From Bacillota bacterium (GTDB lineage Bacteria > Bacillota_I > Bacilli_A > RFN20 > CAG-826), in assembly GCA_039799785.1 (NCBI GenBank), contig JBDLRZ010000078.1, forward strand, positions 2,973 to 66,972: a stretch of 64,000 nucleotides of DNA, given 5' to 3'. Positions within the stretch are counted from its first letter, which is position 1; the number at the start of each line of letters is the position of its first letter. The notes under the pieces are model-generated. The model was not told the origin of the DNA. It did not search any database and worked only from the letters and a program-made list of their open reading frames with translations. Below are positions 1 through 64,000 of this stretch, piece by piece. Both the position numbers and the translations under genes were made by a program.

Positions 1-656
1 GTATCTAATAAAGTTCTGATTTTTTCTGGCATGACACTTGATAGCAAAACACAAATTCGTGGTAATTCATGCATCAAGCCTAATATTTTTTTGATGGCCT
101 TGGTCATTTTGGCAATCATTTGCTGAATATCATCATACTCACCAGCATCCATTTTTTGGTCAATAAAATTAACTTGATCATCAACGTATTTGAATAAATT
201 GTTGAATTGGATTTCTACTAAACTCAGCTGATTGATTTTTCCAAAATATTCACTACGGAGGTGACGGATCAGTTCTTTGACTTCTGCGATTAAAACCTTA
301 GTATCCTCTTCAGGTTTCATGATCATCGTCAACTCTTGCATTAACTTTTTAACGGCACTTTCAAAAACATCAAGCGTTATTCGAGTCGGTTGATATAACG
401 CATTAAAGGATTTGCCTTGATTATCTTTGACATACTGAGAAAGTTTATTGAGTTGATCTTTCGCTTTGTTATCGAGTTCATTTTTGATCATGTCGTGGGT
501 TTTAGAAATCCCATCAAAATAGCTGAAATATTCAAGATTATGCTTAGAAATCTTTTCTAAACGTTGGTAAATCGCGGCAGCCTGAACAAAAAAAAGAGCA
601 TGAGTATCTTGGTATCTTTTTTCTAATTCTTGAAAAGGTTTTTTAATAAATAACAT
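1..656 (-). CDS. Partial CDS running off the window start; charged, coiled-coil-like protein. The in-window start is uncertain and the frame is open up to 773. It sits where EzrA is found in Bacillus (next to rpsD), but no N-terminal TM segment is visible.
   Basis: Manual translation of the minus strand from ATG 656..654 gives MLFIKKPFQELEKRYQDTHALFFVQAAAIYQRLEKISKHNLEYFSYFDGISKTHDMIKNELDNKAKDQLNKL... with no stop through position 1. It is absent from the ORF track because it is truncated by the window edge. Confidence 0.4.
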   Translation of the reverse strand, partial: MLFIKKPFQELEKRYQDTHALFFVQAAAIYQRLEKISKHNLEYFSYFDGISKTHDMIKNELDNKAKDQLNKLSQYVKDNQGKSFNALYQPTRITLDVFESAVKKLMQELTMIMKPEEDTKVLIAEVKELIRHLRSEYFGKINQLSLVEIQFNNLFKYVDDQVNFIDQKMDAGEYDDIQQMIAKMTKAIKKILGLMHELPRICVLLSSVMPEKIRTLLD

Positions 657-776
657 ATGGATGGATAACTTCAATATAGCATATTCATTTAACTTGCGAT
701 GATTGACATCAATGCCACCTTTTTGTATAGTATGGAGGCATGTCAAAGCATGCATATACCGCTTGTCCGACCGCTA

Positions 777-890
777 AGACCAATGGAACAAAGTAACCTG
801 AGCTTAAAGGCGAAATGATTCTTAGCATCCGAAGCGTGGAGTGTGCACCTAGCTTTATGTCTGCAATAAAGAAAGGAGATTATATATCTC
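777..890 (+). promoter_or_regulatory. rpsD 5' leader/promoter region with RBS AAAGGAGA at about 869-876. Possible S4 autoregulatory leader.
   Basis: 114-nt untranslated region upstream of rpsD with a strong Shine-Dalgarno. S4 autoregulates through its leader in Bacillus. The structure was not verified. Confidence 0.3.
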
Positions 891-1496
891 ATGAGATTTA
901 GAGGTTCAGATTGGAAACGTTCGCGTCGTTTAGGATTTTCGACTTTAGAAACTGGTAAGGAATTAGCAAAACGTCCTTATGGTCCTGGTCAACACGGTCA
1001 AGGCCGTAAAAAGAAACCTTCGGAATACGGAAAACAACTTTTAGAAAAGCAAAAGTTACGCTTTACCTATGGCGTTAATGAACGTCAATTCCGTCGTTTA
1101 TTTTTAATCGCTTTAAAGTCTAAAGAAGTTACCGGTACACGCTTTATGCAAATTCTTGAATCCCGTTTAGACAATCTTGTCTTCCGTTTAGGCATTGCAA
1201 AAACTCGTAAAGCTGCTCGTCAATTAGTCAACCATGGTCACATTACGGTGAACGGTGCTAAGATTGATATTCCAAGTTACCTTTGCGAAGTGAATGATGT
1301 GATTGCCGTTGCTGAAAAGAGCAAAAACTTAGTGGCCATTAAAGCTTCACTTGCAAGTAATGCAGGAACCTTAGCCTATGTCACGATCGATAAAGAAAAA
1401 TTATCGGGTGTCTTTACGCGCTTCCCAGAAAGAAAAGAATTACCACAAGATATTAACGAAGCCCAAATCGTTGAATACTATAACCGTTTGTTGTAA
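891..1496 (+). CDS. rpsD: 30S ribosomal protein S4
   Basis: MRFRGSDWKRSRRLGFS...GQHGQGRKKKPSEYGKQL... S4 N-terminal and S4 RNA-binding domain motifs; about 200 aa. Confidence 0.95.
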   Translation: MRFRGSDWKRSRRLGFSTLETGKELAKRPYGPGQHGQGRKKKPSEYGKQLLEKQKLRFTYGVNERQFRRLFLIALKSKEVTGTRFMQILESRLDNLVFRLGIAKTRKAARQLVNHGHITVNGAKIDIPSYLCEVNDVIAVAEKSKNLVAIKASLASNAGTLAYVTIDKEKLSGVFTRFPERKELPQDINEAQIVEYYNRLL

Positions 1497-1516
1497 TCGA
1501 TCCATACTTGCAACAA

Positions 1517-1552
1517 TTAAAAAGCTTGGTAAGTCATACCAAGCTTTTTTTA
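1517..1552. terminator. Bidirectional rho-independent terminator shared by convergent rpsD (+) and tyrS (-).
   Basis: Perfect 10-bp stem aagcttggta/taccaagctt (1522-1531 / 1537-1546) with 5-nt loop, flanked by an A-run upstream and TTTTTTTATTT downstream. Confidence 0.65.
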
Positions 1553-1554
1553 TT

Positions 1555-2811
1555 TCAAGATTGAAGTTCAATCAAGACGTAAAGTTTTTTACCACGTCGA
1601 AGGACAACATATTTTCCAAATAGAGCTTGTTCTTTTTTAAGCGTATAGGAAAGTTGATTCATGGTTTCTCCATTGATACTGATGGATTGCCCTTGAATAA
1701 ATTCCCGTGCCTCTCTTTTACTTGAAGCTGCGGAGGTTTGGATCAATGCATCTTCTAGTAAGATACCCTCAGGTAAGTTGACTTTTAAGCCGCCTAATAC
1801 GGATAAAAGTTGAGATTCGTTTAAAGATTTAAATTGTCCTGTAAATAAGACTTCCGACATCATTTTAGCTTCATTGAGTTGCGCTTCTCCATGCAAGACT
1901 TTTACAATACCTGCTGCTAAATATTTTTGTGCAACGCGCTGACCCAAGTTTGCTTGATGTTGCGTTTCAATGTCTTTTAGTATTTGAAGCGAATCAAATG
2001 AAAAGACCTTTAAATAGTTTAACGCTGTAACATCATCCACATTATAGAAATATTGATAAATAGCGTACGGAGAGGTTAAAGAGGCATCTAAAAATAAAGC
2101 CCCATCCTCTGTTTTTCCAAACTTTTTGCCATCATTTCTGGTGATTAATGGTGTAGAAAATACACCTGCTTTTTTGTCAGATGTTCCTACTTTTCTGATT
2201 AATTCTAAACCACTCGTTAAATTGCCCCATTGGTCAGATCCACCAAATTGTAACTGGCAACCTTCACGTTGATAAAGGTGTAAAAAGTCAATCGATTGCA
2301 ATAACATATATGAAAATTCTGTATAGGATAACCCTGATTCTAATCGATTGGCAACCACATCTTTTGCAAGCATATAATTAATCGGAAAGAACTTTCCATA
2401 ATCTCGAAGATAATCAATCATGGACAGTTTCCCTAACCAGTCAACGTTATTCACCACAATGCCTTTTTTGGGATCTGAAAAATCTAAGTATCTTTCTAAT
2501 TGTTTTTTAATGGCGTTTGTATTGGCTTGGAGTGAGGCTTGATTCAAAAGATTTCGTTCCTTACTTTTGCCGGAAGGATCGCCAATCATCCCAGTAGCCC
2601 CTCCAACAACCGCAATGATGCGATGACCAGCTTGTTGTAATCGCATTAATATTGAGATTTGAACAAAGTTCCCTAAGTGCATCGAAATGGCACTCGGATC
2701 AAATCCGGAATAAATCGTGGTAGGTGTGCTTAACAATTGTCTAACTTCTTCTTCGTTAGAGGTGTCTTTAATTAACCCTCTTTGCTTTAATTCATCAAAT
2801 ATCGTAATCAT
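1555..2811 (-). CDS. tyrS: Tyrosyl-tRNA synthetase
   Basis: Class I aaRS HIGH-like region (SMHLGNFVQ), KMSKS-like KFGKTE, C-terminal S4 domain; 418 aa. Confidence 0.95.
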   Translation of the reverse strand: MITIFDELKQRGLIKDTSNEEEVRQLLSTPTTIYSGFDPSAISMHLGNFVQISILMRLQQAGHRIIAVVGGATGMIGDPSGKSKERNLLNQASLQANTNAIKKQLERYLDFSDPKKGIVVNNVDWLGKLSMIDYLRDYGKFFPINYMLAKDVVANRLESGLSYTEFSYMLLQSIDFLHLYQREGCQLQFGGSDQWGNLTSGLELIRKVGTSDKKAGVFSTPLITRNDGKKFGKTEDGALFLDASLTSPYAIYQYFYNVDDVTALNYLKVFSFDSLQILKDIETQHQANLGQRVAQKYLAAGIVKVLHGEAQLNEAKMMSEVLFTGQFKSLNESQLLSVLGGLKVNLPEGILLEDALIQTSAASSKREAREFIQGQSISINGETMNQLSYTLKKEQALFGKYVVLRRGKKLYVLIELQS

Positions 2812-2813
2812 AT

Positions 2814-3812
2814 TTAAAATAAGGTACTCGCTCGTTTGACGAAAGTCGATTCAAACTCGAGGTTCTTCTCCTTTTGTTCATCCGTAAATAAACCCGATAA
2901 CATCGTAACAGCTTTTGATCCTACTTCTTTCAAATCTAAATGTAAACTCGAAAGTTGCGGACGAATAATGGAGACATATTTGGTACCGATAATGGATAAC
3001 ACTTCAACATCTTGAGGCACTCTTAAACCAGAATCAATCGCCGCATTAATCACTGCAGCTGCAAGTGAATCTCGATACGCTAAAAAATAACCAGATTTAG
3101 TCGATTTAAAGATTTCCATAAAATCTGCATAAGTTTGACGATAGGAATCTTCAATGGAGAAGACACCATAATTTTTCCCAGCCTTGATATGTGCATCAAT
3201 AAAGGATTTTTCAATTCTTTCTAACAGGCGTCCAGAATGATGCAAATGTAAGAAATACATTTTCTTACTGCCTTTTTTGAAATATTGTTGAATCACTTCT
3301 TTGATCTTCTTTTCATAATCAAAATTAATGGACGCTAATCGTTCACCTTTAACTTGGTTGTTAATCACGACAAGCGGAATTTTATAACTAGCAAGTTTGT
3401 TAATATCTTCATTATCCAATTCATCATCAAAAATAATCGCGCCATCCACATGTGAGGTAATGACCTTTTCAACAACTTGTAACGCATCTTCTTTGGATTT
3501 GTTGGTGACAAAGAGAGTCAGTTGATAACCTCTTAACTTTGCTTCGTCCGTCATGCCGTTTAACATGTTAGCGATATAAACATAGTTGGCACTGGGAATG
3601 ACAATCCCAATATTGGTGGTCTTGTTCGTCGCTAAAGCTTGCGCTAGTCGAGAAGGTTTATAACCTAACCTCGCGATGGTTTCTTCAACTTTTTTTCTTG
3701 TTTTTTCTGTTACATTTGAATTGTTGTTAATGACACGAGAAACCGTTGCAAGTGATACACCACTTGCCACTGCCACTTCATAAATCGTCACGCGATCTTT
3801 CATATTGTTCAT
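2814..3812 (-). CDS. ccpA: LacI-family transcriptional regulator, CcpA-like
   Basis: N-terminal HTH TIYEVAVASGVSLATVSRVINNNSNVTEKTRKKVEETIARLGYKPSRLAQALA closely resembles the B. subtilis CcpA N-terminus; periplasmic-binding-fold sugar domain; synteny next to tyrS/rpsD as in Bacillus. The stop is 2 nt before the tyrS start. Confidence 0.65.
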   Translation of the reverse strand: MNNMKDRVTIYEVAVASGVSLATVSRVINNNSNVTEKTRKKVEETIARLGYKPSRLAQALATNKTTNIGIVIPSANYVYIANMLNGMTDEAKLRGYQLTLFVTNKSKEDALQVVEKVITSHVDGAIIFDDELDNEDINKLASYKIPLVVINNQVKGERLASINFDYEKKIKEVIQQYFKKGSKKMYFLHLHHSGRLLERIEKSFIDAHIKAGKNYGVFSIEDSYRQTYADFMEIFKSTKSGYFLAYRDSLAAAVINAAIDSGLRVPQDVEVLSIIGTKYVSIIRPQLSSLHLDLKEVGSKAVTMLSGLFTDEQKEKNLEFESTFVKRASTLF

Positions 3813-3830
3813 AACAATGAACCCCCTATG

Positions 3831-3846
3831 ATGAAAACACTTTCAT
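3831..3846. promoter_or_regulatory. cre-like palindromic operator (ATGAAAACACTTTCAT) upstream of the ccpA-like gene.
   Basis: Inverted repeat ATGAAA-ACAC-TTTCAT matching cre consensus TGWAANCGNTNWCA with one mismatch, located 19-34 nt upstream of the regulator start codon. Confidence 0.35.
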
Positions 3847-3897
3847 TATAAATGAAAATTTACATTAAAACAAATGAAGATGTGTAATTTTTTTACA

Positions 3898-4995
3898 TTA
3901 CTTGGAAGCAAAAGGGACGTCTTTTAAGCGTGTTGATGGAATAAGACCCCGACCAACTTTAGCCTCAGGTTTACCATTCAACATCACTAAATCGCCGGTA
4001 AAGTTTGTGCGTAAGGTCACTAAATACAAACCAACGCCATATAAATTAACTGGCGCATTTTCTTTTTCAAACCAAGCAATTTTTTCTGGATTAAATCCAG
4101 ATGACACAATAATTTGGACGTGGCTAAAACCTTCACCATCCAAAGCTTTTCTTAATCCATGAATCAACCAAGGATTGACCCCGTGAGGATCCCCTTGTTT
4201 GAGAGGATTTTTTTCAAAGTATCGATCGATTAAACTACTGGATGTATCGACTCTAACTGCTTTTAATCGTTCCCTAAATCTTCTAGCAACTTTTAAACTG
4301 TCTGTAATGACGTCGTTATTGTAATCCACGAGTGCGGTAATTTTTTCTTGAGGAAATTGTTCACCATAATACTCACATGCTTTGACAATATCGCCCTTAC
4401 ACATTTGAATGAGAGCATGTGGCATGGTTCCCATTCCTTTACCACCCCACCAAGCGGCCTGAGCATCGGTACTCACTCTATCAATACCCATGATAAAGGA
4501 AGCATAACCGTCTCCACTTTGTGTATGATAATCATCTTGACGATCAGCCATTGAAAATACAGGTTTACCATTGGCTACTTTTAATACTTCTTTTGTGTTG
4601 GTGGCAACTGAAGACCTACGAGATAAGATGCCATCGATCGTTGATTCTAGGAAACCAAAATCTTCATATGCACCCGTGATGCGAAGAACAGGTTCTTTAC
4701 TTTGTACTTCATCTCCATCTTCTAAAGCTTCGATGCGTAATTGTTCAGGATGATGGGCAAATGTGTGAATCAAGGCAATCACTTCATCCAAACCGCACAC
4801 AGTTAAATTGGGTTGCCATTGGAAAAATTGCATCGTTACAATTTGTTTTGGCATAAAGCGTTCTATAATTGCTTGGGTTTTTAAAAAGTAATTTGCCGTG
4901 TAAAAACCCTTGCGAATTGATTCTGGAAATTGAAACGTTTGATTCGTTAAGCGAGCGATTTTTTTACTCTTCTTAAGCTCAATTTCATTGACCAT
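3898..4995 (-). CDS. pncB: Nicotinate phosphoribosyltransferase family protein (NAPRTase-like). Start probably MVNEIELKK at 4995 rather than 5043.
   Basis: LVDYNNDVITD and VRVDTSSSLID resemble the LVDTYDT and IRLDSGD motifs of PncB-type NAPRTases; about 365 aa. Confidence 0.5.
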   Translation of the reverse strand: MVNEIELKKSKKIARLTNQTFQFPESIRKGFYTANYFLKTQAIIERFMPKQIVTMQFFQWQPNLTVCGLDEVIALIHTFAHHPEQLRIEALEDGDEVQSKEPVLRITGAYEDFGFLESTIDGILSRRSSVATNTKEVLKVANGKPVFSMADRQDDYHTQSGDGYASFIMGIDRVSTDAQAAWWGGKGMGTMPHALIQMCKGDIVKACEYYGEQFPQEKITALVDYNNDVITDSLKVARRFRERLKAVRVDTSSSLIDRYFEKNPLKQGDPHGVNPWLIHGLRKALDGEGFSHVQIIVSSGFNPEKIAWFEKENAPVNLYGVGLYLVTLRTNFTGDLVMLNGKPEAKVGRGLIPSTRLKDVPFASK

Positions 4996-5584
4996 AAAAA
5001 TCCTTTCCAATAGGAGTTTCTTTCGGAAGTACGTAAACCCCAACTTGTGTCTCAGGTGAGATGCCTAATGTTTTTTGGGAACAAAACATCCCTTGAGATT
5101 TTTCCTTCATCATCAATCCTTCTTCAATCATCTGACCATCTAATAACATCGCACCAGGTAACGCAACAACGACCTTATCATTCGCTTTTACTTTTGTTGA
5201 ATTTGTGACAACTTGGATAGAAGTAGTGCCAAGATTAACTTGGCAAATCCATAAGTTATCCGCATCCGGATGAGCTTCCAACTGAGTGATCGCACCAACG
5301 GTAAAACCGGAATGAAAACCCGGTAATACAAAGGATATGCCATTTTTAAGTAAGTGTTGATTTAAGATTTCAATGTCTTGATTTGAAAACTGACGAATGA
5401 TTCCTTTAGGTAGATTGGGTAATAAATTTAAAGGTTGTTGGATATTCATCCCAATCAATTGATCTTGATGGTAAATGATAACGACATGATCTTTGATGAC
5501 ATGATGCGTTGGTTGTAAAGGTGCTTTCAAATATATTGCGAGTTGATCACCGAGTGTGAGAGGTTGATAAACGTAATTAACCAT
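4985..5584 (-). CDS. ytpR: tRNA-binding domain protein (YtpR/CsaA/EMAP-like)
   Basis: C-terminal OB-fold tRNA-binding motif VGAITQLEAHPDADNLWICQVNLG; synteny with ytoP. Confidence 0.7.
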   Translation of the reverse strand: MVNYVYQPLTLGDQLAIYLKAPLQPTHHVIKDHVVIIYHQDQLIGMNIQQPLNLLPNLPKGIIRQFSNQDIEILNQHLLKNGISFVLPGFHSGFTVGAITQLEAHPDADNLWICQVNLGTTSIQVVTNSTKVKANDKVVVALPGAMLLDGQMIEEGLMMKEKSQGMFCSQKTLGISPETQVGVYVLPKETPIGKDFYGQ

Positions 5585-6665
5585 GATGATCTTCTTTCGC
5601 CAAGCGATCCATCAAATTGGGTTTGAGTTGTTTAAGCATTTTTAACAATGTTTTTTTACTTGCTTCAAAATCCCGGGTATCTAATATCGTTTGGGAGGAA
5701 TGGATACTACGGGCAACGATGCAATGCGTTAAGGTCATAATACCTGATAAATTTTTATGAACCGCGCCAGCATCTGTTCCACCAGGAGAAGAATAAAATT
5801 GAAAAGGAACTTTAGCAGCGATTGCCATTTTTTCTTGCCATGCTAATAAGGTTGGTCTTGCGATCATCGATGCATCAATATAACGTAATAATAATCCGCC
5901 ACCTAATTGCCCTTGTTCGCTAGCGTCACCGCTTGAATCACGAGCTGGTGAACAATCTAAAACAATCGCTAAATCTGGCGCAATCATCGTAGAGCTGGTG
6001 GTTGCACCTCTCAGTCCAACTTCTTCTTGGACCGAAGCACCAACATATAAATCAAAAGGTAATGATTTATTCTTTAAAGCTTTTAAAATCACCAATCCCA
6101 TCACCAAACTGTATCGATTATCAAATGCTTTTCCTAATATTCTTGTGCCACCTTGTAAGAGAGAAAAATTCGTTGCATAGGTCACCATATCACCAGGTTT
6201 TACACCAAGTTTTTGAGCCTCGTCCTTACTTGTAAATCCAAAATCGACATAGACACTTTCGACTGTGGGAATGCCTTGATGAACATCTTTAAGTAGGTGG
6301 GGGGGCGTGGTGTCAACCGCGCCTAGAAATACCTTACCTTCGCGTGTTGTTAAGTGCATGCGTTGTGATGTTAAGGTTAGAGGATTAATACCGCCGATTG
6401 GAACAATTTTAATCATCCCATTGGATTGAATGTGACTAACCATAAAACCAACTTCATCCATGTGTCCGAGAATTAATACTTTCTTTGCATTCGGTATACT
6501 ACTTTTTTTAACGGCAAACACACTACCTAAATGATCGGTTTGCGTTTGATATCCTAAGGATTGATACGCTTGCAGTAAAAATGATGCAACCTGATTTTCT
6601 TGACCAGAGATTGCATTTAATTCGGATAAAATTTTAAAGTGTTTTAATTCAAATGCATTCAGCAT
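5577..6665 (-). CDS. M42 family aminopeptidase (YtoP/PepA-like)
   Basis: LGHMDEVGFMV motif and overall M42 architecture; 362 aa. Confidence 0.8.
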   Translation of the reverse strand: MLNAFELKHFKILSELNAISGQENQVASFLLQAYQSLGYQTQTDHLGSVFAVKKSSIPNAKKVLILGHMDEVGFMVSHIQSNGMIKIVPIGGINPLTLTSQRMHLTTREGKVFLGAVDTTPPHLLKDVHQGIPTVESVYVDFGFTSKDEAQKLGVKPGDMVTYATNFSLLQGGTRILGKAFDNRYSLVMGLVILKALKNKSLPFDLYVGASVQEEVGLRGATTSSTMIAPDLAIVLDCSPARDSSGDASEQGQLGGGLLLRYIDASMIARPTLLAWQEKMAIAAKVPFQFYSSPGGTDAGAVHKNLSGIMTLTHCIVARSIHSSQTILDTRDFEASKKTLLKMLKQLKPNLMDRLAKEDHHG

Positions 6666-6667
6666 GA

Positions 6668-7288
6668 TTACTCCTTTTGAGCGATAAGGCGATAGATTGG
6701 CTCAGAAGTCTTACGAAAAAAACTTTCATATTCCGTCATAATATCTGTCGATTCAACGGCAACATAAGGTTGCTGAATCTGAACTATATTATAAGACATT
6801 TGGTTTAGATTCCCTATGGAAAACATAAACAAATCTAAGTTATCAGTTTTCATGATGATCTTACCTTTTGGTTTGAGAATGCGTGTGATTTTTTGCAAAT
6901 TACCCAATGCTGTTAATCGACGCTTGTGATGACGTAATTTGGGCCATGGATCTGAAAAATTTAAATAAATTTCATCAAAAAAAGAGTCAGGAATGATGAA
7001 AGATGCTTTTGCAAAATCACCTAAAATTAATTTCACATTTAAGGTTTCGGATAATAAGACTTTTTTTAAGGCAAAAGCGATAACGGTTGTCACACGTTCG
7101 ACGCCATAAAAAAAAGTTTGAGGTTGCTGTAAACTTTTGCCTGCAATAAAATCACCCTTACCTGTACCGATTTCTAAAGCATAATGATGAAATCCATTTT
7201 TTTCGATAATCGGATCTTGGTCGGTTTGCACCAATTCCGGGTGCTCAGCTATCAGTGGTTTAGCCCAAGGCTTACTTTTTAGGCGCAT
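6668..7288 (-). CDS. trmB: tRNA (guanine46-N7)-methyltransferase
   Basis: FSDPWPK motif and SAM-binding IGTGKGDF; about 206 aa. Confidence 0.85.
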   Translation of the reverse strand: MRLKSKPWAKPLIAEHPELVQTDQDPIIEKNGFHHYALEIGTGKGDFIAGKSLQQPQTFFYGVERVTTVIAFALKKVLLSETLNVKLILGDFAKASFIIPDSFFDEIYLNFSDPWPKLRHHKRRLTALGNLQKITRILKPKGKIIMKTDNLDLFMFSIGNLNQMSYNIVQIQQPYVAVESTDIMTEYESFFRKTSEPIYRLIAQKE

Positions 7289-8645
7289 GGAGTTGGCCTA
7301 AATCAAAGATTGCCCGAGCGTAGATTGCCATCGAGTTGGTGTAGTCTTCAAGATCAATTTTTTCATCATTTTCATGAATGAAATCTTCTTTGGTTGGAAA
7401 TTTGCTACCGAATGCAACGGTATTTTTAGCCTCTTTTGCATAGGTTCCACCACCAATCGTAATGATAGGTGTGACTTTATCACCCGTTTCATCTTGATAG
7501 GCTTTCAATAAAGTTTGAATCATCGGTGCCTTTGGATCAAAGACGAGCATTGGGGAGGTTGACAAAGTTTTAAATTGTAAGGGGGCTGGGGTTTGCAACT
7601 TCATCTTTTTTTCCACTTCTTCATACTTCACGGATTCAGGATAACGATAGTTTGCAACTAAAGAAAAATGATGACCGTCATATGAAATGAGTCCAATATT
7701 ATTGGTGGTTTCTTTGAGTAATGGGCCTTTTGCATCGATGCCTAAATTTTTACCCGTAAAGTCTTCATATTGTTTAGCGATCGTGTTTAATGGTTCTTGT
7801 GGGAATGCTTTTGCTAAAAAAGATAACAAGGCAGTCCCAGCATTTTTACCTAATTGGGGTAAGGAACCGTGTGCAGCTTTTCCATGAAAGGTAATGGTCG
7901 TTTTTGAACCATTGACGTTAATCTCATGTGGAAAACCAAATTGGTTTAAAGCGCGTTCTAATGAAAATAAAGTATCGACAACCGCAACGGCTTTATCAAT
8001 GACAGAATTAGCAACAATGCCTGCTTTAATCGAATGTATGCCACGAAGATGGACGTGACCCAATATTTCAAAGTTACTGATGCCTTTTTCTCCATAAATC
8101 AAAGGGAAATTACCATCTGGTGTAAAGCCTGCCACCGCATAAGGTTTCTTTAATTGATGAAAATAGTATTTCAGACATCCACTGCCTTTTTCTTCATTGC
8201 CACCAATGACAAGTTTGACTTGAAAGCCTTGAATTAATTTTTTATCTTTTAACATCTTGATTGCGTAATACGAAGCTAACGCTGGACCTTTGTCATCACT
8301 CGTCCCACGTCCATACATCCGTTCATTTTCAATCACCGCACCAAAAGGGGGGTGTTTCCAACCTTCAGCAACTGGAACCACATCACTATGCGCATAGACT
8401 GCAATTTGTGGACCAGTTCCATAGGTAATTTCGGTAACGTGACCATCGCAATAGTCAACTTGAAAACCGTCTTTTTCTGCAAGTTTTCCAATAAATTGTA
8501 AAGCTTGATAAACCGTTTCTCCGTAGGGTTTACCTTTGGTAATCGTACGTTCATCATGGATGGAAGGAATTTGAATCCATCGTTGCAATTGTTGAATCGC
8601 TTCTTGATGATATCCCTTTAGAAATTGAGAAAATTGTGATGCCAT
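7272..8645 (-). CDS. pepV: M20 family dipeptidase PepV-like
   Basis: AHSDVVPV and GRGTSDDKGP metal-binding motifs of M20 peptidases; 457 aa. Confidence 0.8.
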   Translation of the reverse strand: MASQFSQFLKGYHQEAIQQLQRWIQIPSIHDERTITKGKPYGETVYQALQFIGKLAEKDGFQVDYCDGHVTEITYGTGPQIAVYAHSDVVPVAEGWKHPPFGAVIENERMYGRGTSDDKGPALASYYAIKMLKDKKLIQGFQVKLVIGGNEEKGSGCLKYYFHQLKKPYAVAGFTPDGNFPLIYGEKGISNFEILGHVHLRGIHSIKAGIVANSVIDKAVAVVDTLFSLERALNQFGFPHEINVNGSKTTITFHGKAAHGSLPQLGKNAGTALLSFLAKAFPQEPLNTIAKQYEDFTGKNLGIDAKGPLLKETTNNIGLISYDGHHFSLVANYRYPESVKYEEVEKKMKLQTPAPLQFKTLSTSPMLVFDPKAPMIQTLLKAYQDETGDKVTPIITIGGGTYAKEAKNTVAFGSKFPTKEDFIHENDEKIDLEDYTNSMAIYARAIFDLGQLHAPKK

Positions 8646-8657
8646 GTTTGCATCCTC

Positions 8658-9266
8658 CTAATCTTGTGATAAAAAGCGTCTAATGGAACGAACATTAAAT
8701 AAGGTTATATATAGAACTGGAATCAGCACTGCTGCTAGTAAAGCTTCTAACAAACCATTAAGACCCAAAATAAACCAAATTAAATTAAACAGATTACCAA
8801 ACGTTTCTACAAATGCTGCACTTTCAAAAATCCATAGCATCGATAAAACCAGGACTGTATGGATAAGCGTTGCTAGAAATGCTCCAAAACTAATGGCAAT
8901 CCATTGTAAGGGACCTTTAAATTGTTTGGCGAAGGTCAAAATAAAACCTGCGAATAAACCAAAGATAATTCTAGGAAAAATTGAAATCATCGGATTAATA
9001 AAAAATAAATCAGTGGGTAGTGGAGTGGGATTGGTTAACACGACCAATAACGAAACCACGCCAAACGTTAAACCAAACAACGTAGCGGATCGTGTGGATA
9101 ACAAAATAGCACCCAACAAGACAGGTAAATGTATGAGCGTGATGGATACACCAGCACCTAACGGCAAAAATCCAAACAAAGGAACAAATCCCATGATGGC
9201 AATCAATGCAATAAACATGCTATGAATCGTAAGTTTTCTAATTTGGTTTCTTGTGGTTAATTGCAT
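8658..9266 (-). CDS. Small polytopic membrane protein, probable ECF-transporter S component. Candidate pantothenate S component (PanT) because it is linked to coaX.
   Basis: About 6 TM helices in 202 aa; overlaps the end of coaX by 10 nt (operon). Confidence 0.45.
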   Translation of the reverse strand: MQLTTRNQIRKLTIHSMFIALIAIMGFVPLFGFLPLGAGVSITLIHLPVLLGAILLSTRSATLFGLTFGVVSLLVVLTNPTPLPTDLFFINPMISIFPRIIFGLFAGFILTFAKQFKGPLQWIAISFGAFLATLIHTVLVLSMLWIFESAAFVETFGNLFNLIWFILGLNGLLEALLAAVLIPVLYITLFNVRSIRRFLSQD

Positions 9267-9994
9267 AATGCAATGCCTTTTAAAGATAGATGAGGATCAT
9301 GGGTGACTTTGATTGTAAAAAGAGGTAATAACCAATTCGCATAACCACCTGTGATAATCACTGGTGCATGCTTTAACCCAAGACCTTTTAACCCTTGTTG
9401 AATCAAGCCTTCGATCATATGGATATGACCTAGAATAATTCCACTCGCTAAGGCACTGACTGTATTTTTACCAAATACTTCAGTAGGTTTCATCATTTGC
9501 ATGGTTTTAATCAATGAAGCATTTTGATTGAGGGCTTTAAAGGAAGTTAAAATGCCTGGCGCAATGGAGACTCCTTCAAAACCATGGTCACGAATGGCCA
9601 TCACTTTTGTAGCAGTTCCCACGTCGATTATGATGGCATCTGGATGATAATGTCGATCGGTTGCAATCGCATCCATTAATAAATCAACACCAAGTTCTTC
9701 AGGTTTTTGTATTCTAAGTTTAAAATTTGGCGCACTTAACGTTGAAAGAAACGTTGGTTGAATCGTAGTAAGTTGGGCAATCGCTTTGACAATCAAATGG
9801 CGAAGTTGGGGTTTAACAGAGGCGATGCGAATGGTCTTTATCGCAAATTGTTGAAAGACTGGTGAAAACCAGGTTTGATACGTTTTAATGGTTGGAATCG
9901 AAGGATGATCCACGTATGAATGAAGGACCAACTGGCCTTGATCAAACACGCCTAATTTAACAGATGTATTGCCTAAATCAATTGCGAGTAACAT
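9257..9994 (-). CDS. coaX: Type III pantothenate kinase
   Basis: MLLAIDLGNTSVKLGVF N-terminus and ASKH-fold motifs; 245 aa. Confidence 0.85.
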   Translation of the reverse strand: MLLAIDLGNTSVKLGVFDQGQLVLHSYVDHPSIPTIKTYQTWFSPVFQQFAIKTIRIASVKPQLRHLIVKAIAQLTTIQPTFLSTLSAPNFKLRIQKPEELGVDLLMDAIATDRHYHPDAIIIDVGTATKVMAIRDHGFEGVSIAPGILTSFKALNQNASLIKTMQMMKPTEVFGKNTVSALASGIILGHIHMIEGLIQQGLKGLGLKHAPVIITGGYANWLLPLFTIKVTHDPHLSLKGIALCN

Positions 9995-9998
9995 ACTA

Positions 9999-12404
9999 TT
10001 ATCCTACTACAAAGTTCATCATTTTGCCTTGAACATAGATGACCTTTTTAATGCTTTTACCTTCAAGGTGCTTGATCACATTTTCATCAAGTTTTGCCAG
10101 GCGTTCAATGTCAGCTTCAACAGTTCCCACTGGAAAAGTTAACGTCGTTCTTAGTTTTCCATTCACAGCGATTGGTAATTCAAAGGCTTGTTTTTGTAGT
10201 TTTGATGCATCAAGTTTTGGCCAAGGATGATAGGCAAGTTGATCTTCACATTTCAACATCAACCATAATTCTTCACCTAAATGAGGGGCTACACAACTCA
10301 GCATTTGAACAAAGCCCTTTAAGAATGGTGTGGGAATCGTTTTCGCTTTATAAACATCATTGATAAAGATCATCATTTGAGAAATGGCTGTGTTTAATTG
10401 AAGAGACTCAAAATCTTCCGTTACTTTTTTAATCAAGAAATGGTAACTATAGTCAAGGGTACCATCACTTTTTTCAACCCAACGATCGATATATTCTTGT
10501 TCACTGAAGAGTCGATAGACGCGATCTAAGAAACGTCTTGAGCCTTCTAATCCCTGATTGGACCATGGTAAAGCTGCTTCTAAAGGCCCCATAAACATTT
10601 CGTATAAACGTAATGTATCTGCCCCATATTGTTCAATGATGTCATCTGGATTGACAACATTCCCTCTTGATTTGGACATTTTTTCGCCGTTCTCGCCGAG
10701 GATCATGCCTTGATGAAATAATTTTTTGAAAGGTTCTTCTGTATGCACAACGCCAATATCAAACAAGAATTTATGATAAAAACGAGCATATAAAAGATGC
10801 AACACTGCATGTTCAGCTCCACCAATATATAAATCCACTGGTAACCAATGCTTGAGGAGTTTTTCGTCGGCAATGACTTTATCATTCTTGGGATCTAAAT
10901 AGCGAATATAGTACCAGCAACTTCCAGCCCATTGAGGCATGGTATTCGTTTCTCTGATATACGCTTTTCCATCCATCACCACATCTAACCAATCAATAGC
11001 ATTTGCCAAAGGTGACTCACCCGTTCCAGATGGTTTAAATTCCTTTAAGTCTGGTAATAATAGAGGCAAATCATTTACTTTTAACGGAACGATACTACCA
11101 TCATTTTTACTGAGTAGAACAGGAATTGGTTCACCCCAATATCGCTGTCTAGAAAATAACCAATCACGAAGTTTATAGTTGGTTTTGAAACGACCTTTGT
11201 TCAAGGTTATCAATTTTTCTGTCATGACTTTTTTGGCAGGTTCAATGAATAAACCATCAATTAAAGGTGAATGAATATGTTTACCATCTTCGATCATGGC
11301 AGCATCTTGAACATCACCTTCCAATACAGAACGTATCGGTAGATGATATTTTTTGGCAAATTCAAAATCACGTTGATCGTGTGCCGGTACCGCCATCACT
11401 GCACCAGTTCCATAACCATATAGAACATAATCCGCAGTCCAAATGGGTATTGCTTCGCCATTAATCGGATTCATCGCAAAGGCACCGGTAAAGACACCGG
11501 TTTTATCTTTATTCAATTCAGTTCGATCTAAATCAGACTTACTTGAAGCCGATTGGACATATTCCTCAACTGCTTTTTTTTGTGATGGAATCGTGATGGC
11601 TTTCAATAATGGATGTTCTGGTGCAAGCACAACATAGGTTGCGCCATAAAGTGTGTCCGCACGTGTTGTGTAAACCGTGAAAGATTCTTTCGATTGTTTT
11701 ACATCAAAAATAATTTCGGTACCCGTGGATTTTCCAATCCAATTTTTTTGCATATCTCGTGTTGAATTGGGCCAATCCAATTGGTCTAATCCAGAAAGTA
11801 GCTTTTCGGCATATGCTGTAATTTTTAAAACCCATTGGCGCATCATGCGTCTTTCAACCGGAAATCCACCAACCTCTGATTTACCATCCACCACTTCTTC
11901 ATTCGCAAGGACTGTACCTAAGGCAGGACAAAAATTTACCGGTTTTTCGTCGATATAAGCTAAACCTTTTTCTAACAGTTTAATAAAAATCCATTGGGTC
12001 CATTTATAGTACTGGGGATCGGTTGTGGCAATTTCTTTTGACCAATCATAACTAAAACCCAATGCCTTAATTTGCTTTTTAATGTTGGCAATATTTTTCT
12101 CAGTAAAACCCATAGGATGGTTGTTTGTTTTCAATGCATATTGTTCAGCGGGTAAACCAAATGCATCCCAACCCATTGGATGTAAAACATTAAAGCCTTG
12201 CATCCGTTTCATTCTTGCCACAATATCAGTCGCCGTATAACCTTCAGGGTGGCCAACATGTAGGCCTTGAGCAGAAGGATAAGGAAACATATCTAAAATG
12301 TAATATTTTGGTTTTGAAAAATCATACACATTGGTATAAAAAACGTTTTGATGATCCCAAAAAGCTTGCCATTTTGGTTCGATTGTCTTGTGATCAAATC
12401 CCAT
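9999..12404 (-). CDS. leuS: Leucyl-tRNA synthetase
   Basis: HVGHPEGY (HIGH) and KMSKSRGN motifs; 801 aa. Confidence 0.95.
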
Positions 12405-12655
12405 AAAATCCTCCTAAAAAAACAAAAACGCCCTGGAAAGGACGCTAATGCGTGGTACCACCTTTATTTGCATAATGTCATTATGCACGCTTGATAACTT
12501 TAACGTAGTTAGCGAAGGTTGTCTTGATAGGTGAGATGAAAGCGAAGCTTTCGATAGTCTATCCAACCCTATGGTCATTTTACCATATTAAGGGTGAAAA
12601 TCGTTGCAAATTTACGACACCAATGATAAGATTACAACGTTGTCTGGAGGAATCT
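12405..12655 (-). promoter_or_regulatory. Candidate T-box leader of leuS, on the minus strand.
   Basis: Minus-strand RNA contains AAUAAAGGUGGUACCACGC (forward coords about 12446-12464) matching T-box consensus AAUUAGGGUGGUACCGCG, followed by a U-rich run immediately before the leuS RBS (AGGAGG). A CUC leucine codon lies in the upstream candidate specifier region (CAUCUCACC). Full fold not verified. Confidence 0.45.
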
Positions 12656-12659
12656 AATT

Positions 12660-12854
12660 ATGGCAAGAGTATGTACCGTTTCCGGTCGAGGACCGATGAG
12701 TGGCAATGCCCGTTCACACAGTTTACGTGCAACACGTAGAACTTGGAATTTAAACTTACAAAAATATCAAATCACAGAAAATGGGATTACCAAAACTGTG
12801 AAAATGTCCGCCCGTGCTTATCGTACCTTGATGAAAAATCAAGCTACCCGATAA
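12660..12854 (+). CDS. rpmB: 50S ribosomal protein L28
   Basis: MARVCTVSGRGPMSGNARSHSLRATRRTWNLNLQK... canonical L28; RBS TGGAGGA 8 nt upstream. Confidence 0.92.
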   Translation: MARVCTVSGRGPMSGNARSHSLRATRRTWNLNLQKYQITENGITKTVKMSARAYRTLMKNQATR

Positions 12855-13533
12855 GCCATTCTATTTGGGTTAAGAAAACCCAAAGCATCACATTCGCTAA
12901 CGATAACCACTGCGTATAGGCCATCACAAAATAGGTTGGTCGACGATACAGTGGTTTTTCATTTGAACTTTCTACCTTTTCAAGTAGCGCCCAATCTTTT
13001 AATCGTGGATTGAAAAGTAAGATGAATTGAAAAATACCTTGAGCTAGCGTTGTCCAAGGTAAAAAAGTTTGAAATTGGGAATATGGTGATGTGAAGATGA
13101 CATAACTACCTAAGAATAAAATGGCTATGATACTAACGCTAAACAAGGACGCCAAACCAACATACATTTCGATGCGCTTGGGTTGTAAGGTAAAGATGCC
13201 AATCGTCGATAATAAAAAAATGATCATCAAGGTTAATAAAACATATGTTATGGGTAGACCAGGATATACAAAGACGCTCTCCCAGTAAGCAAATAAGGAA
13301 ACTAAAAAGAAAACAAATAAACCTTTTAAAGGTTGGAAAGTATATTGAAATGCAATCGGTTTTTCATCAAGCTCAAAAGGTAAGTGGTGATGAAATTGAT
13401 AGGGCGTTTTTTTGATTGTTTTAAATTGCCTTAATCCAAAATACAGATAACCAATTAATAAAACAAACGTGAGAACCCAAAGCATCCAGAGCAATGCATC
13501 ATTCATGCTTAAGTTGTTTGATCGCCTTTGCAA
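12844..13533 (-). CDS. Hypothetical polytopic membrane protein. It occupies the position held by thiN/yloS in Bacillus.
   Basis: 229 aa with about 5-6 hydrophobic helices; no recognisable motifs. Confidence 0.45.
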   Translation of the reverse strand: MQRRSNNLSMNDALLWMLWVLTFVLLIGYLYFGLRQFKTIKKTPYQFHHHLPFELDEKPIAFQYTFQPLKGLFVFFLVSLFAYWESVFVYPGLPITYVLLTLMIIFLLSTIGIFTLQPKRIEMYVGLASLFSVSIIAILFLGSYVIFTSPYSQFQTFLPWTTLAQGIFQFILLFNPRLKDWALLEKVESSNEKPLYRRPTYFVMAYTQWLSLANVMLWVFLTQIEWLIG

Positions 13534-14161
13534 GATTTTTTTGTTTGAATAAGTAACTACCTACAACCAAAATATCAACACCAGCATCGATACATGCTTT
13601 AGAAGTTTCTAAATTAATTCCACCATCTACTTCAATAAGTGTCTTGAGTTTAGTAGCATCAAGTTCTTGTCGAAGCCAATTAATTTTGGCAATCGCGGAT
13701 GGAAGAAAGGCTTGTCCTCCAAATCCTGGTTCTACTGACATGATGAGGATAAGATCTACCGTACCTAATAGTGGTTTTAATACCTCAACTTTGGTTTGTG
13801 GTTTGATACTAATGCCTGCTTTAACGCCAAGTTTATGTAATTGTTTGATCCATGATTGAATGTTTTTTAAATCCCGTGCTGTTTCATAATGGAACGTAAT
13901 GATTTTGGCGCCAGCTTTTGCAAATGCTTCAAAATAATCCGATGGATTACTAATCATTAAATGAACATCATGGACGATATTAAATGAGGCCGTAATGGCA
14001 CTCACAATCGGTAAACCGAATGAAATATTAGGGACAAAATGACCATCCATCACATCGTAATGAAGATAATCTGCTTTCGCTTCCACAACTTGCTTTACGT
14101 CTGATTCTAAGTCTAGAAAATTACTCGCAAGTAAGGATGGGGCAATTTGGATTTTTCGCAT
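13499..14161 (-). CDS. rpe: Ribulose-phosphate 3-epimerase
   Basis: HYDVMDGHFVPN and DGGIN motifs; 220 aa. Confidence 0.9.
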   Translation of the reverse strand: MRKIQIAPSLLASNFLDLESDVKQVVEAKADYLHYDVMDGHFVPNISFGLPIVSAITASFNIVHDVHLMISNPSDYFEAFAKAGAKIITFHYETARDLKNIQSWIKQLHKLGVKAGISIKPQTKVEVLKPLLGTVDLILIMSVEPGFGGQAFLPSAIAKINWLRQELDATKLKTLIEVDGGINLETSKACIDAGVDILVVGSYLFKQKNLAKAIKQLKHE

Positions 14162-14164
14162 CTT

Positions 14165-15016
14165 TTAATACTCCTTTTGTTCCGGTAATTGTTGTAGCAT
14201 CTTGAGATAGTCTTGATAGATCTCTAATGGAATTTTACCACTTTTAACTTCTTGAAGAATATGACATCCAGGTTCTTGACGATGTGTACAATTAAAAAAT
14301 TTACATTGAGAGAATTGATTTTCAAATCCTGGATAGACCTTTGCAAGGTCGTGTTGTAAAATGGGAAGTTCCAAAGAAGAAAATCCTGGCGTATCTGCCA
14401 TAAAGCCTCCAAGCCATGGTAATAAGACAACCTCTTTGGTTTGATGTTTACCACGACCTAAGGCTTGTGAATAACTTCCAATTTGTCGAGAAAATAGAGG
14501 ATTTAATGTATTAATAATGGTCGATTTTCCTACACCCGTTTGACCGGCAAAAGCTATTACTTTGTGAGGACCGATTAATGTGGATAGCGCTTGTGGATCA
14601 GGATGATGTTTATCAAAAAATAGAATTTTAAAACCATGGTGTTGTAGGTATGCCCAATCTTGTTGGAAGGTTTGTGGTTGCGCTTGATCAACTTTAGAAA
14701 CAATGATTGTTATCTTTAAATTATAATATCGACCAAAACTGATAAATTTTGCAAGCAAGAAAAAGGAATATTGTGGTTCTACTAAACTTGTAACGATGAT
14801 GAGGTCAGTAAGGTTACTTACTCTTGGGCGTTTGATAAAGGTTTGACGCGGATGAATCAATGTAATCATTTGGAGGGATTCATCGAATTCAACATGATCG
14901 CCGACGACAGGTTTAATCATTAATTTGTCAGATTTTCGAATATGGCAAGAGTAGATTTGCTCTTGATGATAAACAAGATACTTTCCAAAATCTAAGTTAA
15001 CGATGGTCCCTGTCAT
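14165..15016 (-). CDS. rsgA: Ribosome small-subunit-dependent GTPase A
   Basis: GQTGVGKSTIINTL P-loop, C-terminal zinc-finger cysteines (CKFFNCTH..C); 283 aa. Confidence 0.85.
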   Translation of the reverse strand: MTGTIVNLDFGKYLVYHQEQIYSCHIRKSDKLMIKPVVGDHVEFDESLQMITLIHPRQTFIKRPRVSNLTDLIIVTSLVEPQYSFFLLAKFISFGRYYNLKITIIVSKVDQAQPQTFQQDWAYLQHHGFKILFFDKHHPDPQALSTLIGPHKVIAFAGQTGVGKSTIINTLNPLFSRQIGSYSQALGRGKHQTKEVVLLPWLGGFMADTPGFSSLELPILQHDLAKVYPGFENQFSQCKFFNCTHRQEPGCHILQEVKSGKIPLEIYQDYLKMLQQLPEQKEY

Positions 15017-15918
15017 ACTTCATCACTTTTTAACCCTAATAATTTTGCCCAGAATGATCGTTTGGGCGTAATTAACTTTGGATGGTCTAAGCATTCTTTG
15101 ATATCGCGTTGAAATTCTAATACCGATCGATATCGGTCATTCGGATTTTTTCTACATGCTTTTAAAATAATTTTTTCAATCACTCTTGGTGTCGAAGGTA
15201 TCCATTGTCTTGGTGAAGGAAATTTTTCTTTGATGTGGCGCATCGCAACCGTTATTTGATTATTACCTTCATAAGGAACCTTGCCTGTAATCAATTCAAA
15301 AAACGTAATACCTAATGAGTAAATGTCACTCTTAAATGTTGGGGATTGTCCGTTGGTAACTTCAGGAGGTAAGTAATGTACCGAACCAATAATGACTTGG
15401 CTTTTGGTTACGCGACGTGAATTCTCAAAAAATGCAATACCAAAATCACCTAGTTTAATCGTTTCATCTGGCGTTAAAAAAACATTATCAGGTTTAATAT
15501 CACGATGAATGACCAATGAATTATGGGCGAAGGCAACCGCATCACAAAGTTGATACATCATCTCACAAGCTTGTTTGAATCCAAAACGTTTTTGTTCATC
15601 TAACAAACCTCGCAAGGTTTTTCCTTTGATGAGTTCGGAGGCCATATAAGGTAAATTTTGATGGTAACCAATATTAATGACACGAACGATATTGGGATGG
15701 TTTAAGGAGGCGGATGCTCTTGCTTCTCTTTCAAATCGGGTCACATTATCTTTAGATTTGATGGCGTTTTCTTTGATGATTTTTAAAGCAATTTCTTTTC
15801 CAGTAATCAGGTCTTCTGCTTGATATACGTAGGCAAATCCACCTTCGCCTATTTCCCTAATGATGCGATAGCGTTCATCAATAATATCGTTGTCTTTAAT
15901 CATCGTTCGGATTCCCAA
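15013..15918 (-). CDS. prkC: Ser/Thr protein kinase (PrkC homologue). It is the kinase domain only, with no TM or PASTA region.
   Basis: Hanks kinase motifs GEGGFAYVY, ALK, HRDIKPDN, DFG; 301 aa total. Confidence 0.85.
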   Translation of the reverse strand: MGIRTMIKDNDIIDERYRIIREIGEGGFAYVYQAEDLITGKEIALKIIKENAIKSKDNVTRFEREARASASLNHPNIVRVINIGYHQNLPYMASELIKGKTLRGLLDEQKRFGFKQACEMMYQLCDAVAFAHNSLVIHRDIKPDNVFLTPDETIKLGDFGIAFFENSRRVTKSQVIIGSVHYLPPEVTNGQSPTFKSDIYSLGITFFELITGKVPYEGNNQITVAMRHIKEKFPSPRQWIPSTPRVIEKIILKACRKNPNDRYRSVLEFQRDIKECLDHPKLITPKRSFWAKLLGLKSDEV

Positions 15919-16643
15919 ATCGCCACGGCAATATTATCATTACCACCATTTGCATTCGCTAAATTAATAAGTGAGTCGACTTTTTGTTGTGGGGTATCTT
16001 TTGAACGAATAATACTGGATAATTCGCCATCCGTTAAATTGTTATATAAACCGTCACTGCAAACCAAAATCGTTTGGCCATGGTAAGGAACAATTTTTAC
16101 ATCATATGAAACGGAAGTATTAAGACCCAGAGCATTGAGTAATACGTGGCGTTGCGGGTGATTGGCCTTTTGAGCTTCGGTAATCTTACCTTGACGGAAT
16201 AAGTATTCTACATAGGTTTGATCTTCGGTTGCCTGCGTCAATTGTCCATCTTCAAATAAGTAGACTCGTGAGTCACCGATGTTTAGAATAATTAGATCTT
16301 TATTAACGATTAATGCGATGACTAAAGTTGTTCCCATTTCTTTGAGAGAGGAACTTTTTTGAGCTTCTTGATAAATAGAACGGTTGGCTTGCACCACTTG
16401 TTGTCTTAACCAAAGGGTTGCAGTTTTAGACGTTAATAGACCGAACGTATTTTTGAATCCTTTCATCAAGGATTGCATCGCTAATCGACTTGCAAGATCA
16501 CCGCGAGCATGGCCACCCATGCCATCGGCAACACCAAGCAAAATATCTTGATGGCGATTGACCATCGCCACCACTTGATCTTCATTGGTTGTTCTGACTT
16601 TACCAATGTCGCTTTTAAATGCAAAACTACCGCGCTTCTTCAT
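15900..16643 (-). CDS. prpC: PP2C-family Ser/Thr phosphatase
   Basis: GVADGMGGH and DGLYN..D motifs; 247 aa. Confidence 0.85.
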   Translation of the reverse strand: MKKRGSFAFKSDIGKVRTTNEDQVVAMVNRHQDILLGVADGMGGHARGDLASRLAMQSLMKGFKNTFGLLTSKTATLWLRQQVVQANRSIYQEAQKSSSLKEMGTTLVIALIVNKDLIILNIGDSRVYLFEDGQLTQATEDQTYVEYLFRQGKITEAQKANHPQRHVLLNALGLNTSVSYDVKIVPYHGQTILVCSDGLYNNLTDGELSSIIRSKDTPQQKVDSLINLANANGGNDNIAVAIWESER

Positions 16644-17676
16644 GCTTATGTTTAGCCCTCAATTGACCACATGCAGCTTCAATATCATGACCGAATTCTT
16701 TACGGACTGTAGCATTAATGCCTAATTCAATTAATTTTGACATAAAGGCATTGACCGCTTGTGGATGTGGACGACGATATTCGTTTTCCATGACGGCGTT
16801 GTAAGGAATTAAGTTGACGTAGCAAAACAAATCTTTAATTAATTCTGCAAGTTGAATCGCGTGTTCGATTTGATCGTTAATACCTTCAATCAAAATATAT
16901 TCAAAGGTAATTCTTCTACCGGCATTGGTTTGATAATCTTTAATCGCAGGAATGAGCTTTTCCAAAGGGAAGGCTTGGTTAATTTTCATCAAGCGCGTGC
17001 GAATTTCATTGGTCGGAGCATGGAGAGAAACGGCGAGGTTAATTTGTAAAGGTTCATGACCATACTGCATAATTTTTTCTGGAAAGCCAGATGTGGAAAC
17101 GGTAATATGGCGAGCCCCAATGGCTAAGGCTTTATTATGATTGGCAATACGAATAAAGTTCATTACATGATCATAGTTATCAAAAGGTTCACCTGTGCCC
17201 ATCGCAACAATATGACTTACACGTTCTTTTCTACCTTCAGCATCTAACAAATCATTCATGACCACAATTTGTGCAATCATTTCTCCTGCGGTTAAATTGC
17301 GTTGGCGTTTTAATAATCCAGATGCACAGAAAGAACAACCAATATTACATCCTACTTGGGTTGTCACACAAATAACATTGCCGTAGTTATAACGCATAAG
17401 GACGGCTTCAATTAAAAATCCATCTTCTAATTTCAATAGTAATTTAACAGTCCGATCTAAAGAATCTCGACGGACATGAATCGAAGGGAGTTGAAAATGA
17501 AAATGTTTTTCTAGAGCTTGTCTTAATTCCAAACTTAAATTCGACATCGCTTGAAAATTACGAACTTTCTTTTGATATAACCAGTCGTAAATCACACTTG
17601 CATAAAATGCTTTTTGACCCCATGATTCAAGGGTGTTTTCTAGTTGTACTAACGTTTGTCCAAAGATACTTTCCAT
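16627..17676 (-). CDS. rlmN: 23S rRNA/tRNA (adenine-C2)-methyltransferase RlmN, radical SAM
   Basis: CNIGCSFC radical-SAM cluster motif; 349 aa. Confidence 0.9.
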   Translation of the reverse strand: MESIFGQTLVQLENTLESWGQKAFYASVIYDWLYQKKVRNFQAMSNLSLELRQALEKHFHFQLPSIHVRRDSLDRTVKLLLKLEDGFLIEAVLMRYNYGNVICVTTQVGCNIGCSFCASGLLKRQRNLTAGEMIAQIVVMNDLLDAEGRKERVSHIVAMGTGEPFDNYDHVMNFIRIANHNKALAIGARHITVSTSGFPEKIMQYGHEPLQINLAVSLHAPTNEIRTRLMKINQAFPLEKLIPAIKDYQTNAGRRITFEYILIEGINDQIEHAIQLAELIKDLFCYVNLIPYNAVMENEYRRPHPQAVNAFMSKLIELGINATVRKEFGHDIEAACGQLRAKHKHEEAR

Positions 17677-17677
17677 A

Positions 17678-18934
17678 TTATTTCTGCTTTCTCATTGCAG
17701 CGACATACAATGCTGTATTTAGTTTATCAAAAGGGAAATACTGAAACTCTTGAATGAGCTTGAATGCAGGATGTGCCGTCAAGAAATCAGCGATCAAATA
17801 TTTTCCTTCTTTGTGATTAAGCGTATTCACACCATAGAATAAGAGGCCACCTTCTTCAACAAACTGACTTGCCTCATGGATTGCGGATTGTTGATTGGTA
17901 ATCAGTGTATCAAGTTCTTCTTGTTGAAATTGAATGAAAAAGTCAGGAAGTGAACGAATCAGATCGAATTTTGAGCATTGCGGGACCATCATCACAACAT
18001 CTTGCTGTTTTGATAAGTGAGTGATGAGGCCTTTAGGTTCAGCTTCATAAAGTGAAATATTTTGAAGTTGAAAGGCTTGTAATGACTTTTGCATCGCTAG
18101 CTTTCTTTCAACTGAATTGGTAACGATATTGATTTTAATTTGTTGGGTTGTGTAAATTGGTAGTTCTAAGTAAAGGGCTTGAGGTCTCGTTTCAACCAAG
18201 AGCATTTCACCTTTAACATTGTCAAAACTAAATTGTTTTACAATATCCGTGACTGCAAGTCGTTGTTGAAAAATTAAATTTTGGATGTATGCTGGATGAT
18301 TCTTGAGGGGTTCTTTTGCTTGATATATAACGGTGTCTTCAACCGGACTAGCAATTAATTCAGGATAGGTAGCCACGATTTTTTCTGTAGAAATTTTCAA
18401 AGTGTTAACTCTGCAGGCTTGTAAAACCGGTTTGTTGTTGGTTGATAAAATTTTGAGTGTAATGGGAAAGCCAAAATGTTTGATCCACATTTGAACTAAC
18501 CAATCTGGCGTATTAAATTTAATACCCAAATAAGTGACTGAATTTTCTTTCAAACCCGGATCGAGGAGATTTTTCCCTGGTGCTGCTAATTGAATGATCG
18601 TGTCAATGTTAGTTTCAGCAACTTTTTTTTCAGTTAAAAATTCTTTTAAAAAAGAAAGGGTGGCTTCATGTGGCATACGTTTAACAAATACATTATTGCC
18701 AATCGCAGTTTGGACAATAAAACGATCTTCAATCGATAATTCTTTGATAAAGCGTTCCGATACATGAACCAATAACCGATGGTGGTGTAATTCACAACTC
18801 GTGAGTGAACGAATTAATCCTTGGGATATATTTTTAGGTGAAGCAAGTAAACCTGCTTTTAATGCATCTGAAAAAGGTACTTTATCTTGTACGATTTTTT
18901 GAAGAATTTGACTTACAATGCGATATTCAATCAT
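17678..18934 (-). CDS. rsmB: RsmB/Sun-family RNA methyltransferase-like protein. Synteny matches rsmB, but the catalytic motifs look degenerate.
   Basis: NusB-like N-terminal region, AAPGKN (compare AAPGGKT), position in the ylo-type gene order. PC/TC catalytic cysteine motifs not clearly found. Confidence 0.5.
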   Translation of the reverse strand: MIEYRIVSQILQKIVQDKVPFSDALKAGLLASPKNISQGLIRSLTSCELHHHRLLVHVSERFIKELSIEDRFIVQTAIGNNVFVKRMPHEATLSFLKEFLTEKKVAETNIDTIIQLAAPGKNLLDPGLKENSVTYLGIKFNTPDWLVQMWIKHFGFPITLKILSTNNKPVLQACRVNTLKISTEKIVATYPELIASPVEDTVIYQAKEPLKNHPAYIQNLIFQQRLAVTDIVKQFSFDNVKGEMLLVETRPQALYLELPIYTTQQIKINIVTNSVERKLAMQKSLQAFQLQNISLYEAEPKGLITHLSKQQDVVMMVPQCSKFDLIRSLPDFFIQFQQEELDTLITNQQSAIHEASQFVEEGGLLFYGVNTLNHKEGKYLIADFLTAHPAFKLIQEFQYFPFDKLNTALYVAAMRKQK

Positions 18935-18951
18935 GGGGAAGGTTTGATGAA

Positions 18952-19452
18952 TTAAGCAGCTTTTTTCTTTTTGCTTTTCGCTGTCGCATTATCCCGATCA
19001 AGTTTTTCTAATTCAGTTTCTTTACCAGCGAATATATTCCCGTGATAAATTTCTTGAGATGGTTCTGTTGCTTCTTCTTCTAATTCTTCTTCAATTGTAA
19101 CTTCATTCGATTCATTGACGAATAAAGGATAATCGTCTTGAATAACAGTGGTGATTAAAGACTCTTTTTGTAGAATAAATTCAAAGTGAATGTGAATCGT
19201 GTGTTCTTTTAACGCTTTCATAAAAATTGTACGAAGACCTTCTTGCATTTGAATTAAGTTTTCAGGCATCGAAATTTTAACAAATGTATGCCAAGCATTT
19301 TGATCGACACCAGCATGAAATAATAAGGTTTCATGGACGGAAAAGAATAAACTATTTTCATCTATTTTCGTAAGCTGAATAATTGGTTTTTGTAGGGTGC
19401 GACTTAATGTCGACACAACGTATTTATCTAATCCAAAAATTTCAATATGCAT
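18952..19452 (-). CDS. Hypothetical protein with acidic stretch and lysine-rich C-terminal tail. It occupies the slot held by def-fmt in Bacillus.
   Basis: 166-aa ORF with good coding context in the priA..rsmB operon; EEELEEEATE and C-terminal AKSKKKKAA. Confidence 0.4.
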   Translation of the reverse strand: MHIEIFGLDKYVVSTLSRTLQKPIIQLTKIDENSLFFSVHETLLFHAGVDQNAWHTFVKISMPENLIQMQEGLRTIFMKALKEHTIHIHFEFILQKESLITTVIQDDYPLFVNESNEVTIEEELEEEATEPSQEIYHGNIFAGKETELEKLDRDNATAKSKKKKAA

Positions 19453-19509
19453 GCTTCGTCCTCATCTTTCATATTTTAAACTAAAATTGAAAAAATTGAT
19501 ATCAAAAGC

Positions 19510-21714
19510 CTACATATCATAAGGATCAAGATTGAATAGAATTTTCACTGTTTTCTTAGTTAAGAGTAAGGGGTAAATGGTTTCCAAAATTGGATAGATT
19601 TGTTGATAGTTTTTATACTTCAAAAGGATGCGTCTACGATAAACACCTGCAAAAAATTCTGGATATGGAATATTGGGACCAATCACTTCTGCGATATTGT
19701 CTAATTGGGTTTTTAAGGATTGTTCCAATTCTAATGCAACTTCATCTACTAAGTCTTGATCCCTACTCGTTAACTCAAATCTAGCCAAATATGTGTAAGG
19801 TGGATATTGTCTAATTTTTCTTTCTTTCATTTCACGTTCATAAAAAGATGGATAATCTTGTTTTGCTCCTAATTGAATGGCGTGATGGTTTGGCATGGTG
19901 GTTTGAATAATCGCCTCGCCAGGTTGAATACCTCTACCCGTTCTACCAACGACTTGTGCTATCAATTGAAAGGTTCTTTCTGTCGCACGATAATGGGGCA
20001 CATGCAAACCTAAGTCTGCAAGCATGACCCCAACCAAAGTGACATTCGGAAAATCATGCCCCTTGGCAACCATCTGTGTCCCAATCAACATATCAAGTTT
20101 TTTTTCTTGAAATGCTTTTAGGATATTGGTGACATTCGATCGAACGCCCGTTATATCCGTATCGAGTCTACCTATTTTAATTTCTGGATATAAGCGCTGT
20201 AATGAAGCGACTACTTTTTCAGTTCCAAATCCTTCTTTCATCAATTGATTTCCTTGGCAAGAAGGGCATTGGGTTGGCAACGTTTCTAGATGATCACAAT
20301 AATGGCATTTCAAACTATTAATTTGTGCATGGTAGGCTAACGGTACTTGACAGGATGGACAGGTAAATCGAAATTCACATTGACGACAAACAACACTTTG
20401 TGCAAACCCTCGTCGATTGACTAAAATAATGACTTGTTCTTTTAAGTTAAAACGTTTTGTGATTGCATTCAGTAATGGTTGAGAAAATATACTATCTAGT
20501 TTAGATAAGTTTTGAGTTTGATTCATATCAACGATGCTGGTAGTAGGTAGTGATTGATCAAAAATTCTTTTTGATAAAATCAAGTGTTGGTAAATCCCTT
20601 TTTGAGCTCTAGCACGTGATTCTAACGATGGAGTTGCGGTACCCATCACCAATTGACATTGATGAAAATGCCGACGCCATAATGCAATTTCACGGGCGTG
20701 GTAATAAGGGGGAGTATCCTGTTTATAGGTCTCTGAATGTTCTTCATCTAACACAATCAAACCAATCCTTTGTAAAGGCGCAAAAATAGCCGACCGAGCA
20801 CCCACTACGACCAACACATCACCATTTAAAATTCTTCGATATTCATCAAATTTTTCGGCAGGCGTCAAACCTGAATGTAAGATGGCTACCTTCTCCCCAA
20901 AACGTTGATGATAATAACTCATCATCACGGGAGTTAAGGCTATTTCAGGGACAATCATCAAAACAGTTTTATGTTGCTTGATGACTTCTTCAGACAATGA
21001 AAGGTATACTTCAGTTTTTCCACTTCCAGTAACACCCTCAAGTAAAAATATTTGATTTTTACTTTCGCTGATGGTTTTTAAGACTTGCTTTTGATCATCA
21101 GAGAGCTTTGGCTTGTTTTCCACTTCTAATGGTTTGAAATCAAATCTTCGCTTTTCAATTTTTTCTAACTTGGCAAGTCCTGCTTCAACAAAAAACTTAA
21201 TGGCAGCTTTGCTTTTAATTTCATGGACTTTTACTTTTTGAAGACCTTTGACCAACTCATACCAATTGCGTTGGTGTGCATTTAATAGCTTGATATCGGG
21301 TTCTTTGATGAATATTAACCAGTCCTCATATGCAACTTTAGGACTTCTTAGACTTTGCTTACTAGGAAACAGGGATGGTGGAAGCATTGCTTGAAGTAAA
21401 CCAATTTTTGAAGCAAAATTCGTCGTAGATAATTCATCCACCAATGTTAATAATTCTTCTGAAAGAATGGGCTTTTCATCAAGGATGGATGAAATTTCTA
21501 AAATAGGATAAGGACTTGCAGCCTGGTATTGATTAAAATCCTCAATAACTTTCGATGCAGTAACGTACCCTATCAGGGATTGCTGGCGAAAAGGTACCCT
21601 AACTCGAATGCCTTTTTGAGGGATAATCGCCCCATGATAGGCATACGTAAATGGGCGATTAAGTTGCTGTAATTGATGCTCAATAAAGACCTCAAGTAAG
21701 TAGGTCTTCATCAT
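19510..21714 (-). CDS. priA: Primosomal protein N' (PriA helicase)
   Basis: Walker A GVTGSGKTEVY, DEEH, zinc-binding CxxC pairs (CRQCEFRFTCPSC...CHYC), 734 aa. Confidence 0.92.
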   Translation of the reverse strand: MMKTYLLEVFIEHQLQQLNRPFTYAYHGAIIPQKGIRVRVPFRQQSLIGYVTASKVIEDFNQYQAASPYPILEISSILDEKPILSEELLTLVDELSTTNFASKIGLLQAMLPPSLFPSKQSLRSPKVAYEDWLIFIKEPDIKLLNAHQRNWYELVKGLQKVKVHEIKSKAAIKFFVEAGLAKLEKIEKRRFDFKPLEVENKPKLSDDQKQVLKTISESKNQIFLLEGVTGSGKTEVYLSLSEEVIKQHKTVLMIVPEIALTPVMMSYYHQRFGEKVAILHSGLTPAEKFDEYRRILNGDVLVVVGARSAIFAPLQRIGLIVLDEEHSETYKQDTPPYYHAREIALWRRHFHQCQLVMGTATPSLESRARAQKGIYQHLILSKRIFDQSLPTTSIVDMNQTQNLSKLDSIFSQPLLNAITKRFNLKEQVIILVNRRGFAQSVVCRQCEFRFTCPSCQVPLAYHAQINSLKCHYCDHLETLPTQCPSCQGNQLMKEGFGTEKVVASLQRLYPEIKIGRLDTDITGVRSNVTNILKAFQEKKLDMLIGTQMVAKGHDFPNVTLVGVMLADLGLHVPHYRATERTFQLIAQVVGRTGRGIQPGEAIIQTTMPNHHAIQLGAKQDYPSFYEREMKERKIRQYPPYTYLARFELTSRDQDLVDEVALELEQSLKTQLDNIAEVIGPNIPYPEFFAGVYRRRILLKYKNYQQIYPILETIYPLLLTKKTVKILFNLDPYDM

Positions 21715-22289
21715 TGCATCGCTAACATTCTTTCTTTAATGATATCGATTATTTTTTGGCTAGTTTTTTCTACATCATCATTGACGACCAAATACTGATA
21801 ATCATGGTGTAAATTCATTTCACGTCTTGCTTTTGCAAGGCGCTCTTGAATAATGGTTTCGGATTCCGTTTTTCTTTTTCGAATTCTAGCTTCCAACGCC
21901 TCAAATGAGGGGGGCATTAAAAAGATTGTAACCAATCCGGGACCTGTTGCTTTAGCCATCACTTGTTTGGCACCATTGATTTCGATTTCTAATAAAACAT
22001 TTTTACCAGCTTGCCTTAATTTTTCAATTTCTGCTTTAGGTGTACCATACCGGTTGCCTACAAATTCTGCCCATTCTAATAATTGATTCTCTTGGATTGC
22101 GTTTTGAAATGTGTCTTGCGTGACAAAGAAGTAATCTTTACCATTAACCTCACCCGGTCGAATGGTGCGAGTGGTCATCGAAACAGAATAAACCAAGGAT
22201 AGTGAAGGATCCAACATAATTCTCTTGCGAATTGTGCCTTTACCAACACCAGAAGGTCCGCTTAAAATAATTAATAATCCCGGCTTCAT
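21711..22289 (-). CDS. gmk: Guanylate kinase
   Basis: GPSGVGKGT P-loop, 192 aa. Confidence 0.92.
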   Translation of the reverse strand: MKPGLLIILSGPSGVGKGTIRKRIMLDPSLSLVYSVSMTTRTIRPGEVNGKDYFFVTQDTFQNAIQENQLLEWAEFVGNRYGTPKAEIEKLRQAGKNVLLEIEINGAKQVMAKATGPGLVTIFLMPPSFEALEARIRKRKTESETIIQERLAKARREMNLHHDYQYLVVNDDVEKTSQKIIDIIKERMLAMQ

Positions 22290-22361
22290 ATATTGAATAA
22301 AATTATCTTATGAAAAGGGTTAAAAGTCAATTAAAACCTTCGTTTATGATATACTTTTTCC

Positions 22362-23645
22362 ATGATTAATAAGACCCATATAATGGACACTATTTGGTCT
22401 AAACTGACGAATCAAATCATCCAAAATGTTTCCTATATTAAACCTCATTTTTGGATTTTTACATTTAAGGCAAAAGCAAATGGATTTTTGATTTTAAATA
22501 TGCAAAATGATCGTCCGGTTTTTTCAATCCAAGATAAAACTGATGTTCCATTATTCAATAGTTTTTCAGAACCGGGTCTTACCAATAAATTAAAAGGTTC
22601 CCAATTCGTAGAAAGTCATATCCATGAAGATCAAGCTGTCATCGTGACATTGAAGCAAGATCAACATTTATATTCTTTAAAAATTCAATTAGCCCCTTTT
22701 GCTCCTAGATTTCAATTAATACACAATGAAAAAATCGATTTTGATTCAATTTTAGGGTGGCAACCCAACAAACTGATCAAATCAAAATCCTCTGTTTTAA
22801 TCTTCGATGACTCACTTAATCTTGATTCGTTGATACGATATTCATATTCTTTGGATTATCTTCAAATCGTTAAGAAAACGCTGATAAAGAAATTAAAACG
22901 GCAAGAAGCATTAGACCAAGATCTCAAAAACCACCATTATTTAATGGGGTATCAGGCGTTGGCAGAAGCGATACAAACGAAACCGAATATGCCTTGGAAG
23001 GATTATGAAAATCCTAATAATTTACCTCCTCCACATGTAAATTTCAAAACCGATTTTTTTGGTTCTAATGAGTTATTTCAAACGTATAAAAAAGCAAAAA
23101 AAGGGGTTGCGCTAACCCAAGCGCAGCTGTTACTTAATCAAGGATTAATTGAGGTTCTTACTCCCTATTCCATTTTGGTTCCACCCTTATCAACGAAGGA
23201 ATTAGCAAACTTAAAATCCTTTCTTGAACGTGAACATCTACTTAGCGGCATGGAACATAAACCTACTGAGGTCGTTCATCATTCGCCTTATTACGTTGAA
23301 CATAACGGTATTCGATTCTCTTTTGGCAAAAATGCTAAACAAAATCACCAATTAACGTTTTCAATTGCAAAGAAAAATGAGATCTTTATGCACATTGAAG
23401 GAAAGTCTGGCAGTCACTTGATTGTTCATCATACCCAATTCGATCATGACTTAATTGTCAAAGGAGCGCAACTCGTTCTTGCCTTGGCAAAACAAATTGC
23501 AGGAACGGTGACGTATGCTAAGGTAGGTTCATTGAAACAAACTAAAACATTAGGACTGGTCCTGATGAAAGATGCAAAAAAAGTGAAAGTGAATGCAGAT
23601 CTTGAATTTACGAATAAAATACTTTTATCTACGAAACGTTATTGA
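22362..23645 (+). CDS. NFACT-domain protein, short RqcH/YloA-like (ribosome quality control family)
   Basis: NFACT-R-like HIEGKSGSHLIVHH; N-terminal similarity to B. subtilis YloA; divergent from gmk as in the ylo region; 427 aa, shorter than the canonical roughly 570 aa. Confidence 0.55.
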   Translation: MINKTHIMDTIWSKLTNQIIQNVSYIKPHFWIFTFKAKANGFLILNMQNDRPVFSIQDKTDVPLFNSFSEPGLTNKLKGSQFVESHIHEDQAVIVTLKQDQHLYSLKIQLAPFAPRFQLIHNEKIDFDSILGWQPNKLIKSKSSVLIFDDSLNLDSLIRYSYSLDYLQIVKKTLIKKLKRQEALDQDLKNHHYLMGYQALAEAIQTKPNMPWKDYENPNNLPPPHVNFKTDFFGSNELFQTYKKAKKGVALTQAQLLLNQGLIEVLTPYSILVPPLSTKELANLKSFLEREHLLSGMEHKPTEVVHHSPYYVEHNGIRFSFGKNAKQNHQLTFSIAKKNEIFMHIEGKSGSHLIVHHTQFDHDLIVKGAQLVLALAKQIAGTVTYAKVGSLKQTKTLGLVLMKDAKKVKVNADLEFTNKILLSTKRY

Positions 23646-24160
23646 TTGAGTTTATTTTTTAGAAAATTCTCACCTTTGAGAATTTCTCGTGTTGCTAATC
23701 CTGAAAATTTTTGTTGTCTAAGTGCATCATAGATTACCAGTGCAACACAATTGGATAGATTGAGACTTCTTGCCAAAACACTCATTGGAATACGATATAA
23801 GTGTTCTTGATTTAATTTCAAAATTTGATCGGTTAAGCCACTTGATTCTGAACCAAATAAAAAATAATGATGTTTGGTGACATCACTTACCGGCATGTCT
23901 GTATACAATTTTGTTCCATAACGAGTGATGCAATATAAAGTAGGGTGTTGGTTAGACTGCATGAACTGATCAAACGTATCGTAATAAACATAATCAAGGT
24001 GTTCACGATAATCTAATCCAGTTCGCTTAATCGTTTCATCGTTTAACTTAAATGGTAATGGTCCAATAATATGAAGCTTGGCTTCTGTCGCCATTGCTGT
24101 GCGCATGATATTGCCGGTATTTTGAGGTATTTCTGGATGAAAAAGAACCACATGGTTCAT
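23639..24160 (-). CDS. trmL: tRNA (cytidine/uridine-2'-O)-methyltransferase TrmL (SpoU family)
   Basis: MNHVVLFHPEIPQNTGNIMRT N-terminus, SPOUT fold motifs; 173 aa. Confidence 0.85.
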   Translation of the reverse strand: MNHVVLFHPEIPQNTGNIMRTAMATEAKLHIIGPLPFKLNDETIKRTGLDYREHLDYVYYDTFDQFMQSNQHPTLYCITRYGTKLYTDMPVSDVTKHHYFLFGSESSGLTDQILKLNQEHLYRIPMSVLARSLNLSNCVALVIYDALRQQKFSGLATREILKGENFLKNKLNQ

Positions 24161-24166
24161 CGTTAA

Positions 24167-24697
24167 TTATCCTTCGAAATGTTCTTCGTATGACTTAATG
24201 CTATGTTTAATAATTTCGATTGCCATTTGTTTACCTTCGACTTGAGAAACAAATGTATCTTTACCTTCAAGCATTTTATAAACTTGGAAGAAATGTCGCA
24301 TTTCATTGAACACATGGTCTGGAATATCTTTGAGGTCTTTGTAAGAACTAAATACTGGATCCGATACTGAGATTGCAATTATTTTTTCATCCACTGTACC
24401 ATTATCAATCATCTTAAAAACACCAATTGGATAGCATTCCACAAGCGATAAAGGTTGAATAGACTCAGAGCATAAGACTAAAACATCTAAGGGATCTAAA
24501 TCACCTGCATAAGTTTTGGGAATAAAACCATAGTTTTGAGGATAGTGTGTTGAGGTAAATAAGACGCGGTCTAGGATGAGAGCACCAGTTTCTTTATCAA
24601 GCTCATATTTGTTTTTAGACCCTTTAGAAATTTCAATGCACGCTAGAAATTTTTCAGGATTGATTCTTTTTTTAGAAACGTCATGCCATAAATTCAT
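24167..24697 (-). CDS. ppa: Inorganic pyrophosphatase (family I)
   Basis: Characteristic E..K..YE..D and DGDPLDVLV motifs; 176 aa. Confidence 0.9.
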   Translation of the reverse strand: MNLWHDVSKKRINPEKFLACIEISKGSKNKYELDKETGALILDRVLFTSTHYPQNYGFIPKTYAGDLDPLDVLVLCSESIQPLSLVECYPIGVFKMIDNGTVDEKIIAISVSDPVFSSYKDLKDIPDHVFNEMRHFFQVYKMLEGKDTFVSQVEGKQMAIEIIKHSIKSYEEHFEG

Positions 24698-24770
24698 AGA
24701 TAGACCCCTTTTTCATATTATAAACAGAACAAGTCTTTTTCGTTTCACAAATGCTATAATTTTTTTATAG

Positions 24771-25262
24771 ATGAAGACTAAAATAACAATATTCATAGCC
24801 GCAATCCTAATGGTTTCTTCTTGCACTTCTCATACCCAAAAAGTCACCATTTCGATGAATTCAACCTTACCAAATGTTATTGAATCAAATGCCACAATTG
24901 ATACGTGGACTGTTCGTTTGGATATTGAATCCTTAAGTTTGCTTGAAGCCTCTGATGAAAATTTCTTTTTGTATTTGGGTAATCCAACTTGCAGTAGTTG
25001 TGTTCGCTTCCAACCACAATTAAAAACGTGGGTACAAGAAACAAAAGCATTGGTTTATTATTTGGATACACTTGAACAACTACATCAATTAAATACAATC
25101 CAAGTTCAATTTCCAAATTATTTTCCAGAAGGTTATTCTACGCCAACATTATATCTTTTATCTGGTGAAACAAGGATCCATCGAATCACCGCTTCAGAAG
25201 CTTTTTTTTCTTATCCAAGATTCAAAGCATTATTGAAAAGTTATGTTGAGATAGAAGCATAA
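24771..25262 (+). CDS. Lipoprotein with thioredoxin-like CXXC motif
   Basis: Signal peptide plus lipobox MVSSC, then GNPTCSSCVRFQP (CXXC in a thioredoxin-like context); 163 aa. Paralogous to 51931..52719. Confidence 0.55.
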   Translation: MKTKITIFIAAILMVSSCTSHTQKVTISMNSTLPNVIESNATIDTWTVRLDIESLSLLEASDENFFLYLGNPTCSSCVRFQPQLKTWVQETKALVYYLDTLEQLHQLNTIQVQFPNYFPEGYSTPTLYLLSGETRIHRITASEAFFSYPRFKALLKSYVEIEA

Positions 25263-25354
25263 AGAGATATTCAAACGATTCATTTTATTCAACATACTTC
25301 AAATTGATTTATAATTTAATGTTTCCCATGTAATGGGAAGAGGAGAATAATTAG

Positions 25355-26995
25355 ATGGCATTTAAACTATCATACCTAGGGCAAGAAACCACATTTCAAG
25401 ATAAAGTAGCATTAAAAAAATTGTTGCCAGAACAACACCAATATTTATGTGCCAAGGTGAATCATCGTATACGCGATTTAAATTATGAGGTTTATTTTGA
25501 TGCGAATGTCCAGTTTTTAACCATCATGGATCAAGATGCAGTTAGAACCTATGAAACTTCACTTCGATATTTACTTGCAATGGCAGTCTATCAACTCAAT
25601 CCCTCCTATCGATTTCGTTTTTCATATCATATTTCTCGATCTATCTTTATGGAATTTAGTCACCCTAAAAAAATTGATCCTTCATTTGTCGATAAAATCA
25701 ATCAAAAATTATCACAATTAGTTCAAGATAATCTATCCTTTGATCGAATCATCGTTCCAAAAGATGATGCAATTAAACTATATGAAAAATTAGGTTATCA
25801 AGACAAAATTGACATCTTAAAATATAGGCCTGAAAAAACCGTGCATTTTTATCAAAGTGGAACTTACACGAATTATATGTATGGGATGATGGCAACTTCT
25901 TCTCGACTCATTCAAGATTGGAAATTAATTTATTACCCTCCTGGCATCATCATTCAATATCCACGATCAGAAATGAAAGGTAAAATTCCTGTTTTTGAGG
26001 ATGCACCGATGTTTGGGCAAACATTAAAAGAAAGTCATGCATGGTCAAAAATCACGCAAGCTGATACCGTCGCCAATATTAATCATTACGTCAGTGAAGA
26101 TAAGGTGGTTGATTTTATTAATCTATGTGAAGCAAAGCATGCAAGGATGTTAGTGGAATTAGGTGAGGCTATCGAAAAAAGAAGAGATGAACTGAGATTA
26201 ATTTGTATTGCAGGACCCTCGAGTTCGGGTAAAACGACCTTTGCGAATCGCTTAAGAATTGAGTTGATGTCGAGAGGGTTTCATCCTATTCGGATTTCCA
26301 TTGATGACTATTATTTACCTAAAGAGGAAGCTCCAAAAGATAGTGATGGAAAACCTGACTTAGAAAACATTCACGCTTTGAATTTAACTTTATTTAATCA
26401 ACATTTAGCACAGCTAATCAATGGGGAAGAAGTGACGTTACCCCAAAGTAAGTTTGATGCTTCATTAGGCAAAGCCAAGACATTGAAGATTCAAGAAGAT
26501 ACCTTGATTATTATTGAAGGGATTCACGCCCTTAATGATGCTTTAACGTCTTTGGTTCCAAAGACCCAAAAATACAAAATTTATATTTCGCCACAATCCC
26601 AAATTAATTATGACCACCACAACCCAATGTCCTTAACGGACCTTCGATTATTAAGAAGAATGGTAAGAGATAAAAAATACCGCGGTTCCAGTGCTGAACA
26701 AACCATCGACATGTGGCCATCCGTTCGTCGTGGAGAATTTACATGGATCTATCAAACCCAAGAAGAGGCAGATTATGTGTTTAATTCATTTTTGCCATAT
26801 GAACTTTGCGTGATGAAACGGTATGCGATTCCTTTATTATCAGCGATTGAAAAAGAGTCCACTTATTTTCCAACGGCAGAACGATTGATGCGCATGCTTA
26901 AATATTTTGTTGATATGGAAGAAAAATGGATTCCTTCGAACTCATTAATCCGCGAATTTATTGGTGGTTCTTGTTTTAGAGAAGTGGAAGATTAA
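25355..26995 (+). CDS. Uridine kinase-family protein with N-terminal ThrRS-like/TGS-type extension
   Basis: C-terminal half has P-loop IAGPSSSGKTTFANRL and uridine/cytidine kinase-like motifs; the N-terminal roughly 270 aa is non-kinase; 546 aa. Confidence 0.7.
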   Translation: MAFKLSYLGQETTFQDKVALKKLLPEQHQYLCAKVNHRIRDLNYEVYFDANVQFLTIMDQDAVRTYETSLRYLLAMAVYQLNPSYRFRFSYHISRSIFMEFSHPKKIDPSFVDKINQKLSQLVQDNLSFDRIIVPKDDAIKLYEKLGYQDKIDILKYRPEKTVHFYQSGTYTNYMYGMMATSSRLIQDWKLIYYPPGIIIQYPRSEMKGKIPVFEDAPMFGQTLKESHAWSKITQADTVANINHYVSEDKVVDFINLCEAKHARMLVELGEAIEKRRDELRLICIAGPSSSGKTTFANRLRIELMSRGFHPIRISIDDYYLPKEEAPKDSDGKPDLENIHALNLTLFNQHLAQLINGEEVTLPQSKFDASLGKAKTLKIQEDTLIIIEGIHALNDALTSLVPKTQKYKIYISPQSQINYDHHNPMSLTDLRLLRRMVRDKKYRGSSAEQTIDMWPSVRRGEFTWIYQTQEEADYVFNSFLPYELCVMKRYAIPLLSAIEKESTYFPTAERLMRMLKYFVDMEEKWIPSNSLIREFIGGSCFREVED

Positions 26996-28236
26996 GCTTC
27001 GATTTCTTCAATGGTTTTAGGGATTTCAACCGATAGATTTTCGCAACCTTTTTCTGTAATTAAAATATTGTCCTCAATGCGGATACCGATACCTAATTCT
27101 TTGATATAAAGTCCAGGTTCTACAGTGATGACACATCCGGGTTCTAATGGAATATCACGACCCATTGGATCATGTGTATCAAGGCCTAAATGATGACCAA
27201 CATTGTGATAATAAATAGAACCAATTTCTTCTGGCGTTTTAATGAGTCCTTCTTTGACTGCTGCTTCACTTAAAAACTTCATGACGGCTTGTTGAAGATC
27301 GACAATTTTAAGACCGGGTTTTGCCATTTGAATGATCATTTGGTTAGCTTTTAATACCATAGAATAAATTTGCTTTTGTAAAGGATTGAATTTTCGATTA
27401 GCAGGGTACGTCCGTGTAATGTCTCCACGATATTGTCCAAAGGTCGCCCCTAAATCACAAAGAACAAGCGCGCCATCACTGATTTTATCTTTAGGATTTG
27501 GATAATGAAGCACAACGGCATTTTTACCACTTGCAATAATCGTTTCAAACGCTAATCCCATATTTTGATACTCTTTAATCGCATATTGAAACAAGGCTTC
27601 AATTTGATGTTCGTATAATCCAGGCTTTAAATGTTTACGAATGGATTGTAGTCCATAAGCGGTTCCTTTAATGGCTTGGCGAATAGCCTCAACTTCTTTA
27701 ACTGATTTAATCAATCTTAACTTTGTAATCAATGGATAAATGTTTTCAATAATCAGTTGTGGGGATTGTAACTTTAATTCTTCACCGTAGCTTTCTGGGG
27801 TTTTTAGTTTCCCATCGAGAATTAGTTGCTTTTCTTGATCTAAATAAGCATGCGTAATTTTTCCAAATCCATTTGTGTCTAGTAGCATTTCCTTTAATCT
27901 TGTTTCAAACATAGAAAGCATAAAGACATCATGAATACCACTTAATTTAGTTGCAGTATCCACGTCTAATTTTTTACCAACCCAACGGGTTTTTGTTTCA
28001 TCAATTTCATCGATAAATAAGTAGGTTTTAACGGTTGTTGGTGTTTTGACCATCACTAAGATACTGTTTTCTTGTTCAATGCCAGTTAAATAATAAAAGT
28101 TTTTATTGATCACAAACGGATAGGTCGCATCTGCAGAAGATTTAACCAAACCTCCAGCAAATAAAACAATCATAGATTGCTCCATAACTTGAGCAAATAA
28201 TTTTTCTCTTCTTAATGTGAATTCTTTTGCGTCCAT
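26992..28236 (-). CDS. pepP: Xaa-Pro aminopeptidase (M24B). Start probably MDAKEF at 28236.
   Basis: HNVGHHLGLDTHD, pita-bread metal ligands; ORF-track start 28287 would overlap apbC by 47 nt. Confidence 0.8.
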   Translation of the reverse strand: MDAKEFTLRREKLFAQVMEQSMIVLFAGGLVKSSADATYPFVINKNFYYLTGIEQENSILVMVKTPTTVKTYLFIDEIDETKTRWVGKKLDVDTATKLSGIHDVFMLSMFETRLKEMLLDTNGFGKITHAYLDQEKQLILDGKLKTPESYGEELKLQSPQLIIENIYPLITKLRLIKSVKEVEAIRQAIKGTAYGLQSIRKHLKPGLYEHQIEALFQYAIKEYQNMGLAFETIIASGKNAVVLHYPNPKDKISDGALVLCDLGATFGQYRGDITRTYPANRKFNPLQKQIYSMVLKANQMIIQMAKPGLKIVDLQQAVMKFLSEAAVKEGLIKTPEEIGSIYYHNVGHHLGLDTHDPMGRDIPLEPGCVITVEPGLYIKELGIGIRIEDNILITEKGCENLSVEIPKTIEEIEA

Positions 28237-28240
28237 AAAA

Positions 28241-28996
28241 TTAAAACCTCCATGATTGAACCAATTGACGAATGCTGTCCATGTCAATTGTTTCTATCTT
28301 ACCATTATCTATCAATTTAGGTAATGTTGAATCCAATGGTAGTTGTGCTAGTAAAGGTAACGCATATTTTTCCCATATGGTTGGTCTGTCACTAGTGTGA
28401 AATAAAGGATGCTTCTTCTGACAATGATCACAGATAAAATAACTATAATTCTCAATAATCCCAAGAATAGGTTTGTTTACCATCTTCGCCATTTGAATAC
28501 CTTTACCAACAATATCTTGAACGATATCTTGAGGTGTCGTCACCATAATTATGTTATCAACATTCAAACTTTCAAGGACTGTCATCGATACATCGCCCGT
28601 CCCGGGTGGTAAATCGATGAAAAGGTAATCCAAATCACCCCAAATTACATCCACGTAAAATTGTCGAATCAAATCAAGTACCAAAGGAGACCGCCACACT
28701 ATCGGATCATCCGATTGATCTAAAAGTAATTGGGAAGAAATCAGCCGAATACCTAAGGGGCTTGTAACCGGCAATATCAATCCATCCTGACCAACGACTT
28801 TAGATTGGATTGCGAAAAGTCGAGAAATGGTTGGACCAATAATGTCTGCATCCAGTATCCCTACTTTTTTTCCGATTCTAGTTAAATGTGTTGCGAGTAA
28901 AGCAGTAATGGTACTTTTACCTACACCGCCTTTACTTGACATGATGGCAATCGTATTTTGAGCTTTACTTTGCTGGTTTAAACGATACACCTTCAT
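28241..28996 (-). CDS. apbC: Mrp/NBP35/ApbC family Fe-S cluster carrier ATPase
   Basis: MSSKGGVGKSTITALLA deviant Walker A, C-terminal CDHCQKK CxxC; 251 aa. Confidence 0.85.
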   Translation of the reverse strand: MKVYRLNQQSKAQNTIAIMSSKGGVGKSTITALLATHLTRIGKKVGILDADIIGPTISRLFAIQSKVVGQDGLILPVTSPLGIRLISSQLLLDQSDDPIVWRSPLVLDLIRQFYVDVIWGDLDYLFIDLPPGTGDVSMTVLESLNVDNIIMVTTPQDIVQDIVGKGIQMAKMVNKPILGIIENYSYFICDHCQKKHPLFHTSDRPTIWEKYALPLLAQLPLDSTLPKLIDNGKIETIDMDSIRQLVQSWRF

Positions 28997-28999
28997 AAA

Positions 29000-31900
29000 T
29001 TATGCGTTGAATGCGTATTCAATTTTTTCACCTTCTATTTCAAAAACAAAGTTTAATTCATAAGGTTCTTGACTTAAGGTAGTTAAAATACCACTTGGAT
29101 TTGTAAACGGATTTGGTGTTGTGACCGTAACAATTAAGGCCGAAAGACCATCAAAACCAGAATTCGTAACAATTCTAGCAGCATAAAATAATTGTCCAAC
29201 TTTACTTAAATATGTATTTGACCATCCTGCATAGTTCGTAGCTGTAGGATAAGGCCCACCCGTCACATTCAATGAAATTCTAGAACCCATTTTGATAAGG
29301 GCAGCTTTCATAGCAGTGATATCAGATGAGTTGGGAGTTCCACTAACACCTTTAATAGCAGATAAAAATTCAAGTGACCCTTCTAGACCTATTGCTTCGA
29401 TTGGGTTCAATAGTTCAAAATCAGTATTGCCATCTTGGTTCAAATCATAAAAATTTAATTGTTTAGATATATTATTGGCATCACCGAAAAATATAGCATT
29501 GGTATCTTCTACGATTGCATATTCGCCTTTAAAAATATCGGTGAAAAATCCTGCAGATAATTCTGAAACCATAAAAGCCCGATCTATGATAGTTTGCCCA
29601 GTAGCCATATAAGTCAAATCAATAAGCGAACGCATTTCACTACTATATTGATCTAGACTAGATGCGTCTGATAAACTCGTAAAATTAGAAATAACCCCTA
29701 TAAATTGGTCTAATCGTGAAGCCTCAAAAACTTCATCAAAATCCCCACTAAATATTTCTTCAACTCGAATTACCTTTAATTCTTTATCAGAGGCTAAAGT
29801 GGTTAAGTAATCAAAATACTTACTTACACTTGCTGTATTTAAAAAGTTATAAAATGTTAAAGATCGTGTTTTAAAACTTCCAATTGTGGTTACATTAAAT
29901 GGCGTCAATCCTGTATTGGTGGCATCTGGATTCAATATTTTAGTCGCATTATTTCCAAATATTTGCGAATTACTTAATAAATTTACCAATGGATATAGGG
30001 AACCTCCATCAGCTAAAAAATTACTGACATTGAAGCCACCACTTATCGATATATACTCTTCTGTGATTTGATCATAAAAGCTATTTAATAATCCATCAAT
30101 AAGTCCAGAAGAAATGACGGTGCCAGGAAGAGTAGAATAATTCATAACGTTAATATCGGCTGATAAAAATTGAACCGGCGTTAATTCATAGGTTTCATTG
30201 TTTTCAGTATAGGTTCCAAAGTTGATGCTACTAAAAGCATCCTTAACCATTTTTTTTACAGCGTCTGCTGTCAGTGATGAATAATTTAAGACTGACATAA
30301 TTCTTCCAATTGAACTAGGAGACAAAGCTCCTGCATCTATACTTGAGGCATTACCTAAGTTAGGTAAAGCGACTTTTAGTTCCTTAAAAATTCTAAAGAA
30401 TGCATTGATTTCTCCTACATTTTCGTCATCAAGCCAGTTATCGGTTAAGTGGGTCGAATTATTGGTTGGAAAAAGCGTTACATAATTTAGAACTAATGCA
30501 TCTGCTTTCGCATTCGCATTTCCATAAACAGCGTCTGCCAAGCGAGCTGCATCATAAGCCAGGCTGGCCATACCTGTATCCTTAAACATTTTTGCCATCA
30601 TTTGCTCAAAGATTGTTAAATCATCAGCATCGGCAGTTGAAGGACCAGTTAAATGAAAGACTTGAGAATCATGTAAATCTCTTACTAAATTAGCCATATC
30701 ATCAATTGCTTGGTCTGATAAATCTTTAATTGAACCATAAGCACGATTACCAACAACTTTCACATCCGAGAAAATAGATAAAATTGCTGAAATTTCAGCG
30801 TTATCGTAAGGCATATATTGATCTCCAACTGAAAGATTATTAGGATCATTTCTTGTTCCTCTATAACGGAAATTGGCAAGAGTAAAATCAACACCTACTG
30901 AAGAAAAATCCCCTCCTTCTAGCATATTAGAGAATAAATTTGGAATTGCAGGATAAACAATTGTGGAGTTATTCATACTTAATAGTAGGTTTTCTATTTT
31001 CGCTAAACCTACTGGTGTATCAATTAAATTTGATAATGTATCAGAAGAGCCTGCTCCAGAAAAAGAAGCAAAATCTAAGTCTAAATCTTTAAAGGCTTCT
31101 AAAATGGAGATAATCTTTGAAATTTCTCCCGTGCTACCTTTCCAACTATCAGGATTAATTGAAACTGCAAAATTATTAGGAATTACACTTATATCATCTT
31201 GTAAATAGTTAAGTCGATTCGTGTTGCTTTCACCATCAAAAACAAATGTATCAAGTGTGGAAGTGTTTATGATCATTCTTACCGTTTGTTCAAAAATTGT
31301 TAAGTTATTGTTTGCATATGAATTGCCAGTCTTAAATGAATTAAATACATAAGAATCGTGCATTTTATTCAATAAGTCATTAAATAAAACTGGATTGATT
31401 AGTTCTGAAGTAAAGGCAGTTCCACCAGTTAAACCAATAGCATTGATATCTGAATAAATGTCTAAAATTTGGGAAATTTCTTGGCCCCTATCAATTTTAC
31501 TTGACTCAACATTAAAGTAATTTGTATTTGCATCGCTCATGGTTAAACCATTGATATTAAAGGAATCGGAATCAAAGATGTTACCAAATAGATTTCCAAT
31601 CGAGGGAGCGACTAATGTTGAGTTGTTCATTGACAATAATAAATTCTCTACTTTTGCTAGGCCCGGACCTGTACTCAATAAATCAGAAATCGCATCGCCA
31701 CCAAAGTTAGCAAAATCAATATCGGTTTCTTTAAAGGATTCAAGGATGCCAATAATTTGATTAATTTCACCGTTATTTCCAGTCCAATCATCATCCGTCA
31801 AACCATTGCCAAAATTATTTTCTAAATCCGCAATATCATCTTGCAGTAACAATAATCTATTTGCATTAATCGGCTCATCATAGATAAAGGTATCAAGGGT

Positions 31901-34900
31901 TGAGGTATTTAAGATCATCCGAACCGTTTGTTCAAAAATGGTTAAATCATCGAGTAAATAACTATTTCCTGATTTAAAGGAATTGAAAACATTAGAATCA
32001 TGCATTTTATTGAGTAAAGCATCAAATAAAACTGGGTCTATTAAATCAGCTGAAAATGCTGCTCCACCGGTAATACCAATACTATTGATATCCCAATAAA
32101 TATCGAGAATTAAACTAATCTCCGTTGCTCGATTGACTTTGAGTGGTTCTTGATTAAAAAAATTCGTGTTCGCATCTGACATGGTTAACCCACCAATATT
32201 AAATGCATCAGAACCAAAAACATTTCCAAATAAATTTCCTATGGCAGGTGAAATTATGGTTGATTCATTCATGGATAATAAAAGATCTTCTACTTTTCCT
32301 AATCCAACTTCTGTATTCAATAAATCACCAATTGCATCTCCACCAAAGTTGGTAAAATCAATACCGGTATTAACAAAGGCCACCATGATATCAACAAAGC
32401 GTTGAATTTCGCCATCGATGCCATCCCAATCATCCGGTGTTTCCGTTCCAAAATTATTATCAAGTGACGTCATGTCTTGATAAAGTGCTGCCTCTGTTTG
32501 AACTTCAGTAAGGCCATCATAAATAAAAGTGTCTAACGTAGCAGTGGTCAACAGAAATTGATAGGCTTGTTCAAACACGGTAAGGTCGCCATTGGTTCGT
32601 GAGCGACCTAATTTAAATGAATTAAATAAGGCAGCGTCGTGGAGAATCGTGAGTAAATCGCCAACCGTAAGAATGGTTGATTCGTCAAAATTTGCAATAT
32701 CAAAGGCACCCCCACCATCAAGGCCCATATCACTAATCGTGTCTAATAAGTCTGCGGTTGCTTGAATTTGTTGGGCACGACCAGCTTGATTTAAATCTAA
32801 AAATACAAAGGTATTTGTTTGTGATAATGAAAGGGAACCAATATCAAAATTTGAACCACCAAAAATAGAGTCATAAACGTTAAACACAAGCACCCTTAAA
32901 GATGATGCATTGTTCAATGCGAGTAATACATCGGAAATGGTTTGACCATTTAATCCTGTGCCAGAAGTAAGATCTGTAATCGATACAGATTGTAATTCTG
33001 CAATAAATCCAACGATATTTTCTAATTCACCACCAACGTATTCATATTGAATATCTCCATTGACGTCCAAAATTGGATCATTATTAATATCGGTGATCAT
33101 GGTCTTAACACCATACCAATTGGCTCTTGTTGAGGTTTGATTACTAATCGCATAGAAATCTTCGGTTACGATGGTGAAATTATCAGCTGGATTGTCATCC
33201 CATGTTGATTGATATGGAGAAGGATCTTCAAAATAACTGGCAAGATCAGCAATGCCGGTAAGTTGATCTAATAAAAAATCTGGAAAGACATAATCTCCAT
33301 TGGGTTTGATAAAGATTTGTGATGCGGCTAAGCCTTGTAGAAGTTCTTCAATCATCGTTACATCTGAATTTAAAAAATCGATATTTTCTAAACCATCAGC
33401 AAAATTAGTTAACTGCTTGACGAGATACATCAAGTTAGAACCTTCTTCTGTCCAAGATGTCACGTTTCTAAATGAAGTCCCTAAATCTGGATCTAATAAG
33501 CCACCTGTGGAACCAAATAAGTTATCGAGAATACCACCAAATGCAGCGGCAATAATTTCTGAACGATCTGCATAGGCAAAGATTTTGTAGAGTGTTGCCA
33601 CTTCTGGGTCATCGATATCTTCACTACCTGTTGTTAAGTCTTCTAAAGCTGCAAATAAATCGCCAGAAATATCGAGTAAACCTGATTCTAAAGCGGTTTT
33701 TAAGAAATTAATAAGGTGGAAATTTTCACCTCTAAAGGAAATGGTATCCAATTCATCCAATTTATCATTACCATTGGTGTCGATAAAAGTTGTGGTCCAT
33801 CCATTTTCCAAACCAGACGGTCCAACACGATTAAATCCTGTATCAATATCCGTCTCCTCGATACCAATGCCTTCAACTAACGAAAAGATTCCTTTGATGA
33901 TTTGATTAAAATTTGTGGTCTTATTGTTCGTATCAGGGTTTAGATTGATAATATCGGAATAATAAATATTATCGAGCAAACCAATTAAATCGTATGCAAT
34001 CGTCGGAAACTGATTCAATAAATCCGAGCTAGCGTCTAAAACATTAAACGCATATCCCATCATATCAACCACGATGGTTAATTCTCTGGATAAGCTTTCA
34101 AAATCAAAATTTAAATCAGCAGTCGTCAAAGAAATTAAACTTAAGAAGTCATCGAACCCAGCTCCAGTTAAAGTAGATTCAAGAATGCCAGGTACAACGG
34201 TTAAAATAATTTGTGAACGATCAAGAGAAGGAATTAAGTCTGCTTTTAAACCAAGTCTAAATTCTCCATCCTCAAGTAAAGCAAGAATATCAAGAGTTTG
34301 ACCAGGTTCTGGCTGGATCAAACTGATGAGCGTTTCATTTCCCAATACAGCCCCTAAAATACTGAAAATTCCACCAAATTCATCTTTGTAATCAATACGT
34401 ATGTCACCACTGGTTCCGGCATTAAAATCTGAGATGAGTTCATTTAATTCCGTGTCATCAAATTCTGCACCAGCGACACTCGTTAGCGTTGGCAATAGTA
34501 AATCCTCAACAATGGATGGTAAGCCATTTACGATTAAATCGGAATCCAATAAGGAACGACGATTGATTGCTTTACCAGTTGTGGGATCATTATTTATCGG
34601 TAAGCCATCTTCATCAACTTCCCCAATCAAAATTTCCACGAATAAATCAAAATGATCTTTTAACAAGTCAATTAAGGTTGGCGTTGGTTCATCAACTGCT
34701 TTTCTACCGAATGGAACTTGATCTTGATTCATGGGTAAAACAACATCAAGTAAACCATCAACTCCTTCATTTAGCTCATAAACCAATTCATAAATTAAAC
34801 TTAATTCTGAACCAAATGAAATCGATTCATATTCGCTCCATTCTGTTGGTAAAAAAGTGGATAAACCGATACCACCTGCAGGGCCTCCTGCTTCGACTTC

Positions 34901-36229
34901 ATCCGTCACTAATTGATATAAAACTGCAGGAATGACTTGTGATAAAAATGGAGATTCATCAAGGGTTTCCAACATCATGATTACTTCATCTTTTGCCTGA
35001 GCGGTAAACATTGAATTTAGAAGGGTTAATGTGTCTGTATTGCCTTCAAGAATTGGGGTTAAAACGCCAGAACGAATGACACCAGTGAAAATATCGCCAA
35101 GATATTGAAGTTCTTCTTCCCAAACCAAATCATCCAACGTAATTAAGTCGGAATCTAAATACGCAGAAACTTCATCTAAATTAAGTCCAATTGTAACTGC
35201 AATCGGTAGAATTTTCATGATTAACACTGATCCAGTTAATGATGTAATTAAATTATTCACAACATCTTCCGTGATTAATAAAGATGTGTCGATTGTACTA
35301 AATGTGCTATCCACTGCACCGCTACCAATGAGCGTTGCTGCAATATCTACAAATGAACCCAATTCATTCGCGAGTGTTAATCGATATGCATCTAAATCTT
35401 GTCCAGTGACATAATCCATTAATGCGGTGTCAATACTTAGACCATCATCCGTTAGCGACCAAGAAAATAAAGTTTGGGCAAAAGTTGAATCATTATAGGC
35501 ATTCACAAAAGACATGATTTCGTTATAAAGTTCACCATCAATTTGATCACCATACTCATCATCAAAATCTTTAAATGAACCGGTGATGGTGTTAACCAAG
35601 GATGTAAAAGGTGAAAGAAACATCGTTAATACCAACACCATTTTTAATGCTCCCGCTAAAGCACCAAAAAGTCTCATTTTTGCCTTTTTTCTAAGGTTTC
35701 TTGGAATTAAAAAGCGGAAAGGTATGAAGTAAAGGATGGCTGCAATGGTTTCACCAAGGAAGAATATGATGACTGCCAAGACGATGAAAACGAGATATCT
35801 TAAAATTACCAATGTTAAACCAATTATTAAATCTGCAATGGCAGGGGTGATAAAAAAACCGAACGCAAGCAGAGACTGCTCTAATATTTCATAAATCGTT
35901 TCATATGGGGTCGTAACAGCAACAATGATGGGTGCTCCATTTAAATTAAGTGAAATTGAACTAAAACCTGCGCTTGAAGCTAAACTTGAAATATCAAAGT
36001 CCATTGCAAAATCAACTATCTGCCGTGTAAATAAAACCGAAGCAATAACTAATCCACCAACAAAAAATAACCGAAAACCTTCTCGCCAAATGCCTCTTAA
36101 AAAACCTAAAATAAATCCTAATGCAACCATGCCAAAAATTCCATATAGGGCGTAATCTAAATACTGTGCAATCTGGCCTGGATCAATTCCAAAACTTAAA
36201 ATCGTTTGCATATTAAACCTCCAAGGCAT
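29000..36229 (-). CDS. Giant (2409 aa) cysteine-free, acidic, membrane-anchored repeat protein; putative surface protein of unknown function.
   Basis: Single uninterrupted ORF. N-terminal roughly 215 aa contains about 5 hydrophobic helices. The remaining roughly 2200 aa is D/E/N/S/T/G-rich with no Cys. At least 3.5 tandem roughly 210-aa repeats (TLDTFIYD...NNFG...DDW...GEI...DIDFxNFGGDA...LLLSMNxST...IGNLFGN...GLTMSDANTN...LLNKMHDS.VFNSFK). Confidence 0.8.
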   Translation of the reverse strand: MPWRFNMQTILSFGIDPGQIAQYLDYALYGIFGMVALGFILGFLRGIWREGFRLFFVGGLVIASVLFTRQIVDFAMDFDISSLASSAGFSSISLNLNGAPIIVAVTTPYETIYEILEQSLLAFGFFITPAIADLIIGLTLVILRYLVFIVLAVIIFFLGETIAAILYFIPFRFLIPRNLRKKAKMRLFGALAGALKMVLVLTMFLSPFTSLVNTITGSFKDFDDEYGDQIDGELYNEIMSFVNAYNDSTFAQTLFSWSLTDDGLSIDTALMDYVTGQDLDAYRLTLANELGSFVDIAATLIGSGAVDSTFSTIDTSLLITEDVVNNLITSLTGSVLIMKILPIAVTIGLNLDEVSAYLDSDLITLDDLVWEEELQYLGDIFTGVIRSGVLTPILEGNTDTLTLLNSMFTAQAKDEVIMMLETLDESPFLSQVIPAVLYQLVTDEVEAGGPAGGIGLSTFLPTEWSEYESISFGSELSLIYELVYELNEGVDGLLDVVLPMNQDQVPFGRKAVDEPTPTLIDLLKDHFDLFVEILIGEVDEDGLPINNDPTTGKAINRRSLLDSDLIVNGLPSIVEDLLLPTLTSVAGAEFDDTELNELISDFNAGTSGDIRIDYKDEFGGIFSILGAVLGNETLISLIQPEPGQTLDILALLEDGEFRLGLKADLIPSLDRSQIILTVVPGILESTLTGAGFDDFLSLISLTTADLNFDFESLSRELTIVVDMMGYAFNVLDASSDLLNQFPTIAYDLIGLLDNIYYSDIINLNPDTNNKTTNFNQIIKGIFSLVEGIGIEETDIDTGFNRVGPSGLENGWTTTFIDTNGNDKLDELDTISFRGENFHLINFLKTALESGLLDISGDLFAALEDLTTGSEDIDDPEVATLYKIFAYADRSEIIAAAFGGILDNLFGSTGGLLDPDLGTSFRNVTSWTEEGSNLMYLVKQLTNFADGLENIDFLNSDVTMIEELLQGLAASQIFIKPNGDYVFPDFLLDQLTGIADLASYFEDPSPYQSTWDDNPADNFTIVTEDFYAISNQTSTRANWYGVKTMITDINNDPILDVNGDIQYEYVGGELENIVGFIAELQSVSITDLTSGTGLNGQTISDVLLALNNASSLRVLVFNVYDSIFGGSNFDIGSLSLSQTNTFVFLDLNQAGRAQQIQATADLLDTISDMGLDGGGAFDIANFDESTILTVGDLLTILHDAALFNSFKLGRSRTNGDLTVFEQAYQFLLTTATLDTFIYDGLTEVQTEAALYQDMTSLDNNFGTETPDDWDGIDGEIQRFVDIMVAFVNTGIDFTNFGGDAIGDLLNTEVGLGKVEDLLLSMNESTIISPAIGNLFGNVFGSDAFNIGGLTMSDANTNFFNQEPLKVNRATEISLILDIYWDINSIGITGGAAFSADLIDPVLFDALLNKMHDSNVFNSFKSGNSYLLDDLTIFEQTVRMILNTSTLDTFIYDEPINANRLLLLQDDIADLENNFGNGLTDDDWTGNNGEINQIIGILESFKETDIDFANFGGDAISDLLSTGPGLAKVENLLLSMNNSTLVAPSIGNLFGNIFDSDSFNINGLTMSDANTNYFNVESSKIDRGQEISQILDIYSDINAIGLTGGTAFTSELINPVLFNDLLNKMHDSYVFNSFKTGNSYANNNLTIFEQTVRMIINTSTLDTFVFDGESNTNRLNYLQDDISVIPNNFAVSINPDSWKGSTGEISKIISILEAFKDLDLDFASFSGAGSSDTLSNLIDTPVGLAKIENLLLSMNNSTIVYPAIPNLFSNMLEGGDFSSVGVDFTLANFRYRGTRNDPNNLSVGDQYMPYDNAEISAILSIFSDVKVVGNRAYGSIKDLSDQAIDDMANLVRDLHDSQVFHLTGPSTADADDLTIFEQMMAKMFKDTGMASLAYDAARLADAVYGNANAKADALVLNYVTLFPTNNSTHLTDNWLDDENVGEINAFFRIFKELKVALPNLGNASSIDAGALSPSSIGRIMSVLNYSSLTADAVKKMVKDAFSSINFGTYTENNETYELTPVQFLSADINVMNYSTLPGTVISSGLIDGLLNSFYDQITEEYISISGGFNVSNFLADGGSLYPLVNLLSNSQIFGNNATKILNPDATNTGLTPFNVTTIGSFKTRSLTFYNFLNTASVSKYFDYLTTLASDKELKVIRVEEIFSGDFDEVFEASRLDQFIGVISNFTSLSDASSLDQYSSEMRSLIDLTYMATGQTIIDRAFMVSELSAGFFTDIFKGEYAIVEDTNAIFFGDANNISKQLNFYDLNQDGNTDFELLNPIEAIGLEGSLEFLSAIKGVSGTPNSSDITAMKAALIKMGSRISLNVTGGPYPTATNYAGWSNTYLSKVGQLFYAARIVTNSGFDGLSALIVTVTTPNPFTNPSGILTTLSQEPYELNFVFEIEGEKIEYAFNA
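30880..33200 (-). repeat. In-frame coding tandem repeats, period about 630-650 bp, at least 3.5 copies, inside the giant gene (approximate boundaries).
   Basis: Repeated protein blocks. Plus-strand shadow ORFs 30963, 31539 and 32166 share similar peptides (for example ASPPKLAKSI / ASPPKLVKSI) at about 630-650-bp offsets, showing nucleotide-level repetition. Confidence 0.7.
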
Positions 36230-36292
36230 TTACACCCTTATTTTATATGATTTCAGTATGCTATCATATGAAAAAGATAAATATATTTAAAG

Positions 36293-37060
36293 ATGTTAAT
36301 ACAGTCTAATCAAAATGAGCTTATATCAAGAAAACATTCGTTGGCACTTTTTTTTCTAGGCTGGCTAGGTTTATGGATATTTGCACTCATATTTGCGATT
36401 CTTATTCCAATCATTGCACCATGGTTTTTAACTCAAAGCGATGCAACTTTATTTCTAGAAAGTCCATTCTTTTTCCAACTCATTAATTTTTTAACTTATC
36501 TTTTCATCTTTTTGATTGGCCTAACGATATTATTACCTTATATAGGACGTTCATTTTTACCTGCAATACAATCTTCAAAATGGCTATTAGGATTACCGTT
36601 TACCTTTGTGATTCTTTTAAGTTCTTATGCACTCATCACTGTTTATGATTATCTTGGAATTGTCTTGGAAGATAATCAAAATCAAAGTGCGATTGTAACC
36701 CTTGTTCAAGATTCACCCATTATTTCACTGATTACATTTGGCTTTTTAGGCCCCATCGTTGAGGAATGGACTTATCGATTAGGTATTTTTAAGTACCTAA
36801 AACAGCGGAATAATCTACTAGCATACTTGGTAACTTTGACCATTTTTGGATTTATCCATTTTGATTTTACGGCAACTAATTTAGTCAATGAACTGTTAAA
36901 TTTACCGATTTATTTGATTGCCGGAGCTTGGTTTTGCTTCCTTTATGATAAATTTGGACTACAAGTCGCATTATCAACTCATATCATGAATAACGTATTC
37001 TCAGTCTTAGCGATTATATTAGAGGCGAATTTTATAAGTTCGTCAGGTTCATTGGTATGA
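36293..37060 (+). CDS. CPBP-family intramembrane metalloprotease (CAAX protease / Abi family)
   Basis: GPIVEEWTYRLGIF (EExxxR motif) and FGFIHF (FxxxH) signatures; 255 aa polytopic. Confidence 0.75.
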   Translation: MLIQSNQNELISRKHSLALFFLGWLGLWIFALIFAILIPIIAPWFLTQSDATLFLESPFFFQLINFLTYLFIFLIGLTILLPYIGRSFLPAIQSSKWLLGLPFTFVILLSSYALITVYDYLGIVLEDNQNQSAIVTLVQDSPIISLITFGFLGPIVEEWTYRLGIFKYLKQRNNLLAYLVTLTIFGFIHFDFTATNLVNELLNLPIYLIAGAWFCFLYDKFGLQVALSTHIMNNVFSVLAIILEANFISSSGSLV

Positions 37061-37914
37061 ATAACCCAAGAAGTTTTAGTGCTTATCAACTGAAATGGTT
37101 AGCAATTATGACGATGACAATCGATCACTTTGGAGTATTGGTTTTATTACCTTTTGCTCAAACTGAAAGCATTGCTACCCTTTACCTCATTGCAAGATTA
37201 ATTGGTCGACTTGCTTTTCCGTTATTTGGTTTTATGATCGCTGAAGGTATTTATCGTTCAAAAAAACCAATTCAATATATCGCTCGAATTGCGCTGATGG
37301 GATTATTTATTGGCATAGCCATGTTCTTATTAGGTGAATTTGGCATCCAAACTTTATCAGGTAACATTTTTATTGATTTAACCATGGCTGCACTCGCTAT
37401 GTATTTACTCAAACAACAACATGTGCTCATTCGCTTTTTGGCATTGATACCGATTTTTTATGTAATGATAACCAGTTTTACCAATCAATTTCCAAATTAC
37501 TTAAGTGCAGATTATGGCTTTTATGGATTGGTGATGATGATATTATTTTTCCTTTCTTATCAAAAATTGCCAACCTTTTTTTATCAATTGAACCCATTTA
37601 AATTCTCCTCAACGGAATTTACCATTGAACAAAAACGATATCAAATGGCGAGTGTCATTTTCATCCTCATGCATATACTTTGGTATATAATTAGTCTTGT
37701 TTTGAATGATGGATTGAATCTTTCAGGACCGATTGTTTCGTATATCAATCGATTTGTTGGTGCCCAAACCTATGCCGTGTTCGCTGCCTATTTTATTTAT
37801 CACTATCGAGGGGTCAAAGGTTCAACTCCAAAGTGGTTCCAAGTCTTCACATACTTATACTATCCATTACATTTTGTTGCCCTATACGCGATTTATTATC
37901 TTGTCAGTTTATAA
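37057..37914 (+). CDS. TraX-family membrane protein
   Basis: N-terminal LKWLAIMTMTIDHFG motif typical of TraX family; polytopic; 285 aa; 4-nt overlap with the CPBP gene. Confidence 0.6.
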   Translation: MNNPRSFSAYQLKWLAIMTMTIDHFGVLVLLPFAQTESIATLYLIARLIGRLAFPLFGFMIAEGIYRSKKPIQYIARIALMGLFIGIAMFLLGEFGIQTLSGNIFIDLTMAALAMYLLKQQHVLIRFLALIPIFYVMITSFTNQFPNYLSADYGFYGLVMMILFFLSYQKLPTFFYQLNPFKFSSTEFTIEQKRYQMASVIFILMHILWYIISLVLNDGLNLSGPIVSYINRFVGAQTYAVFAAYFIYHYRGVKGSTPKWFQVFTYLYYPLHFVALYAIYYLVSL

Positions 37915-37935
37915 ATTCATCTAGGAGGAAAAAAG

Positions 37936-38247
37936 ATGATTAAGAATATTACCAACGCCAAGGAATTTAATGAAATACTTTCAGGTACTAAAGGAAAAGT
38001 GATTGTTGATTTTTATGCAGATTGGTGTGGTCCTTGCAAAATGCAAGCACCTGTTCTGGATGATTTTTCAAAGAAAAAACCTGAAGTCGTCATTCTAAAA
38101 GTAAACGTCGATCAAAATGTTGATTTAGCAGAAGCACACGCCATCATGTCCATTCCAACGATGATGGTATTTAGCGATGGCAAACAAACCTATAAAAAAC
38201 CTGGTTTCCATGCGCTGAATGCTTTAGAAAACTTGTTGAATAACTAA
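37936..38247 (+). CDS. trxA: Thioredoxin
   Basis: WCGPCK active site, 103 aa. Confidence 0.92.
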   Translation: MIKNITNAKEFNEILSGTKGKVIVDFYADWCGPCKMQAPVLDDFSKKKPEVVILKVNVDQNVDLAEAHAIMSIPTMMVFSDGKQTYKKPGFHALNALENLLNN

Positions 38248-38304
38248 TTTATTGATTAGGATTTTCTTAACTTCTATTGTGTGTTAAGATAATTTCGTTG
38301 TCTT

Positions 38305-38378
38305 GCAGGTGTAGTTCAGTGGTAGAACATTAGCCTTCCAAGCTAATTACGCGGGTTCGATTCCCGTCACCTGCTCCA
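38305..38378 (+). tRNA. tRNA-Gly (anticodon UCC)
   Basis: Manual cloverleaf: acceptor GCAGGTG/CACCTGC, anticodon loop CTTCCAA, T-loop TTCGATT, 3' CCA encoded. Confidence 0.9.
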
Positions 38379-38405
38379 AAACAAGTTGAAACTTGTTTTT
38401 TTTTT
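38379..38405 (+). terminator. Rho-independent terminator after tRNA-Gly
   Basis: aaacaagt-tgaa-acttgttt hairpin followed by a run of 10 T. Confidence 0.65.
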
Positions 38406-38432
38406 ACATAAATACTTGGTAAAATAGAAGTA

Positions 38433-39047
38433 ATGAATTACGAAATTATTTTAGCAACAAACAACGAAGCTAAAATTGTTGAAATAAAGAGTTTTTTTAA
38501 AGACTATACCGTAACATTTTTAACCTTAGACGATGTTAAATTAAAGTTAAAACCAAAGGAAACAGGTAGAACTTTTTTAGAAAACGCTCTCCTTAAAGCG
38601 AAGGCTGTAAGTAAGCATGTGAATAAAACGGTTGTTGCGGACGATTCGGGTTTACAAATTGATGCCCTCCATGGTTTTCCAGGTGTCTATTCATCACGCT
38701 GGTTAGAAGACAAACCATACGAAGAAAAAAATAAAGAAATTTTACGATTGATGAACGTACATAAAAATAGAAAAGCCCAATTTACCAGTGCCTTTGTCAT
38801 CTTATATCCACATCAAGAAATGCGCTTCTTTGTTGGCACTACCATTGGAAAAATAACCCGAGAAATTGATCAAAATCAAAATGGATTCGGTTATGACCCT
38901 ATTTTTTATAGTGATGAACTGTTAAAAACCTTTTCCCAAGCTACCATTGAGGAAAAAAATAAAGTGTCCCATCGTGGTAAGGCCTCAGCGAAGTTACTCC
39001 AGTGTTTGTTAGATAAACGTTTAATTACAAAAATTAAATCAAGATGA
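38433..39047 (+). CDS. rdgB: Non-canonical purine NTP pyrophosphatase (RdgB/HAM1, dITP/XTPase)
   Basis: N-terminal ILATNNEAK and FGYDPIF motifs; 204 aa; TGA stop overlaps the next ATG (ATGA). Confidence 0.85.
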   Translation: MNYEIILATNNEAKIVEIKSFFKDYTVTFLTLDDVKLKLKPKETGRTFLENALLKAKAVSKHVNKTVVADDSGLQIDALHGFPGVYSSRWLEDKPYEEKNKEILRLMNVHKNRKAQFTSAFVILYPHQEMRFFVGTTIGKITREIDQNQNGFGYDPIFYSDELLKTFSQATIEEKNKVSHRGKASAKLLQCLLDKRLITKIKSR

Positions 39048-40330
39048 AGAATCGAACGACGCAATGGTTTAGAATCGATAATGCGGGAAAACTTTTTCCA
39101 ATTATTACTGAAACTAGAAGATCTTCCTATTTTCGAATGAGTGTCATGCTAAAGGAAACGGTTGACCCAGTCGTCCTACAAAAAGCTACTGAAAAAACGT
39201 TATTTCGATTCCCAAATTTTAACACCCGATTACAAAGGGGCCTCTTTTGGAACTATTTAGAAAATCAGTCCAAAGCATTTAAGGTTTTACCTGATCCTAA
39301 TACATTTGGATCGAATAGTAGACCCTTTGATAGCTCAAAACATTTAATTGAAGTTTATTACCATCGTAACCGAATTGCCATTGAAGTTTTCCATGCAATC
39401 ACGGATGGCCGTGGAGGGATGGAATTCTTAAAAACACTTACTCTAGCTTACTTAAGAGAAAAAGGTTATGCAGTCGAATCTGAGGGCATCATTTTTGATG
39501 CCAATGATCAAGTTACACAGGCTGAACTTGAGGATAGTTTTGCCACGAAGGTAACCAAAGGTAAGAGCATTTGGATGCCAAGTAATAAAGCTTACCACCT
39601 TAAAGGCACATACTTCGAACATAATGGTCATTATCTAACGCATGTACATTTAAATACAGAAAATTGTATTGCGATTGCAAGGCAATTTCAAACTACGGTT
39701 ACAGGTCTTTTTGCGACTATTTTAATTTTAGGGCTCATCAAAAAACAGGAAAGTGAAAATCCCAAAAAGCGAAAACCAATTATCCTTTCCATTCCAGTCG
39801 ACATGAGAAAATATCTTCCTTCCAAAACAATGAAAAACTTTGTAATGACGATCAATATTGGAAAAGTATTTTCACCTCAAGCTACTTTTCAAGACGTTCT
39901 CCACGAGGTCAATTTACAATTAAAAGAGGGTCAAAAAATTGAAATATTAGCACCTCAAATTCGTGCCAATATGAAAGCTGAAAGAATGCTTTTGTTGAGA
40001 TTTGTTCCTTTATTTATCAAAAGATGGATTGTGAAAAGTGTCTTCAATCGTGTCGGTGAACCTGCACTAAGTTTAACGATGTCAAACCTTGGAAAAATTG
40101 AAATGCCTTTGACTACCCAACAATATATAGAGCATTTTGAATTTATGATCTGCTCAACACCAATTGTGCCGATAAACTTAGGTGTTGCATCTTTTAAGGA
40201 CCAACTTGTCCTTTCATTTTCTAGAATTATCGATGATCGAACATTTCTAAACTTTTTCATCCAATACCTTGTAAATGAACTTAAACTTGAGGTTTTTGTC
40301 TCTGGAAATCGTTGGGAGGAACAAGATTAA
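39044..40330 (+). CDS. Acyltransferase with condensation-domain-type HxxxDG motif (WS/DGAT, PapA5, alcohol-acetyltransferase-like superfamily)
   Basis: HAITDGRGG catalytic-type motif at about residue 120, 428 aa soluble protein. Translationally coupled on both sides (ATGA with rdgB; TAATG with the downstream zinc-ribbon membrane gene). Confidence 0.55.
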   Translation: MKNRTTQWFRIDNAGKLFPIITETRRSSYFRMSVMLKETVDPVVLQKATEKTLFRFPNFNTRLQRGLFWNYLENQSKAFKVLPDPNTFGSNSRPFDSSKHLIEVYYHRNRIAIEVFHAITDGRGGMEFLKTLTLAYLREKGYAVESEGIIFDANDQVTQAELEDSFATKVTKGKSIWMPSNKAYHLKGTYFEHNGHYLTHVHLNTENCIAIARQFQTTVTGLFATILILGLIKKQESENPKKRKPIILSIPVDMRKYLPSKTMKNFVMTINIGKVFSPQATFQDVLHEVNLQLKEGQKIEILAPQIRANMKAERMLLLRFVPLFIKRWIVKSVFNRVGEPALSLTMSNLGKIEMPLTTQQYIEHFEFMICSTPIVPINLGVASFKDQLVLSFSRIIDDRTFLNFFIQYLVNELKLEVFVSGNRWEEQD

Positions 40331-41016
40331 TGTCTTCTTGTAAACGATGCCGGATACGCGTCGATGAAAGCTTAACGCACTGCCCAGTTTGTGGTAGTTT
40401 TCTTCAACATGTTGAATCAAAAGATCTAGAAAAATTATACCCTTCACCGAATTATGCTCAAATTGAAAAGCAAACAGCAAACCAAATACATGCTTTTTTT
40501 GCCTTTCCTCTTCTACTTGCATTATTATTAACGCTTTTGATTGATTTAGCCCTTATTGCAAATGAATTAGGCACCACGTTCATGATGACCTTTATTGTTT
40601 TCTATGTTTGGGTTTTAATCTATAAAACGATTTACAATCGCCAAGGGATTGGTTATACCATTCTTTGGCAATTATCAAGTTTAAGTATCGGTACCATCAT
40701 TATTGCTTTCGTTGCCACCCAAACCCTTGATACTTGGCCATTGCAATACGTTGTTCCAATCTTGATATCGTTAAGTAACCTGTTATTCTTTATCATCACG
40801 ACGGTAAAAAGAAAAACCGATGTGATTTTGTTTCAAATGTTGATCACGAGTTTAATAGGTTTCGTTCAATTTTCTTTAATTTATTGGCTAATTGGCACCG
40901 ACATCATGGTTCCTTCATTAATCGCTGGTATCACATCGATCATCAACGTTACATCTTTACTTACGTATCTAAGAAAAAAGTTTTTAGATTATCTGCAACG
41001 TTGGCTTCATATATAA
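40330..41016 (+). CDS. Zinc-ribbon (C4) plus polytopic membrane protein; start MSSCKRC at the TAATG overlap. The ORF track gives 40312.
   Basis: CKRCRIRVDESLTHCPVCGS N-terminal Cys4 ribbon, then about 5-6 TM helices; 228 aa. Confidence 0.5.
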   Translation: MSSCKRCRIRVDESLTHCPVCGSFLQHVESKDLEKLYPSPNYAQIEKQTANQIHAFFAFPLLLALLLTLLIDLALIANELGTTFMMTFIVFYVWVLIYKTIYNRQGIGYTILWQLSSLSIGTIIIAFVATQTLDTWPLQYVVPILISLSNLLFFIITTVKRKTDVILFQMLITSLIGFVQFSLIYWLIGTDIMVPSLIAGITSIINVTSLLTYLRKKFLDYLQRWLHI

Positions 41017-41046
41017 AAAAAACCATTACCGGTTGCAATGGTTTTC
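41013..41046. terminator. Bidirectional terminator between the zinc-ribbon membrane gene (+) and eno (-).
   Basis: aaccatt-accggttgc-aatggtt hairpin flanked by an A-run (41014-41022) and a T-run (41042-41045). Confidence 0.5.
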
Positions 41047-41066
41047 ACAAAGTTTAGAGGAGACGT

Positions 41067-42386
<1,320 letters not shown>

Positions 42387-42433
42387 TTAAACATAGGTAT
42401 TATAAGAGATTTAAAACCAAAAGTGGTGAAAGT

Positions 42434-43894
42434 TTACTGAACTTTTATTTTTTTCGATTTTCTAGTTAAAAAGTAGTGATAAATTGAAAAAATCAGTACC
42501 AAAATAACCAAAACAACGATCAAGGACACCCAGCCTTGTGATACGATTCCGACAAAAAGAAGCAATGGAAAACCTAATGGGATTGCCATTGAAGATCCAT
42601 AGACAATATCATTTGCTGCGGGGGTTTCAAAATAAGGGTCTTTCTCCCTTAATAAAGCGATACCAGTTGAAGCGGTGCCAGTCATGGTTCCATAAAAGAC
42701 CAACCAAGCTTCGTGTGTGTAATGCGGGTAAACGATTTTGGTAAGGTACCCTAGATAGTTATATGTGATGAAACCGCCACCGATGACCAAGACCAGTAAG
42801 CTGACTAAAAAGCCCGGATCTCCGACGAGAGTGATATCAATCGCCATAATGGACGCAATCATCATAATGTCAAAGGCAAAACCTGCAATACGGTTAAGTA
42901 GAAAATCGTTGGTATAAATTCTTTGCATCCATTTGGCCCTTAACAAACCACGCGTAATTACTTTATAGAGTAGGGCAATAAACACGACGATAATAAAATT
43001 AAATCCATAAAGTAAGGGTCTAAGGTTGTTTATTAAAAATGCAACACCACTATTTAAAATGAGTTGTTCTAATATGAAGATTACCAACCAGGAAATACCA
43101 TAAACAAAGAAAATAATGGCAATTTGAATTGTTAATTTATCCACGGCATCTACAAGGGGAATCTGTCCATTACCTTCTAAAACCGTTGACTCTTCTTTAC
43201 TTTCCATGGAAGTTTCTTGGCTGGTTTTTAATAAACCTAATCGTTTAAGTTTTCTTAAGTAAATGACGCCACCTAATGAAGCGGCTAAAAATCCGATGGA
43301 GGCAATTGATAAGCCAAAGTCGCGCCCAAAACTGAAGCCTACGTTTTGAAAAACTGCTCCAACATTCAATGCTTGTCCAGGTCCTTGGCCATAACCCATT
43401 GGTAGCAAGAAACCTACATAAGCAGGTATGTTGATAAAGATGAAACTTAAGACAATGGTGACTAATAATCCAAAAATACCTTGGATTAGGTAAGAGTTCA
43501 CAATGACCATACCACTTTTGACAGCAAGAGGTTTGTTGCGTATTCGACCTTCATTAAGTCGATCGATACCTTTTAATGTTAATGCTCCGAAACCAATTGC
43601 AATCGCATGATAGGTGAACGCACTTAATGTGTTTGCATCAAATAAGCTCGTGGAGGCGATTTCAAGATTTGCAATCGCAATGTCACTTCCATTGAATAAA
43701 TATTTAATCAATAACCCCAAAAATCCACCAATGACTGCCACAGGTAAAAGTGAAGCTTTTAACCATTTAATTTTTCGTCTAAGGATATTCGCCAATAACA
43801 AAACGGACATTATAAGGGCAAACTGAATAATACTACTCCAATAAAAATTAAAGTCCCAAAAAGGAAGCGGCTGGACGTTTGATAAAACCATCAT
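42434..43894 (-). CDS. GltS-like (ESS family) sodium:solute symporter-type membrane protein
   Basis: About 12 TM; motifs PMGYGQGPGQAL and FYGTMTGTASTGIALL resemble the re-entrant loop motifs SGGHGTGAA and GLGATPTAIANM of E. coli GltS; 486 aa. Overlaps the end of the upstream acyltransferase gene by 47 nt. Confidence 0.5.
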   Translation of the reverse strand: MMVLSNVQPLPFWDFNFYWSSIIQFALIMSVLLLANILRRKIKWLKASLLPVAVIGGFLGLLIKYLFNGSDIAIANLEIASTSLFDANTLSAFTYHAIAIGFGALTLKGIDRLNEGRIRNKPLAVKSGMVIVNSYLIQGIFGLLVTIVLSFIFINIPAYVGFLLPMGYGQGPGQALNVGAVFQNVGFSFGRDFGLSIASIGFLAASLGGVIYLRKLKRLGLLKTSQETSMESKEESTVLEGNGQIPLVDAVDKLTIQIAIIFFVYGISWLVIFILEQLILNSGVAFLINNLRPLLYGFNFIIVVFIALLYKVITRGLLRAKWMQRIYTNDFLLNRIAGFAFDIMMIASIMAIDITLVGDPGFLVSLLVLVIGGGFITYNYLGYLTKIVYPHYTHEAWLVFYGTMTGTASTGIALLREKDPYFETPAANDIVYGSSMAIPLGFPLLLFVGIVSQGWVSLIVVLVILVLIFSIYHYFLTRKSKKIKVQ

Positions 43895-45074
43895 TGGTTT
43901 CCTCCTTTAAAGCTTGCTTGTGCCACTTGATAACATTGAGAAGACCATAAGGTGAGTAACCTCTTGGTAAACGAATCAATAACATAGGACCATCCGAAGG
44001 ATAAAGAAGCAATTTGGTTCTAACTTGAATCGCTTCAGCAAAAATTTTATCGAAAGTGTAAGATTTTTCTTCCCCTTTTAAGGTTAATTTTACACCTTCC
44101 TTAGAAATTTTGATGATACCTTTTTGGAATTTGCTTCTGCGGAATGGATTACCTTTCCAATAAGAAACCTCACAAGGATATTCAATCTTTAGGTTTTTGT
44201 TTTTGACGAACATTTGCTCATGAAATCTTTGAAGATTAGCATGATCATGTTCGATAAGATTTTGCGATACGTGATTGATGGTTAATAAACCTTTTTCGTC
44301 ATACATAGCATCCAATGTGCATTCGCGGCAATACAGGTGACGGCCTTGACTGTAGGTCGAAAATAGGCCTTGACATGAAGGGCAGGTAAAGATGAGTTTA
44401 TGAAGTCCTTCTGCCAAGTGTTTACCATGGTATTCACCTAAGGGCTTTTCATAAGCAGAAATATGTAAAGTATCTTTAACGAATGTTTCTAAAGTTTCGG
44501 AATCCATTTGGTTAAATTCCAATGGACTTAGAGTTGAAATTTCATGCATCGTAGAGGGACCAAATTTTCGAAAATAAGACCATCTTGGTGCCGAAAAATA
44601 TAAACCTTCAATTTTAATGAATTTAACGGGGACTCCTAAAAATTTTATCAATCTTCCCATGCCAGTCGGTATGGGTGAAGGACCACCATTCATAGTGGCA
44701 TTGCCTTCTGGAAATATACAAATATTCCCACCTTCCTCGATAACAGATTTCATTCGTTTTACCAAGGCAAGATCTGCAACGGATTTACTCTTCGGTATCG
44801 GATTGAAAAAAGTCTTTAAAAACCAACTTCCCTTTCCAGAATTAAGAAGTTGATCACTTGCAACAAAGTACAAAGGTGCATCGAATAACATATCAAGAAA
44901 GATGATGTCAAATTCAGCGGTGTGATTAGCAAGAATTAAATATGGACCACTTTTTTTTATTGGAATGCGTTTAGCAGAAAAACGATAATAAAGTCGAAAG
45001 ATGGGTCCAAAAATAAAACGAAAGATTGATAAAAAGAAACCATGGTGCCAATACGTGTATCGTCTTGAAGCCAT
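43848..45074 (-). CDS. PlsC-family (lysophospholipid/glycerolipid) acyltransferase with C-terminal roughly 180-aa extension containing a Cys4 zinc ribbon
   Basis: HX4D motif ILANHTAEFD, FPEGNAT (FPEG block), C-terminal CPSCQGL...x13...CRECTL; 408 aa compared with roughly 200-260 aa for a typical PlsC. Confidence 0.65.
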   Translation of the reverse strand: MASRRYTYWHHGFFLSIFRFIFGPIFRLYYRFSAKRIPIKKSGPYLILANHTAEFDIIFLDMLFDAPLYFVASDQLLNSGKGSWFLKTFFNPIPKSKSVADLALVKRMKSVIEEGGNICIFPEGNATMNGGPSPIPTGMGRLIKFLGVPVKFIKIEGLYFSAPRWSYFRKFGPSTMHEISTLSPLEFNQMDSETLETFVKDTLHISAYEKPLGEYHGKHLAEGLHKLIFTCPSCQGLFSTYSQGRHLYCRECTLDAMYDEKGLLTINHVSQNLIEHDHANLQRFHEQMFVKNKNLKIEYPCEVSYWKGNPFRRSKFQKGIIKISKEGVKLTLKGEEKSYTFDKIFAEAIQVRTKLLLYPSDGPMLLIRLPRGYSPYGLLNVIKWHKQALKEETNDGFIKRPAASFLGL

Positions 45075-46202
45075 CTATTGAATATCTTTCACAAAGGCAC
45101 TTCTGGTTTTATGATGACGATGTTCAAAGTTTTTCCATAAGGATTGAACGTGTTGATTGTTTTCTAATTCTGGTCCTGTTTCAGCAATTTGTATACCATT
45201 TTTAACAGCATTTTTAATAGCCTCAGTAAACACCAGGGCCAATACTCCTGAATTCTTAAGAGCAGGTTCAACCGCTACCAAAAGCATATCGAGGACTTTA
45301 CTTCGCTTTAATTGGGAAAAGAAATCGATAAAACCAAATGGAAACAAATGACCTTTTGATCGTTTTAATGCGTCGACTGGTGAAGGAATCATTAATCCAA
45401 ACGCCACAAGTTTTTCATTTGCATCGCACACGAGTTGTATATAATCTAAATTCACAAGCGGAATATATTGTTTTGCTAGCATATCCATTAAATCTTCCTT
45501 TACTGGAACATAACCATATAAGTGATCGTACGTTTTATTCATGAGTTGAAAAATTTGTTTAATGTATGGTGCAAGGGCGGTGTATCTTTTAGATTTTACT
45601 TTGACTAAATGCAATTGATTTCTTTCAAGGACACGTTGAGATATTTTCTCTAAAATCGGAGGTACTTCTTTTGGAACTTTGATTTGATATTCATTCCAAG
45701 TCGCGTCAACTTTAAAGCCATATCGTTCAAAATGCTTAACATAATATGCATCGGTATAAAACGTAACAAACATATTTTTTTCATTGAATCCAAAGGTTAA
45801 TAAACCTTCTTTATCCTGATCAGAATAACCTAGCGGCCCTGCTAATTGAGTCATACCTAAGGCTTTACCATAATCATTAACGGCAGTCATTAATGCATCG
45901 AATACTTCAACATCATCAATAAAATCAATCCGATTAAAGCGGACCCGTTTTTCATGATATTTCTCATTGGAATAGCGATTAATAATGGCAGCAACTCTTC
46001 CAACGATAACGCCATCTTTCAGTGCCAAGAAAAGTCGAAAATCACAATATTCACTTGCAGGGTTATATTTTGCATCTAAATTCTTCATTTCATCTTCAAA
46101 AATATAAGGAGTAAAGTAAGGATTATTTCGATACAGTTTGGTTGGAAAATCAATAAATGCTTTTAAGTCTTTTTTGGTTGAGACGACCTTTATGTTAATC
46201 AT
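45075..46202 (-). CDS. GNAT-fold-like acyl/aminoacyl N-acyltransferase candidate, possibly double GNAT (compare OlsB, GlsB, FemAB, aaPGS-type folds); function unknown.
   Basis: 375-aa soluble protein, first gene of a three-gene coupled operon (TAG-ATG junction with the PlsC-like gene). Sequence features such as LKDGVIVGRVAAII are suggestive only; no definitive motif recognised. Confidence 0.4.
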   Translation of the reverse strand: MINIKVVSTKKDLKAFIDFPTKLYRNNPYFTPYIFEDEMKNLDAKYNPASEYCDFRLFLALKDGVIVGRVAAIINRYSNEKYHEKRVRFNRIDFIDDVEVFDALMTAVNDYGKALGMTQLAGPLGYSDQDKEGLLTFGFNEKNMFVTFYTDAYYVKHFERYGFKVDATWNEYQIKVPKEVPPILEKISQRVLERNQLHLVKVKSKRYTALAPYIKQIFQLMNKTYDHLYGYVPVKEDLMDMLAKQYIPLVNLDYIQLVCDANEKLVAFGLMIPSPVDALKRSKGHLFPFGFIDFFSQLKRSKVLDMLLVAVEPALKNSGVLALVFTEAIKNAVKNGIQIAETGPELENNQHVQSLWKNFEHRHHKTRSAFVKDIQ

Positions 46203-46251
46203 GTAAAGCTCCGTTAATATTATCTTAATACTTTATGGTAGTTTCTCAAAA

Positions 46252-46283
46252 TAAAAAAAGACTCACAGGAATACTATGAGTCA
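46252..46283 (-). terminator. Rho-independent terminator downstream of tRNA-Ser(GCU), minus strand.
   Basis: Minus-strand RNA: GACUCAUAGUAUUCCUGUGAGUC hairpin (6-bp stem, positions 46259-46282) followed by UUUUUUU (forward A-run 46252-46258). Confidence 0.5.
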
Positions 46284-46376
46284 TGGCGGAGTAGGAGGGA
46301 TTTGAACCCTCGCACCGGGTTTCCCCGATCTAACGGTTTAGCAAACCGTCCCCTTCAGCCTCTTGGGTACTACTCC
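46284..46376 (-). tRNA. tRNA-Ser (anticodon GCU), type II with long variable arm
   Basis: Reverse complement GGAGTAGTACCCAAGAGGCTGAAGGGGACGGTTTGCTAAACCGT...GGGTTCAAATCCCTCCTACTCCGCCA; anticodon loop TTGCTAA; CCA encoded. Confidence 0.85.
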
Positions 46377-46422
46377 AACGCTACCCATAGTAGCATAGAT
46401 TTTTACGTGTTTTCAAGGTAAA

Positions 46423-47859
46423 TTAGTAGGCTCTGGCAAAATAAACGATACGTTTAGCGGGTTTGCCAGTAATCGCACACAAAGGCTTTAATCCAATTTG
46501 GTCAAAAGGAATAACTCGAGCAGTTGCTTGAGCTTTTTCTTTGATAATTTTTTCAACTTCTTCCGTGTCGTCAACAGAAACTTTCACATAACCACCGAAT
46601 TGATTAAGAATAGAAATCATCTCATCTAGGGAATTGGCTTCACGAATATTGTTAGCAAGATGTTGCTTGGCATGCTGTAAAAGTTCTTGTTGTATCAGTT
46701 CCAAGGTAAGTTTGGATTCTTGTACGAGGTCATTAAACTTGATGATTTTTTTAATTTTATCATTGCGTTTTACCATCACCACTTGTTGTTGTTCAAGGTC
46801 ACGAGGACCTAATTCAATTCTTAAAGGAATACCTTTCATTTCAGCTTCAGCATATTTCCAACCTGGTGAATTATCAGTTTCATCAAGCATGACTCTGATA
46901 CCGGATTGTTTTAAGGTATCAAATAAGACCTTGGCTTGACTTAATACACCTGGTTTTTGAGGCATAATGGGTACAATGACAATTTGAATTGGCGCAACGC
47001 GTGGCGGTAAAATCAAACCATTGTCATCACCATGCACCATGATTAAACTTCCAATTAATCGAGTTGAAACACCCCATGAAGTTTGGTGAACTGGTTGTAA
47101 TTGATTTTGGCGATTTTGAAATTGAATGCCAAATGCTTCAGCAAAACCTGTCCCAAAATAATGGCTTGTTCCAGATTGCAAGGATTTACCATCATGCATC
47201 AGCGCTTCCACAGCATAGGTTTCCTTGGCACCTGCAAATTTTTCTTTTTCAGTTTTTCTGCCCGTTAAAAATGGAATCGCCAATAATTCTTCCCCAAGGG
47301 TTTGGTATATTTTTAACATTTGCAAGGTTTCAAATCTTGCTTCTTGTTCTGTTTCGTGAGCAGTATGACCTTCTTGCCATAAGAATTCAGCCCCTCTTAA
47401 GAAAGGTCGAGTCGTTTTTTCCCATCTTACAACCGAACACCATTGATTATATTTCTTTGGTAAATCTCGATAAGAATTAATGATTTTTGCATAATGTTCA
47501 CAAAAGAGAACTTCTGAGGTTGGGCGAATAATTAAAGGATCTTCTAATTTTTCTTTTCCACCTAGGGTTGCAATTAATGTTTCAGGTGCAAATCCTTCAA
47601 CATGTTCTTTTTCTTTGTTAAATAAACTTTGTGGTATCACCATAGGCATATAGACATTTTCATGTCCTGTATCTTTAAATTTTTGATCGAGATATTTTTG
47701 GATTTGTTCCCAAATTGCGTATCCATACGGCCGATAAATAATGAATCCTTTAATTGATGAATAGTCCATTAATTCAGCTTTTTTGCAAACATCTGTATAC
47801 CATTGTGCAAAATCAGATTGTCTAGAGGTGATCGCCTCATTTTTAATTTGTTTTTCCAT
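46423..47859 (-). CDS. proS: Prolyl-tRNA synthetase (short, archaeal/eukaryote-like type)
   Basis: Class II aaRS motifs, 478 aa without bacterial-type insertion domain; C-terminal zinc-binding region. Confidence 0.9.
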   Translation of the reverse strand: MEKQIKNEAITSRQSDFAQWYTDVCKKAELMDYSSIKGFIIYRPYGYAIWEQIQKYLDQKFKDTGHENVYMPMVIPQSLFNKEKEHVEGFAPETLIATLGGKEKLEDPLIIRPTSEVLFCEHYAKIINSYRDLPKKYNQWCSVVRWEKTTRPFLRGAEFLWQEGHTAHETEQEARFETLQMLKIYQTLGEELLAIPFLTGRKTEKEKFAGAKETYAVEALMHDGKSLQSGTSHYFGTGFAEAFGIQFQNRQNQLQPVHQTSWGVSTRLIGSLIMVHGDDNGLILPPRVAPIQIVIVPIMPQKPGVLSQAKVLFDTLKQSGIRVMLDETDNSPGWKYAEAEMKGIPLRIELGPRDLEQQQVVMVKRNDKIKKIIKFNDLVQESKLTLELIQQELLQHAKQHLANNIREANSLDEMISILNQFGGYVKVSVDDTEEVEKIIKEKAQATARVIPFDQIGLKPLCAITGKPAKRIVYFARAY

Positions 47860-49588
47860 AATATTGCTCCTGTTTGTTAATGAGTGCCTTTACTTTATTC
47901 ACGGTGCGTTTACTTGGATGGTCTGGATTCGTCTGATAACCCATAATCCAATCTGCACTCAAGATTTTAACATGCTTTAGGGGAAGAAATTCTAAGCTCG
48001 CTTCTGACAATAAATCCGAGAGAATAAATGGTTTATTAAACCTAGAAAAATTTTGGAAAATAAGTTTTAATTGGATAGAGGACTTTTGAGTATTTTCAAC
48101 ATGAATAACACGTTTATAATCTAAGTAATAGAAATCAAAATATTGATAAATTTCATCAGGTAAATTAGTTGTCATGTCATCAATTGACAAGGCAAATCGA
48201 ATGCCAAATCGGTAAAATGGTTCTGCCCAAGCCTTTAGAGAAATTTCGGTTGTAGCTAATTCTTTTACTTCACTCTCATCAAGTAAAATCGTAATGTTTT
48301 TAGCGTTTGATAAGTTTTTGATGTCATTTAAAAAATCAAAAGGTTTAATGACCATAGAGAAAGGAACCAATATGCGTTGACTTAATGAAGGCAATACCAC
48401 TTGTCCGATTAAATATAAATAACGTCGATAGAAATCTTTTGTATAGCTCATCATTTCATTTGCATCTTGAAGTAATTCTAATGTGGTAAGTGGCGTAGAC
48501 ATGAGGGGTTGGATAATCACTTGTTGACCAAATACAGTCATATCTTCTTGATTCATTAACGGACGAAAATTTAATGAAAATTTTAGTTGATGATATAAAT
48601 CTTCTGCAAACATCGTCTCATTCGATTGAAGGGTTTGTACAATTGGTTGATTGGTTTCGTAAGGAAGAATAGACATTTTACGTTTAATCATAAGTTGGTT
48701 GAGCTCTTTACTCTTGCGCATCAGGGTTCGGAAATCATTTGGAAAATGTTTGTGTTCAATGATTGCCATATTAAACCTAATTAAAGATTCTAAAGCATTA
48801 ACTTCAACATATTGAGAAACAACTTGATAGAGACCTTGTGCAGTTTGCATATATTCATGCGTTTCAGCTGCTTTTGTTACCAAGACAAGTATGTCATTAG
48901 CAGAGTCAATTAATAAAATATTGGGAGATAAATATGGTACGAGTTTTTCCTTGATTTGTGAAAGATAAAAGTATTTGAATTGTTCATCCAAACCAGAGCG
49001 AGGAAACATCATAAATATTGAAATAAAAACTCCATTTTTACTTGGCAACTTTTTAATAATGTCAAGAGCCTGTTGTGAACTAATAACCATTGATTTCAAC
49101 GTTGCTTTTTTGGGATTGGGTTTAAGGTATTTTAATCCATATTGATGTAAATGGATGGTTTGTTTTACTTCATCAATTTTGACAACTTCAAAAATAAGTT
49201 GGCGATAATTTTTTCTTTTTAAAGTTTTTGTAGTCAATATCCAACTTGTATCCAATTTAGAGGTTAAAAGGTTTTCCCACCACTTATATATTTTTTCGGA
49301 TTCTAGTGCAGAAAATTTTTTAAGAAATTGACTCAACGCAATAATCTTTTCTTTACCAGGATGCTTTGGATCAAATTCATAAACAGCGTCAAGTTTTAAG
49401 TTAATTCGATAAACCAAGTAATGGTGAATACGTTGTTGAATGGCTAAACGATGCTTGTTCTGACTTCTTTGAAAGTATATTAGTACAATAAAAATGATTA
49501 AAATTGTGAGTAACACAAAGATAGCAACTGCAATAAATAGAGTTGGATTTTCAAAAATTGGTAACCAAGTAAATATCTTGATTTTCAT
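47843..49588 (-). CDS. Membrane-anchored protein with degenerate EAL-like C-terminal domain and possible degenerate GGDEF-like middle region
   Basis: N-terminal TM (IAVAIFVLLTILIIFIVLIYF). C-terminal FALSIDDMTT (compare DDFGTG), FDFYYLDYKRV (compare KIDKSF) and ADWIMGYQ (compare QGY) are EAL-like, but the EAL glutamate context is missing; 581 aa. Confidence 0.4.
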   Translation of the reverse strand: MKIKIFTWLPIFENPTLFIAVAIFVLLTILIIFIVLIYFQRSQNKHRLAIQQRIHHYLVYRINLKLDAVYEFDPKHPGKEKIIALSQFLKKFSALESEKIYKWWENLLTSKLDTSWILTTKTLKRKNYRQLIFEVVKIDEVKQTIHLHQYGLKYLKPNPKKATLKSMVISSQQALDIIKKLPSKNGVFISIFMMFPRSGLDEQFKYFYLSQIKEKLVPYLSPNILLIDSANDILVLVTKAAETHEYMQTAQGLYQVVSQYVEVNALESLIRFNMAIIEHKHFPNDFRTLMRKSKELNQLMIKRKMSILPYETNQPIVQTLQSNETMFAEDLYHQLKFSLNFRPLMNQEDMTVFGQQVIIQPLMSTPLTTLELLQDANEMMSYTKDFYRRYLYLIGQVVLPSLSQRILVPFSMVIKPFDFLNDIKNLSNAKNITILLDESEVKELATTEISLKAWAEPFYRFGIRFALSIDDMTTNLPDEIYQYFDFYYLDYKRVIHVENTQKSSIQLKLIFQNFSRFNKPFILSDLLSEASLEFLPLKHVKILSADWIMGYQTNPDHPSKRTVNKVKALINKQEQYYGKTN

Positions 49589-49668
49589 TTATCAAATTAT
49601 ACCTTTCTCTTCACAACCTAACAATCCTTTTTCGATTCAACCATACGATGAAATGAGGGTTAAAATCG

Positions 49669-49676
49669 TGTATAAT
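49669..49676 (+). promoter_or_regulatory. Extended -10 promoter element (TGTATAAT) for tRNA-Ser(CGA) and the GDPD gene
   Basis: TGnTATAAT ending 9 nt upstream of the tRNA 5' end. Confidence 0.4.
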
Positions 49677-49685
49677 TTTTCTCAC

Positions 49686-49776
49686 GGAGAAATACCCAAG
49701 TGGCTGAAGGGGTCAGTTTCGAAAACTGATAGGAGGCGCAAGTCTCGCGAGGGTTCAAATCCCTCTTTCTCCGCCA
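49686..49776 (+). tRNA. tRNA-Ser (anticodon CGA), type II
   Basis: GGAGAAATACCCAAGTGGCTGAAGGGGTCAGTTTCGAAAACTGA...GGGTTCAAATCCCTCTTTCTCCGCCA; anticodon loop TTCGAAA; CCA encoded. Confidence 0.85.
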
Positions 49777-49787
49777 AGGAAATTAAA

Positions 49788-50813
49788 ATGAAAAAAATAA
49801 AAAAAAGACAAGTTTTTGGATCAATTATCTTAGTATTTGGATTAATCACGGTTTTTCCAAGACCTCAGAATTTTGTGGGTGAAAATCCTTTAAGGGTTGA
49901 TAAAGATGAATTACCTCTTTTAATCGCCCATGGTGGTGGAAACTTGGAATTTCCAGATAATACGCTTGAGGCCTATTACCATGCTTATAGTCTTAATGAA
50001 TCCGTCATGCTTGAGACCGATATTAACCTAACGAAAGATGGGGTCGTTATCTTGTCTCATGATCGTTCATTAGATCAAAAAACCAATCTTACTTACGCAG
50101 ACATCATTGATACCAATTACGCAGATCTTGTTGATGATGAGATCGACTTTGGTTTTAACAATCCAATTTCAGGTGCAAATGGATATAACACTTCGAATAC
50201 ATTTAACAAATACACGAACTATTTAGGTCAAGAAGTTTCCCCGCTTGATATTGATTATCCAGAAGGAATTGAACCAAGGCACCCTACAAAATTTTTAGTT
50301 TCCACATTAGAGGAGCTCATCATCCAATTCCCAACTAATCTAATTAATGTTGAAATAAAGCAAACCGGTGAAGTAGGTTTAGAGGCTTTAACCAAAGTAA
50401 TCGAATTAATGGATGAATTGAGTGAAGAATACCAAACCTATCAAAGGATTATTCTTGCTAGTTTTCACCAAGAAGTTTATGAAGCATTGAATCAATTAAA
50501 ATCAACAACTCACAAACAATTAATGTTCTCTCCAGAATTTAATGGTGTACTTTCTTTTTTCATCATGCAAACAACATTTACAAGTGCTTTTTACACTGAG
50601 CCAGTTGCAGCATTTCAACTCCCTACGGAACAATTGGGCTTATCGTTGACAACTAAATTATTAATCAACACTGCCCACATGCATAATATTGCCGTGCATT
50701 ACTGGACCATCAATGATGAAGAAACCATGAGAGAATTAATTGAAAAAGGAGTCGATGGTATCATGACTGATCGACCCTCTTTGTTACAACAAGTCTTGGA
50801 CTCTTACCAATAA
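49788..50813 (+). CDS. Glycerophosphodiester phosphodiesterase with N-terminal signal/anchor; true start MKKIKKRQ at 49788. The ORF-track ORF 49494..50813 reads through the tRNA.
   Basis: GP-PDE motifs LIAHGGGNLEFPDNTLEAY and E..D; RBS AAGGA 8 nt upstream of ATG 49788. Confidence 0.8.
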   Translation: MKKIKKRQVFGSIILVFGLITVFPRPQNFVGENPLRVDKDELPLLIAHGGGNLEFPDNTLEAYYHAYSLNESVMLETDINLTKDGVVILSHDRSLDQKTNLTYADIIDTNYADLVDDEIDFGFNNPISGANGYNTSNTFNKYTNYLGQEVSPLDIDYPEGIEPRHPTKFLVSTLEELIIQFPTNLINVEIKQTGEVGLEALTKVIELMDELSEEYQTYQRIILASFHQEVYEALNQLKSTTHKQLMFSPEFNGVLSFFIMQTTFTSAFYTEPVAAFQLPTEQLGLSLTTKLLINTAHMHNIAVHYWTINDEETMRELIEKGVDGIMTDRPSLLQQVLDSYQ

Positions 50814-50816
50814 ATA

Positions 50817-51797
50817 TTATTTGATCGGCTTAATAAAGAATTTCCCATAAACTTGATGGGAAGGTGATTCGTCAATAAACGATTCTGGATCAACAAGTCG
50901 AATGTGGCGCACCACGCTTGGAACTTCACGGCTTGATACGACCATGTAAACGATGTATTTGACTGAGTTGGTGTAACCACCTTTTGCTTGGACTACGGTA
51001 CATCCATGAAAGAATTTTTCCATTAGGATTTTAGGTAAATCGGTTCTTGAGGTGATAATTTGCAGTTGTGTTTTTTTGTTTCGAATATTGATTGCGTCCA
51101 CAACTCTAGAGGTTGTAAAGGAATAAATTACAGAAAATATCACTGCATTTAGGGCTCCGGTAGAAGAATCTGTATTGAGTAAATATAAAACAGTGAAGAA
51201 AAAGTAAATTGTCACATTGATAGCAAAGGCATATTTACCAACTGATGTTGATTTTACATTTGCAAAATAAACTGTAATCACATCCATGCCACCACTTGAA
51301 ATATCCATCAAATAAGCCAATGAACTGGCTATACCTTGAATAAATCCAGCAATAATGGCACGCGAAAGTAAATCTTCAGAGATAGAGATGAGTTGTGTCC
51401 ATTCATGCGGAAGTATTTCGATGAATATCGAGGTCGTGATGACATTGATAAATGAAAATATTGCAAAACGCTTTCCTATTTTAGTGTAAGCAAGGATAAA
51501 AATTGGAATGTTGAAAATAAAATAAAGAATCGCTTGCATCGTCCGATTTTCGATTTGGTTGAATAAATTAAGTAAATCGAAAAGGCGATTAAATATCTGC
51601 GATACACCCGATACACCGCCAGTAATTAAGGGAGTCGGTATTGGATCACCTGCTGGAACGATGAATGAACGGAAAATATAGGCCGCTAATAAAGAGGATA
51701 TACATGAAACTAGAAAAATGGCTAAGTTCTCTAAGACATTTTTAAGCTTTGGATCTCGATTTAACCAAGTTTGCCAATTTTGAAGGATGCTATTCAT
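50817..51797 (-). CDS. YitT-family membrane protein (DUF161 N-terminal membrane part plus C-terminal DUF2179-like domain)
   Basis: Polytopic N-terminal region with Gly-rich SGGMDV motif, soluble C-terminal domain; 326 aa. Confidence 0.55.
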   Translation of the reverse strand: MNSILQNWQTWLNRDPKLKNVLENLAIFLVSCISSLLAAYIFRSFIVPAGDPIPTPLITGGVSGVSQIFNRLFDLLNLFNQIENRTMQAILYFIFNIPIFILAYTKIGKRFAIFSFINVITTSIFIEILPHEWTQLISISEDLLSRAIIAGFIQGIASSLAYLMDISSGGMDVITVYFANVKSTSVGKYAFAINVTIYFFFTVLYLLNTDSSTGALNAVIFSVIYSFTTSRVVDAINIRNKKTQLQIITSRTDLPKILMEKFFHGCTVVQAKGGYTNSVKYIVYMVVSSREVPSVVRHIRLVDPESFIDESPSHQVYGKFFIKPIK

Positions 51798-51930
51798 TTT
51801 ATACCACCTTTAAACCGAGGAAATTATACCCTATTTTATAATTTAAAGGTTAAGAAGTAATTTATATTGAAGATAATCAAACTATTTGATAAGATTAACG
51901 TGCTATTCGTGATTAACTGGAGGTTATCAA

Positions 51931-52719
51931 ATGAAACCAATCGGCATGTTTTTCGGAAAGATTTTTGGCGGTATATGGAACTGGATTAAGGAAACAGCCT
52001 GGGTCCAACCTTTATTAATTGTTGGAACGATTTTCGCCATTATTTTCTCTATTCCTACAATCACGGAATGGGTAAATGGTATTGCAGAAAGTATTAATAG
52101 CGCTGAAAGCTATTATCGTAATTATCAAAAGGATTTAGAAGGTGAAGAAAATTCTGATGCGCAAAAGCTAGTTGATGCTATGATGGAAAATTCCGATGAA
52201 TTCGGTGAAAAATTTATGCTTGTCTTCGTGCAAAAAGACTGCCAATTCTGCAAGGATTCCCAACCTGGATTTAAAGAACTATTAGAAAACACTTCACGTT
52301 ATTATGGTACTCGCGAAATAGACTCAATTACCCCTGTTACCAAAGATGAATTTGGTACGTTTAAGTTTTACACTATTTTTATTGATGAAACTTATGATTT
52401 TGCTGAAGATGAAACGACAACTCCTTTTGAACGTTTTTTACTTCGCAACACTGACTTCTTAGAAAGAACAGCCGAAGTTGCTAGAAATTCTGCTTATAAA
52501 GTTAATGGACAATTAAATGAGACCCAAATTGAATCGCTTGAAAGTGGAGAAAAGAACGCAATTTCTACCCCAACCGCAATCATGTATGATTTATCAGAAA
52601 ATAGTCCAGAAGAAGGCATTTCTGAACTTCTTATTTCTATCCCAGGTGCAAATTTATATGACAAGGCAGTGACGCTTTCTGATGCCTGGATGCATCGTAA
52701 TCAATTCGAATTAAATTAA
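51931..52719 (+). CDS. Membrane-anchored thioredoxin-like CXXC protein with acidic C-terminal region; paralogue of lipoprotein 24771..25262.
   Basis: N-terminal TM helix, EKFMLVFVQKDCQFCKDSQP aligns with ENFFLYLGNPTCSSCVRFQP of the other protein; 262 aa. Confidence 0.45.
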   Translation: MKPIGMFFGKIFGGIWNWIKETAWVQPLLIVGTIFAIIFSIPTITEWVNGIAESINSAESYYRNYQKDLEGEENSDAQKLVDAMMENSDEFGEKFMLVFVQKDCQFCKDSQPGFKELLENTSRYYGTREIDSITPVTKDEFGTFKFYTIFIDETYDFAEDETTTPFERFLLRNTDFLERTAEVARNSAYKVNGQLNETQIESLESGEKNAISTPTAIMYDLSENSPEEGISELLISIPGANLYDKAVTLSDAWMHRNQFELN

Positions 52720-52734
52720 GTCATTTCAATTGAA

Positions 52735-53559
52735 ATGAGCGTGAAACGTTTCCGCAAGGGAACGTTTTTTTGTATAATGATGAAGATGGAAAATCCAATC
52801 TGGTACGCCATTCAAAAACCCAACCTCATCGCAGGAACCACCAAACGATATGGTGGTCATTCAATCGCTCCTTTTGCATCTTTTAATTTAGCATTTCATA
52901 CGGGAGATGATTCCAAAAATGTTGAAGCAAACAGAGATATGTTGTCTAAAATTATCAACTTCCCAAGATCACAAATGGTGTTGACGTATCAATCTCACAG
53001 TACAGTTCTTAAACGCGTGACGAGTCAAGATGCAGGTAAAGGCAACCATCAATTCAATGATGGCGTTGTCGCAGACGCTTTATACACAACTGAAAAAAAT
53101 CTATTATTGGGTGTTTTTCATGCAGACTGCGTTCCAGTCTTTTTATACCATACAAAGAGCAACCTAATCGCTATCATCCATGCCGGAACACCAGGTAGTT
53201 TAGATGGCATTAGTCAAAAGGCAGTAGAACAATTGAAAGTTGAAATGAACATCAACCCTTTAGACTTAGTTGCATACTTAGGTCCTTCTTTAGATTTTGC
53301 CCATCATCCGATCAGTCAAGAAAAAGCAACTGCCTTACTTCAAAAGAACGATAAACTTAAAGCTGTGATCAAAAAAATTGGGAATCAATTGTTCTTGGAT
53401 ATTCCATTGCTCAATTATTTACAATTGGTGGATGCAGGGCTTTCACCGCGTTCAATTCATGTTAGTAATCTAGATACTTATTCCAATGATAAAGAGTATT
53501 TTTCTTTTGACCGAGATCAAAAAACTGGTCGACATATTTCATTTATCGCTTTGCGTTAG
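52735..53559 (+). CDS. pgeF: YfiH/PgeF family protein (DUF152; purine nucleoside phosphorylase / peptidoglycan-editing factor family); start may be an internal Met near 52777.
   Basis: HSTVL, GVFHADCVP and H..T.G motifs of the YfiH family; 274 aa as called. Confidence 0.8.
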   Translation: MSVKRFRKGTFFCIMMKMENPIWYAIQKPNLIAGTTKRYGGHSIAPFASFNLAFHTGDDSKNVEANRDMLSKIINFPRSQMVLTYQSHSTVLKRVTSQDAGKGNHQFNDGVVADALYTTEKNLLLGVFHADCVPVFLYHTKSNLIAIIHAGTPGSLDGISQKAVEQLKVEMNINPLDLVAYLGPSLDFAHHPISQEKATALLQKNDKLKAVIKKIGNQLFLDIPLLNYLQLVDAGLSPRSIHVSNLDTYSNDKEYFSFDRDQKTGRHISFIALR

Positions 53560-54037
53560 GTTTTAATTTTTTAAGATAAGGCAGGATCGAATCTGGTACC
53601 AAAGAGGTAACATCGACCTGATTCAAATATAATTGCTTAATAAGGCTTGAAGAGATAATTTGATGAGGTTGTTTGGCCATGAAAAAGACCATTTCAATCT
53701 TTGCATCAATTAATTGATTACCAGAAAATATATCGTGCTCATATTCAAAATCAGGTACAGCTCTTAATCCTCTAACAAGTGCAATTGCAGACTTTGATTG
53801 AGCATAATGAACCGTTAAACCATTCGTGCTATCCACAATGACCTTTTGTGATGGATATGTTTTTGCGATTTGCTTCAGCATTGATTTTCTATCCTCAACA
53901 CTAAAGGTACTACTTTTATTTGGATTAACAGCCAAAAGCAAAATGACTTGATCAAAAATTTTTAAAGACCGGTTTAAAATATCAATATGACCATTGGTAA
54001 TGGGATCAAAACTTCCAGGATAAATTGCAATTTTCAT
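53543..54037 (-). CDS. coaD: Phosphopantetheine adenylyltransferase
   Basis: MKIAIYPGSFDPITNGHIDIL; 164 aa. Confidence 0.92.
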   Translation of the reverse strand: MKIAIYPGSFDPITNGHIDILNRSLKIFDQVILLLAVNPNKSSTFSVEDRKSMLKQIAKTYPSQKVIVDSTNGLTVHYAQSKSAIALVRGLRAVPDFEYEHDIFSGNQLIDAKIEMVFFMAKQPHQIISSSLIKQLYLNQVDVTSLVPDSILPYLKKLKPNAKR

Positions 54038-54582
54038 TTTTTAATCGAACCAATATGAACATAGGTTCTACCATAATTATAAGACTTTACATTCCATTTG
54101 TCTTGGTTGAGATGATGATGAGCTGATTCATTCTCTAATACGATGATTGAACCCTGTATTAGTAGATGGCTTTCGAATAGTTTTTGAATCAGTACTTCTA
54201 ATTGTGAATAAGCATACGGTGGATCAAGGAAAAGGATGTGAAAATGACTTTTATTAAAAGTATCAGATTGAATCAACTCAAATGCATCTAATCTTGTAAT
54301 TTTTACTTGATCAATCTTTAAACTATTCACATTGGCTTCAATCGTTTTGACCGCTTCAGGATGTTGATCATTAAAATGGACGAATTTTGCACCACGAGAT
54401 AATGCTTCTAAACCATAAGCGCCTGATCCAGCGAATAAATCAAGAACGTTGGCATCAACGACTTTGTTTCCGATTGCAGAAAAAATGGCTTCTCTTACAC
54501 GATCTTTGGTCGGTCTAGTAATCGCCATGGGTGGCTGCAAAAGCTTTCTTGAACGATATAATCCACCAATAATTCTTAACAT
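54034..54582 (-). CDS. rsmD: 16S rRNA (guanine966-N2)-methyltransferase
   Basis: DLFAGSGAYGLEALSRGA and FLDPPY motifs; 182 aa. Confidence 0.85.
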   Translation of the reverse strand: MLRIIGGLYRSRKLLQPPMAITRPTKDRVREAIFSAIGNKVVDANVLDLFAGSGAYGLEALSRGAKFVHFNDQHPEAVKTIEANVNSLKIDQVKITRLDAFELIQSDTFNKSHFHILFLDPPYAYSQLEVLIQKLFESHLLIQGSIIVLENESAHHHLNQDKWNVKSYNYGRTYVHIGSIKK

Positions 54583-54583
54583 C

Positions 54584-54943
54584 TTAACAACCTGGAGGAT
54601 GAGATTTAAAAGGCGAAAAAATTTTTTGTTGAATCAATTGATAAATTTCTCTAACCTGACCATAGGATTTTAAGTAATCTCGAACTAGAGGGTGTGAGTC
54701 TACTTGGACTTTGACTTGATGAAGTTCTGCTCTCGCTCTTAGTAAGTGAGGACTTTCATCACCATAACTTTCCCACATCGACTGGTAATTTGCTTGTGCT
54801 TTTTGATACGTTTCTGTTAATGCTAATAGCGTTTGATTTTGATTGAGTTGATGGTCTAATTGATTAAGTAAAACAACGCGTTGATCTTCTTCTAAACTTT
54901 CCTTTAATTCCCGTGCAAGGGTGATCAATTCTGCATAACTCAT
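54584..54943 (-). CDS. YlbF/YmcA/YheA-family (RicA/RicF-like) small helical protein
   Basis: 119 aa helical protein; C-terminal ...HPLVRDYLKSYGQVREIYQLIQQKI typical of the family; position upstream of rsmD-coaD as for ylbF in Bacillus. Confidence 0.5.
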   Translation of the reverse strand: MSYAELITLARELKESLEEDQRVVLLNQLDHQLNQNQTLLALTETYQKAQANYQSMWESYGDESPHLLRARAELHQVKVQVDSHPLVRDYLKSYGQVREIYQLIQQKIFSPFKSHPPGC

Positions 54944-55006
54944 AATCTAACTTTAACACAAATAATTCGATGCCGATTCCTTAATAATTATGGTAAAGTA
55001 AAATTT

Positions 55007-55552
55007 ATGAAACGACTTGTTGTCATTCAAGATCCACATCCTACATTAAGAAAAAGGGCCGCACCGGTTCCTATTCCGCTTACGATAGAAGATAGCGAAT
55101 TGCTTAAAGCTCTATTACATTATGTTCATCAATCGCAGGACAAGGACTATGCTGAAAAACACAAGATCCGTGAAGGCATTGGTTTAGCTGCTCCACAAAT
55201 TGGGATTAGTAAAAGATTAACCGCAATCAGTTATCAACGTGGCGAAGTTAAAACCGAATATATGCTCGCAAATCCAGTGATTTTGGCACAATCCGTCAAG
55301 CAAATTGCACTTACTTCTGGAGAAGGATGCTTATCGGTTTCAACTGAACATCCAGGTTATATCTATCGCGCCAATAAAATTACAGTTAAAGCATTTGATT
55401 TAATTCAAAATAAAGAAATCATCATTCAGGCTGAAGGATTCGATGCGATCGTTTTACAACATGAAATAGATCATTTAAATGGCATACTTTATTATGATTA
55501 TTTGAATAAAACTGATCCATTTAAAGAAAAGGTCAATGCAGTCTTGCTGTAA
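55007..55552 (+). CDS. def: Peptide deformylase
   Basis: GIGLAAPQIG, EGCLSV, HEIDHLNG motifs; 181 aa. Confidence 0.92.
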   Translation: MKRLVVIQDPHPTLRKRAAPVPIPLTIEDSELLKALLHYVHQSQDKDYAEKHKIREGIGLAAPQIGISKRLTAISYQRGEVKTEYMLANPVILAQSVKQIALTSGEGCLSVSTEHPGYIYRANKITVKAFDLIQNKEIIIQAEGFDAIVLQHEIDHLNGILYYDYLNKTDPFKEKVNAVLL

Positions 55553-55569
55553 TGAAATTCCCTTTACAA

Positions 55570-55597
55570 TTACGATTGCTTTGATTACAATATTCTT
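55570..55597 (+). promoter_or_regulatory. Candidate sigma-A promoter for rnj (TTACAA -16- TACAAT)
   Basis: -35 TTACAA 55570-55575, -10 TACAAT 55592-55597, 47 nt upstream of the rnj start with RBS AAAGGAG. Confidence 0.3.
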
Positions 55598-55644
55598 AAT
55601 TAAGACGATGCATAAATTCATTATGGTCATTAAAGGAGTTTTTT

Positions 55645-57321
55645 ATGGCGTTTAGTGCTGGTCAAGAAGGCGTGTCTGTTTTTGCTCTCGGTGGGCTAGG
55701 AGAAGTTGGTAAAAATACCTATGGGGTCGAATCAGAAAAAACAATGATTCTGATTGACGCAGGTGTTAGATTTCCTGAAGAAGATTTACCTGGTGTGGAC
55801 TATGTCATACCTGATTATTCTCATGTTAAAAATAACCAACGAAAATTTAGAGCTTTAATCGTGACCCACGGTCATGAAGATCACATTGGTGGGATTCCTT
55901 TTTTAGTACAACATGTTTTTGTACCAGTGATTTACGCTCCACGTCTTGCCGCAGCCTTTATTCGTCATAAACTTCAAGATCAAAGAATCAAAGAACCAGT
56001 AAAAATTGTCGAGTACGACGAAGACACAATTTTAAATATCAACGAATTTAAAATTTCATTTTTCAGTATGACGCACTCCATTCCTGACTGTTTTGGCATT
56101 TGTGTAGATACCCCAGAAGGCAGAGTTGTCACCACCGGGGACTTTAAAATTGATTTGACGCCAGTAGGTGCAGAAATTAACTTAGGCAAAATTGCTAAAC
56201 TGGGAACGGAAGGTGTCGATCTATTATTATCTGATTCTACGAACGCTGAAATTGAAGGTTATACGCCTTCTGAAAGAAGTGTTATTTCTGCGATTAATGA
56301 CATATTTGAAAATGCCAGCGGTCGATTGATTGTCTCAACATTTTCTAGTAACATTTCCCGAATTCAGCAAATCGTTGAGGCTGCAGTCACCCATAAAAAG
56401 AAGTTAGTCATTATCGGCCGTTCAATGGAAAACGCTGTTAGCATGTCAAGACAACTTGGATATATTAAAATACCAGATTCATCCATCGTTGCTTCAGATG
56501 ACATTAGAAGTTTACGTTTAGAAGAAACAGTGATTATCTGCACAGGTTCTCAAGGTGAACCTATGGCAGCTTTATCTCGGATTGCCAAAGGTGATCATCG
56601 ACAAGTTAAAATTGTTCCTGGAGATACAGTTGTTTTCTCATCGAGTCCAATTCCTGGTAATGGTCTTAGTATCAATCGGGTTGTGAATCAATTAACAAGA
56701 GCAGGCGCAAATGTCTTAACCAATTCAATTTTGTTTAATGTTCACTCTTCCGGTCACCCTGCACGCCAAGAATTACGTTTGATGTTAAAGCTTTTTAAAC
56801 CTCGATATTTTATGCCGATGCACGGTGAATATCGTATGTTAAAACTTCATACGGAAATCGCGGAAACATTAGGCATTCCAAAACAAAACTCCTTCATTTG
56901 CCGTAATGGAGATTTATTGGTCTTAAAAAATCATCAAGTAACGCGAGGTGGACAAGTTCCTGCTGAAGCAGTTTATATCGATGGCAAAGACATCAATGGC
57001 TTATCAACTGCCGTTATCCGAGATAGGAAAATTCTAGCAGATGATGGCGTTGTTTCCGTTTCAGTTGTAATTGATGCAAAAAACAATCAACTCCTCATCA
57101 AGCCAACCATTACCGCGTTAGGTTTCGTCTTTCAATCCGCGAATGATATGTTGAAGAATGCAGAATTTAAATTGGAAGAAAGACTAAAACTATTAATGAA
57201 AAATAGGGTTTCATTTTCAGACTTAAAGAACACCATTAAAGAAGTGGTTGGAAAATATCTATTCATCAAAACTCAAAGAAATCCAATGATTATCCCTGTC
57301 ATTATGAACAAAGGATCTTAA
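55645..57321 (+). CDS. rnj: Ribonuclease J
   Basis: Metallo-beta-lactamase motif HGHEDHIGG, beta-CASP and C-terminal domain; 558 aa. Confidence 0.9.
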   Translation: MAFSAGQEGVSVFALGGLGEVGKNTYGVESEKTMILIDAGVRFPEEDLPGVDYVIPDYSHVKNNQRKFRALIVTHGHEDHIGGIPFLVQHVFVPVIYAPRLAAAFIRHKLQDQRIKEPVKIVEYDEDTILNINEFKISFFSMTHSIPDCFGICVDTPEGRVVTTGDFKIDLTPVGAEINLGKIAKLGTEGVDLLLSDSTNAEIEGYTPSERSVISAINDIFENASGRLIVSTFSSNISRIQQIVEAAVTHKKKLVIIGRSMENAVSMSRQLGYIKIPDSSIVASDDIRSLRLEETVIICTGSQGEPMAALSRIAKGDHRQVKIVPGDTVVFSSSPIPGNGLSINRVVNQLTRAGANVLTNSILFNVHSSGHPARQELRLMLKLFKPRYFMPMHGEYRMLKLHTEIAETLGIPKQNSFICRNGDLLVLKNHQVTRGGQVPAEAVYIDGKDINGLSTAVIRDRKILADDGVVSVSVVIDAKNNQLLIKPTITALGFVFQSANDMLKNAEFKLEERLKLLMKNRVSFSDLKNTIKEVVGKYLFIKTQRNPMIIPVIMNKGS

Positions 57322-57322
57322 T

Positions 57323-58111
57323 TTAAATATTTTTTACAAACGTTTTCTTAAGAGTGTCAAAGTAAGGATGTTGTTGTTGGTGATAAAGTCGAAATGACTT
57401 TTTACTCAATTTCACTTTCACTTTTTCAATCACTTCTTCTTGATTCACTAAAAGATAATCGTAGCCAAAAATAGCTTTTTTAAAGTCACCTTTAAAGGTG
57501 ATAACTCGCTTAGAATCTAAGACAAGAGAACTTCCTAAAGATCGATAGGCGTTATTTTGAATCGTTGCCATTTCAGTTAGTTGTAAACTCGGTGTTGAAA
57601 CATCGACCAATGCACCGCCTAAGCTTTTATTATATGCGCTACTTCCTAAGGTACTGGCAACGATCAATCCAGTTCCTCTAAAGGTTTGTAATGGTTGATC
57701 ATCTATCAAAACATCGGTGACAAAGGTATGAAAAGGATTTTCAACCCTAACCTCATTAACGGCAAAATATGTGGTTGTCTTTTTACCAACAAGCGAAATT
57801 TCCACCAATGGATACGCTACACTTTGACGTCGCATAAGGGGTATCGATTTCACTAAAAGATCAAGTTGTTCGGGATAAAATTCACAGAAAAAACCAAGTG
57901 TTCCGGTATGAATTCCAACAAAGATAACTTGGTCTAATATCGAAAGATAAGTTTGAATTGATCTTAAAAAAGAACCATCCCCACCGATAAAAATGACAAG
58001 TTCTGGTTTTTGACGATCTTGAGAATGTCCAGCAGTATGAAGTTTAACTTCTAATTTCTTGGCAATCAATTTAGATTGATCGTCTTCTCTCACCATGAAT
58101 GTATATTTCAT
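57323..58111 (-). CDS. nadK: NAD kinase
   Basis: GGDGSFL and NE..VE motifs; 262 aa. Confidence 0.9.
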   Translation of the reverse strand: MKYTFMVREDDQSKLIAKKLEVKLHTAGHSQDRQKPELVIFIGGDGSFLRSIQTYLSILDQVIFVGIHTGTLGFFCEFYPEQLDLLVKSIPLMRRQSVAYPLVEISLVGKKTTTYFAVNEVRVENPFHTFVTDVLIDDQPLQTFRGTGLIVASTLGSSAYNKSLGGALVDVSTPSLQLTEMATIQNNAYRSLGSSLVLDSKRVITFKGDFKKAIFGYDYLLVNQEEVIEKVKVKLSKKSFRLYHQQQHPYFDTLKKTFVKNI

Positions 58112-58180
58112 ATTCTTTTGGTATATTCTTGATATTTATTTTATCATATAAAAGAAGACATCTATAAATGAGGAACCCTT

Positions 58181-58756
58181 ATGTCAACAAACATTGAAAT
58201 TGAAGCAAAAATATTAGTAAATGAAAAGGAATTTAATCAATTAAAGTCATTACTTCACATCGACGAAAAGATGAAGGTTACACAGACTAATTATTATGTG
58301 GATGATCAAAAAGGTTCTTTAAGAGGTTATGGTTTTGCTCTCCGAATTAGAGAACTTGGACAAACGTATACGTTAACTTTGAAATCTCCGATGGCCGAAG
58401 GCACACTTGAGAAGAACCAACAAATTACGCGTGAAGCATATCAAGCTTTGCAGGTCAAATCAATTTTTCCTTCGGGATTGATAAAGGATTTTTTAGAAAT
58501 GTTTGGTTTTGATACAAAAACTTTAAGAATTATTACCCAATTAACGACAGATCGCTATGAAACGACTTTCGAAGGGCGCCATGTCTCCTTGGATAAAAAT
58601 CAATATCATGGTCTCGTTGATTTTGAAATTGAAAGTGAAGAATCTTCTTTAAAAAATGCTGCAGAAACACTCAAATTATTGTGCGAAAAAGCAAATATCA
58701 TTTACAAAGCAAATCATATTTCAAAATACGCTAGAGCAATCAAAACTTTAAAATAA
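58181..58756 (+). CDS. CYTH-domain triphosphatase-like protein (YjbK-like)
   Basis: N-terminal EIEAKILV (ExExK) CYTH signature; 191 aa; synteny with nadK as in the B. subtilis yjbK..ppnK region. Confidence 0.8.
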   Translation: MSTNIEIEAKILVNEKEFNQLKSLLHIDEKMKVTQTNYYVDDQKGSLRGYGFALRIRELGQTYTLTLKSPMAEGTLEKNQQITREAYQALQVKSIFPSGLIKDFLEMFGFDTKTLRIITQLTTDRYETTFEGRHVSLDKNQYHGLVDFEIESEESSLKNAAETLKLLCEKANIIYKANHISKYARAIKTLK

Positions 58757-58761
58757 TCTAT

Positions 58762-59193
58762 TTACTTTTCAGTAGAATCAACATCAACGGTCTTTTTTTT
58801 TAATGGATTGATTGTTTTTTCCTTGAAAGAGGATTGTCTTTTTGAAACAGGAATAAATGTACGGATTTCTTCTTCGTTGTAACCAACTTGGATTCGGCGA
58901 TCATCAACCATAATAGGTCTCTTCAAAACTGAAGGATTTTCTCGAATAAACACAACTAATTGTGAAATAGACATATTTTCTACATCTAGATTTTGTTCTT
59001 TGATAACTTTACTTCTTGTTGAAATAATATCTTCAGTTCCATTTTCAGATTTTTCTAACATTTCTTTTAACTCGGATTCATTTAAAGTAGCCGAAAAAAT
59101 ATTACGTTCCTCAAATGGAATTTCCTGCATTTCAAACCATTTTTTAACTTTCCTACAACTTGAACAGCTAGGAGAAGTATAAATTCTAACCAT
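58762..59193 (-). CDS. spx: Spx-family (ArsC-fold) redox-responsive transcriptional regulator, with a C-terminal extension of about 12 aa
   Basis: MVRIYTSPSCSSCRKVKKWFEMQEIPFEERNIFS...GTEDIISTRSKV...LKRPIMVDDRRIQVGYNEEEIRTF is near-collinear with B. subtilis Spx including the CxxC redox switch and the RPI..D..R motif; 143 aa. Confidence 0.88.
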   Translation of the reverse strand: MVRIYTSPSCSSCRKVKKWFEMQEIPFEERNIFSATLNESELKEMLEKSENGTEDIISTRSKVIKEQNLDVENMSISQLVVFIRENPSVLKRPIMVDDRRIQVGYNEEEIRTFIPVSKRQSSFKEKTINPLKKKTVDVDSTEK

Positions 59194-59304
59194 CTTTTAA
59201 ACCTAAATAAAGTATACCCCTTTGGGTACTATTTTCCTAATGATTATCGAAACTTTACAAAGGATTTGCTAAAATGATTTGAAAAGAGAAAAATTAGATT
59301 CATT

Positions 59305-60282
59305 ATGGCAAGAATGATTAGTGGAATTAAACCAACAGGTGGACTTACCTTAGGCAATTATATTGGTGCACTTAAACGCTTCCCAAGTTTTCAAAACCAA
59401 TTTCAAACATTCTTATTTATTGCAGATTTACATGCATTAACATTACCTATTGATCCCCAAACCTTAAAAGAAAATACAATTGATCTTGCAGCTTTTTATC
59501 TCGCTGCTGGCTTAGATCCTAACCTGAGCACCATTTTCTTACAATCACAGGTTTCAGCGCATGCAGAATTAAATGCAATTTTACAGAATTTTGTTTACAT
59601 GGGTGAATTATCGCGCATGACACAATTCAAAGAAAAATCATTACAACTTAAAGAATCAGCAATTGGCTTAGGCTTATTCGCCTATCCAGTATTAATGGCA
59701 AGTGATATTTTACTTTATGATGCTGAAGTGGTTCCTGTAGGTGAGGATCAAGTTCAACATTTAGAACTGACTCGCGATCTCGTCCAACGATTTAACCATC
59801 GTTTTGGAGAGATATTAGTTATGCCAAAAGCTCAACTTGGTACAACGGGCGCTCGGGTGATGTCTTTATCGGATCCTACTAAAAAGATGTCTAAATCAGA
59901 TCCAAAAGGAAACATTGAGCTTAAAGAAGATTTAGCAATGATTCGGAAGAAAATTATGTCAGCAGTTACGGATTCAGAAACTTCCATTCGTTTTGACGAA
60001 AAAGTCAAACCTGGCATCAGTAATTTATTGAGTATTCTTGCTGCATTAACTGATCAGTCCATTGAATCAACCGTTTTAAGTGTTCAAGGATTAAGTTATG
60101 GTTCCTTTAAAGCAAAAGTTGCTGATGTGGTGGTTGAAAAAATTGGCTTATTACAAAAACGTTATCAAGATATTATGGCTTCAGGCCTCGTGAATGATGT
60201 ACTGAATCAAGGAGCAAAGAGAGCTCAAGGTGTCGCAAATGCCACCCTTCAACGCGTTAAGAAAGCGGTTGGTTTATGTTAA
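59305..60282 (+). CDS. trpS: Tryptophanyl-tRNA synthetase
   Basis: N-terminal MISGIKPTGGLTLGNYIGA, KMSKS; 325 aa. Confidence 0.95.
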   Translation: MARMISGIKPTGGLTLGNYIGALKRFPSFQNQFQTFLFIADLHALTLPIDPQTLKENTIDLAAFYLAAGLDPNLSTIFLQSQVSAHAELNAILQNFVYMGELSRMTQFKEKSLQLKESAIGLGLFAYPVLMASDILLYDAEVVPVGEDQVQHLELTRDLVQRFNHRFGEILVMPKAQLGTTGARVMSLSDPTKKMSKSDPKGNIELKEDLAMIRKKIMSAVTDSETSIRFDEKVKPGISNLLSILAALTDQSIESTVLSVQGLSYGSFKAKVADVVVEKIGLLQKRYQDIMASGLVNDVLNQGAKRAQGVANATLQRVKKAVGLC

Positions 60283-61103
60283 TTCCTCGCCATTTAATAG
60301 CATTAGATCTCGATGGTACATTACTCAATAAAGATAAAAAAATCTCAAAAACAACATTAAAGTATCTAAAGCAAATCAAAGACCAACATCTTATTGTTTT
60401 ATCCACAGGTCGTCCTTATCGATCGTTCATTAAGTATTATCAACAGCTAGGTTTAAATACACCGATGGTTTGTTATAACGGTGCATATGTCACCAATCCC
60501 ACTGATCCAACATTTAAAACAACTAGTTTTGCATTTCCCCAAGATGTAGTGAAACAGATATATTTAGACGTTGGTGTTGAACATCTTGATAATGTGATGT
60601 GCGAAACCAATGTCAATATTTGGTTATTAAAGGAAGAGAAGAATCTCGCTTCATTTTTTTGGCACGATAACATGAATATCATTTATGGTCCGCTAGAAAA
60701 AACGTTAAATGAAAATCCAATGACGATGATTATCAAAGTAAAGAAAAGAAATCCAAAACTTGATGCGTTAGTTTTTAAGGCAGTCAAGAAACATTCTGGC
60801 TTAAAAGTTCGCTTTTGGGGTTCTTCTCAATTTTGTGAAATATATTATCAACACATATCAAAAGGTTCTGCTTTATTATCAATATTAAAATATTACGGCA
60901 TATCCAAAAAGTATTTTATGAGTTTTGGTGATGCTGAAAATGATAAAGAAATGTTGCAACTTGCGACCACGAGTTTTGTGATGAAAAATGCTGAATCTCA
61001 CATTAAGAAATACGGTAAGTTTTTAACAAAAAAAGATAATCAACACGATGGAATTATCGATGAGTTACAACGTTACTTTAAACGTTTATCGTCACTTAAG
61101 TAA
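60276..61103 (+). CDS. Cof-type HAD-IIB family hydrolase
   Basis: DLDGTLL motif I, STGRP motif II, GDAENDKEML motif IV; 275 aa. Confidence 0.8.
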   Translation: MLIPRHLIALDLDGTLLNKDKKISKTTLKYLKQIKDQHLIVLSTGRPYRSFIKYYQQLGLNTPMVCYNGAYVTNPTDPTFKTTSFAFPQDVVKQIYLDVGVEHLDNVMCETNVNIWLLKEEKNLASFFWHDNMNIIYGPLEKTLNENPMTMIIKVKKRNPKLDALVFKAVKKHSGLKVRFWGSSQFCEIYYQHISKGSALLSILKYYGISKKYFMSFGDAENDKEMLQLATTSFVMKNAESHIKKYGKFLTKKDNQHDGIIDELQRYFKRLSSLK

Positions 61104-62797
61104 AGCAAAGAAAAGGCATTCAAATATTCATTTAATTTTGTTTGAGCTTCGAGCGCGCTTTTACCATTGATTAAGAAGTAAAATTTACATTTTGGTTCTG
61201 TGCCACTTGGACGAACAACAAGACTTGAACCATCATGGAAGTTAAGTTTAATTACATTAGCCTGCGGTAAAGATATCGTCGAAACTTGTCCCTTATCATC
61301 TTTGGTTGTTTGTGTCAGATAATCCTCGAATAGCACCACCTTGTATTGTTGGAGTGGTTTAAATGGTGTTTGACGAATCCGATTCATTAATTGATTGAGA
61401 AACGTTTCACCTTCAAGGCCCGATAAACTTAATGAATACTGCTTGTCTAAATGGTATCCATATGTCGCATATAGTCGATCAAGAGCTTGCCCTAAATTTT
61501 CCCCATTTAAAAAATAAAAAAGACTCATTTCTGCATAAAGGGTTAAGGCTTGAATTGCATCTTTATCTCTAACGAAATCACCGAGCAAACATCCATAGGA
61601 TTCTTCATAACCAAAGATGAATTGAGGTCCAGCATGGTGTTGATAAAATTCTATTCGATCACCAATAAATTTAAAACCAGTTAAAAAGGTTTCTGTTTTA
61701 ACCTTATAATGCTGAGCAATTTTTCTTCCTAGAGGCGAACTCACAATCGTGTCATAGATGACACCGTTTGAAGGAAGTGTGTGAAGTTTTTGACGTTGGG
61801 ATAAAACGTATTCAATTAACAAAGCAGCAGATTGATTTCCATCTAATAACTGATACTTGCCTTCAAGATCTCGATACGCAAGACCGACGCGATCGGCATC
61901 AGGATCTGCAATCATCACTAATTGAGCTTGAAATTTTTGAGCATATTGAATTGCTTTTTCATAAGCAATTTTTTCTTCTGGATTTGGAGATAATGTTCCG
62001 GAGAAATCTGGATCAGGTTGACTTTGTTCCGTAACAACTTGTAAATCATATCCAAGTGATTGAAATAACGATGGAAGTATACGATAACTAGCACCGTGTT
62101 GAGGAGAAAAAATAATTTTAAATTTTCCTTTGGGTAAGTGGGGTTGAAGCTGTAATGCTTTTACCTTCTTCACATACGTTAATTCAACGTCTTCTTCAAC
62201 AGTTTGAACGATTCCTTTGGGTTCAAATGATGGTATCGATACTTCAAGCGGTTCTGGTAGAGTTGATAAAATACTTAAAAGGTTTTCGATTTTTTGTGGA
62301 ACTAGCTGGCAACCTTGTTCATCATAAACCTTATAACCGTTGTATTCTTTTGGATTATGAGAAGCAGTCAGCATGATGCCGCCCAAGCAATTTAAGTGTC
62401 GCACTGCAAAGGATAATAATGGTGTTGGAATAAGTTCCGAAAAAACAAACGTATGAATACCCATCTGATTAAGGATTTGGGAGGTAAGTTTGGTATAGGA
62501 CGTTGCGTTACGGCGGTTATCATGAGCGATGATAATGCCTCTATGCAATGATGTTGGGTAGAGTTGTCGTAGCATTAAACCATAAGCAACTGTGGCCTTC
62601 GTTAGCGTAAATTCATTAATGCGATTGGTGCCAAGACCCATGATGCCTCGCATACCAGCAGTACCAAATTCGATGTCTTTAAAAAAGGCATCATCAATTT
62701 GTTTCGTATTGAAAGACTTTAATAGTTCTTTTTGAGCATCGCTTAATTTAGGATGATTGAGCCAATGCTGATATTGAGAAAAAGGTGAGACTTTCAT
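61073..62797 (-). CDS. pgcA: Phosphoglucomutase/phosphomannomutase family (PgcA-like alpha-phosphoglucomutase)
   Basis: Active-site TASHNPKEYNGYK, Mg-binding DPDADR; 574 aa. Confidence 0.85.
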   Translation of the reverse strand: MKVSPFSQYQHWLNHPKLSDAQKELLKSFNTKQIDDAFFKDIEFGTAGMRGIMGLGTNRINEFTLTKATVAYGLMLRQLYPTSLHRGIIIAHDNRRNATSYTKLTSQILNQMGIHTFVFSELIPTPLLSFAVRHLNCLGGIMLTASHNPKEYNGYKVYDEQGCQLVPQKIENLLSILSTLPEPLEVSIPSFEPKGIVQTVEEDVELTYVKKVKALQLQPHLPKGKFKIIFSPQHGASYRILPSLFQSLGYDLQVVTEQSQPDPDFSGTLSPNPEEKIAYEKAIQYAQKFQAQLVMIADPDADRVGLAYRDLEGKYQLLDGNQSAALLIEYVLSQRQKLHTLPSNGVIYDTIVSSPLGRKIAQHYKVKTETFLTGFKFIGDRIEFYQHHAGPQFIFGYEESYGCLLGDFVRDKDAIQALTLYAEMSLFYFLNGENLGQALDRLYATYGYHLDKQYSLSLSGLEGETFLNQLMNRIRQTPFKPLQQYKVVLFEDYLTQTTKDDKGQVSTISLPQANVIKLNFHDGSSLVVRPSGTEPKCKFYFLINGKSALEAQTKLNEYLNAFSLLYLSDDKRLK

Positions 62798-63792
62798 GAA
62801 GATAATTTTACCAATAATTCTTCTTCTGTTCTATCTAATTTAATTGTAAAGTTTTGATGAGATAAACCTTTTAAAACACCTGAGATTTCCCCAAAACTTA
62901 ATTCAGTTGCATGTAAAAATTGATGTTCATACCGGTATTGATCCATTAACCATTTATTCGCCTTAAAATCACCATATTTTCGATCACCAGCGATGGGGTG
63001 TTGAATGGCTTGCATATGCACTCTAATTTGGTGCGTTCTTCCTGTAATTAAATGGACTTTAATTAATGTAAAGTTACCATAACTTTTTATCACTTCATAT
63101 TCAGTCAGCGCCGATAATCCTTGTTGATCACGGTTTGCAATAAATACCATTTTTTTGGCGTCATCTTTTACCAGAGGTAAGTCAATTTTACCTTGACCTT
63201 TTAATTGACCGACGACTAAAGCAAGATATTGCTTATTCATATCTTCTTTATCTTTAAATAATCGGTGCAAAGCTTGTAAACCTTCGATGGTTTTTCCATA
63301 TAGAACCAAACCACTTGTATTGCGATCTAAACGATGCCCTGGGGCGGGTGTAAAACCAGGCTCATTAGGTTCAAATTCTCCCTTTGCATAGAGATGCTCA
63401 ATGACCATTTCTGTTAGGGTATGCTGACGGGTATCATCCTCACCTTGGACCAGTAATCCTTTAGGCTTATGAATCATCATACAGTGGGCATCTTCATAAA
63501 CAATCGGTAAATCCAGTAACTTTTTTTGATAGCGGCGATGGACGGTAAAATCTTGTAATTGATTATCATGAACATAGGCTTCAAGAATGTCACCTTCTTT
63601 TAAAATATAGTCGATCGAAATCCTTTTGCCATTAATTTTGACGTCTCTTTTTCGAAATAACTTATAGATAAAGGATAATGGAGCTTCTTTAAGCCACTTT
63701 CGCATAAATTTATCTGCCCGTTGATTGGCGGTTTGAGCGGTAATCGTAATTTGTTTCATCTCCGTTATTTTAACACTTCTTGGTGTTGCCAT
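62794..63792 (-). CDS. RluA/RluD-family pseudouridine synthase with N-terminal S4 domain. True start probably MATPRS at 63792 or MKQ at 63756. The ORF track extends to 63933 through the tRNA-Ser gene.
   Basis: S4-like region ...KFMRKWLKEAPLSF..., catalytic HRLDRNTSGLV motif; the first roughly 37 codons of the ORF-track ORF are antisense to tRNA-Ser(GGA). Confidence 0.8.
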   Translation of the reverse strand: MATPRSVKITEMKQITITAQTANQRADKFMRKWLKEAPLSFIYKLFRKRDVKINGKRISIDYILKEGDILEAYVHDNQLQDFTVHRRYQKKLLDLPIVYEDAHCMMIHKPKGLLVQGEDDTRQHTLTEMVIEHLYAKGEFEPNEPGFTPAPGHRLDRNTSGLVLYGKTIEGLQALHRLFKDKEDMNKQYLALVVGQLKGQGKIDLPLVKDDAKKMVFIANRDQQGLSALTEYEVIKSYGNFTLIKVHLITGRTHQIRVHMQAIQHPIAGDRKYGDFKANKWLMDQYRYEHQFLHATELSFGEISGVLKGLSHQNFTIKLDRTEEELLVKLSS

Positions 63793-63803
63793 TGGGTAAG
63801 TTT

Positions 63804-63812
63804 TGTTATAAT
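63804..63812 (+). promoter_or_regulatory. Extended -10 (TGTTATAAT) promoter for tRNA-Ser(GGA)
   Basis: TGnTATAAT ending about 9 nt upstream of the tRNA 5' end. Confidence 0.35.
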
Positions 63813-63821
63813 CATTATCAC

Positions 63822-63912
63822 GGAGAAATACCCAAGAGGCTGAAGGGGCAGGCTTGGAAAGCTTGTAGGTCCTTAACCGGGCGCGAGGGTTCAAATCCCT
63901 CTTTCTCCGCCA
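63822..63912 (+). tRNA. tRNA-Ser (anticodon GGA), type II
   Basis: GGAGAAATACCCAAGAGGCTGAAGGGGCAGGCTTGGAAAGCTTG...GAGGGTTCAAATCCCTCTTTCTCCGCCA; anticodon stem CAGGC/GCTTG, loop TTGGAAA; long variable arm; CCA encoded. Confidence 0.85.
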
Positions 63913-63931
63913 AATAAAAAAAGTGAATATC

Positions 63932-64000
63932 ATCTTTGCATTATTACTTACCTTATTTGCCGGATTAGCCTCTGGTATTGGGGGATTATTAGCATTCTCA
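63932..64000 (+). CDS. Possible 5' end of a membrane-protein gene (GTG start?) running off the window
   Basis: Open frame VNIIFALLLTLFAGLASGIGGLLAFS... is hydrophobic and TM-like; no clear RBS; too short to classify. Confidence 0.2.
   Translation, partial: MFALLLTLFAGLASGIGGLLAFS

Follow-up and report, generated by a model that had tools for sequence, protein, structure and literature searches.

A giant gene on the minus strand

A single reading frame takes up more than a tenth of the 64-kb stretch of DNA analysed here (the window, meaning that whole stretch), which raises the question of what so large a protein does and on which side of the membrane it lies. This open reading frame (ORF), at 29000..36229 on the minus strand, runs uninterrupted for 2409 codons, is the longest one listed in the window and covers 11.3% of it, just as an earlier sequence-only reading had stated (largest gene, about 11%). 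Such a share implies heavy spending of the cell on the giant protein. The features around its start are as follows:

29000..36211, minus strand: coding sequence of the giant protein in its most likely extent, 2403 aa plus stop (the mechanical ORF runs to 36229, giving 2409 aa)
36218..36222, minus strand: Shine-Dalgarno sequence GGAGG, identified by inspection of the DNA, 6 nt ahead of the ATG at 36211
36230..36292, no strand: short intergenic region from which the giant gene and a CPBP gene diverge, with sigma-70-like promoter candidates for the minus strand

The true start is probably the ATG at 36211, because it has the GGAGG 6 nt ahead of it and because the N-termini of orthologues line up with M7 of the 2409-aa ORF. 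The start codon at 36229, which is preceded by a weak AAGGG only, was rejected on the same grounds. A length of 2403 aa is also what both NCBI and JGI annotate for this protein, with 100% identity. A promoter scan gave three overlapping 9-of-12 sigma-70-like matches at 36308–36240, which are consensus matches only, in a region that overall holds fewer promoter-like sites than its shuffles. We also looked at the possibility, raised in the sequence-only reading, that the ORF is an assembly artefact. Because at least five independent contigs carry the identical protein and many MAGs carry full-length orthologues, both an artefact and a pseudogene were rejected.

A CvpA-like membrane anchor at the N-terminus

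Hydropathy and the AF2 models placed hydrophobic helices only in the first ~215 aa of the giant protein, where the following domain was recognised:

35585..36181, minus strand: CvpA-like membrane anchor, aa 17–215 (hydropathy, AF2 helices, resemblance to Pfam Colicin_V and positive-inside statistics)

The sequence-only reading had counted about five hydrophobic helices in this part; their confinement to it held, and four of them are probably membrane-spanning. By hydropathy and AF2, the predicted spans are TM1 (~23–45), TM2 (~54–74), TM3 (within a long helix, 129–174) and TM4 (~187–213). A basic loop, RGIWREGFR, follows TM1, and a second one, RFLIPRNLRKKAKMR, lies between helix 129–174 and TM4, while an acidic outer loop of 50 aa, predicted to contain a beta-hairpin, separates TM2 from helix 129–174. 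The segment at aa 327–352 was considered as a fifth TM helix and rejected, as it is short, charged and not TM-like in distant homologues.

The only Pfam family that the anchor recalls is CvpA (Colicin_V, PF02674). Of 12 family members searched, 10 had it as their top Pfam match (best E 5.9e-4), with every score below the gathering score, and the window protein itself scored 9–9.8 bits (E about 1–2) against a gathering score of 29.3 bits; an NCBIfam search of the anchor domain found nothing. Judged from the sequence, the CvpA likeness is a resemblance rather than demonstrated membership of PF02674. In the family, the anchor residues G36, R39, G40, G153, P170, K175, R180 and P201 are invariant, and two motifs are conserved, G-x-x-R-G following TM1 and R-x-x-G-x-x-x-G-x-x-K at the entry to TM4.

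The charges of the loops were then compared across 176 family members. Lys and Arg averaged 0.15 in the N-terminal tail, 2.4 in the 9 aa of loop 1 and 7.35 in the 16 aa of loop 3, whereas loop 2 held 1.5 Lys/Arg versus 4.35 Asp/Glu in 50 aa and the region after TM4 was acidic. Because the basic residues concentrate in the two short loops (1 and 3), with acidic segments elsewhere, the anchor is predicted to be four-pass with both termini outside, which would place the large domain outside the cell provided that the 46-residue helix 129–174 crosses the membrane once. CvpA is likewise predicted to cross the membrane four times, N-out and C-out, with a periplasmic C-terminus of variable length that has been proposed to bind periplasmic partners (bioRxiv 10.1101/2020.09.25.314492). 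The same arrangement, a four-pass topology with an extracytoplasmic C-terminus, was found in the giant protein by prediction (hydropathy, AF2 and positive-inside statistics).

An acidic protein that lacks cysteine

The composition of the giant protein agrees with two further claims of the sequence-only reading, that it is highly acidic and free of cysteine. It contains 333 Asp and Glu versus 106 Lys and Arg, which corresponds to a net charge of −227 and a pI of about 4.05, and this acidity is common to the whole family (median D+E 15.4% versus K+R 6.5%). None of its 2409 residues is Cys. At the Cys rate of the other ORFs in the window (0.595%), the chance of such a result is 5.7e-7; 31 relatives are likewise without Cys. 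The Cys-free state is limited to a freshwater clade, the median in the wider family being 11 Cys. Exported proteins of aerobic Firmicutes are reported to exclude Cys (PMC2823432), and the composition seen here fits an exported protein of an aerobic Firmicute. With no Cys there can be no lipobox and therefore no lipoprotein anchor. The claim of a giant surface protein thus stands as far as prediction goes, the large domain being placed outside the cell by the loop charges of 176 members, the CvpA-like topology and the exclusion of Cys.

A long, predicted helical body, most likely outside the cell

Beyond the anchor, the protein consists of helical regions on either side of a repeat block:

33605..35584, minus strand: non-repeat helical region, aa 216–875 (AF2 model 1, pLDDT 81.7, nearly all α-helical); with the anchor, it is conserved more widely across the family than any other part
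29003..30379, minus strand: C-terminal helical region, aa 1951–2409 (AF2 model 2, pLDDT 85.7), with the conserved terminal motif NFVFEIEGEKI

Distant homologues (22–26% identity) show their best alignment in the first ~1000 aa, and the C-terminal columns of the family alignment are nearly invariant. Structure prediction followed by Foldseek, a check that the sequence-only reading had proposed, was run on two AF2 models (1 and 2: pLDDT 81.7 and 85.7, pTM 0.57 and 0.66), both of which consist almost entirely of helices of 10–25 residues. Neither model had a PDB match at E ≤ 0.001, nor did model 1 have a BFVD match at that threshold. The top matches of both halves were all HEAT/ARM-type α-solenoids (importins, CAND1, SA2, SF3B1 and Pds5), and at E 0.01–0.1, TM ~0.1 and 9–12% identity they are not significant. 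The check therefore delivered an all-helical fold whose best matches are cytoplasmic eukaryotic α-solenoids, none of them significant; the fold is confidently predicted by the models, without a specific structural relative.

Sequence searches gave a similar picture. No HEAT or ARM Pfam match was obtained in the giant protein, a profile search of PDB sequences returned no match, and Pfam and NCBIfam searches with the whole protein and nine sub-fragments, at E up to 5, yielded nothing significant. Matches to Xre_MbcA_ParS_C, EAD6 and a PGI model were dismissed as chance level, and an EF-hand or Ca-binding array was rejected because its single near-match falls in a non-conserved insertion. Neither a protease nor any other catalytic domain was detected. 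An LP.[TSA]G motif is absent from the entire protein, as is a C-terminal hydrophobic segment or TM helix, and the Pfam search showed no SLH, CWB2 or other wall-binding module of the kind found in S-layer and cell-wall-bound surface proteins of Firmicutes, leaving the N-terminal TM domain as the sole anchor.

These matches bear on whether the giant protein might instead be a cytoplasmic, membrane-tethered α-solenoid scaffold, that is, a cytoskeleton-like element or assembly platform whose large domain faces the cytoplasm. In structure it resembles nothing but HEAT/ARM scaffolds of the cytoplasm or nucleus, its gene is tightly linked to, and probably co-transcribed with, genes for the cytoplasmic ApbC, YigZ and PepP, and Cys content is normal in the wider family. 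However, the Foldseek matches lie at E ≥ 0.01 and TM ~0.1, and this orientation would put ~10 Lys/Arg into short outside loops and the acidic loops inside, breaking the positive-inside rule in 176 members. The C-terminus of a CvpA-type anchor is moreover predicted to be outside, and complete Cys loss is restricted to the oxic freshwater clade. On balance we consider a cytoplasmic scaffold unlikely.

Diverged 214-aa units in the repeat block

Self-BLAST and alignment of the units revealed a tandem repeat with a period of 214 aa (642 nt) and four clear units at aa 1087–1950, preceded by a degenerate one:

32972..33604, minus strand: degenerate unit U0, ~aa 876–1086 (hhalign)
32330..32971, minus strand: unit U1, aa 1087–1300 (self-BLAST, unit alignment and unit HMM)
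31688..32329, minus strand: unit U2, aa 1301–1514, middle-type
31043..31687, minus strand: unit U3, aa 1515–1729, middle-type
30380..31042, minus strand: unit U4, aa 1730–1950, divergent last unit with two insertions

For U0, aligning the unit profile to the family sub-alignment of aa 816–1075 with hhalign gave a probability of 87.8% (E 3.3e-6, 169 columns). The tandem array of at least 3.5 repeats of roughly 210 aa that the sequence-only reading had described is thus real, and is refined to four units of 214 aa plus a degenerate fifth. Its description of the repeats as near-identical did not hold: amino acid identity is 65% between U2 and U3, 40% between U1 and U2, 35% between U1 and U3 and 25–38% between U4 and the others, while the DNA of the units, spaced 642 nt apart, is 71–75% identical. 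Tandem Repeats Finder failed to detect the array in the giant gene because the units are too diverged.

Across orthologues, the first units form one clade and the last units another, and related species have 2, 3 or 4 units per protein, the middle-type unit (as U2) having been gained and lost, with lineage-specific duplications. Within species the picture differs. In each of the ten clusters at ≥90% identity that were checked, sampled from many metagenomes, every full-length member has the same length, and the shorter members checked (P0423 and P0406) are N-terminal truncations. The proposal that the block is a substrate for copy-number variation therefore applies over evolutionary time, among species, and finds no support within these ten clusters.

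A conserved locus and ordinary divergence

The genes on both sides of the giant gene were all identified by Pfam as the sequence-only reading had named them:

28241..28996, minus strand: Mrp/ApbC-type Fe-S cluster carrier ATPase, downstream (Pfam ParA/NUBPL 3e-79; NCBIfam MrpORP and ApbC matches below cut-offs)
26992..28236, minus strand: pepP, Xaa-Pro aminopeptidase (M24), downstream (Pfam AMP_N and Peptidase_M24)
36293..37060, plus strand: CPBP (Rce1-like) intramembrane protease-family gene, divergent (Pfam Rce1-like 7e-14)
37057..37914, plus strand: gene for a TraX-family membrane protein, sharing its first 4 nt with the end of the CPBP gene (Pfam TraX 2e-23; weak TrbP/TraX match in NCBIfam)

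The ApbC-type gene starts 3 nt past the stop of the giant gene with no terminator-like site between them, and because of this 3-nt gap the two genes are probably co-transcribed. In all relatives examined, pepP is found downstream, in most cases separated from the giant gene by one or two others. Of 11 family loci examined, 9 have the CPBP gene adjacent to the giant gene, and it is missing only from a distant tandem-paralogue branch (L021/L022), in which a Trypsin_2 protease takes the place of CPBP–TraX; TraX follows CPBP wherever the contig reaches far enough. Accordingly, the order TraX<-CPBP | giant->(Impact_N/ApbC)->pepP is kept in nine loci, down to 23% identity, and the wider neighbourhood (Trx, Ham1, PRK and FGGY) is syntenic as well.

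A profile of the first ~1000 aa retrieved 790 clusters at 50% identity, 240 of them at E ≤ 1e-30. Among the best 150 of the 790, most proteins are between 1200 and 3000 aa long, their match beginning at about residue 1. Members that carry a name are without exception "hypothetical" proteins of Bacilli, Bacillota or Firmicutes MAGs; the MAGs with the close relatives are from lakes and rivers, and some distant relatives are from apparently animal-associated samples. The most distant branch retains the anchor and the juxtamembrane ~400 aa. A 301-aa kinase without PASTA domains was also observed, a mere hint toward the wall-less or reduced-genome premise of the sequence-only reading.

The giant protein diverges no faster than its neighbours, at about the rate of ApbC, CPBP and TraX. 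Its identities to relatives are 96/80/78/76/68%, compared with 96/74/80/81/73% for ApbC and 88/63/78/70/63% for CPBP, and conservation is even along its length, with no hypervariable region. In these respects it behaves like a stable core envelope component and not like a variable adhesin.

This bears directly on the function that the sequence-only reading had suggested, a typical adhesin or variable surface antigen, in which changes in repeat number would make antigenicity or size vary, the way they do in the Vsa/Vlp proteins of mycoplasmas or in repeat adhesins of Gram-positives. The giant size, the predicted surface location, the modular repeat block, and the whole-unit differences (2, 3, 4) among species with their lineage-specific middle-unit duplications all agree with such a role. 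Yet adhesin, Ig-like, lectin and cell-wall-anchor domains are absent, as are LPXTG and the Cys required for a lipoprotein anchor; the units are as diverged as described above (25–65% at the aa level, 71–75% at the nt level) and protein length is fixed among full-length members of the ten clusters. Also against it are the divergence rate, equal to that of neighbouring housekeeping and membrane genes, the housekeeping locus that stays unchanged down to 23% identity, and the lake and river origin of the close relatives. An adhesin or variable antigen is therefore quite unlikely, and these results warn that giant repeat proteins should not be called adhesins by default.

Another alternative places the function in the membrane domain itself. 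The CvpA-like domain would be the core, a small-solute or ion conduit or an envelope-stress transducer as in CvpA and MarP, and the giant domain would be attached to it for sensing or regulation, perhaps as a substrate that CPBP and TraX process or modify. In line with this, the sequence shared by the most distant branch consists of the anchor and the ~400 juxtamembrane aa, the C-termini of CvpA proteins differ in length and are proposed to bind periplasmic partners, the divergent CPBP–TraX pair adjoins in nine loci, and its replacement by a Trypsin_2 protease in the distant branch recalls MarP. Nevertheless, the CvpA similarity is sub-threshold, and the ~2,190-residue domain is conserved throughout, far beyond the needs of a sensor. 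Because the whole neighbourhood is syntenic, the adjacency of CPBP–TraX alone shows no functional link, and the CPBP gene matched neither LnsB nor any other NCBIfam model. We regard a CvpA-like functional core as improbable.

A polyanionic scaffold or coat as the preferred explanation

The explanation that we favour, and to which we give an even chance, is that the giant protein is a constitutive, vertically inherited polyanionic envelope scaffold or coat, representing an uncharacterised family in an uncultured freshwater lineage of Bacilli. The divergent CvpA-like four-pass domain would hold it in the cytoplasmic membrane, both ends lying outside. A loop with ~7 Lys/Arg precedes TM4, which would act as a signal-anchor, and from this the export of the ~2,190 residues that follow would result; these may fold as one long α-solenoid-like helical repeat, uniformly and strongly acidic and, in the oxic freshwater clade, free of Cys. 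The 214-aa modules would build part of the structure, the number of middle modules (0, 1 or 2) setting the length of the protein in each species. In its most likely role it would form a polyanionic coat or scaffold at the surface, giving the envelope shape or protection or arranging partner proteins there. We infer export, surface location and scaffold or coat function, the last of these from size, charge, fold and conservation. Points against export are that the structural neighbours are all cytoplasmic eukaryotic scaffolds, that the downstream ApbC and PepP are cytoplasmic and that the wider family has ordinary Cys content.

A bolder version of the envelope scaffold, which we hold to be quite improbable, joins the giant protein, CPBP and TraX into a dedicated envelope module of a large uncultured lineage of Bacilli, in which an exported polyanionic α-solenoid tens of nm long would serve as an exoskeleton or teichoic-acid substitute with its reach set by the number of 214-aa modules. 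If true, extracellular α-solenoids on a CvpA-type anchor would constitute a previously undescribed class of bacterial envelope architecture, and the module would provide the first structural role for a CvpA-type domain. For annotation, the anchor, the ~800-aa conserved region and the 214-aa modules together make a recognisable new family.

Comparison with known systems

MarP is a fusion of a CvpA-like membrane domain with a serine protease, and E. coli CvpA is a small protein with a short tail only. The giant protein shares with CvpA and CvpA-anchored fusions such as MarP the N-terminal four-pass domain, the basic R-G loop after TM1, the basic loop before a G-x-x-x-G TM4, the predicted N-out, C-out orientation and a variable-length extracytoplasmic C-terminal extension. 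Unlike CvpA, it scores below the gathering threshold, carries a 50-aa insertion between TM2 and TM3 and has a helical repeat of ~2,190 residues appended; unlike MarP, it has no detected protease domain.

Among surface proteins, Staphylococcus Ebh is a giant α-helical Firmicutes protein with FIVAR/GA helical modules. Ebh-type proteins and the giant protein are alike in being very large, acidic, helical, modular, membrane-anchored and extracytoplasmic (the latter by prediction in the giant protein), with a proposed role in envelope integrity rather than adhesion. They differ in having no sequence or domain relation, none of the modules of Ebh-type proteins having been detected in the giant protein, in the anchor (an N-terminal 4-TM domain here versus a signal peptide and a C-terminal TM helix in Ebh) and in the modules, which in the giant protein are 214 aa long and few (2–5). 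The Vsa/Vlp proteins of Mollicutes likewise have a surface-exposed repeat region, predicted as such in the giant protein, with repeat numbers that differ between lineages. In contrast to these, the giant protein lacks a lipobox, has long and diverged rather than short and near-identical repeats, shows no length variation within species-level clusters and occupies a single conserved housekeeping locus instead of a multigene phase-variable one. It also differs from sortase-anchored adhesins of the MSCRAMM type in lacking an LPXTG signal and adhesin or Ig-like domains and in being predicted all-alpha.

Finally, the giant protein as modelled resembles the HEAT/ARM α-solenoids (importin-β, CAND1, cohesin SA2 and SF3B1) in having helices paired in long arrays. 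The latter are eukaryotic proteins of the cytoplasm or nucleus, whereas the giant protein is bacterial and predicted to be extracytoplasmic. Should this predicted location prove right, the protein would be unusual in being a giant α-solenoid on the exterior of a bacterium, and the poorly understood CvpA membrane domain would gain a role in anchoring a large extracytoplasmic structure.

An uninterrupted giant gene encoding a cysteine-free, acidic protein

The ORF list and the translation of the window showed an uninterrupted ORF of 2409 codons on the minus strand (29000..36229), the longest listed in the window, in agreement with the sequence-only reading of this ORF as the largest gene. An assembly artefact was rejected, because the identical protein occurs on at least 5 independent contigs and full-length orthologues are found in MAGs of 11 GTDB species. 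The minus strand at the start region reads ...AAGGGTGTAAATGCCTTGGAGGTTTAATATGCAAACG, and here the second ATG (36211) has a perfect GGAGG 6 nt ahead of it. Because of this site, the 2403-aa form annotated by both NCBI (RL379_827) and JGI, and the orthologue N-termini, which align at the same ATG, the actual protein is most likely 2403 aa long and starts at 36211; residue numbers here follow the 2409 numbering.

The composition, computed on 2409 aa, was likewise as claimed: the protein contains no Cys and is highly acidic, with 333 Asp+Glu versus 106 Lys+Arg (net charge −227, pI 4.05), and is rich in L, D, I, S, G, T, and N. At the Cys frequency of the window's other 54 long ORFs (0.595%), the absence of Cys from 2409 residues has P = 5.7e-7. 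The protein is evenly acidic from end to end, and acidity is shared by the entire family (median D+E 15.4% vs K+R 6.5%), while Cys is absent from 31 members, all of the freshwater clade (family median 11 Cys). Cys is reportedly excluded from exported proteins far more in aerobic than in anaerobic Firmicutes (PMC2823432). The Cys-free domain is consistent with predicted export in an oxic-water lineage, although proteins of the window are generally Cys-poor.

A CvpA-like anchor with a predicted N-out, C-out topology

Hydropathy and the AF2 model placed five N-terminal helices before residue 230 (17–45, 47–76, 108–122, 129–174, and 184–229), which matches the earlier count of about five hydrophobic helices, although the topology reading uses four spans. 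A weaker hydrophobic helix (327–352) was rejected as a fifth span and read as a buried helix, since it is short and charged in distant homologues. The only family retrieved for the anchor was Pfam Colicin_V (CvpA, Colicin V production protein), which came out on top for 10 of the 12 family members that were scanned individually (best E 5.9e-4). The anchor resembles CvpA in its motifs, which hold the invariant residues G36, R39, G40, G153, P170, K175, R180, and P201, but the Pfam match is sub-threshold for the giant protein itself (E about 1–2).

Mean K/R content around the predicted membrane helices (TM1–TM4), over 176 members
N-tail: 0.15
Loop after TM1: 2.4 in 9 residues
Loop 2: 1.5 in 50 residues, with 4.35 D/E
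Loop before TM4: 7.35 in 16 residues
After TM4: 2.0 in about 31 residues, with 5.0 D/E

Given four spans, this K/R distribution predicts an N-out, C-out topology, assuming that the 46-residue helix 129–174, which has a conserved R/K at 144, crosses the membrane once. CvpA is also predicted to be N-out, C-out, with a periplasmic C-terminus that varies in length among species (bioRxiv 10.1101/2020.09.25.314492). A tethered scaffold with its large domain in the cytoplasm would run against the loop charges, and we consider it unlikely.

Diverged repeat modules in a predicted helical domain

Fragment self-BLAST showed a repeat period of 214 aa and four tandem units.

Repeat units of the giant protein
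U1: residues 1087–1300
U2: residues 1301–1514
U3: residues 1515–1729
U4: residues 1730–1950

Amino acid identity between units
U2–U3: 65%
U1–U2: 40%
U1–U3: 35%
U4 vs the other units: 25–38%

One more, degenerate unit lies directly upstream of U1 (about aa 876–1086; hhalign probability 87.8%, E 3.3e-6, comparing a profile of 60 orthologue units with the family alignment), beyond which the rest of the protein gave no convincing match to the unit profile in this comparison. The tandem array, read earlier as at least 3.5 repeats of about 210 aa, therefore stands, but its near-identity does not: the units share 25–65% at the amino acid level, the 642-nt DNA repeat is 71–75% identical, and Tandem Repeats Finder did not detect the array.

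Relatives group at about 1965, 2195, and 2415 aa; the clean deletions among them (MAFFT alignment) remove precisely a single unit (214 aa) or a pair of units (427–432 aa), and a unit HMM counted 2, 3, or 4 units. In a neighbour-joining tree of units, the first units form one clade, the last units another, and the middle units a third with lineage-specific pairs (e.g. P0032_2/3 and P0012_2/3, units 2 and 3 of two related proteins). These results indicate a first–(middle)n–last architecture (n = 0–2), in which the middle unit has been repeatedly gained and lost. Within each of ten ≥90%-identity clusters checked, many of which hold at least a dozen sequences drawn from separate metagenomes, no full-length member differed in length, and the two odd-length members checked were N-terminal truncations. 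Judged from these sequences, unit number changes between species rather than within them, leaving the proposed copy-number hotspot unsupported.

Two AF2 models made with family alignments (aa 7–1100, pLDDT 81.7, pTM 0.57; aa 1295–2409, pLDDT 85.7, pTM 0.66) consist almost entirely of short helices linked by short loops. Foldseek against the PDB returned nothing at E ≤ 0.001 for either model, and the top matches (E 0.01–0.1, TM about 0.1, 9–12% identity) were all α-solenoids (importin-9, CAND1, SA2, transportin, SF3B1, VIRMA, and Pds5); a BFVD search with the first model and a PDB sequence-profile search gave no match. The predicted fold class is therefore a helical repeat, with no specific relative. 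A motif scan and hydropathy found no LPXTG motif, C-terminal TM helix, or lipobox, and the only EF-hand-like loop lies within a non-conserved insertion.

A widespread family evolving at an ordinary rate

The first protein search found 39 relatives, 35 of which form a clade (37–100% identity); in a genome scan, close relatives came from MAGs of lakes and rivers, whose labels go no further than Bacilli or Bacillota bacterium. Four distant homologues (22–26% identity, 1584–2369 aa) can be aligned from end to end of the protein, with the strongest similarity in the first ~1000 aa. A profile of this region (A3, seven diverse members), searched against 1.84 billion representatives, matched 790 clusters at E ≤ 1e-3, of which 240 reach E ≤ 1e-30, the best 150 matches being mostly 1,200–3,000 aa and aligning from about residue 1 to about 1000. 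Members that carry a name are called "hypothetical protein" and derive from MAGs of Bacilli, Bacillota, or Firmicutes bacterium. For the family there is no Pfam or NCBIfam model, solved relative, or informative name, and a limited literature search found no paper on it.

Identity (%) to five freshwater relatives (loci L001 / L002 / L003 / L006 / L007)
Giant protein: 96 / 80 / 78 / 76 / 68
ApbC: 96 / 74 / 80 / 81 / 73
CPBP: 88 / 63 / 78 / 70 / 63
TraX: 85 / 54 / 76 / 68 / 56
Enolase: 98 / 93 / 96 / 96 / 93

On these identities, the giant protein evolves no differently from ordinary housekeeping or membrane proteins. Its conservation is also even along the chain (0.56–0.79 per 100-aa block, gapped middle units excluded), and such sequence behaviour is unlike that of a variable antigen. 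An adhesin or variable antigen, as first proposed, would suit an exported repeat protein, but the neighbour-like divergence, even conservation, and fixed length within the ≥90%-identity clusters do not bear out antigenic variation, and we regard this explanation as very unlikely.

A conserved locus

Gene order around the giant gene is conserved down to distant homologues. Upstream lies a divergent CPBP (Rce1-like) gene, followed by TraX and then thioredoxin and Ham1 wherever the contig reaches far enough; at one locus the giant gene and CPBP are separated by an inserted RelB/Fic pair. Downstream are Impact_N/YigZ and/or the Mrp/ApbC ATPase, then pepP (M24), often an FGGY kinase, and a 546-aa uridine-kinase-like gene on the opposite strand. 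In the window, apbC starts 3 nt from the giant gene's stop, with no terminator-like site between them. The 546-aa protein (25355-26995, +) confines its uridine-kinase/PRK domain to the C-terminal half (aa 280–478), with no assigned domain in its ~270-aa N-terminal half, and holds the same position in distant relatives (loci L013, L015, L017, L020, and L023).

The CPBP and TraX genes (36293-37914, +) overlap by 4 nt and remain neighbours of the giant gene in relatives with as little as 23% identity. LnsB, a CPBP family in NCBIfam, carries the annotation lipoprotein N-acylation protein, and TraX is a pilin N-acetylase; the pair could thus be a membrane-protein N-terminal modification system, though the CPBP of the window has no match to the LnsB model. 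An alternative in which the CvpA-like domain is central to transport or stress sensing, and the rest is a regulatory appendage with a possible tie to CPBP and TraX, seems to us improbable. In the present data, the CPBP–TraX adjacency is indistinguishable from general synteny.

Two or three giant paralogues of 893–2910 aa stand in tandem in a more distant branch (E about 1e-11 to the profile; L022:1118-17357 and L021:1979-13972), each with the same N-terminal CvpA-like anchor (GFLRGxKK motif), 14–17% D+E, 3–4% K+R, and 0–3 Cys. Their divergent neighbour is a Trypsin_2 serine protease in place of CPBP, an arrangement that recalls MarP, in which a serine protease is joined to a CvpA-like membrane domain.

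Other window genes with a possible bearing on the envelope

A PrkC/PknB-type Ser/Thr kinase (15013-15918, −; 301 aa) lies within an rsgA–kinase–rlmN–rsmB gene run and comprises a kinase domain alone, lacking a TM helix and PASTA repeats. This is a hint that peptidoglycan may not be sensed by the organism, relevant though not decisive for the presumed lack of a wall. A Cu-oxidase_4 (YfiH/PgeF-family) gene (52735-53559, +), of a family linked in walled bacteria to peptidoglycan precursor editing, points the opposite way, again not decisively. An acyltransferase (PF01553) gene adjoins a 375-aa ORF with no Pfam match (43848-46202, −); the corresponding position in a relative (L019:66-1999) encodes a GT4-family glycosyltransferase, and this may be a pair for glycolipid synthesis. 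Four acidic ORFs, with no significant Pfam/NCBIfam match where scanned, are candidates for additional envelope or secreted proteins specific to this lineage.

Acidic ORFs
22362-23645 (+): 427 aa, no Cys; weak NFACT-R_1 match only
39044-40330 (+): 428 aa; weak PapA5-like acyltransferase match only; adjoins a DUF6320 gene
42434-43894 (−): 486 aa, no Cys
47843-49588 (−): 581 aa, no Cys

Predicted architecture and role

Overall, the giant protein probably combines a CvpA-like four-pass anchor with an exported, polyanionic α-helical repeat domain of ~2,190 residues, whose length is set by 214-aa modules. Because the gene is large, lineage-wide at one conserved locus, and uniformly conserved and charged, the most economical reading of its predicted function is a constitutive envelope scaffold or coat, which would hold cations or water, space or protect the membrane, or organise partners. 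For architecture and role taken together, we see about an even chance. The family itself is solid, widespread, and uncharacterised, and its predicted architecture is unusual. Giant membrane-anchored surface proteins and CvpA-anchored fusions are both already known; what is new here is the combination of these features, in which a giant α-solenoid is predicted to lie outside the cell.

Follow-up and report, generated by a model that had tools for sequence, protein, structure and literature searches.

The gene for a predicted HxxxDG acyltransferase and the gene for a DUF6320 membrane protein directly behind it are, judged by their shared gene order, a conserved gene pair of hundreds of Bacillota species, and one copy lies in the window, the 64,000-nucleotide stretch of DNA analysed here. 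That these two genes are co-conserved, as an earlier note on this DNA had supposed, is borne out by the loci of 80 species, in 77 of which DUF6320 is found directly downstream of the acyltransferase on the same strand, and by natural fusions of the two. The gap between the genes has a median of 4 nt and is 30 nt or less in 65 of 73 cases. The exceptions are one contig that ends 418 bases past the acyltransferase and two loci, L036 and L055, without an adjacent DUF6320 gene. Reciprocal look-ups starting from DUF6320 gave the acyltransferase directly upstream in three out of three cases, and an all-against-all clustering of the open reading frames of the 80 loci gave no conserved neighbour besides DUF6320 and, via fusions, an esterase. 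Relatives of the acyltransferase were found in at least 588 species-level genomes, nearly all of them Bacillota and including the gut groups Oscillospiraceae, Christensenellaceae, Ruminococcus and Acutalibacteraceae, which speaks against the previous suggestion that HxxxDG acyltransferases are uncommon in low-GC bacteria. Cultured carriers include Oceanobacillus caeni CCUG 53534, Bacillus sp. FJAT-26390, Clostridiaceae bacterium M8S5 and Oscillospiraceae bacterium WX1.

The features of the pair and its immediate surroundings in the window are as follows.

38433..39047, + strand: rdgB, XTP/dITP (non-canonical purine NTP) diphosphatase, first gene of the apparent operon (Pfam, TIGR00042)
39044..40330, + strand: 428-aa HxxxDG acyltransferase, predicted cytoplasmic (AF2 fold, Foldseek, motif)
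39389..39418, + strand: catalytic-type motif F116-H117-A-I-T-D121-G122-R-G124-G (FHAITDGRGG) (alignments, AF2 model)
40082..40093, + strand: C-lobe motif S347-N348-L-G350 (alignments)
40314..40319, + strand: Shine-Dalgarno GGGAGG, 10 nt 5' of the DUF6320 start codon (read from the sequence)
40330..41016, + strand: 228-aa DUF6320 membrane protein, proposed acyltransferase membrane subunit (PF19845, synteny)
40339..40392, + strand: Cys4 zinc ribbon C4, C7, C18, C21 (CKRC...CPVC), predicted cytoplasmic (alignments)
40501..40932, + strand: six transmembrane helices, about residues 58-201, N-in/C-in (hydropathy, positive-inside charges, AF2)
41018..41046, no strand assigned: hairpin between the convergent DUF6320 and eno genes, with a 12-bp stem; terminator-like site called on the minus strand

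The three + strand open reading frames, the ATGA at 39044-39047 in which the acyltransferase start overlaps the rdgB stop, the TAATG at 40328-40332 in which the DUF6320 start overlaps the acyltransferase stop, the HAITDGRGG motif and the Cys4 ribbon were all present in the sequence as the earlier note had described them. Genes in bacterial operons are joined by short start/stop overlaps more often than in any other way, and the two in the window are therefore unremarkable in themselves. The mechanical list of open reading frames puts the start of the third at TTG 40312, but ATG 40330 appears the better gene start because of the Shine-Dalgarno sequence in front of it, homologues that start at the equivalent Met and public gene calls with the same 228-aa product. 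The acyltransferase and membrane reading frames are by homology real genes and not chance reading frames, since 256 relatives of the former were found in the database (E down to 1e-286) and the product of the latter matches PF19845. On the plus strand the hairpin at 41018..41046 is followed by TTTTC, and it probably ends the operon as a bidirectional terminator.

The AF2 model of the acyltransferase (pLDDT 87.1, pTM 0.89) confidently predicts the two-lobed CAT/condensation/PapA5/BAHD-type fold of the superfamily. Its Foldseek matches in the PDB, at E about 5e-16 to 1e-13 and probability 1.0, are condensation domains, PapA5 (1q9j), TRI3, a mannosylerythritol-lipid acyltransferase and BAHD enzymes. 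F116, H117, D121, G122 and G124 are invariant in alignments of 26 and 42 sequences, and in the model the HxxxDG motif lies in the loop that links strand 110-116 to helix 122-139 (pLDDT 90-95). The HxxxD motif of the superfamily is conserved in all 80 loci, and the earlier reading of the middle gene as that of an HxxxDG acyltransferase is supported by fold and invariant motif. In the C-lobe the same two alignments show no variation at N348 and G350 and a conservation of at least 90% at S347, and 78 of the 80 loci have the pattern [ST]N[LIMV]G. Neither a transmembrane segment nor a signal peptide was predicted for this protein.

Profile searches placed the window acyltransferase under every Pfam and NCBIfam threshold. 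The best Pfam match was PapA_C (PF16911) at E=0.014, with 15.3 bits against a cut-off of 30, and the NCBIfam PapA5 model NF006787 gave 18.4 bits against a cut-off of 396. There was no match to Pfam AATase (PF07247; cut-off 22 bits) even at E up to 10, none to the WS/DGAT profiles (WES_acyltransf / DUF1298) at E up to 10, and no significant match to NRPS condensation (PF00668). Among 42 relatives the WS/DGAT profiles matched none at E 0.01 or better, PF00668 matched two weakly (best E 0.0022) and AATase matched 12 at E 0.01 or better. The AATase threshold is passed marginally and by the C-lobe only, with 23.6 bits for P0008, which is 87% identical to the window protein, 33.2 for P0064 and 34.1 for P0067. 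The profile comparison put forward in the earlier note, with Pfam Condensation, WES_acyltransf, AATase and PapA_C, was thus negative for the window protein itself and marginally positive for its relatives with AATase. A sequence search of the PDB with the window protein and a 42-sequence profile gave no informative match, only one NRPS (E 1.1) and designed repeat proteins, and PADLOC matched no anti-phage defence profile to any of the three proteins. The 428-aa protein is predicted to be an HxxxDG acyltransferase of an unclassified branch of the CAT/condensation/PapA5/AATase superfamily, a placement that rests on structure, motif and relatives and not on the protein's own profile score.

The third gene encodes a clear member of Pfam DUF6320 (PF19845; 63.6 bits, E 2.9e-17, cut-off 29.9, profile positions 6-186 of 186), which Pfam lists as a family of unknown function. 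The family comprises about 1,500-3,200 sequence clusters, and the best-scoring 150 cluster representatives are all 172-288 aa, mostly about 230 aa. The four ribbon cysteines are invariant in the DUF6320 alignments and CxxC..CxxC is present in all 77 partners of the acyltransferase; hydropathy and charge distribution place the ribbon and the C-terminus on the K/R-rich side. The moderately confident AF2 model (pLDDT 70.7, pTM 0.47) has helices at 42-76, 82-102, 107-132, 136-159, 164-187, 190-213 and 215-227, of which the C-terminal, amphipathic one reaches residue 227 after the six transmembrane helices. Invariant cysteines, hydropathy and the model together uphold the former description of a Cys4-ribbon polytopic membrane protein. 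A fold search found no match for this model in the PDB (best E 0.73), which at its moderate confidence says little. The sole invariant membrane residues are W136 and P143, and since the helices hold no conserved polar residues the role of the protein could be that of an anchor, a substrate gate or other.

Natural fusions of 626 aa join the acyltransferase to the DUF6320 helices; the ribbon is absent from them and the YP motif that follows it is kept. In these fusions the covalent link to the enzyme, as the alignment is read, takes the place of the zinc ribbon. In the literature searched there was no mention of DUF6320 or PF19845, searches on COG4908, PF07247 and bacterial alcohol acetyltransferases gave nothing on the acyltransferase-DUF6320 family, and neither the pairing nor the ribbon substitution in fusions was found described there.

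A family-IV (hormone-sensitive-lipase-type) esterase accompanies the pair in about a third of the 80 loci: in 10 it is fused to the acyltransferase, in 14 its gene stands immediately upstream, and in 2 the gene is divergent. One three-gene locus is that of Oceanobacillus caeni (L033). The esterase retains intact HGGG, GESAGG, Asp and His motifs. Of the solved structures, those nearest to it belong to acetyl esterases and family-IV esterases (9izt, with 5.6e-54, and E40, Est8 and EstD11), which are short-chain enzymes rather than true lipases. The esterase also matches PF10340 Say1_Mug180, but as this match overlaps a generic Abhydrolase_3 match it is not specific for sterol substrates. No esterase homologue was found anywhere within the 64-kb window and the clade of the window lacks the gene, so whatever the esterase suggests for the window is borrowed from other lineages.

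From the observed fold, invariant motif, pairing, fusions, esterase association and clade-restricted rdgB synteny we favour, as somewhat the likelier reading, a membrane-docked O-acyltransferase complex that acts on a hydrophobic hydroxyl acceptor and is made up of an obligate acyltransferase-DUF6320 pair. The 428-aa protein would be the soluble, catalytically competent HxxxDG enzyme, and the DUF6320 protein encoded directly after it would be its obligate partner, whose cytoplasmic Cys4 ribbon most likely docks the enzyme at the inner membrane face. A conserved but poorly modelled N-terminal stretch, W8-P19, may take part in the contact between ribbon and enzyme. We infer that the complex forms an ester by acylating a hydroxyl on an acceptor that resides in the membrane or is hydrophobic in some other way, and that acyl-CoA probably supplies the acyl group, a short one or acetyl. 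The esterase, presumed cytoplasmic, would complete an acylation/deacylation pair in about a third of the lineages, whereas the window would hold the two-gene version without it. Acholeplasmatales, Mollicutes and Izemoplasmatales are lineages that lack a cell wall, and the module is present in metagenome-assembled genomes labelled with these names (L017, L018, L058, L060, L078). This argues against peptidoglycan or teichoic acid as the acceptor, and a cell-wall polymer was rejected.

If the model holds, the pair would be a widespread lipid- or metabolite-esterifying machine of the Bacillota, with the acyltransferase in at least 588 species and abundant gut groups included. To place an HxxxDG acyltransferase on a membrane by means of a distinct six-helix subunit that docks it through a zinc ribbon would be a new arrangement and would give DUF6320 a role, and the recurrence of the esterase hints at an acylation switch that can be reversed.

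The fold by itself gives no preference for esters, because the best Foldseek matches are NRPS condensation domains, which form amides and share the position of the motif as well. The pair could accordingly be read as a stand-alone condensation-like enzyme that forms an amide, such as an N-acyl amine or a lipo-amino acid, and DUF6320 would then be its anchor or serve as an exporter; the JGI name for the acyltransferase family is 'NRPS condensation-like', and the weak Condensation matches align the motif region. The window enzyme differs from the condensation domains in being stand-alone, with no adenylation, thiolation or carrier-protein gene among the annotated neighbours, and the clustering of the 80 loci left room for no conserved partner beyond DUF6320 and the esterase. 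That recurrent partner is an esterase and not an amidase, and the sole curated threshold passed by relatives is that of AATase, an O-acetyltransferase family. Ester chemistry is favoured because the esterase is fused to or beside the acyltransferase, has its motifs intact and is related to acetyl and family-IV esterases, and we regard amide formation as unlikely.

Slightly less likely still is a WS/DGAT-like neutral-lipid synthase making wax esters or triacylglycerol that the hormone-sensitive-lipase-type esterase mobilises. Bacterial WS/DGAT enzymes (AtfA-type) share the HxxxDG superfamily and motif, acylate lipid alcohols and act peripherally at the membrane, where the window enzyme is also proposed to be located, and the family of the partner esterase would suit lipid mobilisation. 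No profile similarity was detected, however, in the window protein or in its 42 relatives, WS/DGAT is not known to have a dedicated membrane subunit, and a synthase and a lipase fused in one polypeptide would make a futile cycle. The solved relatives of the esterase are moreover named acetyl esterases, esterases or carboxylesterases.

DUF6320 might instead be a regulator or the target of the enzyme, for instance a zinc-ribbon membrane sensor that gates it, or else its acylation substrate. A membrane domain without conserved catalytic-type residues is consistent with this, and a stoichiometric pairing would suit either role. The fusions, in which the ribbon is lost and the enzyme is joined straight to the helices, are easier to reconcile with a scaffold than with a substrate or a switch, though, and no sigma factor or regulator recurs nearby; PadR and TetR regulators stand beside the pair in one Bacillus locus and are not recurrent. 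A role as regulator or target is on this evidence improbable.

Among known systems, the proposed O-acyltransferase complex resembles PapA5 of Mycobacterium tuberculosis, one of the best structural matches (1q9j; E 5.3e-16, TMq 0.58, TMt 0.64). PapA5 is likewise stand-alone and two-lobed, and it makes an ester of a lipid alcohol. PapA5 belongs to a different phylum, the profile matches of the window protein to PapA5 and PapA_C are weak and far under the cut-offs, and PapA5 has no counterpart of the DUF6320 membrane partner. The polyketide-synthase context of PapA5 was not found either, the neighbours in the window being rdgB, DUF6320 and eno; no such context was conserved in the 80 loci.

The yeast enzymes Atf1 and Atf2, of Pfam AATase, are likewise HxxxDG enzymes at membranes, and the AATase threshold is passed by some relatives of the window protein, although the window protein itself lies under it and the relatives align by the C-lobe alone. 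Atf1/2 bind membranes by amphipathic helices of their own (PMC4122449), and they do so without a separate zinc-ribbon membrane subunit of the kind proposed for DUF6320. Atf2 acetylates sterols and the alpha/beta hydrolase Say1 removes the acetyl group (PMC8857485), which parallels the pairing of acyltransferase and esterase in a third of the bacterial loci, where the esterase also matches Say1_Mug180. By analogy the module and its esterase might be a bacterial counterpart of Atf2/Say1, with a membrane-docked O-acyltransferase that depends on short-chain acyl-CoA and acts on steroid-like or other bulky hydrophobic alcohols, and whose members in gut Clostridia would be the enzymes behind 3-O-acyl bile acids, an idea to which we give little credence. 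The module is present in the Christensenellaceae metagenome-assembled genomes L029, L035, L042, L063 and L071. Several reported 3-O-acyl bile acid producers are Bacteroidota, a group in which the acyltransferase family is essentially not seen. Christensenella makes 3-O-acyl bile acid esters from short-chain acyl-CoAs according to a review (PMC12692188), and a review table gives no enzyme for them (PMC11487544 supplement). As a side observation, no data tie the window organism or its closest relatives to a bile-acid environment.

The first gene of the operon encodes, by its profile scores, a genuine RdgB/HAM1 house-cleaning enzyme (Pfam Ham1p_like 4.2e-57, 193.5 bits; TIGR00042 187.5 bits against a curated cut-off of 145.35). 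For the window organism and its closest relatives there are only metagenome-assembled genomes. In this clade, and only here, rdgB lies near the acyltransferase, in 4 of the 80 species loci, and the adjacency holds down to 53% acyltransferase identity. The block CAAX-TraX-trx-rdgB-AT-DUF6320-eno-PlsC is frozen as a whole, the entire 9-gene block being syntenic with its housekeeping trx and eno included. At 41% acyltransferase identity rdgB is gone and unrelated genes precede the pair, and the junction itself varies among relatives, the overlap being 4 nt in the window and 1 nt in L091, whereas in L088 the two genes abut. A functional coupling of rdgB to the acyltransferase and the membrane protein, in which co-translation through the ATGA overlap would mirror a shared pathway, is very improbable and already largely refuted by this distribution. 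As adjacency is confined to one clade of frozen synteny and is lost at 41% identity, rdgB is best taken as an upstream operon neighbour whose position is local synteny without functional signal for the pair, and the lesson for annotation is that the link once drawn to rdgB reflects synteny rather than function. The same applies to the 'acyl-lipid tailoring hotspot' formerly seen around eno, as the PlsC-type gene on its far side neighbours the acyltransferase in 4 of the 80 loci, those of the same close relatives only.

The three-gene set and the signals around it are as follows.

38305-38378: tRNA-Gly(UCC), just 5′ of rdgB
38433-39047, + strand: rdgB (ORF; Ham1p_like and TIGR00042)
39044-39047, + strand: ATGA, start/stop overlap of rdgB and the acyltransferase gene (sequence)
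39044-40330, + strand: acyltransferase, 428 aa (ORF; fold, motif and relatives)
40314-40319, + strand: GGGAGG, Shine-Dalgarno sequence of the DUF6320 gene (sequence)
40328-40332, + strand: TAATG, start/stop overlap of the acyltransferase and DUF6320 genes (sequence)
40330-41016, + strand: DUF6320 membrane protein, 228 aa (ORF; Pfam DUF6320)
41018-41046: 12-bp hairpin between the operon and the convergent eno

The earlier note had proposed tight co-translation of these three ORFs, which all lie on the + strand at the positions it gave. Both start/stop overlaps are real, but since short overlaps are the commonest operon junctions they are unremarkable in themselves. The third ORF starts at TTG 40312 in the mechanical ORF list; its credible start, judged from the sequence context, is ATG 40330, because the Shine-Dalgarno sequence precedes it, homologues begin there and the public gene calls (228 aa) agree. 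The stretch 38380-38433 (+), 3′ of tRNA-Gly, holds an AT-rich hairpin (AACAAGTT/AACTTGTT) with a T-run. The operon may be leaderless or read through from tRNA-Gly, since a TGgTAAAAT extended -10-like element (38417-38425), at which the promoter scan made no call, lies only 7 nt 5′ of the rdgB ATG and inspection of 38380-38433 revealed no clear Shine-Dalgarno sequence.

In a survey of one genome per species, relatives of the acyltransferase were found in at least 588 loci, nearly all in Bacillota (Clostridia, Bacilli, Acholeplasmatales and Izemoplasmatales), contradicting the supposition that low-GC bacteria seldom have HxxxDG acyltransferases. Among the best 80 of these loci the DUF6320 gene lies immediately 3′ on the same strand in 77, and the junctions are tight across the family (median gap 4 nt; 24/73 overlapping, 65/73 within 30 nt), so that the two genes are indeed co-conserved. 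All-ORF clustering over the 80 loci brought out no further conserved neighbour, and reverse look-up from three divergent DUF6320 proteins found an acyltransferase directly upstream in all three. Judged by gene order, the conserved unit is ACYLTRANSFERASE plus DUF6320. One of the three remaining loci is on a contig that runs out 418 bases past the gene, and loci L036 and L055 are truly without DUF6320. L036 belongs to the same Izemoplasmatales MAG as its paralogue L078, which has the partner; certain copies may act by themselves or rely on a shared partner in trans. An exhaustive profile search of 1.84 billion representatives returned 3,182 DUF6320 clusters, of which 1,527 reach E 1e-10 or below; the 150 top-scoring clusters are mostly about 230 aa in size. 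In Bacillus sp. FJAT-26390 (L005, 4460-8552) the pair has a divergent PadR regulator and Abhydrolase_1 on one flank and TetR downstream, by annotation a stress or detoxification-like context, and this arrangement was not recurrent in the other loci.

The window acyltransferase itself fails every curated profile: Pfam gave nothing below E=0.014 (best PapA_C), the PapA5 NCBIfam scored 18.4 bits against a cut-off of 396, and WS/DGAT profiles and a PDB sequence search gave no match. Relatives, one of them 87% identical, narrowly pass Pfam AATase through the C-terminal lobe (23.6-34.1 bits against 22), and others come near the PapA_C threshold. The superfamily assignment therefore rests on these AATase scores, the fold and the motif. 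An AlphaFold model built from 42 relatives (pLDDT 87.1, pTM 0.89) matched NRPS condensation domains, PapA5 (1q9j), TRI3, mannosylerythritol-lipid acyltransferase and BAHD enzymes in Foldseek (probability 1.0, E about 5e-16 to 1e-13); PapA5 is thus among the closest solved structures and fails as a family assignment. F116, H117, D121, G122 and G124 are invariant among aligned relatives down to 30% identity, and HxxxD, present in 80/80 of the best loci, falls in the modelled loop that joins strand 110-116 to helix 122-139, where this superfamily usually carries it. The HxxxDG acyltransferase of the earlier note is thereby upheld, and from sequence and model it is an unclassified branch nearest the alcohol-acetyltransferase and PapA5 families. 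Class and pairing are both highly probable, and much firmer than chemistry or docking. Hydropathy revealed no hydrophobic segment in the enzyme. The model is least confident (pLDDT 38-66) at the enzyme's conserved N-terminal W8-D12-N13-K16-P19; this segment may fold only in the presence of the partner or substrate and is hence a candidate interface.

The third gene product matches Pfam DUF6320 (63.6 bits, cut-off 29.9) and is the Cys4-ribbon polytopic membrane protein that had been proposed: an N-terminal CxxC...CPxC ribbon with four invariant cysteines (CxxC...CxxC in 77/77 partners), a YP motif, six hydrophobic helices and a terminal amphipathic helix. The predicted topology is N-in/C-in, as the K/R-rich loops lie on the side of both termini. 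Only W136 and P143 are invariant in the membrane part, which thus shows no sign of a catalytic centre in the alignments. A moderately confident model (pLDDT 70.7, pTM 0.47) had no match in a PDB fold search.

Fusion proteins of about 720 aa begin with an alpha/beta hydrolase (Abhydrolase_3), in which HGGG and GESAGG are intact and the Asp and His conserved, and continue into the acyltransferase. Of the 80 loci, 10 carry this esterase as a fusion, 14 have it as a separate same-strand gene directly upstream and 2 as a divergent one, and it was found in 3/3 DUF6320-centred look-ups; its nearest solved relatives are acetyl and family-IV esterases (9izt 5.6e-54, E40, Est8, EstD11). That an ester hydrolase recurs beside an AATase-like transferase speaks for ester chemistry and suggests acylation and deacylation as a reversible pair, a reading borrowed from the esterase-bearing lineages since no esterase homologue was found in the 64-kb window. 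A stand-alone condensation enzyme forming an amide would suit the condensation-domain matches; set beside the esterase and the AATase scores of relatives it is unlikely. Wax-ester or triacylglycerol synthesis, with the hydrolase as lipase, is quite unlikely given the silent WS/DGAT profiles.

In 626-aa proteins the acyltransferase is joined straight to the DUF6320 helices by a cysteine-free linker that keeps the YP motif, and the covalent link thereby stands in for exactly the zinc ribbon. Read most simply, the ribbon would normally hold the acyltransferase to the membrane subunit. That DUF6320 is instead a regulator or target of the enzyme would fit its apparent lack of a catalytic centre and is, with such fusions, very unlikely. 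In the proposed mechanism the ribbon would dock the cytoplasmic acyltransferase at the inner membrane face, where it would esterify a hydroxyl of a membrane-resident or hydrophobic acceptor with a probably short acyl group, probably from acyl-CoA, and in some lineages the added esterase would reverse the acylation. We lean slightly towards this overall picture. A peptidoglycan or teichoic-acid acceptor is unlikely because several module-bearing MAGs are labelled Acholeplasmatales, Mollicutes or Izemoplasmatales, groups known to have no cell wall.

The rdgB assignment is unambiguous by profile (Ham1p_like 4e-57; TIGR00042 187.5 bits, cut-off 145), and its link to the pair is, by locus comparison, clade-specific synteny: rdgB is nearby in only 4/80 of the best loci, those of the closest relatives, and the block CAAX protease-TraX-thioredoxin-rdgB-acyltransferase-DUF6320-eno-membrane protein-PlsC is kept to 53% acyltransferase identity, with unrelated genes ahead of the pair at 41%. 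True functional coupling to rdgB, as its co-translation had implied, is accordingly highly improbable. The PlsC-type acyltransferase across eno occurs in the same few loci (4/80), likewise pointing to clade-specific synteny, and the "acyl-lipid tailoring hotspot" is not supported. The observation of the earlier note is confirmed and its interpretation partly supported; what merits further work is the acyltransferase-DUF6320(-esterase) module, not the rdgB fusion.

The closest functional analogy to transferase plus esterase is in yeast, where Atf2 (AATase family) acetylates sterols and Say1 deacetylates them (PMC8857485). Atf1/2 bind membranes through amphipathic helices within the enzymes themselves (PMC4122449); here that task seems to fall to a separate subunit. 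Both families are catalogued as unknowns (JGI "NRPS condensation-like uncharacterized protein"; Pfam DUF6320), and the literature search returned no mention of DUF6320 or PF19845; a familiar catalytic fold with such a dedicated membrane partner was not found described in the literature searched. Christensenella species use short-chain acyl-CoAs to produce 3-O-acyl cholic acids (PMC12692188), the enzyme column for these esters is empty in the supplementary table of a 2024 review (PMC11487544), and the species-level scan placed the module in Christensenellaceae MAGs. That module enzymes are the makers is a long shot; the producers reported include several Bacteroidota, among which essentially no member of the family was seen.

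Elsewhere in the window, the CAAX-protease-like (Rce1-like) and TraX-family genes (36293-37914 (+)), which with thioredoxin are part of the block syntenic among relatives, share an ATGA overlap (37057-37060). The PlsC-type acyltransferase (PF01553; 43848-45074 (-)) has a long C-terminal extension with CPSC...CREC, a second zinc-ribbon-like motif of the neighbourhood, and overlaps by 47 nt a 486-aa protein (42434-43894 (-)) with about 11 TM helices and no Pfam match. Flanking prolyl-tRNA synthetase are an N-terminally extended glycerophosphodiester phosphodiesterase and two sizeable ORFs, of 375 and 581 aa, without Pfam match (49494-50813 (+), 45075-46202 (-), 47843-49588 (-)). A giant 2409-aa ORF (29000-36229 (-)), also without Pfam match, has N-terminal hydrophobic segments and contains three to four copies of an internal repeat roughly 190 aa long (motif NSFK.G...LTIFEQ...TLDTF.YD), and a counterpart of similar size (2418-2419 aa) is conserved among relatives.

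Follow-up and report, generated by a model that had tools for sequence, protein, structure and literature searches.

What does a bacterium do with a gene cluster that couples acyltransferase genes to a gene for a membrane transporter? The question arises from a 64,000-nucleotide stretch of Bacillota DNA, called the window here, in which a preliminary description recognized three coupled genes and read them as an OlsB/OlsA-type aminolipid pathway. We call the 375-aa protein GNAT, the 408-aa acyltransferase AT, and the 486-aa transporter TR.

A Coupled Locus and Its Boundaries

The three open reading frames lie on the minus strand exactly where the preliminary description placed them: GNAT, a tandem-GNAT protein, at 45075..46202; AT, a PlsC-fold acyltransferase, at 43848..45074; and TR, a polytopic membrane protein and putative divergent ESS (GltS) superfamily transporter, at 42434..43894. 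Both reported junctions are also borne out. Specifically, the GNAT stop codon (45075-45077) abuts the AT start (45074) in the sequence caaTAG/ATGgct, and AT and TR overlap by 47 nt, with the TR ATG at 43894 inside the AT gene. TR is translationally coupled to AT through this overlap and a GGAGG at 43905-43901, 6 nt before the TR ATG. The same tight spacing recurs in relatives with just 38-39% AT identity: GNAT and AT are 0-6 nt apart or overlap slightly, and AT and TR overlap. The tight junctions are thus no accident of this one genome.

Upstream of the unit lies tRNA-Ser(gct) (46284..46376, minus strand), followed directly by an intrinsic-terminator-like hairpin and T-run (46260..46282, minus strand; 9 pairs, 4 GC, TTTTTTTATT tail). 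The unit is bounded upstream by this hairpin. A promoter-like site, TTGAGA-16-TAAGAT (46222..46249, minus strand), is located 20 nt ahead of the GNAT start and matches the consensus weakly; promoter-like matches in the region number 20, versus 17.6 +/- 4.3 in shuffles, which is no enrichment. The terminator half of the proposed arrangement stands, and the dedicated promoter, still unproven, is plausible. At the other end, a co-directional enolase gene (41067..42374, minus strand; start at 42368 or 42374) with its own RBS begins about 60 nt downstream of TR. There is no terminator-like site from the TR stop (42434) to enolase, and the next one on the minus strand lies 3' of eno (41046..41018). 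Given this lack of an intervening terminator, enolase is probably co-transcribed with GNAT-AT-TR, and the transcription unit may contain four genes rather than three. Synteny with enolase is also present in loci L015-L022 and L100. If enolase shares the transcript, belonging to this operon does not by itself imply a common pathway. Neither the window nor the regions preceding AT at 13 other loci gave an Rfam match to a riboswitch or T-box, and the searches thus give no hint of a ligand.

AT and TR as the Conserved Pair

Which of these genes belong together emerges from comparison across genomes. Genome contigs were scanned with a profile built from a 14-sequence subset of the AT alignment, and neighbors were surveyed at 80 species-representative AT loci, 73 of them evaluable for the downstream gene. 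TR lies directly downstream of AT on the same strand in 63 of the 73, at spacings of -163 to +73 nt, mostly overlaps of 20-53 nt. These loci span Bacilli, Clostridia, Izemoplasmatales, and Treponema/Spirochaetaceae, that is, two phyla. The linkage is reciprocal: look-ups anchored on TR found AT in the same cluster in three of three cases. Clustering of neighbors over the 80 loci yielded no third recurrent gene besides TR. GNAT adjoins AT at only 10 of the 80 loci, all in one Bacilli clade, and the remaining 70 have no GNAT within 5 kb. The unit conserved across lineages is the AT-TR pair, not GNAT plus AT. The pair exists in the cultured bacterium Acholeplasma hippikon and in a MAG assigned to Treponema bryantii. 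Literature searches linking PlsC or acyltransferases with a glutamate symporter, a zinc ribbon, or a PH domain returned nothing relevant, and the pair appears to be undescribed so far.

One lineage keeps the arrangement and changes the transporter. In a Christensenella-type lineage, an ATG22-like MFS transporter replaces the ESS partner and overlaps AT by 29-35 nt; this MFS partner is limited to L038, L049, and L077. Two other apparent swaps, a VTT/DedA gene in L050 and an MFS_1 gene in L028, were rejected as such because AT-TR-VTT (L056) and AT-TR-MFS (L027) arrangements exist, making these third genes exposed by loss of TR. Regarding the wider neighborhood, a GDPD gene adjoins the AT-MFS pair in L049 and L077, and both the window and L100 have one 3.7 kb upstream; GDPD adjacency comes from two independent lineages only. 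L077 also has an ABC permease and ATPase directly upstream of its AT-MFS pair, an Abhydrolase_3 esterase gene follows the AT-TR pair of A. hippikon, and in L029 an ORF 2 nt after AT has an N-terminus that we take, by reading alone, to be glycerol-kinase-like. Finally, the N-terminally extended AT homologs P0365, P0368, and P0455 were considered as Rosetta-stone fusions and set aside, as their extensions contain no recognizable domain.

The Three Proteins

AT is, as first described, an extended PlsC-family acyltransferase with a Cys4 ribbon. An N-terminal amphipathic two-helix anchor precedes the catalytic domain, which has the PlsC-type alpha/beta fold, the motifs HX4D (H51, D56) and PEG (P122-E123-G124), and membership in the PF01553 superfamily. 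Next comes the zinc ribbon (C231, C234, C249, C252; 44319..44384, minus strand), whose four cysteines are invariant among 51 family members, the most divergent of them at 17% identity. The chain closes with a PH/PTB/GRAM-like beta-sandwich plus C-terminal helix (aa about 295-392; 43899..44192, minus strand) and a conserved FLGL at the C-terminal end. PH/GRAM-like domains are typical of membrane or lipid targeting. Altogether, AT is about 150 aa longer than PlsC, has about 220 extra conserved residues, and is the fastest-evolving gene of its block (79% identity versus 92-98% for ProRS, enolase, GNAT, and TR). At E<=1e-30, the AT profile recovers about 1,700 clusters at the 50% identity level.

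The best NCBIfam match of AT is the Aas-type model PRK08633, at 53.5 bits, a match confined to one domain (AT aa 16-161 to model 413-557), far below the equivalog cut-off, and, across the family, about equal to that of the PlsC model. AT scores 41.7 bits against the PlsC model TIGR00530 (AGP_acyltrn), whose cut-off is 102.95, and 12.7 bits against the OlsA equivalog, whose cut-off is 300. Likewise, the Aas-type and PlsC models are each matched by 42 of the 51 family members and OlsA by three (OlsA at E<=1e-3). The sole match in a PDB sequence search is TmPlsC (E 3e-4), and a Pfam search found no AMP-binding (acyl-ACP synthetase) domain in AT.

TR can be placed in the GltS/ESS superfamily only remotely, by transitive homology. 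Its homologs at 42-46% identity carry PF03616 or the ESS family name, PF03616 is matched by 5 of 23 TR family members (best E 5e-11), and a GxGxG-type loop of TR aligns with GltS. TR itself gives no PF03616 match at E<=10, no BLAST match to E. coli GltS, no match in a PDB sequence search, and a weak hhalign match to E. coli GltS (probability 10%, E 0.003). Thus, the label "GltS-like" survives for the superfamily and fails as a direct Pfam or BLAST match. Compared with the 401-aa GltS Na+/glutamate symporter (ESS, PF03616), the 486-aa TR represents an AT-linked subfamily. Several sources name TR a glutamate:Na+ symporter. Characterized ESS transporters are importers of small solutes such as glutamate, and no ESS transporter is known to flip lipids.

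GNAT contains two consecutive GNAT folds in one chain. The structures closest to its model are the tandem GNATs GlmA (5KF1), MAB_4324 (7Q3A), ORF14 (2WPW), and MshD (1OZP), from which it differs in identity (just 9-13%) and in being about 50 residues longer. The acetyl-CoA tandem GNATs reach a TMq of 0.6 versus 0.40-0.47 for Fem and L-PGS structures, a result that led us to discard a FemX/MprF-type aminoacyl-tRNA transferase, an idea suggested by the proS/tRNA neighborhood. A CoA-pyrophosphate-type loop, K316-N-S-G319, is conserved in the C-terminal domain, with G319 invariant, and hints at CoA binding. GNAT has no Acetyltransf_5 (PF13444)/OlsB-type match at E<=0.1 in Pfam and NCBIfam, and matches no NCBIfam model at all; two homologs of about 60% identity show no OlsB-type match at E<=10 and only generic Acetyltransf_1; and PDB sequence searches with the protein and with a GNAT profile found no match. 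These Pfam, NCBIfam, and PDB searches gave no sequence-level family assignment. The preliminary description was right about the fold of its N-acyltransferase candidate; its OlsB/OlsA-type pathway assignment is not supported.

A Proposed Transporter-Coupled Acylation Module

What, then, might AT and TR do together? We propose that they form a transporter-coupled acylation module with a logic like that of LplT-Aas, to which GNAT is a clade-specific addition. This is our preferred explanation, held tentatively and at somewhat less than an even chance. In its favor are the Aas-type and PlsC models as the best sequence models of AT, TR as its sole recurrent neighbor, the reciprocity of their linkage, the MFS transporter that still overlaps AT where it stands in TR's place, the recurrent glycerolipid-related neighbors (GDPD, the Abhydrolase_3 esterase, the glycerol-kinase-like ORF), and the PH/GRAM-like domain. 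Counting against it are the lack of an Aas-like acyl-ACP synthetase domain in AT and the small solutes carried by characterized ESS members. On balance, the pair looks more like a lipid salvage or remodeling device than like an ornithine-lipid-type pathway.

The functional core would be two genes, encoding a membrane-interface PlsC-fold acyltransferase with its ribbon and PH-like C-terminal domain and a coupled ESS/GltS-superfamily transporter. TR would bring an acyl acceptor to the cytoplasmic face; candidates are an outer-leaflet lysolipid that is flipped inward and a small head-group compound built on glycerol, for example, a glycerophosphodiester. AT would sit on the membrane via its N-terminal amphipathic helices, possibly dock on TR via the ribbon/PH module, and O-acylate the acceptor from acyl-ACP or acyl-CoA. 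GNAT may modify the same cargo in its clade. Both the substrate and the direction of the module are what we infer from these features. A more specific version is possible, if doubtful: TR could be a lysolipid or lipid-precursor translocator in complex with AT, making the pair a Gram-positive/spirochete counterpart of LplT-Aas, with GNAT adding an N-acyl or N-acetyl step in the window's clade.

The parallel with LplT-Aas, which transports and re-acylates lysophospholipids, has limits, and AT-TR would reach that logic with components that are unrelated or put together differently. LplT is known to bind Aas physically by way of the transferase domain (PMC11416262). In both systems, a transporter gene shares an operon (or is fused) with one for an HX4D O-acyltransferase of the lysophospholipid type; the AT acyltransferase domain scores best on Aas-type NCBIfam models, in a match limited to that domain. 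The partner differs, being the MFS protein LplT there and an ESS/GltS-superfamily protein here, save for the one lineage with the ATG22-like MFS. Moreover, Aas has an acyl-ACP synthetase domain, whereas AT has instead the extra Cys4 ribbon and PH-like domain. Finally, LplT-Aas has been described from Gram-negative bacteria (PMC11416262), whereas AT-TR occurs in Bacillota and Spirochaetota.

The pair could also run in the opposite direction, with AT making an acylated lipid or small molecule at the inner leaflet and TR exporting it or flipping it outward. Conservation of the pair fits either direction, there are precedents such as MprF for a synthase fused to or paired with a flippase, and VTT/DedA-type and MFS third genes follow the pair in L056 and L027. 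The GDPD, esterase, ABC-importer, and glycerol-kinase-like neighbors, however, point to uptake and catabolic salvage, the direction in which characterized ESS members operate, and we judge outward transport unlikely.

The aminolipid pathway originally proposed, in which GNAT N-acylates an amino acid imported by TR and AT adds a second, O-linked chain, is less probable again, a reading that we regard as quite unlikely. Like OlsB/OlsA, GlsB/GlsA, and OlsF, the locus places an N-acyltransferase-superfamily gene beside a PF01553 O-acyltransferase gene, and some PlsC-family enzymes do act as OlsA (PMC12971839). Also consistent with the idea are the translational coupling of the three genes, the conserved CoA-type loop, and the persistence of the triad in at least 12 species-level lineages of the Bacilli clade, with GNAT-AT junctions of 0-6 nt, even in L098, where prs takes the place of proS upstream. 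Yet the N-acyltransferase-superfamily protein is here a tandem GNAT devoid of the OlsB signature, AT falls below the OlsA equivalogs and scores better on PlsC-type and Aas-type models, GNAT and AT co-occur in one clade only, and the probable inclusion of enolase makes co-transcription weak evidence of a shared pathway. In addition, GNAT models as a relative of acetyl-CoA-dependent small-molecule N-acetyltransferases, an outcome that the preliminary description itself named as counting against its proposal, although the substrate does not follow from the fold alone. GNAT orthologs at 59-61% identity moreover stand alone, in unrelated contexts lacking AT-TR (L001-L006). These solitary orthologs and the restriction of the GNAT-AT adjacency to one clade count against an essential role of GNAT in the module; it would be a co-transcribed neighbor specific to one clade of uncultured Bacilli, with AT-TR working elsewhere on its own. 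Nothing in the analysis indicates that this lineage makes aminolipids, and the original claim is corrected accordingly. The idea of a transporter that feeds an acyltransferase comes out stronger; nothing points to an amino acid as the cargo.

The least probable reading, which we consider very unlikely, is that AT is the housekeeping PlsC of the lineage, TR an ordinary glutamate or amino-acid symporter, and their adjacency incidental: AT has all the PlsC catalytic motifs, the 64-kb window holds no second PF01553-like ORF, and the symporter name given to TR fits, but overlapping adjacency at 63 of 73 loci in two phyla is not expected by chance, housekeeping PlsC (TIGR00530) is a single-domain protein of about 240-245 aa and AT differs from it in length, extension, sub-cut-off score, fast evolution, and obligate-looking transporter pairing, in a relative that shares the cluster another PF01553 gene lies at a distance of 4 kb, and the module is also present in Clostridia and Treponema, groups known to possess canonical PlsC.

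Returning to the acylation module, within the GNAT-bearing clade the GNAT-AT junction stays tight while AT diverges to 38% identity. This pattern points to some functional tie between the two that transporter-coupled acylation does not explain.

Implications

AT-TR bears on a question with few answers so far, namely how lysophospholipids or glycerophosphodiesters are imported and acylated again by Gram-positive and wall-less bacteria. For the streptococcal GPC/lysoPC route, it was stated outright in 2019 that neither the transporters nor the acyltransferases had been identified (PMC6805115). AT-TR is widespread and translationally coupled, and its cultured hosts make the hypothesis directly testable. 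If the hypothesis is true, a non-amino-acid role would fall to one GltS-superfamily branch, whose members current pipelines annotate as "sodium/glutamate symporter", and AT-TR would be a candidate route by which wall-less, host- or sediment-associated Bacillota scavenge lysolipids or glycerophosphodiesters.

Organization of the cluster

The three minus-strand ORFs of the preliminary description were recovered at the same coordinates: GNAT, a 375-aa protein (45075..46202), AT, a 408-aa acyltransferase (43848..45074), and TR, a 486-aa ESS/GltS-superfamily transporter (42434..43894). Their tight junctions can likewise be read in the sequence. Specifically, the GNAT stop codon abuts the AT start codon (caaTAG-ATGgct, 45077-45072), and the TR start ATG lies 47 nt within the AT gene, preceded at 6 nt by GGAGG. 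The upstream neighbors are proS and tRNA-Ser(gct). Between the latter and GNAT, a hairpin plus T-run (46282..46260, minus strand) accounts for the terminator previously placed there, but the promoter-like site between that hairpin and the GNAT start (46249..46222, minus strand) is weak. No terminator-like site was found between TR and enolase, which lies about 60 nt downstream; the next one on the minus strand follows eno (41046..41018). Thus, the transcription unit may be GNAT-AT-TR-eno. With eno possibly included, and in a genome this compact, co-transcription alone is a poor guide to pathway membership.

Conservation of the acyltransferase–transporter pair

Comparative genomics decides the interpretation: TR is the only recurrent neighbor of AT. 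A scan with the AT alignment, using one genome per GTDB species, yielded 566 confirmed relatives, and neighbors in the best 80 of the 566 loci were compared by tblastn and ORF clustering. These 80 loci belong to uncultured Bacilli, Acholeplasmataceae, Izemoplasmatales, Treponema/Spirochaetaceae, and many Clostridia (Christensenellales, Oscillospiraceae, Eubacteriaceae, and Lachnospiraceae). Of the 73 that could be evaluated, 63 have TR directly downstream of AT in the same orientation (57 with a complete TR ORF, six cut by contig ends). The intervening gap ranges from -163 to +73 nt, with overlaps of 20-53 nt in most. No other gene family recurs near AT in the best 80 loci, save the syntenic neighbors of the one clade that carries GNAT. 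Protein-anchored look-ups agree: distant AT homologs (27-38% identity) have an overlapping TR and no GNAT, and when TR is the anchor, AT appears upstream of it in both Acholeplasma hippikon and one JGI contig. In a third TR-anchored case (L102, 1..5401), the order is AT-TetR-ABC-FtsX-TR, the inserted genes encoding a TetR regulator, a MacB-type ABC ATPase, and an FtsX permease.

GNAT adjoins AT in 10 of the same best 80 loci (L015-L023 and L084), all from a single Bacilli clade whose loci also share proS as an upstream gene. Inside this clade the triad is stable, with GNAT at 58-65% identity and AT down to 38-39%, and it is kept even where prs takes the upstream place of proS. Of the genes in the block, AT evolves fastest: its identity in L015 is 79%, versus 92-98% for ProRS, GNAT, TR, and enolase. 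GNAT orthologs at 59-61% identity stand alone in unrelated contexts, in an Erysipelotrichaceae lineage and the 'Coprobacillus sp. CAG:826' lineage. GNAT falls outside the conserved machinery, though its coupling to AT persists in its clade; the conserved unit is not the three-gene cluster originally envisaged but the AT–TR pair.

Some loci lack the ESS partner. In a Christensenella-type lineage (L038, L049, and L077), an ATG22-like MFS transporter overlaps AT by 29-35 nt, a true change of partner in which translational coupling is preserved. Both L049 and L077 have a GDPD glycerophosphodiesterase adjoining the AT–MFS pair; in L077 it is immediately preceded by an ABC permease and ATPase. Two further candidate swaps, VTT/DedA in L050 and MFS_1 in L028, were rejected: the order is AT-TR-VTT in L056 and AT-TR-MFS in L027, and therefore TR was lost in L050 and L028. 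In L029, an ORF beginning 2 nt after AT has a glycerol-kinase-like N-terminus, as read by eye. In A. hippikon (L095; LR215050.1, 1614..8374), a GGDEF protein, AT (403 aa), and a Glt_symporter (463 aa, 32-nt overlap) are followed by an Abhydrolase_3 esterase. A TMEM164-family protein is also encoded near this module, and A. hippikon, as a cultured carrier, is a useful experimental entry point. Upstream in the window, at about 3.7 kb, there is also a GDPD gene, syntenic in L100, where the GDPD-YitT arrangement beside proS-GNAT-AT-TR is kept. As called, this ORF (49494..50813, plus strand) encloses tRNA-Ser(cga) (49686..49776), so its true start must lie further downstream (aa 146 is the first residue of the GDPD domain). 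Such glycerolipid-flavored neighbors of AT, present at few loci, are suggestive.

Properties of the three proteins

AT matches PF01553 (E 8e-14, Pfam search). Its HX4D motif (H51, D56), P122-E123-G124, and four cysteines (C231, C234, C249, and C252) are invariant across 51 homologs with identity down to 17%. As an enzyme, AT is of the HX4D lipid type and intact; it also carries a PH-like module and an interfacial anchor. An F/L-L/I-G-L/I tetrapeptide ends most members of this ribbon-bearing family (FLGL in the window, aa 404-408) and could be a putative docking motif. The best curated model is the Aas-type acyl-ACP-phospholipid O-acyltransferase (53.5 bits, domain only); the PlsC domain model gives 41.7 bits (cut-off, 102.95) and the OlsA model 12.7 bits (cut-off, 300). 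Family-wide, Aas and PlsC each match 42 of 51 members and OlsA 3 of 51, and the proposed OlsA identity is abandoned. AT belongs to the PF01553 superfamily but not to the housekeeping PlsC equivalog. At E<=1e-30, 1,703 cluster representatives (50% identity) match the AT profile; AT thus represents a large uncharacterized family.

The sole Pfam match of GNAT is a sub-threshold Acetyltransf_1, and homologs at 60% identity pass PF00583. GNAT has no match among NCBIfam models and no PDB relative by sequence. An AF2 model built from 41 homologs is confident (pLDDT 87.3, pTM 0.84) and shows a tandem GNAT, for which Foldseek TMq is about 0.6 with tandem GNATs, 0.47 with FemX, and 0.40 with the MprF L-PGS domain. 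These profile and structure comparisons argue against the OlsB-type enzyme first proposed. In the homolog alignment, a K-N-S-G loop is conserved in the C-terminal domain, with G319 invariant, which suggests one predicted CoA site.

TR has no Pfam match, even at E<=10. Homologs 42-46% identical to TR contain PF03616 (Glt_symporter), and their sources label them ESS-family glutamate:Na+ symporters; family-wide, PF03616 matches 5 of 23 members (best E 5e-11). BLAST of TR against E. coli GltS gave no match, and profile comparison gave a weak colinear match (probability 10%, E 0.003) confined to the N-terminal half. Judged by these comparisons, TR forms a divergent branch within the GltS superfamily. 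It may be called "GltS-like," but calling it an "amino-acid symporter" would go beyond what is established.

Other features of the window

A second acyltransferase-like pair lies just past enolase on the plus strand, overlapping by 19 nt: a 428-aa protein (39044..40330) with weak PapA5/condensation-domain similarity and an HxxxDG motif (FHAITDGRGG), and a 234-aa protein (40312..41016) with an N-terminal CxxC..CxxC ribbon and a DUF6320 membrane domain. By ORF clustering, same-sized ORFs occupy the matching position past eno in six relatives. A 2,409-aa ORF (29000..36229, minus strand) matches no Pfam family at E<=1e-3 and could encode a very large surface or adhesin-like protein. No Pfam or NCBIfam match was obtained for a 581-aa protein that bears a TM segment at its N-terminus (47843..49588, minus strand); in L007 and L008 the protein in the equivalent position upstream of proS has a weak EAL match, and the 581-aa protein may therefore be a degenerate c-di-GMP phosphodiesterase-like protein. 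A 301-aa Ser/Thr kinase, matching in the kinase domain only, and an adjoining PP2C phosphatase (15013..15918 and 15900..16643, minus strand) sit in a conserved priA...rsmB-rlmN-prpC-prkC-rsgA-rpe block. Finally, an Rce1-like CAAX protease-family membrane protein overlaps a TraX-family protein (36293..37060 and 37057..37914, plus strand).

A model for the pair

The gene identities of the preliminary description hold, but its aminolipid pathway does not: the defining sequence features of OlsBA, GlsBA, and OlsF were tested and are absent, placing the cluster outside these systems. Aminolipids have not been described in Bacillota, according to a 2026 review (PMC12971839). In two phyla, the gene for AT is coupled to that of a polytopic transporter, which an MFS transporter can replace; we found no literature description of the AT architecture or of an AT–ESS pairing. 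The system nearest in working is LplT-Aas, in which a physical complex via the transferase domain is documented (PMC11416262), although the window cluster has neither an acyl-ACP synthetase domain nor an MFS partner. By analogy, the transporter would bring an acyl acceptor, either an inward-flipped lysolipid or a head-group compound based on glycerol, to AT at the cytoplasmic face, where AT would re-acylate it. This cargo may also be a substrate of GNAT within its own clade. Salvage of a GPC type is equally possible, because the PlsC family includes enzymes whose acyl acceptors are small polar glycerol derivatives: SqdA acylates sulfoquinovosyl glycerol, as the title of a preprint states (bioRxiv 10.1101/2022.08.18.504050). 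The reverse direction, export following an MprF-like logic, is less probable. Tentatively, and at somewhat short of even odds, we favor salvage or remodeling with LplT-Aas-like logic: AT–TR would be a transporter-coupled lysolipid-type acyltransferase whose substrate and direction we infer. This hypothesis is testable in cultured Acholeplasma or Treponema.
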